A DNA stretch of 64,000 bases from Amoebidium appalachense (lineage: Eukaryota > Protista > Ichthyosporea), in the NCBI GenBank assembly GCA_963693365.1, contig CAVNZM010000008.1, positions 7,938,318 to 8,002,317 of the forward strand. The letters run 5' to 3'. A program made the position numbers and the translations under genes. How positions within the stretch are numbered: the first letter of the stretch is position 1; each line of letters begins with the position of its first letter. Below are positions 1 to 64,000 of the stretch, one piece after another. The notes under the pieces were generated by a model. It saw only the letters and a program-made list of their open reading frames with translations. It was not told where the DNA came from and did not search any database.

Positions 1-504
1 TAGGAGAGTACAAATTCATAACGGTCAAGAAAATGCAAGTTTTGCAGGAGAGTACGTGTCGAAAGCAGAGTTCATCCTCAGCGGGTTGAAACACGTTTAA
101 AGTCTGGGAAGGAGAAAAGAAAAAATGGGGGGGGGGGGGGGCACGCCCCCAATTCTATCTACAGGAGAAAGAGATGATGATGTGGAGGAGATATAGCAAC
201 AGAGTAAGGGGGTGGAAAGGCTGTTTCAAAGAAAAGAACGGAACACGGGGGGAGGGGGGAGAGTGGTATTGGGAGAATTAAAGGATGGAGAGGGGGGGGG
301 GGGGGGGGGGGGGGATGTATCAAAGAAAAGACAAGAATGTAGGGGGGGGGGGGGGGGGGGGAAGCGATAATCGGGACGGAAGGGAGGTGAGGGAACTGGT
401 GTTAAAGAAAAAAATTCTGAGGATTGGGAGGGGAAAGGGGGAGTGGGTGGGTGGGGGGAGGGGGTTTTGGGGTGGGGTGGGGGGGGGGGGGGGGGGGGGG
501 GGGG

Positions 505-948
505 TTGAATGCGGAACACGGTACGAGTTACGCATACACGACGAGAAGCATAGTGCAGGACACATGCAAAGGGAAACATTCAAGTATGCAACATCAGCCA
601 TGCGCAAAGTATGCGTCATAAGCAGAGCCCATCCTCAGGGAGGACCCAAGTCATCAATTGCGTCTGAGTTTCGACCCCTTAGCCCGCGTATATACGACGC
701 TCCAACTCAGACAGCAGCATCAACTGAACTTGGGCGGGTCAACCCGTCTTGATCAAAGACGAGCAGGGTTGCTTATGCAAGCAAGGTGAGCAAAACGGTG
801 AAGATGTGTGTGCAAACTAATGCAGTGCAGCGAAAAATGCGTATGTGCTTACAGATGCACGACACAGAGCAACCATGCCCGGTTGCATGGAAGTAAAGCG
901 GTCTCCACACAGTGGTCTGTCCTGAAAGGACACCTCTGAAAGAAGACT
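505..948 (-). mobile_element. Poly-C-associated SINE/LINE-3'-end repeat, family A, long copy
   Basis: Near-identical to 5041, 7306, 8479 and the inverted copy at 36810-37191. The conserved end is (G)n-TTGAATGCGG on the plus strand. Confidence 0.8.
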
Positions 949-954
949 GGGGGG

Positions 955-1046
955 TTTTGAATGTGGAACACGGTACGAAGTACGCACACACGACGAGAAG
1001 CATGGTGCAGGACACATGCAAAGGCAAACATTCAAGTATGCAACAT
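955..1046 (-). mobile_element. Family A repeat, short truncated copy
   Basis: Same conserved end as copy 505; the other side runs into poly-G. Confidence 0.75.
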
Positions 1047-1196
1047 GGGGGGGGGGGGGGGGGGGGGGGGGGAGGGGGGGGGAGAGGGGGAGGGGAGGGA
1101 GGAGGCGGCAATAGGGAACAAAGAGGGGGAAGGTGTGTGTGTGTGTGTATGGGGGGGGGGGGGGGGGGGGAGGAAGAGGGGGGGGAGTTAAAATAC

Positions 1197-1416
1197 CGAC
1201 ACTGTAGCCTTGAACAGACGGGTGTTGTACATATCGGAGACTACAAGCCACTGGCCATCAGGTGACAGACCACTGCTCACTATGTTGCCCTTGGACTGTG
1301 CGTGTACGTGTACGTGTACGTGTACATGTGTGTGTGTGTGTGTAAATGTGTGTGTAGGTTTGTGTGTGTGTGTAGGTGTACGTGTGTACGTGTGTGAGAA
1401 GAACGTGTGTAGATAG

Positions 1417-1465
<49 letters not shown>

Positions 1466-2067
1466 GTATGTGTGTGTGTGCACGTGTGCGTGCGTGCGTG
1501 CGTGGGGTTACGTGTGTGCTAGTACGTTGTGTTTGTGTGTACTTGTGTGTGCGTATTTGTGTTTGCTTGTGTGGGGGCAGAGTTTCAAATATTGGGTTAG
1601 GAAGTAAAAGAGTGAAGGAGGTGGGAGCGCCCCCTGGGAGAGGGCGAAGGGAAAACACTCAAATGGTAGTTCGAAAGTATGTGTGTGTGCGCGTTCGTGT
1701 GTGTTCGTGCATGTGTATGTTACAAGAGCGTGTGTATGCATACATATTTCTGATAGGTGATATCTGCAAATATACATGCATCTACAACTAGACACACGCT
1801 CAAATGTATTTCCAAAAACCACCAGCAACACAAGCCATACAAAAAATGAAATAGGAACAGTAAAATAAAAATTAACCACCACTACAATTTATATATATTT
1901 AAAATTACCCAACAACAGGAAAATAAAAGATAAAATTTACTTGTATTTTTTATAGAATTGACCAATAATATACCTTCGGTTGGAATTCGAGCAATACTTT
2001 CGGGCCGGAGTTGAGGGGCAGAGCCTGGCCTTTCCCTGGGGCAGGGTTGATCCCTTCACTGCTGCTG

Positions 2068-2122
<55 letters not shown>

Positions 2123-2182
2123 CCTGTGTGTATGTATGTTTGTGTGTGTGTGTGCATGTGGGTGCGTGCATGCGTGTGTGTG

Positions 2183-2246
<64 letters not shown>

Positions 2247-3632
2247 TGCGTGCGTGTGTGTGTGTGTGAGTGTGTGTGCGTGTGCATTGGGGGGAAGAGG
2301 GAAGGGGTGGGGTGGGGGTGGGGGGGGATGTTAAGTGTTGAAAGCAACATACTACACATCTGCAGAGGGGGAAAAAAAGTCAAGCAAAAAAATGCCTGAA
2401 GTAGAATTCAAACATGCCTCTTACTGACTAAGCCACTGAGGCTATTACCCCCCCCCCCCCCCCCACACACACACCACAACCACCCGTCCGCCCACCAAAT
2501 GCCCATCCTCTTTTTTTCTCCCTCTCTCTCTCTATTTTTTTTGGGGGGGGGGAGAGGGGGGGGGGGGGTTTTGAGTTGTACCTGTGCCTAGTTTCCATAT
2601 CTGGAGCTTCCTCGGGTATTGGCAGAGGAGAAGCCGGGATGCCGGGGCCAATGATATGAAGGGATGGTGGGGGAAGGGCGGAATCTTGCGTGTGGACCCC
2701 TCAATGTGGTTGCGGTCGTAGGCTACTAGCTGCGTGTCCACACCTGAGAACACAGGGGGGGGGGGGGGGGGAGGGGGGGGGAAGGGGGAGGGCGGGGGAT
2801 GAGGGGGGGGGGGGGAAGGGGGGGGGGGGGGGGGGGGGGGGGGGAGGTAGATCGTGTTACAGAGTACGAAGTAATCATTTACAACGGACAAAACAAGGCA
2901 GATCTTGCAACGCACAAAAACAAAGAGTATGAATCCTCAGTGGCAGGTGGGGGGAAAGGGAGGGGGGGCATGCACTAGAGGAGAAACCCTTCTCACTTGG
3001 ATACAGGCACACAGCGACACACACACATGCACATGCACACACATACGAATCTTCTGTCCCCTCAGCCGCCCGTCTCCCCCCTTCCCCCCCCATCCCCCCT
3101 CCCCACACACCCACACACACACACACAACAACACATCCCCCCACACACACACAAACAAACAAACACACGAACACACACGTACACGTACACACACACACAC
3201 ACCTCCAGACACGAGCAATGTGCTTGGTGCCGGGACCAGTGCTATGGCTCTGACGTCATGGGTGTGCACTCGGGCCTTTGCCGTCTGAACCCACTTGCAC
3301 GCAGTGCCCCCCTGATTGGAAGAAAATGCATTCCTTAGCCATGTGATACGTGATCTACGACCATTCACACAAATAGCATGGTTTTGATACATTGTTTACC
3401 TTGCTTGCTCTAGCATCCCCATTAACAAAAGAAAACACTGATAATGAGATATGTGATGCGTGATCTTGAACCAATCACATCACAGCATGATTGTGTTAGC
3501 GCGGGAATGAAGGCAGGGTGGGGGGGAAGAGGGTGAACGGAGACACATACCGGCCTGCCTGTCCAACAACTTGCACACACCACAAGTATGCCACATGTGC
3601 TCAGACAAACACACGAGAGAGGGCGCACAGAG

Positions 3633-3676
<44 letters not shown>

Positions 3677-4344
3677 CAAGCTGGCAGGCAGGCAGGCAGG
3701 CAGGCACCAACACCCACACGTACACACCCAACCCAGCCACCAATCTAACCACCCCACACCCACCTACCCGCCCACACCCTTATCCACCCTCACACAAAAT
3801 ATGTGCGCGCACACACACTCGTACACACACACACACACACACACCCCCACCCACACCCACCCACCCACCCACCCACCCACCCACACACACACACAAGCAC
3901 ACCTCTGCCTCGGTCACTGTCACAAGGTTAAACTGCACCACCTTGCTGTCCACACCGGACGCATACACCCTCGACTCCTCCTGCAGAAGGGTAGACCAAT
4001 CGGAACGGTTAGTTAAGTTTTATAGTTTTAACATAAATTATATCATAACGAGTACACTTCTTGTGTGATAATTTAAGGGACACCATCTGATTGGCTATGG
4101 GCTATCTATTTGACTCGATAAAAAAAATAGGAAAAACGAACGGACCAGGCTAATAAAATATCACGTGCCTCTTTTCTCTCTATGCGTGTGCCTGGGTGCA
4201 TGCTCACACACGTGCGTGTCGATGTGTGGAGATGTGTGCGCACACACGCGTGTGAGTGTATGGTGTATGTGTTCGTATGTATGTGTGTGCATGTGTGTTC
4301 ATTAGTTGAAAGGGGAAGGAAAGGGGGGGAGCAAGCGGGGTAGG

Positions 4345-4376
<32 letters not shown>

Positions 4377-5168
4377 TCACACACCTCATTCACGACAAAC
4401 GCCAATACGTCTGCCTGGTGTGCTCTGTACGATTGCCTTAGGGTTCCGAATTTGCCGTCCCAGAACTGAAATTCGGAAACATCAAACATCAATTCAGTAA
4501 AAGGCAAAAGGTTTACAGACAATATGCTCCCACCTCCCCTCCTCTCCAAACAACTCCCCCCCCCCCCCCCCCCCCCCCCCCCCGGGAAAAAAAAAAAAAA
4601 AAAAAAAAAAAATTCGGAGGGCCCTTCAGACGTTTTTTTCACCACCACCAGCGATAAAATTGCTTACATTCAAATAGAACGGTTTATACTGCCCATCTCT
4701 TGTGTACTTTCTATCTCCTCTCCAGTCTTTCACCATCCCCCCCCCCCCCCTCCCCCCCCCCCCCCAATACCCACCACCACACAAACACACCCATAGACAT
4801 AGTAAAACAAAATAAACAAAAACAATAACAGTAAAAACCATGAATAGAACGCTGCAAGCACGCACGTGCCTACGCAGGAAAAACAAGAACGTGCATGAAC
4901 ACGGAAAAAAACAATCCACGTCATCATAGGAGAGCAAAGAGGAAGATGGGGGTTGGCGAGGGGGAGGGGGGGGGGGGGGGAGGGGGGTAAAACGGAAAAA
5001 GTAATATGGGGCGCGGGGGGAGGGGGGGGGGGGGGGGGTGTTTGAATGCGGAACACGGTACGAAGTACGCATACACGAAGGACACATGCAAAGGCAAACA
5101 TTCAAGTATGCAACATCAGCCATGCGCACAGTATGCGTCATAAGCAGAGCCCATCCTCAGGGAGGGCC

Positions 5169-5214
<46 letters not shown>

Positions 5215-6125
5215 CTAACCTGAGTCGCTCCCAACGAGTCACCGCTGATGATGGTAAAGTCCCTGTCAGGAGAAAAAGACCGTCAGATTGCTACCGGAAA
5301 AACGAAAACACGTCAAAGTGATTTTATAAAAAGGGGGAGCAAACCAGGAAAAACATGAAAGAAAAGAAGGAAAACAATAAAGCAGGCATGTGCGCGTGGG
5401 GAGGCAGCGAGGGGAGGGGGCGGGAAGGAGGGGGGTGAAGAGGTGGGAGGAGGGGGACGCAGGGCATGCGTTGGGGGAGGGGGGGGAGGGGGGGGGGAGG
5501 GGTTAGAATGTATTACTATAGTACGAAGGACACATCCACGACGGACCACACAATGCAGGCTCTTTACAAAAGAGCACACGAAACCAGTTATGCAATGTAG
5601 GTATACCCCATTCTCGAGAAGGCTCCAGGCCATCAACACACACCCGAGTTTGAACCCATTCACCTTGCGCCGGAGGGCAAGGGGAGGGAAGCGGGGGAGA
5701 GCCAAAAAAGAGGGTAGGTGGTGGAGAGAAAGGGGGGGGGGGGGGGGGGGGGGGAGGGGGTGGGGATCCCACCGACCTTAGAATGGCTACACACCACACC
5801 AGGGTGGACTCTTTGTGATAGTCCTCGACTGTTATGCGGAGGGTAGACCGACCTGCAGAAAAAATGGCATGAGAAAGAGAATTGGAGAGATGGGCTGGGA
5901 GGGCCGCGGGGGGGGGGGGGGGGGGGAGAGGGGGACCCGGGGGGTTTGCATGCGTCAAAAAGTACAAAGTACACAAGAACAAACGGATAACACGATGCAG
6001 AATGCAAGCCATACATAAAGAGTATGCATAATAAGCAGAGCCCATCCTCAGGGGGGGCCCACGTCATCCACAGTACCCGTGTTTCGACCTATTCACCTCG
6101 TTAACGAAACCCAACTCAGATACTG

Positions 6126-6166
<41 letters not shown>

Positions 6167-7242
6167 TGTAAGCGTTGCATCATTGGAATGGGAGGTGGGG
6201 GGGACGGGGGGACGGGGGGGTGGGGGGCGGTAGGGGTGGCTGAGTGGGTGGGTGGGTGGGGGGTGGGGGGAGGAGGGGGAGGAGTGTGTGTGTGTGGTGG
6301 GGGGGGGGGGGGGGGGGAGGGAACGGGGATGCAAACTCACACCCAGACACTCAGACACCCAGCCACACACATACACACACACACACGCACAAATACACAC
6401 ACACACACAGACACACACATCTCATCTATCCACACGACCACGCCGACGGAGACTCGGAGGAGCCTGCATATCTACGAGGTGCGTCTACAAGTAGACACAT
6501 ACACACACGGACAGACATGCACAGACACAGGCACATGCACCCCGGCACGTAGACACAGACACACAGATGTGTGTGCACACACGCATCCATGCATGGATGC
6601 ACGTACGGACACGCATGCAGGCAAGCACACAGGGACCGGCACGGACACGCCGCACACACACACGCAAATGCGCACGCACCCATACCCACCCACCCACCCA
6701 CCCACCCACACCTGTCTGTGCATTCCAGAGGTTGATTGTACTGATAGATGACCCAGAGACGAGCACCAAGTCGTCTGGGTGCCACGCCACTGACAAAATC
6801 CGACCTAAAATAACCATATAAGGTCAGTTAGTATTGGCTAATAATACCATATAAGGTTAGTAATGACCTAGAATAGCCATATATGGTTACATATATGGCT
6901 AACCATGACCTGGGCCGAACCCATACATGGATAACAAATGGTAACCGCATATGGTTAGTCATGGCCTAAAATAACCATATATGGACAGTTGATGGGAACC
7001 GCATATTGTTGGGACAGACATAATATAACCATACACGGGGTAGCACTAAGGTAACTATGACATAACCCCTTTCCCTGTAACTTGCTTCTTTCCCCTCGTC
7101 TGAACCTCTTGCCTCCCCTGAGAATGGTCCCCCTTCCCCCCCCTTCCCCCCTCCCCCCCCCCCCCCCCTCCCCCCGGTAGGACGAACTCGGTTCGATATA
7201 CTTCCTGGTTTTCTTTCTTTCTTTCTTTCTTTCTTTTCTTTT

Positions 7243-7277
<35 letters not shown>

Positions 7278-7563
7278 GGGGGGGGGGGGGGGGGGGGGGG
7301 GGGGGTTTGAATGCGGAACACGGTACGAAGTACGCATACACGAAGGACACATGCAAAGGCAAACATTCAAGTATGCAACATCAGCCATGCGCACAGTATG
7401 CGTCATAAGCAGAGCCCATCCTCAGGGAGGGCCCAAGTCATCAATTGCGTCTGAGTTTCGACCCCTTAGCCCGCGTATATACGACTCTCCAACTCAGACA
7501 GCAGCATCAACTGAACTTGGGAGGGTCAACCCGTCTTGATCAAAGACGAACAGGGTTGCTTAT

Positions 7564-7605
<42 letters not shown>

Positions 7606-8188
7606 AGAAAGGCGACAGGGGAGGAGGGGGAGAGAGAGGGGGGGGGGGGGGGGGGGAGGGGGTTTCAACTTTAACATACCCTCAATCTTATCCATAGTGC
7701 GAGAATAAGTGAAGTTGCCGTCCTCCACATCAAACAGCCTGATGCACCCATCCTCACAGCCCACGGCAAGACGTGTCCCCGCGTGATTGGCTGACAGGCA
7801 CCACACTGCACCCCCCTGCGAATCAAGCGTCTCCTGTGGTGGGTTGGAGGATTGTGATTGGTTCCGTGTCAGGTGACGCCGCCGTAGGGAAGATGGGGGG
7901 GGAGGGGTGGGGGGAAGGGGGGTTGAGAGAGGGGGAGAGGGGGAGAGAGTAGGTGAGCAGATGGGATGGAGGGGGAGGGAGGAAGGAGGGAGGGAGGGAG
8001 GGAGGGAAGGAGGAAGGGGGGAGGAAGGGAAAGCAGGGAGAGACGGCAGGGACCCGGGGGGGGGAGGGGGGGGAAGGGGGAGGAAGCGAGGGGGCCGAGG
8101 GGAGGGGGGACATTTATGACGATGGCACGAGGAAGAACGTATTCAACAGTCATTGCTTTATTCGAAGAAAGCCATCCACCCCCCCCTC

Positions 8189-8224
<36 letters not shown>

Positions 8225-8287
8225 CCCTCCCCACCTCCATTTCCCCTTTTCGCCTCTTCTAGGAGACCTTCACAGTGCACCTCCTTA

Positions 8288-8329
<42 letters not shown>

Positions 8330-9631
8330 ACCAGACACACACACACAGACACCACCCCCTTCCTCCCCTCTCCCCCTGGCTAATGTGGCTGTCGACTGCT
8401 AATGTGGCTGTCGAATTGTTCCCGGGTGCGAGAGGTGGCGTGAGGGATCTGAGGGGAGGGGGGGGGAGGGGGGGGAGGTTTGAATGCGGAACACGGTACG
8501 AAGTACGCATACACGAAGGACACATGCAAAGGCAAACATTCAAGTATGCAACATAGCCATGCGCACAGCATGCGTCATAAGCAGAGTCCATCCTCAGGGA
8601 GGGCCCAAGTCATCAATTGCGTCTGAGTTTCGACCCCTTAGCCTGCGTATATACGACTCTCCAACTCAGACAGCAGCATCAACTGAACTTGGGAGGGGGG
8701 GAAGAGAGAGGGAGAGGAGGCGGCAATAATAAATGCATTGCATGAATGCAGGATGGTGAAAGTGTTTTAGATAAACGTGAATCAAATAGGTGCAACACGC
8801 ATACATGTGTGTGCCTACATATTTGCGCGCGTGTGTGCATCATTTTTAGTGACTGTACGTCGTCATACATATGCGTGTGTGTGCGTGTGTGTTTATTTGG
8901 GTGCAGGCGTCTGCGTGAACGGTGCGCGTGTGCGTATTTGTGCCTGCCAACTTGCTTACATGTGTGTGTATTTACTTGCGGGGTGTCTGTATTTGCCACC
9001 AAAATCACCCCCTGCCCCTGCCCCCCCCCCCCAACCCCAGCCCCCCCCCCCCCCCTCCCCCCCCCCCCCCCAAAAAAAAAAAAAAAACGTGCACTCCAGC
9101 ACCTTTGGTTGGAGAGTGTGCAGATTCCATTCCGTGATCTGCCCGTGGAGCCCGGCCGAAAAAAGCCGATCTCCGATCCAGGCAAGTGCCTCTACGCTGG
9201 AATTCTCGCCACCGGCAATTCTCTGCACCATATATGGTTAATCAGATCAGGTGTTTTGTCCCATTCCATTAGGTGGTAATCGAATCAGAGATTCTTCCCC
9301 CCCCCCCCCCCCCCCCCACACACACACACCCACCCCACCCTCTCTCCCGTTTTATGGCCGTTTATCCTCTCCCCCCCCCTTCCAATCCCCCCTCCCCCAA
9401 AGCCCAAGTGTGTGTCAGTGTAAGTGACTATACGTCGTCGCACACGTGCTTGTGTGTGTGTTTGTGCACATCCGGACGTGTGGGTGTGTGCGCGCCCGTG
9501 CACATTCGTATGTGTGCGTGCCAACTTGCTTGCACATGTGTATGTTTGCTTACATGGAGTCTGTATTTGCCATCAAAATCCCCCCACCCCAACCCCAATC
9601 CCCCAACCCTTCCCCCCCCCCCCCCCCCCCA

Positions 9632-9693
<62 letters not shown>

Positions 9694-10621
9694 CCACCAC
9701 CACGACACCAATACCATCCTCTCCACTCACCCCCTCACAAACTTACTCCTGGTAGAACAAAGGAACCCCCCCTCCCCTCCACCCTCCCCGCGACCCCCCC
9801 CTCCCCCCCCCACACACACACAAACACACACCCCACAATTATTGGCAACATGGAGGGGGGCCGGGGGGGGGGGGGGGGGGGGGGGGGAAGGCCCGGGGAG
9901 GTTAAAACGCACCTGCTGCAAAATCCAGTTTTGTGCCACATTCCAAATCTCAATGTCCGCATTAGCCCTGCACACACACACAACGATTAATTCCTTCCCC
10001 CCCCCTTCACCCTCTCTCTCTCCCTCCCCCCTCCCTCCCCTTTCCCTCCCGCCACCCTTCCCCCCTCCCTCTCTTCCTGCCGAGTAACCATTAGAACTCT
10101 GATTCACCACCCAGGCATGACCCCAGCGTACAAGCATGCAGTGTGGAGAGGGGAGGCTGTACGATGGGAGAGATGGGTGGATTGAGGGGTAGAGAGGGGG
10201 GAAAGGGGTTTTTGGCGGGCTGGTTGGGGGGGGGGGGGGGGAGGGGGGGGCGGGGCGAAGGGGGGGGGGGGGGGGGGAAGGGGGGGGGGGGGAGGATAGA
10301 GGGAGAGGGATCACCATTGGAAGAATATGGGAAGAGCGAAAAGGGGCCGGGGGAGGCCGGGGGGGGGGGGGGGGGGGGGGGGGGATGGAGGGAGTCAACA
10401 AGATATATACACCAAAGGAGGTGAAAGTGATCGTTTAATGCCCCCCTCCTTCCCCTCCCCCCGGCCCCCCAAGGGGGAGGGGGGGGGGGGGGGGGGGGGG
10501 GAGGGAGGGCTCCTGAGAGAAGGAAGAAACAGAAAAAAAGGTTTCATGGGGGATGATCAATTGCTTATCGAGAAGCAGGGTGTAGATGTGGGTGGGTGGC
10601 AGGGTGGGTGTGTCTATGTGT

Positions 10622-10652
<31 letters not shown>

Positions 10653-10767
10653 GGGGGGGAGGGGGAAGAAGGAGTGAAGTGAAGCCAGACGAGTTGGGTG
10701 ATCGGGCATCCCTCGGGGGGAGGGGGGGGGGGGGGGGGAGGGGACACGTCCGTATGTGCGTGTGTGT

Positions 10768-10810
<43 letters not shown>

Positions 10811-11151
10811 CATGCGTGGGTGGTGTGCCTGTGTGTGTGCGTGCGTGTGCGCATGGGTGGTGTGCGTGTGCGTGTGCGTGTACGAATGGGTGTGATTGTA
10901 AGGCCGTACCCATATATATCAGTGTGATCAAGTAGGGTGAATACCAGGATGTGCATGCATCTCCTTTCTGGAAAAAAAAAATGTTTGGTCGATCAATGCA
11001 CATTCGCAGAAAAATGGCGTGTGTGCACGCAGTGCATTCCCCCCACCATCACCCACCTCGAGACTGCTAGTAGAGACCCATCGCCGCTAAACGACAGACA
11101 GTGGATAGCCTCGGGCGTATAGTCCACAAATCGGCACCGATGAACCTCCAT
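1197..11151 (-). CDS. UTP4: U3 snoRNA-associated protein 4 (cirhin)-like WD40 protein; spliced, 5' part only, gene continues past the window start
   Basis: GT-AG exons assembled with consistent phase: 11151-11057, 9967-9913, 9222-9103, 7833-7680, 6804-6712, 5852-5777, 5262-5220, 4465-4385, 3980-3903, 3311-3203, 2743-2582, 2359-2353, 2064-1974, 1295-1197, and possibly a further exon beginning at 103. The protein [22 protein letters not shown]...IEIWN...SSVEALAW...[16 protein letters not shown]...GGAVWCL...LAVGCEDG...RILSVAW...[13 protein letters not shown]...HQADVL...HTHDVRAI matches the Utp4 N-terminal pattern as I recall it. Confidence 0.9.
5041..5170 (-). mobile_element. Family A repeat, truncated copy
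   Basis: TTTGAATGCGGAACACGGTACGAAGTAC...CCCATCCTCAGGGAGGGCCC lies between poly-G runs. Confidence 0.8.
5945..6131 (-). mobile_element. Family B repeat (related subfamily), truncated copy
   Basis: Nearly identical to 41051-41237; G-run flanks. Confidence 0.75.
7306..7563 (-). mobile_element. Family A repeat copy
   Basis: Contains the complete structured segment, with poly-G on both sides. Confidence 0.8.
8479..8697 (-). mobile_element. Family A repeat, truncated copy
   Basis: Same sequence; breaks at the internal GGGAGGG into a G-rich flank. Confidence 0.8.
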
Positions 11152-11269
11152 GTTTACAAATCCACACCAGGTTGCACCTGTCATAGCCAATCTTCCATCA
11201 GATGACCCTTTAGTTTGACAAGCACGGGAGATTAGGGAGGGCAGAGAAGGGGGGGGAGGGGGAGGGGGG

Positions 11270-11370
11270 TTGAATGTGTCTTTAAGTACGAAGTAAACAT
11301 AAACAACGGATAACACGATGCAGAGCGCAACCCATAGATAAAGAGTATGGATAATAACCAGAGCCCATCC
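11270..11370 (-). mobile_element. Family B repeat, short copy
   Basis: TTGAATGTGTC...GTACGAAGTA...AACGGATAACACGATGCAG...GAGCCCATCC between G runs. Confidence 0.65.
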
Positions 11371-11864
11371 CCGGGGGGGCGGGGGGGGGGCAGGTTATCC
11401 ACAGGGGGTGAAGGTGGGGGGAGGAAGATGGGGAGGAGGGGGGGAGGGGGGGGGGGGTGGGGCGGGGGAGTTGTAGTGCATGTATGTGGGTGTGTTCGAG
11501 TGCCTGCAGATTATGCACGGTTACAAATGCTCACAAGAAATAGCAGAAAAAATATATTAGTTGGAAAAAATTCCCGCAAAAGAAAGAAAAACCAAAGAAG
11601 GTCGGCCAAATTCACTGTCCCACGGTGCAGTGGAGTGAGCGTTGTAGAGCTTGCGGTTGGAAGATGTGTGACGGGAGTGGAAGGGGGGAGAGAAGGGCCG
11701 AAGGGGGAGGGGGGGGGGGGGGGGGGGGGAGCTGGGGGAGGAAGAAGTGTCTTGTGTGTGTTTTTGTAAGTGGGTGTGTGCTTGCAAGTATGTGGGTTCA
11801 TATGTGCGGTGCGTGCATGCAAGTGTGTGTACGTGTGTGTCCGTGGGTGGTGAGGAGGGTGCGG

Positions 11865-11909
<45 letters not shown>

Positions 11910-12789
11910 CGGTATCGTGTGCGCATGTGCCTGTACTCGCGCGCGTATGTGCGTGTGAGTGTGTATGTGTGGGTGTTTGTGAAGCGAAGTGTGCATAATT
12001 ATGTGGGGGGGAAGAGGGGGGAGAGGGTGGGAGGGTTTGTCTGTGTGAATAGGGTGGGGGTGGGAAAGGCGTGCCTGTCGAAGAGGTCGACGTGCGGAGG
12101 AGTCGAGGGTTTGTGGGGGGGGGGGCGAGGGAAGGGGGGAGGAGGCTGCGGAGGGGAGCGGGAGAGGGGGGAGAAGGAGTCCAGCACGTTTGAGGGTGGT
12201 GGTGGGTGCAGTATACACGGGGGGCAAGGGGGGAGGGGGGGGGGGGGGGGAGGGAGCGGGGGGTTGAGGAGGGGGAGGGGGGGTAGGGCAGGAGAGGTGG
12301 GGAGGGGGGGAGGAGGGGGGGGGGGAGGGGGGGGGTACGAGTAAGCAATCCGAGGCTAATTTGACAGCCAAAGGTAAACATGACATTGCACGTACCTGGG
12401 GTAACTTGAAAAGACGTAAATCCAGTGACCACTCCTCTCGCCAGACAGTATTATATATAACGCTGCCCTATAATGCACAAAATGACGGCCCAAATAAGGG
12501 AGCAGGCTACCAGTTGCTATTTATTTCTCTTTGGGTGATGTTGCTAAACATGCACCTACCCAAAAGCTATCCTAAAAAGCGTGTTCTGGTTATTAAAAAA
12601 ATGACTATGTAACTGGCAACTTCTGTATATGCTTATACACACGCGCATCGGGCGGAAGTAGCGTCAAATCTCAGTCATGGAACAAACATCAGGCTGGGCT
12701 GTGAACTTCTACTCTTCTACTGTAATAAACAGCCGGAGTATCACACACGCACGTGCGCTCTGAGGGCGGGAGGCTGCCCAGTCTGCACA

Positions 12790-12826
12790 TGTACACGTGA
12801 CCAATGGAATCACTTGATGACGTCAT
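12790..12826. promoter_or_regulatory. Candidate promoter cluster (E-box, CCAAT, CRE) upstream of UTP4
   Basis: CACGTG, CCAAT and TGACGTCA occur within about 35 bp. A probable 5'UTR intron acceptor lies at 11178-11180 and a donor-like GTACGT near 12415. Confidence 0.3.
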
Positions 12827-12979
12827 ATTTAGCCCAAAAAGGCTATTACGCATGGTGCGCATTCCACCGGCAGCAAGGCCAATAGTCTCCGAGGCCTTGA
12901 CCCGTTGATCGACAGGCTCGAGTCACGGCCGTGGCAGGCTGGCAGTGAGTCAAATGGTCAAAAAAAAGAAAGAAAAAGC

Positions 12980-14141
12980 ATACAGCCAGCCTGGCTCTCC
13001 CTCTCCTCAGCCCGACAGCTATTTAGCTCAGTTACCCTTTCAGACAGAGCTCTAAGCAGGGAAACCCGGACCTATTTGGAGAACGGTGCCTGTGAAAGAC
13101 ACACGTCAGAGCTTGTAAGCCGTCGACGTCTATGCTTTACAATGCATTGAATCATATTTAAAGACACACCCCTCCATCCTTCTATTAGACTTACATTTAT
13201 TCGCACTTTTGTCTTCCCGGCATGTGAATATGGTTTACCCCTTCTCGCCGCTTGGATCAAGAAAGAGAGAACTAGAGCGCTTAAACCCTTGGCAAATTTC
13301 CTTGAAGCAGAAGTTGCCTCCTTTCTATCTAACAACTGTTGTAAACCTGGGCCTGTAACGCTCTCGATATATGGTCTGGTCCCAATAGCTGCTAGAGTAT
13401 CCTATCTCGCGCTGAAATTCAATAAGCACATAAGCCGCTTAAAGAAGTATTTGCCCTCCCACCCTCTCTTCTCTATCCGACCTGTCCCCTCCTCACCTCT
13501 CCCCTCTTTCCTCCCCTCTCTCTCCCCTTCTCCCCTGGGCACAAATACAAATAAACCCCGCAATAGTGTGTGTGTGACTTTGGACTGCCACTTACTTATT
13601 AAACATGTACACAATCACAAGATAATCACGCAATATAACAAATGGAAAAAGATACCAAACGACACTAGACCCGATGAAAGCATACACCTTGAAAAACTAA
13701 GCCTTATGTCTCGTTTTATATATACTGACCGCCTCAACCATATTGCCAAATATGGCACTCGCAAGTGTATAACACCTAAATACATATTACCTTCCTGTAG
13801 AACTGGTCTTTCTCTAGCTGATGGTATTATTGATCAATTACCACGCTTTTACTGTACACGTGCTATACAGTGGAGATCTAATAAGTATAAGGTGGCATCA
13901 TTTGCATGCCCAAACAACACACACACACACCAGTTTAACCGGTCATGTATCGCCAAATGTAGTTTGATAGACCACATAATACCGCAACACACACACGTCA
14001 CATTCACAACAGACACCCAGAAAGATAGCCTACCTGTAAATTACAACATCCTTGATTTTATACTAAACACGCGTAACTACGACCTGTCTATTAGATGTAT
14101 TGATTGGCTTGAGAAACACATCACTACAAAATTATAGCGCA

Positions 14142-14210
<69 letters not shown>
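12980..14210 (+). mobile_element. 5'-truncated non-LTR retrotransposon (LINE ORF2 C-terminal part) ending in (CA)n
   Basis: ORFs 12905-13150 and 13289-14137 share one frame, separated by a single stop. The frame contains the RT-thumb-like IRLTFIRTFVFPACEYGLPL, a C/H motif (QWRSN...CP...HQFNRSC...C) and NILDFILN. The stop codon is followed almost directly by a (CA)n tract. Confidence 0.7.
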
Positions 14211-14242
14211 CCAGCTGATACCGAGTGTCCCGAGGGGAGCCC

Positions 14243-14305
<63 letters not shown>

Positions 14306-14945
14306 GGGGAACCCCAACTAATTGATTTCTCCTTGTAGTCTTTATGGTGTCTCGTAGAGAAAGTAAACCCTGATATATAGTCACCACCCGACATCTATGT
14401 ACGTGATCATGATATACCGCTGAGGGGATATTCCGAGCAAAACCCCCCCCCCCCATACCTGAGACTGGTTCTCTTTGCCTCGAGTAAACAGCGTAAACCC
14501 CCTGAATCATATCGGTGCCGCATAGTTTAAGTCAGAAAAGAAAAAGGCGTTCAAAGATAGCTTGCTGTTGCTCCCACGGTAGCAGCTATGTTTTCGGTTC
14601 TACAGATACCCTTTAGTGCATTCAATCTAACAGTCCGAGTTCGTGCCTGCACATGTTGCCAATAGCCAGCTTAGGAGGAGTTCTAGAGCGTCACGGGACC
14701 GATTACATGGGCGGTCTTCTAACCATGTCCTGCATATCCCGTGATATCATGTTGCACAGAAATAGCGCAATGAAGTGTTTCGGTAACAAGCAGGAAGATG
14801 TCCTGAAAACGTGTACGCATAGTAGAGCTGAGAATCTTGGCACTACTAAATGCACTTGCAGATCTCCAAACGACTGAACATACGTAGCCCCAGGAAGGAG
14901 GAAGGGGGCAGGGTAATCAGGGGCGATGCCGCAGAGAGGGGGGAA

Positions 14946-14979
<34 letters not shown>

Positions 14980-16200
14980 CTAAATATGTTCAAATGGTTC
15001 ACCGGCTCTTGTTTTGTTCACGTTGTAGCTGACTGCAAAAAAGTCAAAGCAGGCATCATATCAACACGTTTTCACGAGCGGACCATCCGGAGATAATTCT
15101 ACGCGTGGCTGCATCTTAGATGCTTGTTCAAGTGTTGACTGGGCCATGAAATTTTAGGTTTTTTTTAATATATCATAGTAAAACAGTAGAACTTCGAGAC
15201 CATGGCCGTTCGAGAAGCACACGCTGCATAGTTTCCCTTTTCACTCGAGCTTTGGTGTAATTTTCATTGACCTAAGAGATGCTCATCTCGGTTCCCGATC
15301 GAGTGCCCTTTGTAGCGGCAAAACCAAAAAGACACTATTAGGAGGCCGTAAAACCTGTTTGTTTAGGGCCGTATAATACTTTTTTTTTTTTTTTTTTTTT
15401 ACCGCCTCGCCAGCTAAGGCGTAGTGGCCATGGGCGGGCTGCTGGGTGAGACCTGGAGACTGAAGATGATTGGTCGAGCGTGCATCACTATATCTTATAG
15501 GTTGGCCAATCAACGTGCTTCTTTTTAATGATCAAAATTTACTTCCCCCCTCATAAGTTACCTCCGATCTCCATTCACCTCCAGCTTTGAACTTCGAAGT
15601 TTGAAGGAATACAGTATGCTAGTACGTACAGTACACTGTAAGACGGGGGAAGTCGTTCTTGTAAGGATATCAAAAATGGGTTTTTAAATATTTTTATTTT
15701 GCTTTGTGTGTGGAAATTATGTATGTCGTTCATCTCTTCTACCCGCGATTCATCAGGTCCCGAAATTTCTTGCGCAGGGCAGCAGCCCTTCTCAATAAGT
15801 TACCCCAGCAGTTAGCATGCCCTAATGAACGGCTGGTGCGCCAATTTGTCACAGTCACTGTCACGACAAAATAAAACGGACAAAAAAACGATGATACATA
15901 GTGGGCCCAGTGAACTTCTGTTACAGCTTTTCTCTCTACCACAGTTTCCCCACTGGTACATACCTGAAAAATTAAATCTAACAAGCGTATACTGCAGTAT
16001 ATAATAGAATATAGGCAGCGCCGAGAAGAAGGAGGGATACTATCAGTGGCGAAGTCCCTACGCCGTTTCACATCCCCAGAAGCATCAGTCGAATTCGACA
16101 GCCACATGTCCGCTTTGACATGTTTACATTGGATTCAACTACATGTTCCTACCAATTCACCTTACAATTGTAGCTGCTCCTTGTTTATTTTAAGGTGAAA

Positions 16201-16629
16201 ATGCGCTTCTTCTCGTTCACAAAAGCATTCGGCCGCTCCTCATCCCTGTCCTCAACCGATTCCGCGCAGAATGACACCGAAGTTGAGATGGCAATCATTG
16301 TGAGCACAGACTCATTGGCTGGGGCCGCGGCTGGAAGCACAACGGTAGCACCTAGTTTTCTTCAAGATGTTATAACAACGACAACTACAAGAGAAAACAG
16401 TGATTTGAATGAGATCTCAGTGAATGATTCGCAAAATGCACACAACAATCGTTCATCTCTTTCCAGCTGCAGCTCCTCTAGTTCGGAAGAGGAGGAGGAG
16501 GTGATGATGTTCAACAACACCACGACCGGTGTTTACAGAGCGATGATCTCGTCTACTTTTGTGACAAAACCCATGCAGCAGTCTCATGGAGCGACAAATG
16601 AAGAGAGATTTATCGAGATCCAACTGTGA
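16201..16629 (+). CDS. Hypothetical Ser/Thr-rich protein, single exon
   Basis: ATG-initiated 142-codon ORF in non-repetitive DNA, followed by T-rich 3' sequence. No recognisable domain. Confidence 0.4.
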   Translation: MRFFSFTKAFGRSSSLSSTDSAQNDTEVEMAIIVSTDSLAGAAAGSTTVAPSFLQDVITTTTTRENSDLNEISVNDSQNAHNNRSSLSSCSSSSSEEEEEVMMFNNTTTGVYRAMISSTFVTKPMQQSHGATNEERFIEIQL

Positions 16630-17356
16630 TGTGTTTTGTTTTTTGCCTGAATGAGATCTAGCTTGAGGCTGGGGCTGAGTGGTTAAGTTCCGAATGGTGT
16701 GGTGATGTAGTAGTAGATTGGGACTGAATCGTCGTTATTTTATTGAATGAATTCTGAAAGCAAGGAAGATGCTTTCTGCTGAAATGCATGAATGTGCTTA
16801 ATGATTTTAATAACTGTTGTGAACATGACTCATTGAATCCGTTTCGTGAAACGTGCAGTTACTATGTACTAATAATTTGGAGAATTGTATCAAATTGATG
16901 TCCTTTACATAGTCGATTTCCTTTTTTACAACTGGAGGGTTTCTGGTGAACTGATGAAAATACACTCATATGCAGTACAGTATCTGAGCCAAAAATAATT
17001 TAAATTGTTCAACAACCGTGTTTTGTGTTCGCAATGCAATGTTCCTGTTAGGGCCTTGTGCCAAGGTTTGTGTTCGGGGTGTGCATCATGTCGGCCCAGG
17101 GAGCCTCGGTGAATTATCATCAAAACACGACCGGTGCATGGGGGGGGGGGGGGGGGGGGGGAGGGGGGGGGGACAGGTCATGCGGACACGTGCATGCATG
17201 TGTGTGTACATGTGGTGTGTGCGCGCGTGTGTGCGCATGCGTGTGGGCGTGAGTGAGTGTGTGTGTGTGCACGTGTATTAGGTTACACCAGGGTGGGTGC
17301 AAAATGGGTGGGTCGACAGTAATTTTTTTCTTTTCTTTTCTTTTTCTTTCTTTCTT

Positions 17357-17407
<51 letters not shown>

Positions 17408-18155
17408 TTTTTTTTTTTTGGTGGTGGTGGTGGTGGTTGGTGGTGGTTGGTGGTGGTGGTAGCGGTAAGGGAGGGGGGGGGGGGGGGGGGGGGGGGGGGT
17501 GGCACAGAAAAGTAGCAAGGATAAAAAATCGGGAGGATGGGGATTTACTTCACCGCAAGGTTGGATGATAGTGAAGGGAACAGCCCCTTGGAGATTCAAG
17601 CCGCCCATGTAAAAAAAAAAAAAAAAAAAAAAACTTACAGAATAATAATAAAAAAATTTGCATTGCATGCATGCCATAATACCACGAATTCTACAGCCAA
17701 TCATAAACATGTCACCCAGCCAGGCAAAGTTACAAGAAAAGTACACATTCCCAAGCCCTGTGAAATGGCTCTCCGAGCCATAGAAAGGCCATTATGTCAC
17801 AGCTGAACATGAATATAAACCCTCTGATGATTATTATTACAGTAACAGTACACCTCCTGAGGAAGAAGGAGGTAATGTTTCAGCGGTCAGAACTTCACAG
17901 AATGTGCCTACGCATCGTAGCTAGGCGCGACTGCAACAATGGCCTAGACATCTAGGTACAAACCTATACTCAGCAAACACTACTATTAATACCGTATCAT
18001 ATACACAACATCCATGTCCTAAGATAAACACAAATATAAAAAAGCTGGGAGCTTTATTTGACAACAACAAGATGGGAAGCCAACTGACGTTGACGGCAAG
18101 CCATGAACTGGATTTCCGTTAAAACAACACGGGAAAAAAAAAAGAAAAAATAAAT

Positions 18156-18375
18156 TTAGTCAGGCTGATCGTGACCTGCAGAGTAGAAGTCCTCGTTGTC
18201 GCTCTCTGAGTCCAAACAGAAGCTGCCGGTGACTGTGTGCATGCCTGCATGCGGTGGTTGCTCCATGCGCTGTCGGGGCTGCGAGAGTATCTGTTGCGTA
18301 TGTTACGTGTATTCAAGTTATCATGATGTGTAGTGAGTGTGCGTGGGTGTGCGAGCGTGTGTGCGTGACGTGTGC

Positions 18376-18443
<68 letters not shown>

Positions 18444-18556
18444 ACGCGCGCGAGTCCGTGCGTGCGTGCGTGTGTGTGCGCGCGCGTGCGTGCACGCGTG
18501 TGTGTGCGCATGTGTGCGTGCGTGTGTGTGCGCATGTGTGCGTGTGTGTGTGTCAC

Positions 18557-18607
<51 letters not shown>

Positions 18608-19495
18608 CGCGCACGTGCGCATGTTTACAGTGTGCATCCATTATGCAATTGATAAGATGTACCATAAAGGGGGGAAGGGGGGAGGGGGGGGGGGGGAGGG
18701 GGGGGAGGGGGGGGAAGAGGAGTGTGAGTGGATTTTCATGATCAGAAAACGGCATGGCCTGAAATGGGTTTCAGAGGTGGGTGTAACGGGGGAAATTATC
18801 ATGATGAATGATATCTTCCTTCTTCCAACTTTTTGAAAGTCCCCAAGCTACGTGCAGGCACAGATATATAAAAAGTGGGACCGCAAGTGAAAATGAAAAG
18901 GCAATGCAAGGCAAAAATGAACGGACGGGAAACTGCAGGGATTTTATCGCAATGCCTTTCTTTTAGTTGAACTAATTAAAGGCCAAATTTCAAGAGAATC
19001 ATATTGGGCATCAGATGCTAGAAGGATAAAATGGGGAGGAAGGAAGGCGAGGGGAGAGTGGGGTGGGGGGTACTGCAAGGGGGGGGGAGGGGGGGGGACC
19101 ACGGGGGAAAACGCGGGGGAGGGGGGAGGGGGGGGGAGGGAGGGAGGGAGCGGGGGAGAGGGGTGTGTGTGTGTGGGGGGGGGGGGGGGAGGGGGGGGGT
19201 AATGGGGGAGGGGGGGGGGGGTAGGGGAGGCAAGTTTATATGACGTGCATTTATTGCAATTAATAAGGTAGAGGAGAGTATGGTATACTTACGTGGGAAT
19301 CTCGAATTTGTGGGTGTGTACGTGTGTGGCACTCTGAATGTGGGTGCATGTGCGCTACGTGCGTTTGTCAGAAAAAGGGGGGGGAAGAGGAGAAGGGGGG
19401 AGGGGGGGGAGAGAATGAGAGAAAGAACCTTGGGCTCTGTTTGTGTGCATGTGCCACGGTGTGTGTATGTGTGTGTGTGTGTGTGTGTGTTTTTT

Positions 19496-19536
<41 letters not shown>

Positions 19537-19706
19537 CACCTAGTCCTAGGAGGAAAAACAAGGGATTTACGTTATGCTTTCCCCTCATTTCAAGTTGGTT
19601 GCATTTCTTTTATTTTCTTGCTTTCTTTCTCATCCCTATCCTTTTTTTATTCACTATGTAACTTTTGGAACCCCCCAGGGGGAGGAGAGGGACGGGTCGG
19701 GGCACG

Positions 19707-19746
<40 letters not shown>

Positions 19747-20629
19747 AAACATGCGCACACACCTGCATGCCCCGTGCAAGTGCGTTCTGCCTGCGAGAGC
19801 CCGCCACCTTCACGCTTGGCACGGTTGGGTACCCTGAAGGTGTACGCACTTCACGGTCAACCCCACCCCACAGATCCAGTTGCTTACCAATCACGCTCAA
19901 ACGATGTTTTTTGGTGCGGCGAGAGAAAGGGATGTACACGGGCACACGCACAAACACACTCTTCCCCTCCCTCCCTGCTCCCATGTTCGTCCCCACCCCA
20001 GCCCGTGGCCCCGCCTCCGTCCCCGCACCCACGTTCCCCCCTACTGCATTGGGTGCCCCTGGGTCTGCCGCAGTATTTTCCGAATTTGCGGTGGGGGGGT
20101 TCATGACGGAGGTGTCAAAAGCGTTCCATATGACGGTAGAGACACGGCCGGCGTCAATCAGGGCATCAAACCCCGTCTTTGTGAAAAAGTAATCCCACGG
20201 CCACATGGCAGGGGGGACGTTCACGGAAATTTTTTCGCGGTTTTTCTCGAGCAGCTGGATAAAATTGTCGATGAGCGCGCACAACCCGATGGGCTCTAGG
20301 GGGAAGAGATTGCGGGTACCCCACTCCGAGAGAAAAGCTCGAACCTCGTTTTCATTGTTGCAAACCCCCATCGCGTGCAAATTTGTCGCAATCTCGGCGA
20401 CCATGAACAGGGGGTCTGGCAGGTGTGCGTGTCGGGTTGGCGCCATGCGGCGAACGAAAAAGCGACCGTGGCATCCGTTTGAACAACGGGTGAGGTCCGA
20501 GGGGGGCTTTGGGCAATTTTCACGCCATTTGATGGAAAATTCGCCTGGGTAGTCCCCGAAGAGTAGGTAGGCGTGGGATTTGAAGTTGGCCAGGCTCGGC
20601 CGTGGGTCTTCGTTGAGTGAGCTTGACAT
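18156..20629 (-). CDS. Hypothetical protein, predicted 3 exons
   Basis: Exons 20629-19888, 19833-19763 and 18290-18156 have GT-AG boundaries and matching phases. The N-terminal 170 aa look globular. No family recognised. Confidence 0.6.
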
Positions 20630-21731
20630 AATGCCAGTTTTTTTTTAAAACTTCTGCGATTTTTTTTGTTCTTTCTCTTTTTTTCTCTTTTCCCTCCCCA
20701 GTCACGTTTCAGACTTTTTTTTACCCTCCTTGAGAAGTTTTACAATTTCAAGTTCGGGGAAACTTCAAGAGAGGAGTCGAAGGAAATAAAGAAAGAAAAG
20801 GGAAAAGGAAAAGGAAAGGAGGAGGATATAATCTGTAAGTGTCTCCGGAACATTCAATGACTAACACTCTTCAAAGTTTGATTGCTATTCCAAAGTTCGG
20901 GCCCTCAGAATGCATGTGATTCACTGTTTGACGTAGATCGAGTTTGGTGTGAAACGTGTGCTCTGTGAAAAAGAAAGAAGGTAACCGAAGAGCAGCTGGA
21001 AAAAAAAGAGGGACACGGAACAAGTGTGAAAAGCAAGCATTTCTTTCAAGACTCAGTTCTTCTATAAGAACAAAGAAAAAAAGAAGAAAGGGGCCGGGTG
21101 TTGGAAAAAAGCTGGGGAGGCGGGAGACCAGGTGTCGAGCAACGATGAAAAGTAGATGTGGTTTGCTTTTCAAAAAGGAAAAAAAGAAAGAAAAAAACAC
21201 GCATACACACGGAAGACTCGTTGTTAGAGAGACATTTGATGGCAATGTGTATACATAAAGTGTGTCTGTGAGGTGACTAACAGTTCCAAAAAAAAACCCC
21301 CTTTGGGGAAAAGGGAAAAAAAAAAAAAAAAAAAATCTTGCGCGTTCGCGGGTTTCAAGCTCAGCTTTGCTCTTGGTACAGAATATTTCTCATGAAATCG
21401 TTTACAGTTCATTATCGTGTACACAGCAAAACAAAATGGAGTGGGTAAACGACAATGTATGAATCATTTGCTCAAAGTTTAGATCTGACGTACGCGGTGA
21501 CACTTTAAATTTGGTGACGTCCGAATCCGTAGCTCCATCTTATTGGCTCTCATTCAACCAATCATAAGGCGCTTAAAGGTGATTACAAATCAAAACGGAT
21601 ATTTGCTAACCTTATATGACTAAAAGCTGAAGCCTGTGCTATAATCCAATGAAAATGGACAATAATTTGGAATAGATCTGAACACCTGAGGTTTGTCGCT
21701 CGCTTGTTTGTTTGTGCACTTCTTCTTTCTT

Positions 21732-21767
<36 letters not shown>

Positions 21768-22290
21768 TTCTCACTTTTCAAATTTGTTTTTATTTACCCA
21801 AGTTTGTCCCCGTTCCAACCTAAAAGGCTACCTTCTTCCACTTAGCCCCTCTGAGGCTCATATACCTAGGCCTACAAAAGGCCACAACACTCTTAGCCTC
21901 TATGAGCACCGTGACATCGCAGGCGAGCGCAGCCCTGTAGGCACTTGCCCCGGAGGCTCGCTACTGGGGAACGTCCAATTGCACGCTTTGTCCGGCTTAG
22001 AGCTCTCCTTATTGAATTTCTACATGCAGACGGTGAAAAAAATACACCGTCGTACACTCATATGCATACAACAAGCTAGGTCTAGAACACAGCTCAGCCG
22101 GGCATGCACGCACCACTCAGATGAGAAGTACTACTGATCAGTACTCTCGAGCGACGCGATGATCAAACAGTTCGAAGAATACGAAGTGTGCCACGTACTG
22201 GGCAAATGCAACATTCAATATTGTAATACATACACCGTTCAATTCGAACTGCACAGACTAGCTAATGACTAGGTACAATCCCCCCGGCTC

Positions 22291-22326
<36 letters not shown>

Positions 22327-22373
22327 CCCGGCACACCACGGCCCTGTACGTGCACACACACACACAAACACAC

Positions 22374-22431
<58 letters not shown>

Positions 22432-23486
22432 CACGCACACACAACACACGCACACTTCCCCAAACTGAGGCCGTTCTATGATATTTGTGTAGACGTCTGG
22501 CCCACGTGCCCCAGCTCTTGCCCACCCAAGCAAATTGACGCACGCATGGGCATGCACAGGAAGCGGATCACACACACGTCCATGTACTGTACGTGCACAC
22601 ACCTATGCACATGCCCCTCCATAGCCATGGACCATGCATATATATGCTGCTTCATGATCACACTTACAGATACGTACACACAGCAGATCATTGTTAGCCG
22701 GTGCCATATGATATTTAAATTCGCACGGAAGCTGCAGGGGGCTCACATTTTACTGGTTGACGTTGAATTATAACACGTACGGTCTACATTCCACAGCAGT
22801 GTCACGTTCTATCTAAATTTCATTGGGCAAGAAAGGAACAGGATCCAAAAGGGCCCAGTTTTGCGTAACCGTCACCTAATTTGGCAAAAACGTACCGTTA
22901 ACGTTAACATGGGCCTGCAATTGCAAGCCTTACTTTTGTATTTGACTATTATGTATTAGCTAATAATATTAGTGTAACCACTCCAACACTTGCAAGCGTC
23001 CAGATTATATAATCCTGACACAAGAACGTTAAAGCTTACATCATTAATTGTGTACACATGTATCACCACTAACTTCAACCTCCTCCCCTCGAGCTCCCCC
23101 CCCCCCCCCCCCCCCCTCCTCCCCCCCCCCCCCCCCCCCCCCTCTTTTTCTCTCGGTCTAACATTGCGTGTGTGTGCGCCTGTGTGTGTGTGCCAGTGAG
23201 CGAGAGTGTGTGGATGTGAGTGTCGTGTGCGTGTGTACGTGTGTGGTTGCCTGTGTGTGGGTTGCTCGGGCGCAAGCCCATTGCGCGCAAGTGTGTGATG
23301 GTGACCCATGCACGTGTCAGTGTCTGTGTAAAAGCGTGTGATTGGCTCCGTATCAGGCATATGTGTCCTTCCGGGAAGAGGCTCTTATACAGTGCTAAGG
23401 TTTTCCCCAACCAACAAAATAGACATATCCGTATTTCGTCTCAGATAGTATACATTCCTTGGGGGAAACAAAGTTGATGTTATCAG

Positions 23487-23548
<62 letters not shown>

Positions 23549-23755
23549 AAAAAAAAAAAAAGGAAAAGAAAAAAGAAAAACAACCCCTCCCATATCCTTA
23601 TCACCCACAGATAAGCCAATCAAACGGAAAGAGATCATTTTTTCCTTCGCCCAAACCCTCGCTCAGCTCAGAACACATACAGTACAAATCTTTCATCACC
23701 GCCACACAAAATCTCAACTGCGATCCTACCGTCCGATCCCCACTCAATCGACCGA

Positions 23756-32530
<8,775 letters not shown>

Positions 32531-34360
32531 CTTTGCTGACTTGTATAGATGGGTCTATTCTATAAGAGGAAAAAGGATGAGGGAAAGGGGGGAAAAGATG
32601 GGATGTTCAGGACGGTTGATGATACCTGTTGGCACCTGGTGTGTAGCTATGGCGCAGGGATGTCACGAAACCAGAAGGTTGGTGAATGAGATTGTGTGAG
32701 TGGTGACGTGGTTGATTCTCATAGGCAGACCAAGTCCCAGGAGGGTTAAACAACGATTGTGGGTGCAATTACACTACACGTGGGTAATAATGGACCCAGG
32801 GCTACACTGCTGGATTTGTGTCGCAATTTGTCGTAAATTCGTTAACGTATTTTGTTCCTCTCGAACACGGGCTTTTTTACTCTCCACCCTAATAGTGCGT
32901 GCTATGTATATGTAGTACCGGCAAACCAACCACAATCAAGAAATCCGCTTGGATGCTTTCCTCCGCTTTCCCTCCGTTCTGGACACTTCATATAGATGTC
33001 TTTTCTTTTTGCATGTCAATAGGACCCTTAAACTACTGAAAAAGGTCTTCTCCTTCTACACGTGTTTAGACCTTTTATGCTCCTACAATAGTAAAACTTT
33101 GAACACAGTCGATAGACCGTTTCTTCTGCATACACACCTGACTGGGCCGGCTTCACATGGCCTTCACTGTGGCAACCGCGTTCGTGCCAAGGGAAAACGA
33201 ACGAGCTATGTGCCGTTTTACAGTGAAACTACTGATGCGAAGTGTGTGATGTGCAAACAAAGCCTAATCTAAAGCTGGTATCAATAAAGATCAAAGAGAA
33301 ACATAGCATGCGTTTCACGTCTACAGTTGTGGTTCAAGTCTTATCATCTGTAAAGAAGTTGAAATGGTACCGGTCTCTCAAGTTCTCGCAAAACTAAGGA
33401 AACAGAACACATTTGCAGCTGTACGTTCCAAAGCGTAAGATATGTAGTCTAAGAATGGAGACTCTATCAAAGAATTCCGGACACCTGTTTACAATGAATA
33501 GTCGCACAGCTGTCACTAAACCCACGAAAAAAAAAGAAAAAAAAAAAAAGACAGAGAGAGAGAACCTAAACCATCCCGAGCTCATTCCTGACTTTTCTGC
33601 GCCCCTTCTCTCCCCCCCTTTTGGTAAGAAGAAAAAGAAAAGCAGACAAACAGAACCGAAGTTGCTATCATTCTGAAGAATCGCTTCTTCTCCTTCACAC
33701 ATATTCACTTTTTTCAGTGCTGCGTTTGACAGTTCGTTTGACATCTACCAACGAGGCAAGAGAAACAATAAAATAAAAAAAACGAATTTTGAAGACCAGC
33801 GTGACCTGTTGGCTTCTGGAATAGTGATATTTGTTTGCAGCAAGCACTCAATAAGTCCAGTGAAGGAGGGCGAACATGCCGAGGCCACCGGAGCCAAGAG
33901 TGCCTTTCATTCTTCCAAGGAATGAACGCAAGGGTGGGTTACTCATTCCTACACCTCTAGAGTGACGTGCACGTTGCTGAGCGATGGGGATCGTAAATGT
34001 TTGTGTTTGTGTGTTTGAGTTTGCTTGTTTATTTGTTTGAAGATGTTCACGTTTTTGTTGGCCTCTTCTGTGTGTGGCGAAAAAGCCTATGTAGACTTGC
34101 GGCTCTGTGAATCTCAGTGTAGATATGGCATCTCTGGGCTTATCTCACTGTGCCCGAGTCCTCCCAGACCAATAACGACTCTTCACAAGTCCACGGTGCT
34201 TCTAGATCCTCTGAAGCATTAGATTAGAAATATTCTATGACTGCATAACTGAAAAAAGAACATGTTATCTGACAGTGTAGGAGGACTCTGAAAGCTTGAA
34301 CCAGTTCAGAACACTCAACGACCAACGCGAACGCTAATCCTCCTCTCCTCCAACTTATAC

Positions 34361-34434
<74 letters not shown>

Positions 34435-34443
34435 GGGCACACA

Positions 34444-34524
<81 letters not shown>

Positions 34525-34552
34525 ACCTCCCCCCCCCCCCCCCCCCACCCAC

Positions 34553-34590
<38 letters not shown>

Positions 34591-34625
34591 GCACACACAC
34601 ATACACGTGCACCCTTCCCCACAGC

Positions 34626-36250
34626 ATGTCCACTCTCCGTTCTACCCCACACGAGGTCCTCGTGCGCATCATACGTGCTCTTCCCCACGACGATCGTCTA
34701 ACTGTTACCCTCGTGTGCAAACGATTGAACCACCTTGCCCGTTCCCCGGAGGATGGCCTCGTTTCATTCTCCTACACTATCGCGCTCGCAGACATGAAGA
34801 TCCTTTATACCTTTTCAGGTTTTTGCAACGGTGGGGCCCCGTCGTAGGTCATGTGAACGTCGATACACGGGGGTGGTGTGCCGGTGAGTCCAGCGTGCCA
34901 CAAATGTGGTTGGCAAGCACTGCACACATGTTGTGCTCGCCGCAACGCGTCGTAAGCATCACATGGGAGAGCTACTTTGGCAAGGAATATGAGGCCGAAC
35001 GGGTCCTGTTTCTATCAGTTTTGGAGGGGATGGGCTCCCGTCTTCAAGCGATGGATTTTATACGAGAAAGGGATACGTATGACGAGCATGTCTCGGGCAG
35101 TTTTTTTGTGCGACACATGTGGGAGAAATGTCCTGGGCTAAAACACATCACCACCCAACATGCCGACATCCCACCCACAGAGGGGTACAACATGGAGAAA
35201 CTGACGGAGGTATCGTTGGGGAATTGCTGGTATGCAGACGAGGGTGCCTTGAACCATTTAATCCAGACGGCGCACGGATTGACCACTTTCATCTGTACCG
35301 TACAAAGTTTTGACGAAGGCAGGGCTCCGGTCACTTCTGTCGATGCGCTCATCACCAGCCTCGGGCGTAATCTGCAAGTGTTGGAATTGGATGGGCCTTA
35401 CCTCACGTTCGATCTTTCGTGCATGGAAAGTTGCCCACACCTCGAGAAATGGGCACTCGAAGGGTTCACACGGATATCCCTCCCACCGGCACTGAAATTG
35501 CACGAGATCTACGTTCGGGCGAAGAAGGCAAATATATCAAATCTGTCTGTTTGCACTGGCCTATGCGAACTGCGTGTTAATGCTAATTAAAGTTTGGATG
35601 CTCCCATCGTCAATCTTCAGTGCACAACACTAAAACGGGTAAAGTTGGAGGTCCCTTCTTCACTCAGTCTAGACACGCTCTGCGGTCTGGAAAATACTGC
35701 GGCAGAAATGGAGTTTACGCACGTATCCCCTTCGTTTGAATCCGAAGATTTCGGGTGGGGGGATGAATCTGGCCTAGTCCTTAATTGGGGCCAGTTTTGC
35801 AACGTTCTGACGCACCTTACATCACTTAGAAATCTATCCGTGATTGGGCTAGACCCAACTATTCACTTCAATCCGGATGTTGCAGCACAGTGTCACCCAC
35901 ACCTAGAGTTGATCAAGCTTAGCAACCGGTCGCAAATTCAGTCTTTGGGACCTGGTGTGAACGAAGACACGTCGTTGACAAGCGTGGTTGTGTCCGACTG
36001 CCCGTCTCTGAGCGACATTTCCGCACTCTCCCTCTGCACCAACTTAACCCGTTTGGTTCTCGAAAAGACGCCCCGAGTCACGAGCGTACGCTGCCTGGCG
36101 AGGCACCCCTCCCTGCCGAAAATCTCGATCGATAATCCCAGGATCGATCTTCGGCCGCTAGCGTCGTGCCCACGCCTGGGCCTGGTTCAGGTGGCAAATT
36201 TTGCCAGAAACGACAATGTAGATCTGCTCGTCACCCTACTTATACCGGTA
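34626..36250 (+). pseudogene. Intronless F-box/leucine-rich-repeat gene with a frameshift and an in-frame stop
   Basis: F-box motif [31 protein letters not shown]. The frame changes near 34752, and there is a TAA at 35588 with in-frame continuation. LRRs include LTSVVVSDCPSLSDISALSLCTNLTRLVLEKTPRVTSV. Confidence 0.75.
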
Positions 36251-36351
36251 GCAAGCCCCCCCCCCGCCCCTTTCCCCTTCCTCCCTCCCTTCTTGCCCTT
36301 TCACGCACAACTCACACGACGCACAAGCACACCCACACACGCACGTGCACA

Positions 36352-36527
<176 letters not shown>

Positions 36528-36597
36528 TAAACACAACCTCTCTCTCTTCCCTCCCAGTCCTTCTTCGTATTCCCTCTACCCTCTCTCCTCTTCCTCT

Positions 36598-36631
<34 letters not shown>

Positions 36632-36809
36632 TGCAAACACACTGGCACACAACACACACATACACCTCCTTCCTCACTTTCTCCGTCTCTCTAATCCTAT
36701 TCACATCTTTCTTCATATCACGATTCTCAGCTTGAACCCATACATATCCTCTTCGCATCTCGGCCTCAGCTTCCCCTCCCCCCTCCTCCCCCCCCCCCCC
36801 CCCCCCCCC

Positions 36810-37191
36810 AACCCCCGGGCATGGTTGCTCTGTGTCGTGCATCTGTAAGCACATACGCATTTTTCGCTGCACTGCATTAGTTTGCACACACATCTTCACC
36901 GTTTTGCTCACCGTGCTTGCATAAGCAACCCTGCTCGTCTTTGATCAAGACGGGTTGACCCGCCCAAGTTCAGTTGATGCTGCTGCCTGGGTTGGAGCGT
37001 CGTATATACGCGGGCTACGGGGTCAAAACTCAGAAGCAATTGATGACTTGGGTCCTCCCTGAGGATGGGCTTTGCTTTGACGCATACTGTGCGCATGGCT
37101 GATGTTGCATACTTGAATGTTTCCCTTTGCATGTGTCCTGCACCATGCTTCTCGTCGTGTATGCGTACTCGTATTGTTTTCCGCATTTAAA
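36810..37191 (+). mobile_element. Family A repeat, opposite orientation
   Basis: Reverse complement of 505-885; ends CCGCATTTAAA-(C)n and is preceded by poly-C. Confidence 0.8.
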
Positions 37192-37918
37192 CCCCCCCCT
37201 CCCCCACCCCCCCCACCAACCTTTTCGATATGCCCTGTTCAACCCACACTTACACCCACGCGTGCACCTACATATCCACCATGCCCTTTTGTACACATGC
37301 AACCCACATACACACAGAGGAGCAAGAATCACACACATCCATATTACCCCCCCCCCCCCCCTTCCCTCCCCCCCCGCGAGGCTCCAACCCCCTGAGGCTC
37401 CCCTCTCTTCTCAAGGCCACAAAGTTCCTTCCCATGCTGTATGTACTCTTTGCCAAAACTCCTTGTGTGGGTGTGTCTCGCTTTGCGCCCTCCCCCCCCC
37501 CCCCCCCCCCCCCTCTCCCCCTCCCCCCCCCCCCACCACCCCTACACACACATTGCCCCCCTCCCCCCCCCCCCCTCTCCCCCTTCTACCTCATGCCCTC
37601 CTTTTTTGCATTGCCAATGATAGGCACAACCCCAAGGTCTTTTATACCACCATTCAGTACCGTGATTGAAGGGTTTAACTTACCTTTTTTTGTTTCGTGT
37701 GCAGAGGAACAAAGGCAGGAGCCAACAGCAACCGTCGGTAAAAGGTGTCTAGGAGACCAAAGCCACATGGGTGAGTGGGATTCGGCTGCGGTTACCGTGT
37801 AAAATGGCACGCCGCAAGGGGGATTTTGGCCTACGGTGGTTTGCACCGACTTGAGAGGTTTGTGAGGGTGTTGGTGGATAGGGCTCTTATGCCGTAGGTG
37901 GCTATGTGAACACCATGT

Positions 37919-37954
<36 letters not shown>

Positions 37955-37957
37955 TGG

Positions 37958-37999
<42 letters not shown>

Positions 38000-38241
38000 G
38001 AGGGGGTTGTTCCATTTGGCACCACTTTTTTCCGTGGGAATCTCGTGAAGTGATTGACGGCTGTTTTAGATTCGAAGTATAATTGAATTCTCTTGATTTT
38101 ATATCACCTTTTAAATTTTGACCCAGGCTCAGATTGTTGGTTTAGGCGATGTTAGTGACCTTGTCAACCCGGAGAGTTTATGCAGTGTTTATTTTGTGCT
38201 TGGTAGAGTGACATCTGCACGTAGATACACAATCCATACAG

Positions 38242-38313
<72 letters not shown>

Positions 38314-38381
38314 CACGCACGAACACACGCACGCACACACACACACACACACACACGCGCACACACACACGCACGCACGCA

Positions 38382-38479
<98 letters not shown>

Positions 38480-38717
38480 CACACGCGCACGCCCGCGTAC
38501 ACACATACACACTGACACATGCACATGCACACTCACCGTGACGCGCTGCCGTGCCTTGTGCTGCGTCACATCATTGGTCACTATATTACGTGCACACACA
38601 CATTCTGCACATGCTTCACATGCACACAACACCACAGGACGTTAATATCCAAGAATGGGGCCTGGCTGACAGGGGGAGAGGGTGGGTGGGTGGGTGGGTG
38701 TTTTTTTTTTTTTTTTT

Positions 38718-38766
<49 letters not shown>

Positions 38767-39318
38767 AGCTCGCGCGGGGAGCTCGCGCAATACAAAGATG
38801 AATACTAATTTTCCTATTTTTCTGTTAGCTTTAGAATGTCGAAGAAATGCACACTGTCCTTTTATTGCAACCAAGAACGTCACGGTACAGTCAGCAGGTA
38901 CAGTCTGAGAGCAGATTTCTGCAAAAATGAAGACACGAAGGCATACACAAATGTCGCACAGATGCATATGCCCGCGATTATCCTATTTATTTACCATCCC
39001 CCCCCCCCCCCTTCTCCCCCACCACCTCCAAAAAGCCGTCGACGGGCCGATCGAGTGGCAAGACTGTCAAGACAATACGTCATCAGCCGACAGACTAAAT
39101 AAAAGTTAAGTCCGCCAGGGATGGAATGCGCGCTCTCGCGTATGATTGGCTTACCTAAACTACTTGCGCAATTCAGGCATGTTGAGGCTGAGAGTCAAGT
39201 CTTTGACTCTCTTACCCAAGTTTATTCACGTTCAAACTTTGCTGAGGTCGCTGTAGCCCCTAACACGTACTGACGTGTTGCCGCACGTGCGACGTTTTAA
39301 CATCTACTCAGGCGGCGT

Positions 39319-39356
<38 letters not shown>

Positions 39357-41050
39357 AGACACCGCCTCAGTAGGTGGTAGCTGTAGCCCTCACAGTTCAC
39401 GCAGTTCCCGGGCTTCATGTGCACCTGAAGGACAAAAGAGCATGTATACCACAACCCTGTACCGTTAATAATGCCTTAACCCCTCTCCATCGAAACTCCC
39501 TCTCTCCATTCGCTCCGGCACAAACACACACACAAACATGCATGTACACTCACACACCGCCGGACCCGCACGCGCGCACATACACATGTGAGACGCACAC
39601 ACAGACATGCACACACACACACACACACACACGTGCACACACACGCACACACACACCCACACACAAATATACACTCGGACACGCACGCACGCACGCAAGC
39701 ACGCACGTACGCTCGCACGCACGCGCATACATGTATGCTGTTGGACAAGACAAGACCGCGGTAGACGTACATGTCGCATATGGGGAAAGGCGTAGGAGGG
39801 CACTTTCTCACGCACGCATGATCACTCGAATACACACATACAAGTAGAGGTCGCTACACGTACTGCTCCCGTTTCATGTACCCATTCAATGGGCACATGC
39901 TCAAAGGCCTAGGGGTAAAAGAGCACCAGTCGTGGTTGCGCACAGGATACGAGCACACAGACATACGCATACCCAGACACACAAGCTCATGCACACACAC
40001 ACACACACTTAATTTCAGACACACAAGCTCATGCACACACACACACGTATAACCAGACTCGCAAGGTCATGCACACATGCACATACGTACATCCACACAC
40101 GCAGACCCGCACACACGCACAAACACATGCACACACACACGCCGCGGCGATTGCCCACACACGAATGCACGCCTAATTAGTCATGCGCGCTAGGCAACAC
40201 GAGCTCGAGTTGCGCATAAAATGAAGTAGTATATTTTTCATTTGCCACTACCGTAGTCGTCCATTAATATTAGTCGTCCTCGAAACGGTTAGTTTATAAC
40301 ATGGGCAGAGAGGTGGACTTTGAGAGATTTGGAGGATGTGTGTATGTACACGTCTTCATGTGTGAAAGTTTGGGTGGGTGGGTGGGTGGGTGGGGGGGGG
40401 GGGGGGGGGGGGTTGCTCAGTTTCTGCGTGAAAGGTAACGGTTGTATGTTCCACGGTGTAGTTGCATGCCGCGGCGTGTGTGTGTATGGGCGAGGGTGTG
40501 GAACTGCTGCTGTGTGTGTCTGTTTTCGGGAGCACGCGGGTGTATGAGTCTCGACGTTCTGTCGCACGCTTATCTAGCTTTACGGGGTGTGCTTAGGTTC
40601 TGTTGTGTAATATTGCGTGTACGTGAACGTGTACGTGCCTCTGTATGTATGTTGTGACGTGTTGCGGTGAGCGTGTGTGTCTGTGGGTGATGATGTTTGT
40701 GTGTGTATGCGCACACACGTTTGTGTGCGCAAGCCGCCGCCCACACAAAGGTATCTTCTCACACCTCGGGCAGATGTGTATGTGCACAACATGTGGCGTG
40801 TGCAAGTCTTGCGTGCACATATGCTACCTGCCGTGGGGGGTTAAGGCTGCAATAGACCATGTGCAAGTCTCGCGTGCATGTGCACTATTAGCTGCCGTGG
40901 GGGGTGGGCCCGGCCACCATACAGGAATCCAAGATCACAAGTACATACATACTCTCCGGCTATTGACTCTGACACGTATTGCGTATAGACGCGGTTACTT
41001 GAGGTTCGAATTCGGACCAGGTTTGAAGGGGGGGGGGGTGGGGGGGGGGG

Positions 41051-41717
41051 TTTGAATGTGTCAAAAAGTACGAAGTACACAAGAACAAACGGATAACACG
41101 ATTCAGAATGCAAGCCATATATAAAGAGTATGCATAATAAGCAGAGCCCATCCTCAGGGGGGGCCCACGTCAAACACAGTACCCGAGTTTCGACCTATTC
41201 ACCTCGTTAACGAAGCCCAACTCAGATACTGTTTCACTTGAACATGGGTAGGTCACCCGTCTTGATCAGAGACGAGCAGGGTTGCTTATGCAGGCAAGGG
41301 CAGTGGGAAAGGCCAAAAGTTAAAGTTGCAGCAGTAAGCAGAAGCAAGAAAAATATAGATAGGAACTCAGGAGACGGGGCTTCTAGGAAGCTCCCCCGTC
41401 GCTACCTAAGTCGATACTTCCCTGGCTAACATACTACACCAGCTGAAAAGAATTAAGGGGAGTCCCGAAGGCCGCAGAATTCGCAATCAGAGGGGAAAAT
41501 ATGAGATTTGACCCACGCCGCAGGGTAGTAACACGCTTACTAGGGCGTCTTCGAATGGATATGCCCCCGGACAGCCGGATCATATGTCAGCCGGAAACTT
41601 TGATGGTATCACCCATTGCTTTGGGCTTGAAAAAAGCCAAATCGATAGTCCGAGTTAGGTTACGCCGGCGGGTAAAATGCCGCATGGGTTCCAAGGGAGC
41701 TGTCGCCAACAGAGCGG
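41051..41717 (-). mobile_element. Longest family B copy: structured 3' region plus about 420 bp of unique upstream sequence
   Basis: (G)n-TTTGAATG end. Homologous to family A through GGGTTGCTTATGCA at about 41292, then continues as complex sequence with a weak degenerate C..ED....C pattern. The extent beyond 41295 is inferred. Confidence 0.65.
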
Positions 41718-41970
41718 TGTGTGCATGCGTGCGCGTAACGCAATGTGTGAAGTGTGTCTATAGCTATGAGAGGGGGTATGCAGAAGTGGACAGATGAAGT
41801 GTGTGGAGAGAAAAACAGTACTACTAGGAAGAAAAGTAGACACCGGTGTGTGCAACCCCGCACAACATACACACTACACACACACATAAATAAGCGAAGA
41901 TTACAGGTAATCAACCAGAACAACAAATGACAAGCAAAACAAGCAAAACAACAGGCGCCCCCCCCCCCCA

Positions 41971-42068
<98 letters not shown>

Positions 42069-42413
42069 GGGGGGGGGGGGGGGGGGGGGGGAGGGGGGGG
42101 GGAGGGGGAGGGGGGAGGGGGGAGGGGGGTCTTAGGGATGCTGCAGAATCGTCAGATATTAGATAAACCGTACCAATACGATCATTCTCTCATATATGGG
42201 AGAAGATTGTGACTAACGATGTGCAGAGCTGGTTAAGACCTGTTGAGTGTGCAGAGAAAATGGGAGGAGAAGGAGGAGGGGAAGGGGGGGGGGGGGGGGG
42301 GGGGGGGGGGGAGGGGGGAGGAGTAAGAGAGGGGAGGGGGGGAAGCGGGGGGAAAGAAGGTAGGAGGGGAAGGGGGGGGGGGGGGGGGGGGGGAGAGTAG
42401 GCCGGGGAAGGGC

Positions 42414-42446
<33 letters not shown>

Positions 42447-42678
42447 AGGGAGAGAGAGGGAGAGGGAGAGGGAGAGAGAGAGAGGGGGAGGGGGGGGGGG
42501 GGAGAGGTGTAGGGGCTGGTAAAAAGGAGGGAGGGGGGGGGGGGGGGGGGGGAGGAAGGCAAGTGTACCTATCATGTGCACAAAGTGGTTTCATTCTTAC
42601 GTGTGTTGAGAAGCCGCGAGAGGGGAGCAGGGGGGGAATAAGGTTTGGAGCCTATGACTTTCAGGCCAGCGCAGGAAC

Positions 42679-42717
42679 CACGGCCATCTAGAAACACAGT
42701 GTTTCTAGATGGCCGTG
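42679..42717. mobile_element. 39-bp fold-back micro-MITE with 9-bp target duplication
   Basis: Perfect palindrome CACGGCCATCTAGAAACAC-A-GTGTTTCTAGATGGCCGTG, flanked by CGCAGGAAC on both sides. Confidence 0.75.
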
Positions 42718-45368
42718 CGCAGGAACTTATTTGACGTGACTTCAACACAAGGGAAGCCCAGCATCCACTGGCTTTCACAAAAGGCCTTGGTATCGTTTTC
42801 AGTTATATTCACGATTACACGTTTTTTTTTTTTGAGCCATGGTCCAGCCACGAACCCAGAAACGAGGGTCCCTGCGCACAAAATCTTACATTTCATTCCT
42901 ATAGCTTACACAAAAAGGTTGTCCTGTCGAATACCAGAACACGCGCGATAAAAAGTTAGTCTAACATCTTCAGTTGCCGCAAGGCCACATTTACCATGTA
43001 CAAGGAACTTTCGACAGTGTTTCTGTTCGTATCCAGATCTAGGCCCAGTAAGTACTTACGAGTCATTCATTCCTTACAACATGAACACAACCCTCCCCTC
43101 AGGATACTCGACGACCCTACAAATAGGAGGACGTTTAGGGGTCATTAGCTCTTAGTTCACGAACCAAAAAAGAAAACGGACAGTAGAATCGTGAGGTTAA
43201 GATGTTGAAGTCGACCAGTGCTAGTAAAGCACCGTCACATCTGCCCTTCAGCGTTTTGCCACCTCTGAAAGACCTGCAGAGGACCAAAATAAGATTAGTC
43301 GTGATGTTAAACCGGATAAAACTAACGTGCCCGGCAGCTCATATCATATCCGTCATCCTAGCCACGGAAAATGACACAAGCAACAGGAAGAATAGAGCGT
43401 GAATACAGTCTGTCCGTATGCCTGTCTAGCTAACATAGTTATATAGCACGGAGGCTCCAAACGAGAAAGACGAACTGAACTAAGAGTTACATCAGCACCA
43501 AACAAACACGTCAAGAACCTCAAGAACCTCGTTTGTTACTTGCACGAGAGCCAAAACCCACTACTCTCGCTCTTTCTCTCTGCATGGCCATTGCAGCAAG
43601 ACGTCCTTCTCCCTATCCCCACCACACACAACACACACACACGCCCCTTCTTACTAATCATAGTGTACTCCTAAAGCTGCATGTACATCCAACCATTCAC
43701 AAATATATCCCGACTTCGCACACACCGTGTCTCCTCCCCCCCCCCCCCCCCAAAAAAAAAAAAGAAAGAAGAAACACACACCAATCCACCCAACCCCACT
43801 CCCATCCACACTACCACCACCACTAGCAGGGGGAAAAAAAGGAAGACAAGAACAGAACCACCGTACACACCTGCTCTTGGCCGCACTTTGAGTGGGTAGC
43901 AGTGTTCCGTGCCGTCTGGTGTCCGGCCCGAAACCCACAACTCAACAGAGCTTCTCGGAACGCTGTCGGCAGATCGCCATTCGGTTAGGTAGAAGTGGTT
44001 AAAAAGCGCGCACAGTACTCGGAAGCCCGCTGGAAAAGCCATGTTTAACCTTCGAGCAACTCTCAAAAGGGTGACGTGGTGTAGGGCCAGTAGTGGTTGG
44101 TTGTGATAAGTACAAGGTGCCTCTTTACGATTCTGCCTGACAACGAGAATTCAGGCTCAGCTGGTGTGGCAAGAATAACAAAAGTTTACTTTGAGGCTGG
44201 ATCTTCTAAGATCTAAGTTTCCACAGCAGTGGGCTTGCAAAGCTCGAGATCAGAATGTCGTCGCCGTACCGTTCCGTGGATACCTTCTCTGCTTCCTTTG
44301 TAACTTCTCGTTCAGATCTGGACAAACGGACAAACACCCAGTCCTACCTAGCACATCAGGATGTGAAGTGTAACTCAGAATTTCGTAAAGCGTCAAAACC
44401 TATTCAACATTCAGTGACAAGATATCGTTGACAAAAAAAATGTGTCGAAACTGGCTTGCTGGAAAACCGCCATCGCTTTTTATAGCCGACGCATGGCACG
44501 ACTGAATCATGACCGGTGTGCGGCGGAAGGGAGTAAAAGCGCGCGAATCTGCGTAGTGCTCAAAACTTTATAACCCTAATATAAAGAGCGCATATTTAAA
44601 ATTTTATAGAAAAAATTAGTATTGGCGTAAATTTTATTGCTTTTTTGTTCTTATACAAGCAAAAACGGAGTATTTCCTGACTCATATTCGAGGCTGCGTT
44701 GTTGTCTGCTGTCAGCCTCACAGTCACCACGCACGCCTGCGCATCGTGCAGGTTCTGAAAGATTTGCCACCCTCAGGCGTGCAAGTCGAACGCGTAGCCA
44801 ATCAGGCAGAGGCGCAGATTGGCGCAGCGCCGCGCAGCCCGGCGCGACCGCGTGCATATGCACATGCAGCTCGAACGGTCATGATCATCTGACGTTTTCT
44901 ATCTGGTATGTTTTGTTTTGCCAGTGAGTAATCAGCATCAGTATTTACCAAATAGTCCTCTCGCTTTGGTTAGTACATAGTACTCGTAATATCATACCAT
45001 TTCACAACTCGAACCATGCATACGAGTATATGTTCTACAGTAAAATGATCCCCCGAAACTTTGGTTTTGGGGCGTATCGTATCCCAATGACCCTTTTGTT
45101 TTTTATCGTTTTGATATTACACGTACCATAAACTAATGACTCTATCATAGAACCTCAGCAAACTAGAATCTTTTACATTGTATGAGTTTTGTAGGGCGAT
45201 TTCGAATTGGGATGGCCAGTGGAATTCCGAGGCCCTAGACTTCAAATTTCTTTTCTGTGTGTCCTGCCACAACTAGGCCACCTTATCAGAGAGCTAGATG
45301 CAGTTTCTCCGGGTTATCTAGGGGCCGGGCCCGTTGGGATTGTTTTTTAGCTCAGATTTGGTCTGCAT

Positions 45369-45401
45369 CACGGCCATCTAGAAACACCCTAGATGGCCGT
45401 G
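45369..45401. mobile_element. 33-bp micro-MITE with the same TIR and an 8-bp target duplication
   Basis: CACGGCCATCTAG...CTAGATGGCCGTG flanked by GTCTGCAT on both sides. Confidence 0.75.
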
Positions 45402-46123
45402 GTCTGCATTGCTCTTTTAGAGGCTGACTTGCTTGCTGTGCCTCGGTAGGTTTTGAGGGGGGCCTGTTGGGAAGGAGCAGTAATGATGTCTTCTTGCGTC
45501 CGGGAATGTGGTCTGTCGGAGTCAACATCGATCGATGCATATTTATATAACTAGTTGGAGCAAACTAGTTTCACGCATACACGTACACTTAAGGTTTTGC
45601 CCGCTGGTGTCCTTTGTCACTTGTCGCTTTATTTTTATTTCGTAGCCTTGGCTTTTTCAGTTATATTGGTGGTTATGTAGTCTGTGACAGGCTGCTCGTT
45701 GCCCTCATTATAACGGATCAATAAACCCGAGTCAAAAGAAAAAAAAAATTCTTTGGATGCGATGGAGGTTCTATGGGGGGACTCATCAAGAAGCCAGGCG
45801 GCCCAGGCCACATGCATCATGTTTTGGAGGACCAAGATTAGATGTCCATAAGCCAATCGGAATTGACGATGGGATAAAATTTGCTTCATTCTGATTGGTT
45901 GTCACACCACGGGGTTTCCCGATTGTTCTTCGAATGACATTTTCTATCACTATCAGACAGTTCTCCAATATTAGAACAGAAAACGGTCTCTACCCAGATG
46001 GCCAGATGGCCAGGTCAAATTCAGTGTGTGAAAAAAGTGGATAAAACGGGATAAAACGGGAGCCAAAACGATCTGGCCATCTGGCCATGTGGCCATGGAA
46101 TCTCTATATCTAAAAATAGCTGC

Positions 46124-46480
46124 CACTGCGCCGGGGCGTGGTTCCGGGAGGCAGGGGGACAGGGGGCAGGGGAGGCACGTGAGCACTCACTGGCACTGCG
46201 CCGGGGCGTGGTTCCGGGAGGCAGGGGAGGCACGTGAGCACTCACTGGCACTGCGCCGGGGCGTGGTTCCGGGAGGCAGGGGAGGCACGTGAGCACTCAC
46301 TGGCACTGCGCCGGGGCCTGGTTCCGGGAGGCAGGGGCAGGGGGGCAGGGGAGCAGGGGAGCAGGGGAGACTGGGGAGCCACTCACGGCGTGGATAAATG
46401 TTGTGTATGCATATGGCCATGGTCACGTGTACTAAGAGACTCCACTGGGGGCGTGGTTCCGGGAGGCAGGGGGGGGGGGG
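46124..46480. repeat. GC-rich tandem repeat, 55-bp unit, about 4 copies plus a partial copy
   Basis: Unit CACTGCGCCGGGGCGTGGTTCCGGGAGGCAGGGGAGGCACGTGAGCACTCACTGG starts at 46124, 46194, 46249 and 46304. Confidence 0.9.
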
Positions 46481-46560
46481 GGGGGGAGGGGGGGGGCAGG
46501 GGGGGCACACGTGCAGGAGGCAGGGGGGGGGGGGATAAATGTTGTGTGTGCATATGTATG

Positions 46561-47470
46561 TTGGTGCCAAGAGGCAGCGCCCTACACGTGTGGTGTCTAA
46601 ACAGCCTATAGGCATGCTCCGTGTGCAGGCACCAATTTCTACCCTCTTCTGGTTGGTGCCAAGAGGCAGCGCCCTACACGTGTGGTGTCTAAACAGCCTA
46701 TAGGCATGCTCCGTGTGCAGGCACCAATTTCTACCCTCTTCTGGTTGGTGCCAAGAGGCAGCGCCCTACACGTGTGGTGTCTAAACAGCCTATAGGCATG
46801 CTCCGTGTGCAGGCACCAATTTCTACCCTCTTCTGGTTGGTGCCAAGAGGCAGCGCCCTACACGTGTGGTGTCTAAACAGCCTATAGGCATGCTCTGTGT
46901 GCAGGCACCAATTTCTACCCTCTTCTGGTTGGTGCCAAGAGGCAGCGCCCTACACGTGTGGTGTCTAAACAGCCTATAGGCATGCTCCGTGTGCAGGCAC
47001 CAATTTCTACCCTCTTCTGGTTGGTGCCAAGAGGCAGCGCCCTACACGTGTGGTGTCTAAACAGCCTATAGGCATGCTCTGTGTGCAGGCACCAATTTCT
47101 ACCCTCTTCTGGTTGGTGCCAAGAGGCAGCGCCCTACACGTGTGGTGTCTAAACAGCCTATAGGCAGGCATGCTCCGTGTGCAGGCACCAATTTCTACCC
47201 TCTTCTGGTTGGTGCCAAGAGGCAGCGCCCTACACGTGTGGTGTCTAAACAGCCTATAGGCATGCTCCGTGTGCAGGCACCAATTTCTACCCTCTTCTGG
47301 TTGGTGCCAAGAGGCAGCGCCCTACACGTGTGGTGTCTAAACAGCCTATAGGCATGCTCCGTGTGCAGGCACCAATTTCTACCCTCTTCTGGTTGGTGCC
47401 AAGAGGCAGCGCCCTACACGTGTGGTGTCTAAACAGCCTATAGGCATGCTCCGTGTGCAGGCACCAATTT
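46561..47470. repeat. 92-bp tandem array, 10 near-identical copies (last one partial)
   Basis: Units start at 46561, 46653, 46745 and so on to 47393. One unit carries a 4-bp insertion. Confidence 0.95.
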
Positions 47471-47763
47471 GTTGTGCCTTCCTTTTTTGGTTAGATCTAT
47501 ACCCGGCCAATGGTTAGCAGCCACGGGTTTGCTTTCATCAAGCTTAGACGTGATACTTTGCCAATCATCAAGGCTGTTTGAGTGACAATGACCGTTGATT
47601 GGACAGATCTATCCCATTGAACCTTGGCACCATTGCTGTAAGCTGCTTTGTACCGTGGCATATAAAAGCAGCACACACGGTCACATTCACTCAATTCAAC
47701 ACTGACACTCAATAGTAAAAGGCGACACACAACAAACTTGTTTTTCAAACACTCACACGAAAC

Positions 47764-48896
47764 ATGGATTCTTGGAAAGAGGAGCTTCAACAGCTGCAGA
47801 AGCGCGTTGATTTTCTGTACACGGACCATTCGTCCCGCTTAACGGCCCTGCACACCGACCTCATCAGCCTCCGCAGTCAAGTGACCAATGAGAATGCTGC
47901 ACGTACGCCCCGACCCCTCTGATGTAGAGGCACGACTGAGGGCAGCCGAAGACCAGATCAAGACCCTGCAGGCCGAGCTTGCCAGCCTGCAACGGGCAGT
48001 AGCACCCCGCCGGGATGGCCAGGTGGCCTATGAAAACTACATTTTCAGTGGCCCTCGCAAGACTACCCCTGTCGCCATGACCACCACTCTGACTGCCCCC
48101 CCCCCCTGCCGGCAAGACCACCACTGTGACTGCCCCCCCCCCTGCCACCAAGACCGCCCCTGTGACTGCCCCCACCCCTGCCACCAAGACCGCCCCTGTG
48201 ACTGCCCCCACCCCTGCCGCAAAGACCGCCCCTGTGACTGCCCCCACCCCTGCCGCAAAGACCGCCCCTGCCAAGGCCACCCCTACCACCAAGACCACTC
48301 CTGCCAAGACCACCCCTGCCACCAAGACCACTCCTGCCAAGACCACCCCTGCCGCTAAGACCACTCCTGCCAAGACCACCCCTGCCGCTAAGCCCAGGCC
48401 CCAGCACACCAAGACACCTGAGACTTCGATGGACCTCGATGCACAGCTAACTAGTGTGAGGGGGGAGCTCCAGAATGCTCGAGAGCGTGTCAAAGAGGCA
48501 AAGGCGGCTGAAGATGAAATAGCGGAGGGCCTGGCCCTTGCTGCTGTGTGTGCAGCCCAAAACACCATAAAAAGCATCCGAAGGAGGATTCTGCGACGGG
48601 AGAAGAACTTGAAGGCATACACAGGTGGTAATGAGTCTGTCTCCTCACCTGCCTCACCCGCCAAACGCGTCCATGATCAATGTGATTGGGACTCAGATGA
48701 AGCATTCAACCCCAAGCGGCTCAAACGACGGGCAAATCAGGTACTCGATGATATGACAGATGACGAATCTGCGTCTGATTGTGAGTCGGTCTTGTATGAC
48801 CGCAAACCTGAACCCAAACATAAACAAACTGAAGAAATTCCCCTCATTGATCTTGACGAGGAAGAGTTTGACCAGTATGAGCATGAGATGGACTGA
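47764..48896 (+). CDS. Coiled-coil + Thr/Ala/Pro/Lys-repeat + acidic-tail protein (frameshifted)
   Basis: TATAAAAG at 47661 and ATG at 47764. The reading continues through ORFs 47888 and 48126-48896, with frame changes near 47890 and in the C-runs at about 48100-48140. Confidence 0.6.
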
Positions 48897-49299
48897 TTTG
48901 ATTGGTCGACTAAGTGGCATTCTCTTTTGATTTGTATTTGAATTGATCGGTCTTGATTTAATTTGTTTCTTTTCTCTTTTAGTTTGTATTTGAATATACT
49001 CGGTCCAAATTGATTTGTTCTTTGTAATCTGACTAGACTATCATGTACGTACTTACTCTTTTTCTATACAATCACATGTGTTCATATTAAAGGATTCTGT
49101 GTACGTGGACCACGGAAACATACACCATTTTTTGCAGTGCTTCATGCTATAAAATAACCATGAGAGACACAAACAAATACATTAAGTGTGTACACGTCTA
49201 CCCATAGGCCCAAGTGTTGACATGTCTGCCCACAGTTCCCTAAGGCTTAAAGCACACATCTGCCTGTATGCCATAAACTTTACTTTCACCACAAGGCAC

Positions 49300-50582
49300 C
49301 CACCTAAGTACACGTCTGCACAGCCCCACCCTAAGTACACGTCTGCACCACCCTAAGTACACGTCTGCACCACCCTAAGTACACGTCTGCACCACCCTAA
49401 GTACACGTCTGCACCACCCTAAGTACACGTCTGCACCACCCCAAGTACACGTCTGCACCACCCTAAGTACAATATGCACAGCCCCACCCCAAGTACACGT
49501 CTGCACCACCCTAAGTACACGTCTGCACCACCCTAAGTACACTCTGCACAGCCCTAAGTACACGTCTGCACCACCCTAAGTACACTCTGCACCACCCTAA
49601 GTACACGTCTGCACCACCCTAAGTACACTCTGCACCACCCTAAGTACACTCTGCACAGCCCTAAGTACACGTCTGCACCACCCTAAGTACACGTCTGCAC
49701 CACCCTAAGTACACTCTGCACCACCCTAAGTACAATATGCACAGCCCCACCCCAAGTACACGTCTGCACCACCCTAAGTACACGTCTGCACCACCCTAAG
49801 TACACGTCTGCACCACCCTAAGTACAATATGCACAGCCCCACCCCAAGTACACGTCTGCACCACCCTAAGTACACGTCTGCACCACCCTAAGTACACTCT
49901 GCACAGCCCTATTAGTAAGTACACGTCTGCACCACCCTAAGTACACTCTGCACCACCCTAAGTACACGTCTGCACCACCCTAAGTACACTCTGCACCACC
50001 CTAAGTACACTCTGCACAGCCCTAAGTACACGTCTGCACCACCCTAAGTACAATATGCACAGCCCCACCCCAAGTACACGTCTGCACCACCCTAAGTACA
50101 CGTCTGCACCACCCTAAGTACACGTCTGCACCACCCTAAGTACAATATGCACAGCCCCACCCCAAGTACACGTCTGCACCACCCTAAGTACACGTCTGCA
50201 CCACCCTAAGTACACTCTGCACAGCCCTAAGTACACGTCTGCACCACCCTAAGTACACTCTGCACCACCCTAAGTACACGTCTGCACCACCCTAAGTACA
50301 CTCTGCACCACCCTAAGTACACTCTGCACCACCCTAAGTACACGTCTGCACCACCCTAAGTACACGTCTGCACCACCCTAAGTACACGTCTGCACCACCC
50401 TAAGTACAATATGCACAGCCCCACCCCAAGTACACGTCTGCACCACCCTAAGTACAATATGCACAGCCCCACCCCAAGTACACGTCTGCACCACCCTAAG
50501 TACACCGGCACCACCCTAAGTACAGGCACCACCCTAAGTACAGGCACCACCCTAAGTACACGTTGCACAGCCCCACCTAAGT
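49300..50582. repeat. Minisatellite array with a 22-bp core (CTAAGTACACGTCTGCACCACC) and length variants
   Basis: Period 22 measured at 49331, 49353 and 49375. Variant units CTAAGTACACTCTGCACCACC and CTAAGTACAATATGCACAGCCCCACC recur in higher-order blocks. Confidence 0.95.
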
Positions 50583-50807
50583 AGACATCGAAGGCTCAGC
50601 CTGACAGCGTGGCTGCATTTCAAAAATACACACACTAGAATAGCCTGAGGCTTAGCCTACTCATAGCGGCCCCTTTTTTCACCGTGTCCAGGCCAGTTGA
50701 TATCTTCGTCTAGCTCGGCCCCGTTGTTCCTTTTTCCCTCTTGGACTCGGAAGACGAATACTCCTCAGAAGACGACTCCTCCTCATGTTCTGACCGCCGT
50801 CCCCGTG

Positions 50808-51299
50808 TCAAGGTCTTGTACCAAGGGCTAACGCGGCCCGAGACACAGGCACTCCTGGAGGAAGGTAATCCACCTCCGACCCAGAGCTACTGACTTCCTC
50901 TCGTGTCCTCTTCTGCTGTCTTCGTGGTTTCTTCCGTGTCTTGGACCCCTGTGTGATGTGCAAACGTGAGCGCTGCAGGGGCTGGGGGGCCAAGTCCACG
51001 GGATAGGAGCTGCCATGCTCGCCAGCACGAAGTGCAGGTGCCGCTGCCAGGACAGGGGGTGCCACGGTTGCTGCTGGGGGTGCCACGGTCAGCGCTGGGG
51101 GTGCCACGGTTGCTGCTGGGGGTGCCACGGTTGCTGCTGTAGTGGTGCGCGAAGCCATGCGGGTGTGCCTAGCAAGGGCGCGCGCGAAACGGGCCTGGGT
51201 GTCCCGCAGGGCCTTTGCATCCTCCTCCAAAGTCTTGAGTCTTGTCTCTATTTTTTCAGCGCGCCTTTCTAGATCTTTGATATCATCTTTAGAACTCAT
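50808..51299 (-). CDS. Coiled-coil + ATVAPP-repeat protein
   Basis: 163-aa ORF with an upstream TATAAAAG on the minus strand near 51385. An acidic tail continues in another frame to about 50710. Confidence 0.65.
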   Translation of the reverse strand: MSSKDDIKDLERRAEKIETRLKTLEEDAKALRDTQARFARALARHTRMASRTTTAATVAPPAATVAPPALTVAPPAATVAPPVLAAAPALRAGEHGSSYPVDLAPQPLQRSRLHITQGSKTRKKPRRQQKRTREEVSSSGSEVDYLPPGVPVSRAALALGTRP

Positions 51300-52192
51300 T
51301 TTCGTGACAGTTGGATGTACGTTGTGTGCCCAGGGAGAAGCTAGCTAACATGGAAAAGGTGTGTGGATTGAAGAGAGTATGGGCTTTTATATGCCGTACC
51401 CGGCTTTGGCATCACATGGGTTATTGCATTAGATTGGTTGGATATACCCAGCCGCGACGCTTGATTGGATCTAGAGATCGCGTGAACATCTGATTGGTTA
51501 ATTGTCATCTTGGCATCTTGGTGTATCCGATAAGTTGGGGCTCAACCAAATCTGCTGACTGATTGATGCATTCTGATTGGATCTTAAACAAGAGCATGTT
51601 TTGACTTGAGAATTGTCATTTTGACAGATTGGATTGTAATCCGATCTTTGCAAGGCCGTCAGTGTTTGAACACAATGTATTTTGATGTAGCAACTCCTAA
51701 AAAACACGAATATGCTTCCCAACAATTACGAGCATTATTCTGTCTATCAGGGATACAAAAATTGGTCAGGAAAAGTACACAATCACATGGTGCTGACAGC
51801 TTGAGCACGATGTCAACTGATAGCGAATCGGTGCACTGCCTGCTGGGAACAACATGTCACTTTTGAGCAGCACTTAGGAAACTCGCGCTCACGTGGATCC
51901 AATACTTATACACCAACCAGAAGTGTGCTGCACGAAAAAGGGGTCCGAGCTGGATACAAATGGCGTTGGTGTGTGCGTGTGTGTGTTTTATTTTGCATTG
52001 TGTAAGGAGCGCTTTTTTTTGTTCACACTGGTTTACTTCGTGTAAATAATCAGTGGCGAGTTTTTTTAGTTCACGGTGTGTTTGCGCATCATAGGATTTT
52101 GCTTTATTTTGCACTGTGTAAGAGGAACCTTTTATTTTGGGTCATACTTGAAAAACTAAACACCTCCTGCCCAACCGGCTGCAAACGACACA

Positions 52193-52567
52193 ATGGATGA
52201 AACAGTCACACAGCGCCAAGATGCACACACCGAGCAGCTGCAAGAGACCAACAAGATGCTGAAGGAGGCCAACGAGGGGCTGCACGGGCTGATCCAGCAG
52301 CTGAGGGAGTTGAACAACGACATGGACAAGGACAACGACTCGCTGCGCACAATGAACAAGAACCAGCGGGAGGTGATCAAGGGCCTGCAAGAGGAGCGCA
52401 ACAAGGTGTGCGAAGAGAACAAGAATTTGGTGGTGGAGAACCAAGAGCTGCAGCTGGAAAACGACAAGCTGAAGAAGCAAAAGGACTTTCTACGGGCCTG
52501 TCTCATACGGCTGGGCCAGTCCGCTAAGACTCCGGATCAATCCGTTTCATCCGATCATGAGGGATAA
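52193..52567 (+). CDS. Coiled-coil hypothetical protein
   Basis: 124-aa ORF with a continuous heptad pattern and strong G/C third-position bias. Confidence 0.75.
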   Translation: MDETVTQRQDAHTEQLQETNKMLKEANEGLHGLIQQLRELNNDMDKDNDSLRTMNKNQREVIKGLQEERNKVCEENKNLVVENQELQLENDKLKKQKDFLRACLIRLGQSAKTPDQSVSSDHEG

Positions 52568-53069
52568 CACGTGCGAGTGATTTCATTCTGTTACTTAGTA
52601 TGTATATACAGACAAGACAAGGAATTGTATGCACACGGTAGTTCGGAAATGGGTTGGAAATTCTTATCATATTTGGTCGAGTAACATCTAGTGTGGGACA
52701 CTTGTCTGTGTTACTCAGAATCAGTACCTTGAGTAAGATAATTATTGTTACTCAGTGCAACAAGTTTCAGGTGACGTGTATCTGCTTATACATATTAAAT
52801 ATATCCTGGGTGTAGGGCTGGCTCCCTAATGGACACTCCAAACCCACATATTTGTAACAATATTATCGACCATAATCCCAACGCACACCAGACATGTGCT
52901 CCGATGACTCCCTGGCTGTGGGCCTCCTTATATTCACATGCTGCGCCATCCAGGGCACAGTTGCACCTTCACCGGCAGTCGCACACACACACGCACTGCG
53001 CGATACCTGCATTATTCTCTACACTGCCGCCTATTTTTCTGTACTGATTCATATAACTGCAGCGACAGA

Positions 53070-53906
53070 ATGTCGCAGCCCGTGTCGTACCACAGAAGAT
53101 CCTTCAGAAGGTCAATTCGCACAAGGGTAGTTCGCTGGCTCAAAGCCTTCAAAGGGACAGCTCGTCCCTCGCCCATGCCCTCCTCCTCCGTCGGATCCCT
53201 CGGTGGCAGCAGCGACAGCGTGGTGTCCCAGCGCTCCCAGGTCAGCCGAAACGACTTGCCCCAATCCAGGTCGATGGTCACCGCATCCCCGGCCCCCTCC
53301 AGTGGACACGTCGAAAACACGAGGTGGTTGAGTCCAGACCTGTTCGACGCTTCTACCGACTGCAGCGGCAGCATCGTGTCCGACAGCATCGTGTCGCCCT
53401 TCCCGAGTCGTGCGTGGAGCTGCAGCGGCCGGCTCGCCACCCTCCCGGCGCCGTTCGAGTCGAACGTCATGCTAGACACAAGCAGCGACAGCCGATTGAC
53501 AAATAGCTTCAGGTCCTGCTCAAAAGCCATGTTCAATTCTGGTGCAGATGCAGACTGGCAGCTCCCCGCGTCCAACACGGCTTTTTATACCCTTCCCAAC
53601 TTGCGTCTGCGTCGGCGCACACTCATTCGCAAGGTGCCAGTTCTCGAGGCGCTGCATGACCACGAGTGCGCGCTTGCATGTTTCGGTGTGTGTGTGCGCG
53701 GGCCCGACACGGTGTGTGAGGTGCTGAGCGTGCGCTGTTGCACAAGCATGTGGACCGCAGGTGTGCGACCGGGAGACATTGTGGTGGCGTGCGAGATCAA
53801 GCGCGCAGAATCAGGGTGGCGCAAGGTGTCCCTCGAGCTCGAGGAGGGTGCATGGACCAGCAACCTGTGCGCGGCAGGGTGCAAGCGGAGAAAGTGGTTT
53901 CACTAG
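53070..53906 (+). CDS. Hypothetical Ser-rich protein with a possible C-terminal PDZ-like domain
   Basis: Long ORF; the segment FGVCVRG...EVLSV...SMWTAGVRPGDIVVA resembles the PDZ AGLxxGDxI motif. Confidence 0.55.
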   Translation: MSQPVSYHRRSFRRSIRTRVVRWLKAFKGTARPSPMPSSSVGSLGGSSDSVVSQRSQVSRNDLPQSRSMVTASPAPSSGHVENTRWLSPDLFDASTDCSGSIVSDSIVSPFPSRAWSCSGRLATLPAPFESNVMLDTSSDSRLTNSFRSCSKAMFNSGADADWQLPASNTAFYTLPNLRLRRRTLIRKVPVLEALHDHECALACFGVCVRGPDTVCEVLSVRCCTSMWTAGVRPGDIVVACEIKRAESGWRKVSLELEEGAWTSNLCAAGCKRRKWFH

Positions 53907-54301
53907 GGAGGGGTTGTGCAGGGCAAGCGCCCAAAATTTTGGGGTAGAGGTCATGTCAAAACGAAGAGGTCGGTCCAAAAAGAGGGGTCACAGACGTGCA
54001 AGGATGTACGTGTATACCGATGAGTTCATGCCAAAATACCGGAGGCTGGCCCTTCGACAAATTGTGCGAATAAAGCGAAAAACACACTGAGATTTATTCT
54101 GTCGACATCGATGTTGGAAAAATCACATACCATTATGCACATAACCACCGACCCGAATTTACCCCTAAAGTTTGACAACCCGAGATTACATCAATGACAA
54201 ATATACGATCCTACAACAACCCCGAATGAATTCTATCACTTGCACACGAAACAAGTTCCCTAAAAGAGCATACACAGACACAGCATCACCACGGCCATCC
54301 C

Positions 54302-55711
54302 CTACGGGCCCTGCTTCTGGCAGTCCTTCTTGTGCTCACCCCACCCGCGGGTCTGGCAGTCCCTGCTGCAGTAGTAGACATGCTTACAGGCCGAGCACTT
54401 CTTGGTGGGCCCGGTCGAGCCGCAGGTGGCACAGGCCACAGAGGGCACCTTGTCGATGAAGTGCCTGACGGCCCGGTCGCACCATTCATACATACACATG
54501 TTGTCCATGTCGTACTCCGTGGACACGGGAAGACCCCACACCGCCAACTCCGCAATCTGCCGAACAGCCTCGGGCGTGGTGTGCGCGAGGCCGGAAGACG
54601 CGCACAGTACATGAAGCATCATTCTGAAGACAATACCGGCGCCCGTGCTGATGTTTCCGGCATAGAGGGCATTGTAGTCCCGCTCCTCCAGCAAGTAGCG
54701 GTGGAAGACGCAGTAGTGCCTGAAACACGCGAAGTAGGTAGCCATGTTGCGTTCGGTCGCAGTTACCGTTGGGTCGTTCACCCACCTCCGCTCCTCTATA
54801 GCACGCATCTCGGCCGCCAGGGTAGCCTCGCATTCCATGTAGCGCTCCTTGTTGCCAAACACACGCAGGTCGCCGCACTCCAGAACTTTCAGCATCAGTT
54901 TGCAGACCGGGTCCGAGTGGAACCGCAAGTGGCTGTCCAGGGTGTAGACGACGACCTCGTTTTCCGACACCGTTGGGTCTTGGTGGGTGGGTTGCTCCTT
55001 GCAGTCCTTCTTGTGCTCGGGCCACTTTTGTTTCATACAGATGTCGTTGCAGAAGTAGGCGTTTCTGCAGCGGGAGCACTTCTTTGTGTCGACGGGCGAG
55101 CGGCACTGGAGACATGACACGGAAGGCAACTCGTTCACAAAGTGCTCGACGGCCCGGTTAGCCCAATCATTGTACACCACGTTGTCAATGTCCTTGCATA
55201 ACGTATACGTACCCAAGGCGGAAGTGGCCGGCTCTTGACTGAAGTGGGCAGGGGGTCGGGCCTTGAGACCGGACCGCTCGCATAGCGCCGTCCCCACGAG
55301 CATGAAGAAGTCCTGAACCCCTTGACCGAGCGTGCCCTCGTGGAGAGCCTCATGGTCCGGCTTCCCCAGCACGTAGCGCTGGAAGGCGGCGTACATTGGG
55401 AATGCGATGGAGTGCAGACAAGTGTCCCAGAGGGGCGGCACCCGCCCAGGCCCGTGGGGTTGTCTCTCCAAATGCAGCAGCAAAGTTTTCATGTCGTTTT
55501 CAAGGACTGAACGGAACGCAGCGAAGCTCTCCTGTGTTTCGAAGATGCGGAGGTCGCCGTCTCTCGCAACTTCCAGCAGGCGAGCGCTGGCAGGGTCCCG
55601 GTGGAGCCGATACTTGTCGTCCACGGCATAGACGACGACCTTGTCCGTGTCCGAGCCGGGGGGCCGGACGACGAAAGGCAAAGCCACGGCCTCTTCAGGT
55701 GTTCGGTCCAT
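54302..55711 (-). CDS. Protein with two tandem ~230-aa modules, each ending in a MYND zinc finger
   Basis: CLQC...KKCSRCRNAYFCNDICMKQKWPEHKKDC and CATC...KKCSACKHVYYCSRDCQTRGWGEHKKDC. Confidence 0.9.
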   Translation of the reverse strand: MDRTPEEAVALPFVVRPPGSDTDKVVVYAVDDKYRLHRDPASARLLEVARDGDLRIFETQESFAAFRSVLENDMKTLLLHLERQPHGPGRVPPLWDTCLHSIAFPMYAAFQRYVLGKPDHEALHEGTLGQGVQDFFMLVGTALCERSGLKARPPAHFSQEPATSALGTYTLCKDIDNVVYNDWANRAVEHFVNELPSVSCLQCRSPVDTKKCSRCRNAYFCNDICMKQKWPEHKKDCKEQPTHQDPTVSENEVVVYTLDSHLRFHSDPVCKLMLKVLECGDLRVFGNKERYMECEATLAAEMRAIEERRWVNDPTVTATERNMATYFACFRHYCVFHRYLLEERDYNALYAGNISTGAGIVFRMMLHVLCASSGLAHTTPEAVRQIAELAVWGLPVSTEYDMDNMCMYEWCDRAVRHFIDKVPSVACATCGSTGPTKKCSACKHVYYCSRDCQTRGWGEHKKDCQKQGP

Positions 55712-56115
55712 GCTTGTGCGTGAATGCCAGCGTGTGCTGATTTGTCTAGTGAAACGATCCGCTGAGAGGAGTGTGTGAGAGAGAAAGCGAAAAAGTGACG
55801 CCTTTTGTAGTGCAGTCCGATCAGCCATCTGAAAAGCACTGGTATGGCATGACCGTAGCGCCATTTGATTGGAGATCTCGTTAGATTACGCCTCACGCGC
55901 TGATTGGTCAGCCGCGATTGGGTCGTAAATATATAATTCCGATTGGATCATGTGGTTACATCTCATGTAAAGTCAATTTTGATTCCATCAGATAAATCAT
56001 GTCCATCCAATCAAAACGCGATAGCTGTCAGCCTTGCCCTGCCTGGCAGGCATAAAATGCCGCGACTCAGCAGATTGCTGACACTTTTCACTCTTCCTGT
56101 TTCTCTTCACCAACA

Positions 56116-56553
56116 ATGTCCGGCACACCATCTCCAAAGGCCGGCCCTGACCCAGCCGAGCAGCCTGCCAGTCCACGGCCCCCAGGGTCATTTGCCACGT
56201 GGCCTCCCGAATGGCAGCAGTACCTGTACGAGGAGGCAAAGCGCGACTGCGACCGTGCGCGCGCCAGCGAGCGGGAGGCGCAGCGCAAGTACAAGGTGCT
56301 GCGCAAGAAGTACCTGCACCTCAAGGCCAACTTGCGCCTGTACTCATGGAGGGTCCTGAAGAACCTCAGCGACGACGAGCACATGTACGATGAGGAGTTC
56401 CAGGGGCCCCCCGCCGAGGAGCGCCCCATTTGCATCTTGAGCTCCGACGAGGAGCCCCTCGACAAGAAGCCCCCCGAGAAGAAGCGCGCGCGGTCGCCCG
56501 AGGACACTTCGCCGCCCACCGAGAAGCGCAGCCGTGCTGGACACGAGGAGTAA
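56116..56553 (+). CDS. Hypothetical protein (coiled coil, acidic stretch, NLS-like KKRAR)
   Basis: 145-aa ORF with biased codons, a TATA-like CATAAAA upstream and AATAAA right after the stop. Confidence 0.7.
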   Translation: MSGTPSPKAGPDPAEQPASPRPPGSFATWPPEWQQYLYEEAKRDCDRARASEREAQRKYKVLRKKYLHLKANLRLYSWRVLKNLSDDEHMYDEEFQGPPAEERPICILSSDEEPLDKKPPEKKRARSPEDTSPPTEKRSRAGHEE

Positions 56554-56725
56554 ATAAAAATTGCCACTTCCTCTTCCACACCTGTGTTGTGGACCGTAGC
56601 GCTTGCATGCATGGTGCTGCTCGTGCTGGCGTGCTGGCACTCAGGGGGAGGGGGGGGGGGGGGGGGAGAGCTCAAAGGTATAAAAGGCAGCAGGCATGCG
56701 TAAATATTTTCTCAGTATTACTATA

Positions 56726-58255
56726 ATGCAGTCACACCAACAGACTGGACAGGAGACAATGTTTGGAGGTATCGACCAGGAACGCATCAGAAAAAGGAGC
56801 AAAGAGCGCTTTGAAGCCTTTGAGTACCTCGGAGCTGATGCCTATAAGGGGCTGATGATGAACCCAGCCACCTGCGAATTCAGAGAGTGGACCAGAGAGG
56901 AGGTGGAAGAATTTATAGGCGCCAACGTTGCACACATCAGCGGGACAACCCTTTTTGTACTCAAAACATTTGACCATGAGATCAAACAGCATGTTGCAAA
57001 GATCGTCAGCAAGCAGGAAATCTACGCAACACTTTCACTCTTTTCATTTCGACAGCCGAATATGAAGGTTGGAAAGCAATGGAAGCCCCAACCTCCAATC
57101 AACGGGACAGAAATCTTAAAAACAACAGCAATCCCCATCTACACAAAGATCATATTTGACCCGGCTGATCCTGACCCCAAAACTGGAAAACGAAAGCCAG
57201 ACAACACCGACTCAGTCTATCGTCCATACAATATCTATCGAGGACTCCGTTTCAGGTTTGACCCGGAGTATTGCCTGCGTCAAGACCTGACCAGCTCGTT
57301 TCATGAACATGCCAGAACGGTTCTATGCAACGGCCGGGATGACGAGTACAGCTATCTGCGAATGTGGGTTGCTCATCTGTTTCAGTACCCTGGAAGCAAA
57401 CCAGGTACAGCGCTGCTGTTTGTATCTGAGCAGGGAACCGGAAAGAACGTGTGGTGGCAGGCAATCATGGACATCCTTTCACCCGAATACTACGCCTATG
57501 TCATTCACCGGGAGCACATGTCAGGAAAGTTCAACCAGCACATTGCAAACAAGCTTCTTGTGCTATGTGATGAGGTGACCTGGGGTGGGTCGCACGAAAC
57601 AAACAATTTGATGAAGGCACGCATAACACAGCCGACCATGATGTTGGAGAAAAAGGGCTGTGATGCAATCAACACCAACTCCTATGAGCGGTATGTGGTC
57701 TTGTCAAACGAAGACTGGCCTGTACGAGTGGAAACAAGTGATAGGCGCTGGGCATGTTTTGGTGTCAGTCCGGAGCGAATTGGTGACCACAAATACTTCG
57801 AGGCCTTTGTGGAATATCACAGACGTCCAGAAGTGTTAGAAGCTATTTACCACGACTTCATGAGCATGCCAGACATCCCCAAAACCATGCCCAGACCTAT
57901 GGATAACGACACAAAGATGAACATCAAATCGATCAGTCGGAGCGACGAGGCTCAATTTCTCAAGGACCTCATCTCGCACACAAACGGCTGTGAGGAGTTT
58001 GACTTCATTTACAGTGGCTGTGCAGTTACCCCTACAGGCTTGTTCCAGCTGTACCAAGCTTGGCACAAGATCAATGCCCGAGACACGAAACTGCCAAGCA
58101 ACCGGACTTTCGGGATGGCTATCAGGAAAATCCTAGGCAAGCCGAAGACTACACTGGAAGCAAACATCTGCAGATGGCCATACCATCCCCCAACTGGTGC
58201 CAGCACGAAGGCAGATTGCTATGTATTATGCCCCAGAGCCATTTCGAAGGCATGA
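56726..58255 (+). CDS. D5-like superfamily-3 helicase (primase-associated type) with a putative C-terminal winged-helix domain
   Basis: YNIYRG motif, Walker A LLFVSEQGTGKN, Walker B LLVLCDE, sensor VVLSN and arginine finger SDRRW. TATAAAAG at 56680. Confidence 0.9.
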   Translation: MQSHQQTGQETMFGGIDQERIRKRSKERFEAFEYLGADAYKGLMMNPATCEFREWTREEVEEFIGANVAHISGTTLFVLKTFDHEIKQHVAKIVSKQEIYATLSLFSFRQPNMKVGKQWKPQPPINGTEILKTTAIPIYTKIIFDPADPDPKTGKRKPDNTDSVYRPYNIYRGLRFRFDPEYCLRQDLTSSFHEHARTVLCNGRDDEYSYLRMWVAHLFQYPGSKPGTALLFVSEQGTGKNVWWQAIMDILSPEYYAYVIHREHMSGKFNQHIANKLLVLCDEVTWGGSHETNNLMKARITQPTMMLEKKGCDAINTNSYERYVVLSNEDWPVRVETSDRRWACFGVSPERIGDHKYFEAFVEYHRRPEVLEAIYHDFMSMPDIPKTMPRPMDNDTKMNIKSISRSDEAQFLKDLISHTNGCEEFDFIYSGCAVTPTGLFQLYQAWHKINARDTKLPSNRTFGMAIRKILGKPKTTLEANICRWPYHPPTGASTKADCYVLCPRAISKA

Positions 58256-58562
58256 GTTCTTCTCCCGACCCATCCCGATCAATGTCCCGACGGAAACTCG
58301 AAATCGGGAGGTGTCGGGAGATAACGATTGGTGTAATGTCACGTGACTTTGCAGTTTTACTAACTGATTTCTCATAGCTTCCTTATAAGGTTATTTTATC
58401 GGGGGAATCGGGAGGTCGGGGGAGGGTTAGAGCAAGAGGGGGACCAAAAAATGGAGCCATTTGATTGGAGGGTGGGGGGTTTTGGGGGTTTTCGTAGGGA
58501 GCAACAGAGAACCCCCGATCAGTCCAGATGGTTTATTTTGTATCAAGACTTTACAGTGAAAC

Positions 58563-59033
58563 ATGGAGGCACAGCTGGCCTTTGTGTGTGATTGGGAGAC
58601 TTGTAAAATGCCTTTTGATAGCAATGCAGCACTGAAGCGTCACGCTCTCACACACCTGGGTCACCGTCCTTATGTCTGTTCATGGCCAGGGTGCTCAAGA
58701 AGATTTACACAAAAGCAGTCATTTGAGGTTCACTATCGGCTTCATACAGGAGAAACACCATACAAGTGCAGTTGGGAGGGTTGCATTGCTGTTTTCAGAT
58801 GCAAAAGCCAATTGAAAATGCACCAGTACAAACACACAGATGCAAGGGCGTTTAAATGCACATGGGATGGATGTGAAGCTAACTTCAAAAGCAAAGATGC
58901 ACTCGTAGTGCATATGAATCGCCACACTGGAGATCGTCCGTATCAATGTAAGGAACCAGGCTGCAAGTTCTCGTATCGTCAGCGTGCAAGTCTCTGGTAT
59001 CACGTCCGAAAACACCATACCATCACCCAATAA
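58563..59033 (+). CDS. C2H2 zinc-finger protein with 5 fingers
   Basis: Five CxxxxC...HxxxH fingers with HTGETPY and HTGDRPY linkers. Confidence 0.92.
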   Translation: MEAQLAFVCDWETCKMPFDSNAALKRHALTHLGHRPYVCSWPGCSRRFTQKQSFEVHYRLHTGETPYKCSWEGCIAVFRCKSQLKMHQYKHTDARAFKCTWDGCEANFKSKDALVVHMNRHTGDRPYQCKEPGCKFSYRQRASLWYHVRKHHTITQ

Positions 59034-59253
59034 ACCTGGCACCAGTGAGCAAGCAGGTCTTGCAATATGTCTCAAACAACTTGCAAAGACACTGCGCCCG
59101 GGCCTGGGTGGCTGGGAGGGGCAGGCGAGGCACGCACGGCCCCAGGAGGCGGATGTGGCACCTGCGCCGGTGAGACACACGAGCCACCCCCAGCCACAGA
59201 TGCCCCTAATTGATATACAGGGCATGGTTCGCTTTTTTCTTGCGCCAACTACA

Positions 59254-59946
59254 ATGGCTAGTCCACGTGACGAAGCGTGGGTGAGGGAGCGACTTATGCG
59301 ACTGGAGGGTGGGAAGAGCGAGGTGTATACTCCCGCCGGTAGGATCGACCTGCTGACGGACACGGATGTCATTGAAGTGAAGAAGGTTCAATATTGGAAA
59401 TCGGCGATGGGGCAGGTACTTGCATACAAAGACCACTACCCCACCCATCGTGCGCGAGTCCATCTATATGGCTATGCCTCCGCTGACACGTACAAGGTAG
59501 CTGTGGAGACCATGATGCGTCATAACATCACCGTAACGGCAGAACATGATACACTGCAGCATATATGGGGTCCACACCCCAAATCAGAAACTACAAAGCC
59601 CAAGAATGCCCAGAGGAAGCAAGTAGAACGGCAATTTTTAAGAGATTTGCTCTCCCATACCAACGGATGTGAGGACATGACTTTTATAAAGGATAGCTGC
59701 TTGGTGAGATCATCGGGGCTGTACCAGCTATACCTTTCATGGCATAAACTGAATCTCTCTTCCACAGCGACTCCAAGTTTAAAAATCTTCGGCATGACCC
59801 TCAGGAAGATTTTGGGAAAACCCAAAGCTGCCAAAGTGAAAAGAGTTACGCGCTGGCCAGACCACCCTCGCGTGTCCGAAACAAACAAGGTTGTCTATTG
59901 CTACAGGATCGATGGTCAGGTCATCAACAGCCCGGAGCAGCAGTAG
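59254..59946 (+). CDS. PD-(D/E)xK-type nuclease fused to a copy of the helicase C-terminal domain
   Basis: EVYTPAGRIDLLTDTDVIEVKK...WKSAMGQVLAY is a restriction-like fold motif. The C-terminal ~100 aa align with the last ~100 aa of the helicase. Confidence 0.85.
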   Translation: MASPRDEAWVRERLMRLEGGKSEVYTPAGRIDLLTDTDVIEVKKVQYWKSAMGQVLAYKDHYPTHRARVHLYGYASADTYKVAVETMMRHNITVTAEHDTLQHIWGPHPKSETTKPKNAQRKQVERQFLRDLLSHTNGCEDMTFIKDSCLVRSSGLYQLYLSWHKLNLSSTATPSLKIFGMTLRKILGKPKAAKVKRVTRWPDHPRVSETNKVVYCYRIDGQVINSPEQQ

Positions 59947-60019
59947 CCGTTGGAAATTATTTTCTCCCCCTCTCAATAACACCATGTATCTGTGTACGTG
60001 CAAGACCCCCCAAGGCATC

Positions 60020-60244
60020 ATGGTCCGCCCGTACAAGGTGTATCGGTGCACAGTCGACGGTTGCGGCTACTCCACCACCCGCAACAGCAACTTCGCGGCG
60101 CACAGCGACAGGCATGCGGGGATTCTGCGGCACGTGTGCGCGCATGCGGGGTGCGGGCGGCAGTTTCGGTATGCCTTGAGCCTCAAGCGGCACATGCGGC
60201 TGCACACCAAAGAACCGGGGAGCCCGATTCGGACCCGAAACTAG
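60020..60244 (+). CDS. Small C2H2 zinc-finger protein with 2 fingers
   Basis: YRCTVDGCGYS...HSDRH and HVCAHAGCGRQF...LKRHMRLH. Confidence 0.8.
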   Translation: MVRPYKVYRCTVDGCGYSTTRNSNFAAHSDRHAGILRHVCAHAGCGRQFRYALSLKRHMRLHTKEPGSPIRTRN

Positions 60245-60416
60245 CGCGGGTGGCTGGGAGGGGCACGCGAGGCACGCGAGGCACAGGAGGCACGCGTGGC
60301 TGACGGGGCACCGGTGCACACAGGCCCCTCCCAGCCCCCCAGGCCCCCAGGCCCCCAGGCCCCCAGCCCGGATGGGTGACCGAGGACGACAGATGTGGAC
60401 CCGACTCGGGGTGGGT

Positions 60417-61292
60417 TTATTGACGCGCCGCGGCGGCCCAGGTAGCAAACACCGTGCGGCCATCCGCAAGCGCCTGCGCGACCTTCCCGGGGTCGACGTC
60501 CATGGGCGACGCAAACAGCCTCCGCTCCGGAGCGACCACCACGAGGCGGTCTCCGAGGCGGGTGCGGAGGTTGGCGAACTCGGTGGCCGCCAGCTCGGTG
60601 CCCGAGTCACGCTGCAGAGCATAGCAGAGCTCCATGCCCGTTTTTGGCACGGATTCTGCGGGGCAGTGCGCCAGCGAGTCGCACAGCACCGTGACGTAGA
60701 TGCCGTCGAACCCATCGGCGGCATCCTCGAGTGCCTTGGTGAGGGGCACCAGCTCAGAGACCCCGCCGTCCAAAAACACGGTGCCGTCGTACTCGACGGG
60801 GGGGACCGCGAGTGGAAGGGCCGAAGACGCGCGCATGCCGACATGGTACTCGGGCCCTGTGAACCACCGCTCCTTCTTGTTGAGGAAGTCCCAGGCGACG
60901 CAGTGACAGCGCGTGTAGATGTCCGCGTCGATGCCCTCCAGAAGCGCCGCCGCACGCTCCTGCAGGGTGAAGCGGCTGTACGCCGCCCCGTACAGCATTG
61001 ACCCCACAACCGTCCTCCAGCTTTTCGGAAGCAGCGCCATTGCGCCGCCCCACGGTTCCACAATGTCCTCCACGCACTTCAGCGTCCCCAGCTCGCGCGC
61101 CAGGTCGTCCAGGCGGTCGGCAACCACGAACGGCGCCACCAGCGCGCCGACGGACGTGCCGTACACACCGTCGACCTGGTACAGCCCCGACGCGAGCATC
61201 CCCTGCATGAACCCGACTTGGAAGCAGCCCTTGACGCCGCCCCCGGGCAGCAGGATCCGCACACGTGTCCTGGCTTGGGAGGGTGTGTCCAT
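60417..61292 (-). CDS. Patatin-like phospholipase
   Basis: GGGVKG oxyanion motif, GTSVG nucleophile elbow, ASSALP and FLDGG. Confidence 0.92.
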   Translation of the reverse strand: MDTPSQARTRVRILLPGGGVKGCFQVGFMQGMLASGLYQVDGVYGTSVGALVAPFVVADRLDDLARELGTLKCVEDIVEPWGGAMALLPKSWRTVVGSMLYGAAYSRFTLQERAAALLEGIDADIYTRCHCVAWDFLNKKERWFTGPEYHVGMRASSALPLAVPPVEYDGTVFLDGGVSELVPLTKALEDAADGFDGIYVTVLCDSLAHCPAESVPKTGMELCYALQRDSGTELAATEFANLRTRLGDRLVVVAPERRLFASPMDVDPGKVAQALADGRTVFATWAAAARQ

Positions 61293-61324
61293 GTTGATGT
61301 AGGGCGCGATAAAAGTCGACGGCT

Positions 61325-62191
61325 TCATTCCAAATCCAGGGCGTTGCACACCGAGACCAGGTTTGCCCTTGCGCAGTCCAGCACGAAGGCCGCCAGCTCG
61401 GAGTAGTCGTGGGGCGGCGGCTGGCTCTGCGCGGCCAGCAGCAGCGAGTGGTAGCGCTCGCGGGACCTGCGGTCTGTGTACAACGAGAGGGGAACGGCAA
61501 TATAGGGCGAGAGCAGCACGCTGACCAACAGACGGGCGACGCGCCCGTTGCCGTTGCTGAACGGGTGGATGTAGAGGAACTCCCCGAGGAAACGGGCGGC
61601 GACCTGTATGGCACCGAGAACGTCATTGCAGCCTTGGAGTTCGGTGCGTGTACTTTCGAACAGACGCTTGAGAGCCTCTTCGATCTTGAACGGTGCAAGG
61701 TACTGATGACTGCAGCCTGCGGGAAGCGCAAAGCGCACCCGATACCGTCCAGCGCTATCGAGCAGCCCGTCCATGACCTTGCGATGGACCTCCCTAGCGA
61801 GCTCCACCGTAAACGTGCCTGGATCAATCCCCTTCCAAACCCACGGTGTGGGGAACAGCTCGCGAACTGCTGTAACGACGTTTTTCAGTTTCTTCGATGA
61901 GCGCGTGTGTTCGGACATTTTATCGGGGCAGGAGATCAGCCTCTCAATATGTTCGACTGGGACCTTTTCGTTTATTTCCAATTCCATCAGGTGCTTGATG
62001 TATAACACTAGGTGGTGCGTTGTGTATCCCTGCATGAACAAAGCGCTGCTCTTATCGTTATCCAAAAACGTGCGCACCAGGTTGAGGCAGCGCACAACAG
62101 CACCTTCGCTGAGTTGAGACATCACGGTGTTGAACCGACAGATAAAGTACCACAAACTATCAAAATCGACCTTTACGTCACACGGCAACAA
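61325..62191 (-). CDS. Fic/Doc-domain protein (putative AMPylase)
   Basis: Canonical motif HPFSNGNGRVAR, with upstream EVHRKVM and AGRYR. The start is uncertain (there is an ATG at 62122). Confidence 0.92.
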   Translation of the reverse strand: MLPCDVKVDFDSLWYFICRFNTVMSQLSEGAVVRCLNLVRTFLDNDKSSALFMQGYTTHHLVLYIKHLMELEINEKVPVEHIERLISCPDKMSEHTRSSKKLKNVVTAVRELFPTPWVWKGIDPGTFTVELAREVHRKVMDGLLDSAGRYRVRFALPAGCSHQYLAPFKIEEALKRLFESTRTELQGCNDVLGAIQVAARFLGEFLYIHPFSNGNGRVARLLVSVLLSPYIAVPLSLYTDRRSRERYHSLLLAAQSQPPPHDYSELAAFVLDCARANLVSVCNALDLE

Positions 62192-63312
62192 CCCGGCCCA
62201 TATCCACCTGCGCGTTCACCACCCTGTTCTCCTGCCCACCGGCCCCTACCCAGTCCAACGTTTTCTCCACAAACCAGAGAGAACACGGCAGTGCCCATGA
62301 ACGTTTGGCCCGCAATTTGCTAGAGAACAGCATCGCCGGTCCCCCCCATGTCTCCCGGAACCCAAGAGAACACCATGGCATCCCCAACCATGTCTCCCGG
62401 ATCCTTGGAGAACAGGTGCCGGGGGGTGGACCCTGTTCGCCGATTGCTTTTTCCTAGGAGCGGGCATGAGGGGCACGCGAGGCATGCACGGCCGGCGAGG
62501 CACAGTGGTCTCACAGGACCACGGAGCCCGAAAGCCCGACCCAACTGGCGCGGGCGTGGGGGCCCGGGAGGCATGCAAGGGGGAGACACAGCGGGCTCAC
62601 GGGTCTGTGTGCCACAGGCGCCCCTCCCAGCCCCCCCCAGCCCCCCAGCCACCCGCTACAGGCAACGCGGAACCACAACTTCGTTCCAAAGCAGCGCCAG
62701 ATGTGCCAATAAACGGCCAAAGCAGCGCGCAGTTGGCTACCCTGCTATTCGATCTGATTGGTCGAAAGCGTTCAAGATCCTGACCAAGATTTCAGAATCT
62801 GTTTGTAATCGTTGAGAGGACTATTTCTTCGCGATTTCTATTTGAAATGTGATCGAATTGTTTATAAAACTATCTTGAATATGACATTAGTTATAAAACG
62901 TTTGATTTTATTCTTATGTTTGGTTCTAAGGGATAGAAGAGAAAAAGGCATCAGCTGTCATTGAAAAATCTTGAAGCACTGGCATTGCCTGCTCTTCGCA
63001 GGATCTGATTGGATCTTGAATTGGTTGTCATCCAATCCCCAACAGCCAATCGTACAGTCTGGTGATCTGGATCTGAAAGCATTCTTCCAATCAAACGCGT
63101 GACTGTCATTTCAAGCATTGTTTAATTGACCAATCGGATATCATTTCGTCAGCATCAGTTGGGAATTGGCTTCTAAGGGCACGGCACAGCTGATAGGGTG
63201 TCACTTTCACACACCTTCTGTAGTGTCAACATCAAAGGCTTTGAAGTCGCTTGTTAGGTCGCCTTTTACTGATTTTTCGCTTTGCACCCCCATTTCTACA
63301 CACACACACACC

Positions 63313-64000
63313 ATGGAACAAGTAGGCAAGCGCAGCTACAAATGGCTGACCGATCACCTTTTCACTAAGAACACCAAGGACAAATACATGGTCAAGTGCC
63401 GCGCTTGTGTCGCTGACATGCACAGCGACCAGATCCCCTCGCATGTGAAGGTGTGCAGGGAATTAAACCACTGCCAGGACGCCATCCTTGCCCTCGTCGC
63501 CGCAGAGAACGCCGTCGGGCCCGCGCGCGACAAGGTGCGTCCGTTGGTCACGGAGTTCGGGGGGGTGCGCCGTGGCTGCACAGTCCGTTGTGCCGGGTCT
63601 GCGCCAGTACCTGCAGCAGCCTGGGCGCAACGTCGTGGGCGCGGCTAAGGCACGGGCGGTGGCGCAGGCGCTCCACGACATGGCAGAGGCGGCTCGGGCG
63701 GTTAAGGACGGGTATGTGGGTTTTTGGTCGGCGGAGGATGCTGTGGAGCGCAACAAGCAAGCGCTGCGCCATCGGATTGCCGAACGTGTCCACCGCCGCC
63801 AGGGCGGGGAGGGGCCCGGCCAGTTCGCCTACGTTCCCCACCCCCCGGTTCTCCCCGTCCAAACCTCGTCCCCTTTGCGCTCACACCCGGGGAGCTTGCA
63901 AGTGGCAACGTGCTCCGGCAGTGCGAGATATTTCTGTTTGATCGAGTGCAGAGGGATCCGAAGTACCCTCCCGGGAAACGTATCGACTCGGACGATGTGT
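63313..64000 (+). CDS. Hypothetical protein with an N-terminal C2HC-type zinc finger; apparent frameshift; runs off the window
   Basis: VKCRAC...SHVKVC. An open helical reading (QQPGRNVVGAAKARAVAQALHDMAE...) resumes in another frame after the G7 run at about 63560. Confidence 0.55.

What the first reader, a model, noticed from the sequence alone, without database searches (positions are those of the whole stretch)
56726..59946. SF3 helicase and a neighbouring nuclease share the same C-terminal domain, with a palindrome cluster between them
Seen in the sequence: the helicase tail EAQFLKDLISHTNGCEEFDFIYSGCAVTPTGLFQLYQAWHKIN...PSNRTFGMAIRKILGKPK...RWPYHP...CY (from 57947) aligns end to end with the nuclease tail ERQFLRDLLSHTNGCEDMTFIKDSCLVRSSGLYQLYLSWHKLN...PSLKIFGMTLRKILGKPK...RWPDHP...CY (from 59626). 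Established: D5/P4-alpha-type helicases end in a winged-helix DNA-binding domain, which binds the origin in phage P4 alpha. Inference: the element grafted its origin-binding domain onto a PD-(D/E)xK nuclease. This would give an origin-targeted nuclease that could initiate or resolve replication, drive excision or integration, or cut the origins of competing related elements. I know of no description of this architecture.
Basis: partly seen in the sequence, partly recalled or inferred. Interest (0 to 1): 0.85.

Follow-up and report, generated by a model that had tools for sequence, protein, structure and literature searches.

The report
Nuclease borrowing helicase's origin-binding domain
In what appears to be a virus-like element inserted in a eukaryote's genome, a predicted nuclease carries a copy of the neighbouring replication helicase's tail domain, beside a repeat array that looks like a replication origin, so it likely cuts the origins of rival related elements, much as a known cholera-phage enzyme does.

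Summary
The tails of the SF3 helicase (56726-58255) and the nuclease (59254-59946) are 49% identical over 101 residues, with saturated synonymous sites. The tail is a Pox_D5-type winged helix, and the nuclease has a NucS-like PD-(D/E)xK fold with its catalytic residues intact. The 'palindrome cluster' is better read as an iteron array: nine YCCCGAY copies in both orientations around an AT-rich core, starting 8 bp after the helicase stop, as in SaPI origins. The fusion is not a one-off. Six more intact fusions exist (five at 32-43% identity, one in reversed domain order). Their nuclease domains form one clade, but their tails do not (AU p 0.0002 and 0.004) and instead follow different helicases, which points to repeated capture. 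The principle is not new: phage ICP1 Odn joins a nuclease to a captured origin-binding domain and cuts rival origins. This is a convergent variant with a different nuclease, a different binding domain and a eukaryotic setting. Binding, cleavage and the target (own or rival origin) are untested, and the class of element is unresolved because it runs off the window.

The parts
56726..58255 (+). Primase-less SF3 helicase, 509 aa (DUF5906; NrS-1/SaPI PriRep/D5-like). Walker A, B, C and arginine-finger motifs are visible (motif labels recalled). An in-frame ATG also lies at 56696.
   Evidence: Pfam PF19263 E 5.6e-20; model pLDDT 84.5; NrS-1 C-terminal region Z 25.3, rmsd 5.0, 379 aligned; SaPI5 PriRep Z 19.0; seven close homologues
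57938..58252 (+). Helicase C-terminal winged-helix domain (Pox_D5 type), predicted origin-binding domain
   Evidence: Three helices plus a wing hairpin in the model; 4 of 15 family members hit PF03288 weakly, best E 0.0058
58263..58519 (.). Candidate replication origin: nine YCCCGAY iteron-like repeats (+ at 58263, 58273, 58285, 58513; - at 58303, 58313, 58398, 58407, 58415), mostly spaced 8-12 bp within blocks, around an AT-rich core at 58322-58397
   Evidence: core 67% AT (73% in 58353-58397) against 42% and 29% in the flanking repeat blocks; layout as described for SaPI origins (PMC9371898 passages)
58563..59033 (+). C2H2 zinc-finger protein, 156 aa (five fingers by eye); lies inside the low-GC3 block; role unknown
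   Evidence: PF00096 E 1.2e-17, 4 stretches; GC3 0.44
59254..59946 (+). Nuclease plus winged-helix fusion, 230 aa, two domains joined by a flexible linker (residues 109-116)
   Evidence: Model pLDDT 91.1; six more intact fusions
59266..59550 (+). PD-(D/E)xK nuclease domain with E7, D32, E41, K43 and QxxxY (Q54, Y58)
   Evidence: NucS 2vld Z 10.3, rmsd 2.3, 88 aligned; EndoMS Z 10.4; the six residues are present in 7 of 7 fusions
59602..59928 (+). Winged-helix domain homologous to the helicase tail
   Evidence: 49% identity, E 2e-31; Atlas top hit 0.96, cluster 64% Pox_D5; winged-helix structures such as ORC, TcpK and RFX5 at Z 5.5-5.9, which is modest

Best explanation
The 230-aa protein joins a predicted PD-(D/E)xK nuclease to a copy of the neighbouring helicase's winged-helix tail, and likely works as an origin-directed nuclease that would bind iteron-type origins of this helicase family and cut those of related rival elements. 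Shown: the two folds (as models), the intact catalytic residues, the repeat array, conservation of the fusion, and non-monophyly of the tails. From known systems: SF3 helicases of the P4-alpha/SaPI type load on iterons right behind their own gene through this winged helix. Inferred: the YCCCGAY array is the helicase's origin. A modular, homing-nuclease-like family picked up helicase tails repeatedly, to keep pace with origin changes among competing elements. Cutting an incoming or allelic element's origin would exclude it, or trigger repair from the cutter's own helicase-origin-nuclease block. The element's own origin would be spared by a different iteron sequence or spacing, or by being occupied by its helicase.
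For: Tails 49% identical with saturated synonymous sites. Six more intact fusions, one with reversed order (P0044), all with E-D-E-K-Q-Y intact. Nuclease domains of the 7 fusions form one clade (SH-aLRT 95, quick tree, 91 columns, 45 other rows). Their tails are rejected as a clade (p-AU 0.0002; 0.004 without five long-branch or distant rows) and pair with different helicases: P0044-P0003 62%, P0049-P0005 57%, P0046-P0007 34%. The nuclease family swaps partners: C-terminal to another region in 116 of 153 proteins held; 13 of 66 scanned hit a DNA-binding family at E<=0.01, 2 above cut-off; KilA-N fusions in giant viruses are top structural hits. Iteron array with SaPI-like layout; 16 of 65 dereplicated distant helicase loci have a downstream repeat cluster against 9 of 162 control genes. 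In the one other likely linked pair (P0001/P0002) the nuclease tail is only 33% identical to its neighbour's, which fits a non-self target. Helicase, zinc finger and nuclease share a low GC3 (0.57, 0.44, 0.57) against 0.72-0.85 in five flanking genes, so they look like a swapped block. Precedent: Odn is 42% identical to RepA_N and needs iterons to cut (PMC8263062).
Against: No binding or cleavage data. The nuclease sits in the same element as a matching helicase. Over the recognition helix and wing start it is closest to its own neighbour (13 of 18 residues, against at most 10 for the other seven helicases; region chosen after seeing the alignment), and the two are sisters in the best tree, though weakly (61/82). 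That fits self-targeting as well. Over the whole tail it is equally close to P0002 (47% each). No rival element or nuclease-free allele was seen. DNA around the close relatives was not found, so their linkage and origins are unknown, and P0001/P0002 linkage rests only on an equal contig length. 49 of 65 distant helicase loci showed no downstream cluster. The second zinc-finger gene outside the block also has low GC3 (0.53), which blurs the block's right edge. The tail's structural Z-scores are below 8.
Confidence: 0.45

Rival explanations
1. The nuclease serves the element's own replication. It binds the element's own iterons and nicks or cuts there to give a 3' end for a helicase that lacks a primase, or to resolve replication products. 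Tails would be refreshed from the linked helicase whenever the origin changes.
For: The helicase has no primase domain and no primase or polymerase gene was found in 43-64 kb. The recognition helix is closest to its own neighbour, 13 of 18. Repeated capture also fits re-matching to a changed origin. Barth et al. 2024 suggest that a separate nicking nuclease could stand in for an HUH domain beside primase-less D5-like helicases (PMC11296320 section 9).
Against: In the likely linked pair P0001/P0002 the tails are only 33% identical, on a long branch. Synonymous sites are saturated, so there is no ongoing homogenisation. PD-(D/E)xK enzymes do not form the covalent protein-DNA link that rolling-circle initiators use (recalled). 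A primase or polymerase may lie beyond the window.
Confidence: 0.2
2. The winged helix is only one of many interchangeable DNA tethers of a modular nuclease family. It holds the nuclease on DNA with little specificity, or lets the protein act as a competitor or copy-number regulator at the origin, by DNA binding or by pairing with the helicase's winged helix (as Cnr does with P4 alpha; recalled).
For: 1481 relatives of the protein at E<=0.001, nearly all listed ones matching the nuclease domain only; partners include KilA-N, Bro-N, Rha and several HTH types. Homo- and heterodimerisation of winged helices regulates P4 alpha (title of Yeo et al. 2002, seen only in reference lists).
Against: A generic tether would not need replacing several times by tails of different helicases. 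Catalytic residues are kept in 7 of 7 fusions, which a pure regulator would not need.
Confidence: 0.25
3. The nuclease drives excision or integration of the element.
For: XisH, an excision-control factor, shares the fold (Z 7.1; Atlas 0.84, a lead only).
Against: The shared fold is generic. The winged helix points to an internal origin, not to element ends. The repeat is not enriched at the presumed left end near 44-47 kb.
Confidence: 0.05
4. A neutral or decayed duplication with no function.
For: No expression evidence was obtained; one relative (P0049) has a broken or missing nuclease front half.
Against: pS 0.94 against pN 0.38; seven intact fusions in two domain orders with invariant catalytic residues.
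Confidence: 0.05

Closest known systems
Odn (Gp88), origin-directed nuclease of vibriophage ICP1 (PMC8263062; abstract, sections 7 and 8, first part of the discussion read)
   Same: A modular, homing-type nuclease domain fused to a copy of a replication initiator's origin-binding domain at a similar distance (42% there, 49% here); small gene; iteron target nearby or in a rival.
   Different: Odn has a T5orf172/GIY-YIG domain and a RepA_N domain, and is encoded by the phage against a separate satellite. Here the nuclease is PD-(D/E)xK, the binding domain is a D5/P4-alpha winged helix, the donor-type helicase and its origin lie in the same element, the setting is eukaryotic, and capture happened several times, in both domain orders.
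SaPI Rep/PriRep, P4 alpha and NrS-1 self-loading SF3 helicases with iteron origins (PMC9371898, PMC4889955, PMC2777425, PMC4234260; passages read)
   Same: SF3 helicase with a C-terminal winged helix; six to twelve penta- or hexanucleotide iterons right after the gene, in opposite orientations around an AT-rich core.
   Different: No primase fused or found nearby; eukaryotic setting; no nuclease carrying the same winged helix is described in the passages read.
Mobile D5-like helicases with T5orf172 nucleases in entomopoxvirus termini and Polinton-like viruses (PMC11296320; passages and first part of section 9 read)
   Same: Accessory D5-like helicases flanked by short repeats and linked to modular nucleases in eukaryotic DNA viruses; homing or nuclease conflict proposed to drive replicon turnover.
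   Different: GIY-YIG-type nuclease; no shared winged-helix domain reported in the text read.
KilA-N/HTH-fused PD-(D/E)xK proteins of giant viruses and cyanobacteria
   Same: Same nuclease domain (31-36% structural-alignment identity to giant-virus proteins; 8 cyanobacterial plasmid records).
   Different: There the nuclease is usually C-terminal to KilA-N, Bro-N, Rha or HTH domains; here it carries a helicase's winged helix. None of these has a tested function that I found.

Membership tests
Odn (origin-directed nuclease) | T5orf172/GIY-YIG nuclease domain | tested here: not met
   The domain is PD-(D/E)xK: NucS Z 10.3, EndoMS Z 10.4; no GIY-YIG Pfam hit
Odn (origin-directed nuclease) | DNA-binding domain copied from a replication initiator's origin-binding domain | tested here: met
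   49% identity to the SF3 helicase's winged helix; Pox_D5 type. It is a different domain from RepA_N.
Odn (origin-directed nuclease) | Target is a replicon other than the encoding genome | tested here: inconclusive
   Tail 47% to both its neighbour and P0002; recognition helix nearest its neighbour; the other likely linked pair 33%
Odn (origin-directed nuclease) | Iteron-dependent cleavage | not testable with these tools
   Needs purified protein
P4-alpha/D5/NrS-1/SaPI SF3 initiator-helicases | SF3 ATPase core | tested here: met
   PF19263 E 5.6e-20; NrS-1 Z 25.3
P4-alpha/D5/NrS-1/SaPI SF3 initiator-helicases | C-terminal winged helix | tested here: met
   Model topology; Pox_D5 by Atlas and weak Pfam hits; alignments to NrS-1 and ASFV PrimPol run to residue 502
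P4-alpha/D5/NrS-1/SaPI SF3 initiator-helicases | N-terminal primase domain | tested here: not met
   The protein covers only the region C-terminal to the primase in NrS-1 and SaPI5; five close homologues are also 496-521 aa
SaPI-type iteron origin | 6-12 short iterons right after the rep gene, opposite orientations on either side of an AT-rich core | tested here: met
   9 copies from 8 bp after the stop; core 67-73% AT (criteria)
SaPI-type iteron origin | Bound and melted by the helicase; supports replication | not testable with these tools
   Needs EMSA and a replication assay
PD-(D/E)xK nuclease superfamily | Restriction-endonuclease-like fold with acidic and lysine catalytic residues | tested here: met
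   D32, E41 and K43 each kept in 153 of 154 domains
Polinton-like / mavirus-related endogenous virus | Capsid, packaging ATPase, integrase or pPolB genes; terminal inverted repeats | tested here: inconclusive
   None found by Pfam in 76 reading frames of 90 aa or more in 43-64 kb (tandem arrays and a few frames near 60.3 kb left out) or in the main ORFs. The element runs off the window. DUF5906 is typical of mavirus-related elements (PMC13215967 passage), and the nearest helicase locus found is a giant-virus MAG.
Free-standing homing endonuclease | Nuclease-free allele exists and is cut near the insertion site | not testable with these tools
   No DNA of close relatives could be fetched

The most novel reading that the evidence does not exclude
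A family of eukaryotic mobile DNA elements wages origin-targeted warfare in the nucleus. One PD-(D/E)xK nuclease lineage keeps stealing the origin-binding winged helix of sibling SF3 helicases, in either domain order, cuts their iteron origins, and spreads a primase-less helicase-origin-nuclease cassette by homing. It would be an Odn-like system evolved independently in eukaryotes, and a compact natural nuclease retargeted by swapping a 100-residue domain.
Probability: 0.3. Interest if true: 0.8.

Novelty: new variant of a known kind. Interest (0 to 1): 0.62.

Why it matters
Conflict between replicons has been proposed to drive the frequent swapping of replication modules in Polinton-like viruses and virophages (PMC11296320), but the only biochemically shown origin-directed nuclease I found is phage Odn. 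This locus offers a eukaryotic candidate with enzyme, donor helicase and likely substrate inside 3.2 kb, plus a set of natural variants whose tails follow different helicases. That makes the self-versus-rival question directly testable with a few purified proteins. It also gives a first candidate origin sequence for this helicase clade and a functional lead for a large unnamed nuclease family (1481 representatives).

Tried and rejected
No whole genome is held for the window, so the element's right end, class and copy number are open. Searches for DNA of close relatives failed: none in viral contigs with the single helicase. The alignment searches returned 80 + 80 distant primase-helicase loci at 22-37% identity (one short segment 46%), none of which held the nuclease domain (0 of 160). 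The closer alignment gave one giant-virus MAG locus in viral contigs and none in prokaryote genomes. Nine viral loci with the nuclease domain had neither the tail nor the helicase. Phage records: no match; plasmids: 8 cyanobacterial records, nuclease domain only. A profile search with the tail among longer proteins returned only 5 already known proteins, so no third fusion partner was found, on weak evidence. Sequencing runs: 20 of 23 listed rows hold the stretch or part of it (14 hold half or more of the words, at most 0.58; three organism codes; three named studies); no RNA holder listed. Hairpin reading of the intergenic region rejected (z -1.40); no Rfam match in 55700-60200. Sequence search of the tail profile against PDB gave only chance hits (colicin immunity proteins, E>=0.25). 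The P4 alpha origin-binding domain did not appear among the listed structural hits, which is inconclusive because the nuclease domain fills the list. Complex prediction of helicase tail with nuclease tail gave no answer (score 0.02). A possible HUH-like N-terminal extension in P0007, seen by eye, was not confirmed. Pfam did not name the host exons on the left. Literature searches for this exact architecture found no description; the library lacks most subscription papers, and supplements were not read.
Full report
Setting. Positions 1-44 kb are rich in (CA)n and poly-G/C tracts with only fragmentary reading frames, as expected of intron-rich eukaryotic DNA (inference; the host lineage was not determined). 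From about 46 kb to the window's end lies a block of compact, mostly intron-less genes preceded by long tandem arrays (92-bp unit x 9.9 at 46560-47470; 22-bp unit x 57 at 49296-50568). It encodes a double-MYND protein, the helicase, two C2H2 zinc-finger genes, the nuclease, a patatin and a Fic protein. This reads as an integrated virus-like or mobile element (inference). No capsid, integrase, polymerase or primase was detected inside the window, and the block runs off the right end, so its class is open. DUF5906 helicases are typical of mavirus-related elements (PMC13215967, passage). The nearest helicase locus I could fetch is a primase-fused version in a giant-virus MAG (28% over residues 56-363).

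The shared domain. The two tails align at 49% over 101 residues (E 2e-31). Synonymous sites are saturated (pS 0.94) while pN is 0.38, so the copy is old and constrained. Both AlphaFold models give three helices and a wing hairpin at high confidence. The nuclease tail's best Atlas hit scores 0.96 to a cluster that is 64% Pox_D5, and 4 of 15 family members hit PF03288 weakly. Structural neighbours of the tail include winged helices (ORC, TcpK, RFX5) at modest Z 5.5-5.9. The whole helicase matches the C-terminal region of NrS-1 (Z 25.3) and SaPI5 PriRep (Z 19.0), and lacks their primase part. In P4 alpha and other D5-family proteins this winged helix binds the origin (PMC4889955, passage).

The nuclease. 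Residues 6-99 match NucS/EndoMS (Z 10.3-10.4), followed by other PD-(D/E)xK proteins. E7, D32, E41, K43, Q54 and Y58 are present in all 7 intact fusions; each is kept in at least 150 of 154 domains held, except E7 (146 of the 147 that cover it). The domain belongs to a large family without a Pfam name (1481 representatives at E<=0.001, best 150 seen). It is C-terminal to another region in 116 of 153 proteins. Of 66 scanned, 13 hit a DNA-binding family (HTH types, Bro-N, Rha, KilA-N) at E<=0.01, only 2 above the curated cut-off. Giant-virus KilA-N fusions are among the top structural hits. So it behaves as a catalytic module that swaps DNA-binding partners.

The repeat array. The 307-bp gap after the helicase does not fold unusually, but holds nine YCCCGAY copies: three forward and two reverse, a 76-bp core of 67% AT, three reverse, and one distant forward copy. 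No 307-nt stretch elsewhere in the window has more than two. SaPI origins are described as six to twelve penta- or hexanucleotide iterons immediately after rep, in opposite orientations around a central AT-rich region, bound by the C-terminal winged helix (PMC9371898, passages). As a family check I tested the 300 nt behind distant DUF5906 helicases. A repeat cluster was found in 62 of 147 loci before dereplication and in 16 of 65 after dereplication at 60% identity (13 with both orientations), against 9 of 162 control genes (approximate dinucleotide shuffle). The array is therefore a good candidate origin, though untested.

Conservation and repeated capture. Besides the window there are five intact nuclease-then-winged-helix clusters (P0043/P0191, P0001, P0045/P0193, P0046, P0047; 32-43% identity). 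One cluster has the order reversed (P0044/P0192), and one is partial (P0049). P0001 and the closest helicase P0002 each come from a single 7,624-nt contig of the same source, which suggests, but does not show, conserved linkage. The nuclease domains of the seven intact fusions form one clade among 45 other rows (SH-aLRT 95; quick tree, few columns; the 45 were the top scorers of those held). Their tails do not: monophyly is rejected at p-AU 0.0002 with 15 rows (P0045/P0193 not included), at 0.004 after leaving out P0001, P0046, P0047, P0007 and P0008, and at 0.039 when the reversed protein is not forced into the group. Individual nuclease tails pair with particular helicases (62%, 57%, 34%). 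One ancient duplication followed by vertical descent cannot give this; repeated capture or conversion from helicase genes can (inference).

Mechanism. Both self-matching and rival-targeting predict repeated capture. For rivalry: the precedent of Odn, the modular homing-nuclease-like behaviour of the family, the 33% match in the other likely linked pair, the absence of ongoing homogenisation, and the distinct codon usage of the helicase-origin-zinc finger-nuclease block. For self-matching: the recognition helix is nearest its own neighbour (13 of 18), the helicase lacks a primase, and the two tails are weakly sisters. Odn-resistant origins keep similar iterons but change their spacing (PMC8263062, discussion), which shows how a cutter with near-self specificity could spare its own origin. 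I give 0.45 to rival-origin cutting or homing, 0.25 to a generic tether or regulator, 0.2 to a role in the element's own replication, and 0.05 each to excision/integration and to no function.

Comparison and novelty. The principle is described: Odn (PMC8263062). Barth et al. 2024 link accessory D5-like helicases, short repeats and modular nucleases in eukaryotic viruses and propose homing or conflict (PMC11296320). This protein is not an Odn family member, because both domains differ, but it likely works like one. My searches found no paper on a PD-(D/E)xK plus D5-type winged-helix fusion. Five unchecked notes of this scan report helicase tails reused on GIY-YIG, HNH or Bro-N genes in phages and giant viruses. 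They are not evidence, but they suggest the theme is common, and I lowered the score accordingly. Papers seen: PMC8263062 (abstract, sections 7 and 8, first part of 10); PMC11296320 (passages, first part of section 9); PMC9371898, PMC2777425, PMC4889955, PMC4234260, PMC11244446, PMC13215967 and bioRxiv 10.64898/2026.06.19.733378 (passages only); Yeo et al. 2002 (title in reference lists only). No supplements were read.

Verdict. A real, conserved feature; a new variant of a known kind; mechanism inferred and directly testable. Interest 0.62.

Noticed in passing
window 59100-59205 and 62458-62636, with a third copy just after the second zinc-finger gene: A G/C-rich element of about 100-180 bp with inverted arms recurs between genes of the block, and related words occur at 46.1-46.5 kb. 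It could be a terminator hairpin, a small mobile repeat or a zinc-finger binding site.
   Followed up: no
window 56687-56713 and 59940-59966: A 27-nt direct repeat (74% identical) flanks the helicase-to-nuclease block. Each copy lies just upstream of a start codon, so a shared promoter motif is as likely as a block boundary.
   Followed up: partly
window 46560-47470, 49296-50568 and 45994-46092: Long tandem arrays (92 bp x 9.9; 22 bp x 57) and a 23-nt inverted pair near the presumed left end of the element; possible terminal or subterminal repeats.
   Followed up: partly
protein P0007, residues 1-170: This helicase relative has an N-terminal extension with motifs that resemble an HUH replication endonuclease by eye (recalled); Pfam and PDB searches did not confirm it.
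   Followed up: partly
protein P0191: A member of the fusion family is named by NCBI as a Daphnia sinensis hypothetical protein on a 183-kb contig. Whether it belongs to the animal or to an associated organism was not tested.
   Followed up: no
loci L006, L027, L045, L075, L081, L099, L108, L145, L149 and others, 300 nt after the helicase stop: Strong short-repeat clusters (up to 17 copies of one 5-mer, both orientations) behind DUF5906 primase-helicases of uncultured viruses: candidate origins for that family.
   Followed up: partly
window 53588-53906 (+) and 63313-64000 (+): A short frame resembling a PDZ domain by eye (recalled; no Pfam hit), and a last gene with a weak zinc-finger hit that appears split by a frameshift or short intron and runs off the window.
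   Followed up: no
window 2937-10317 (-): Scattered short frames resemble exons of a WD40 ribosome-biogenesis gene (UTP4-like, recalled); Pfam gave no name. A leucine-rich-repeat gene lies at 34904-36300 (weak hit).
   Followed up: partly
ESM Atlas result for the nuclease tail: Stand-alone Pox_D5-type winged-helix proteins of 87-101 aa form clusters in phages and bacteria, so this domain also travels alone.
   Followed up: no
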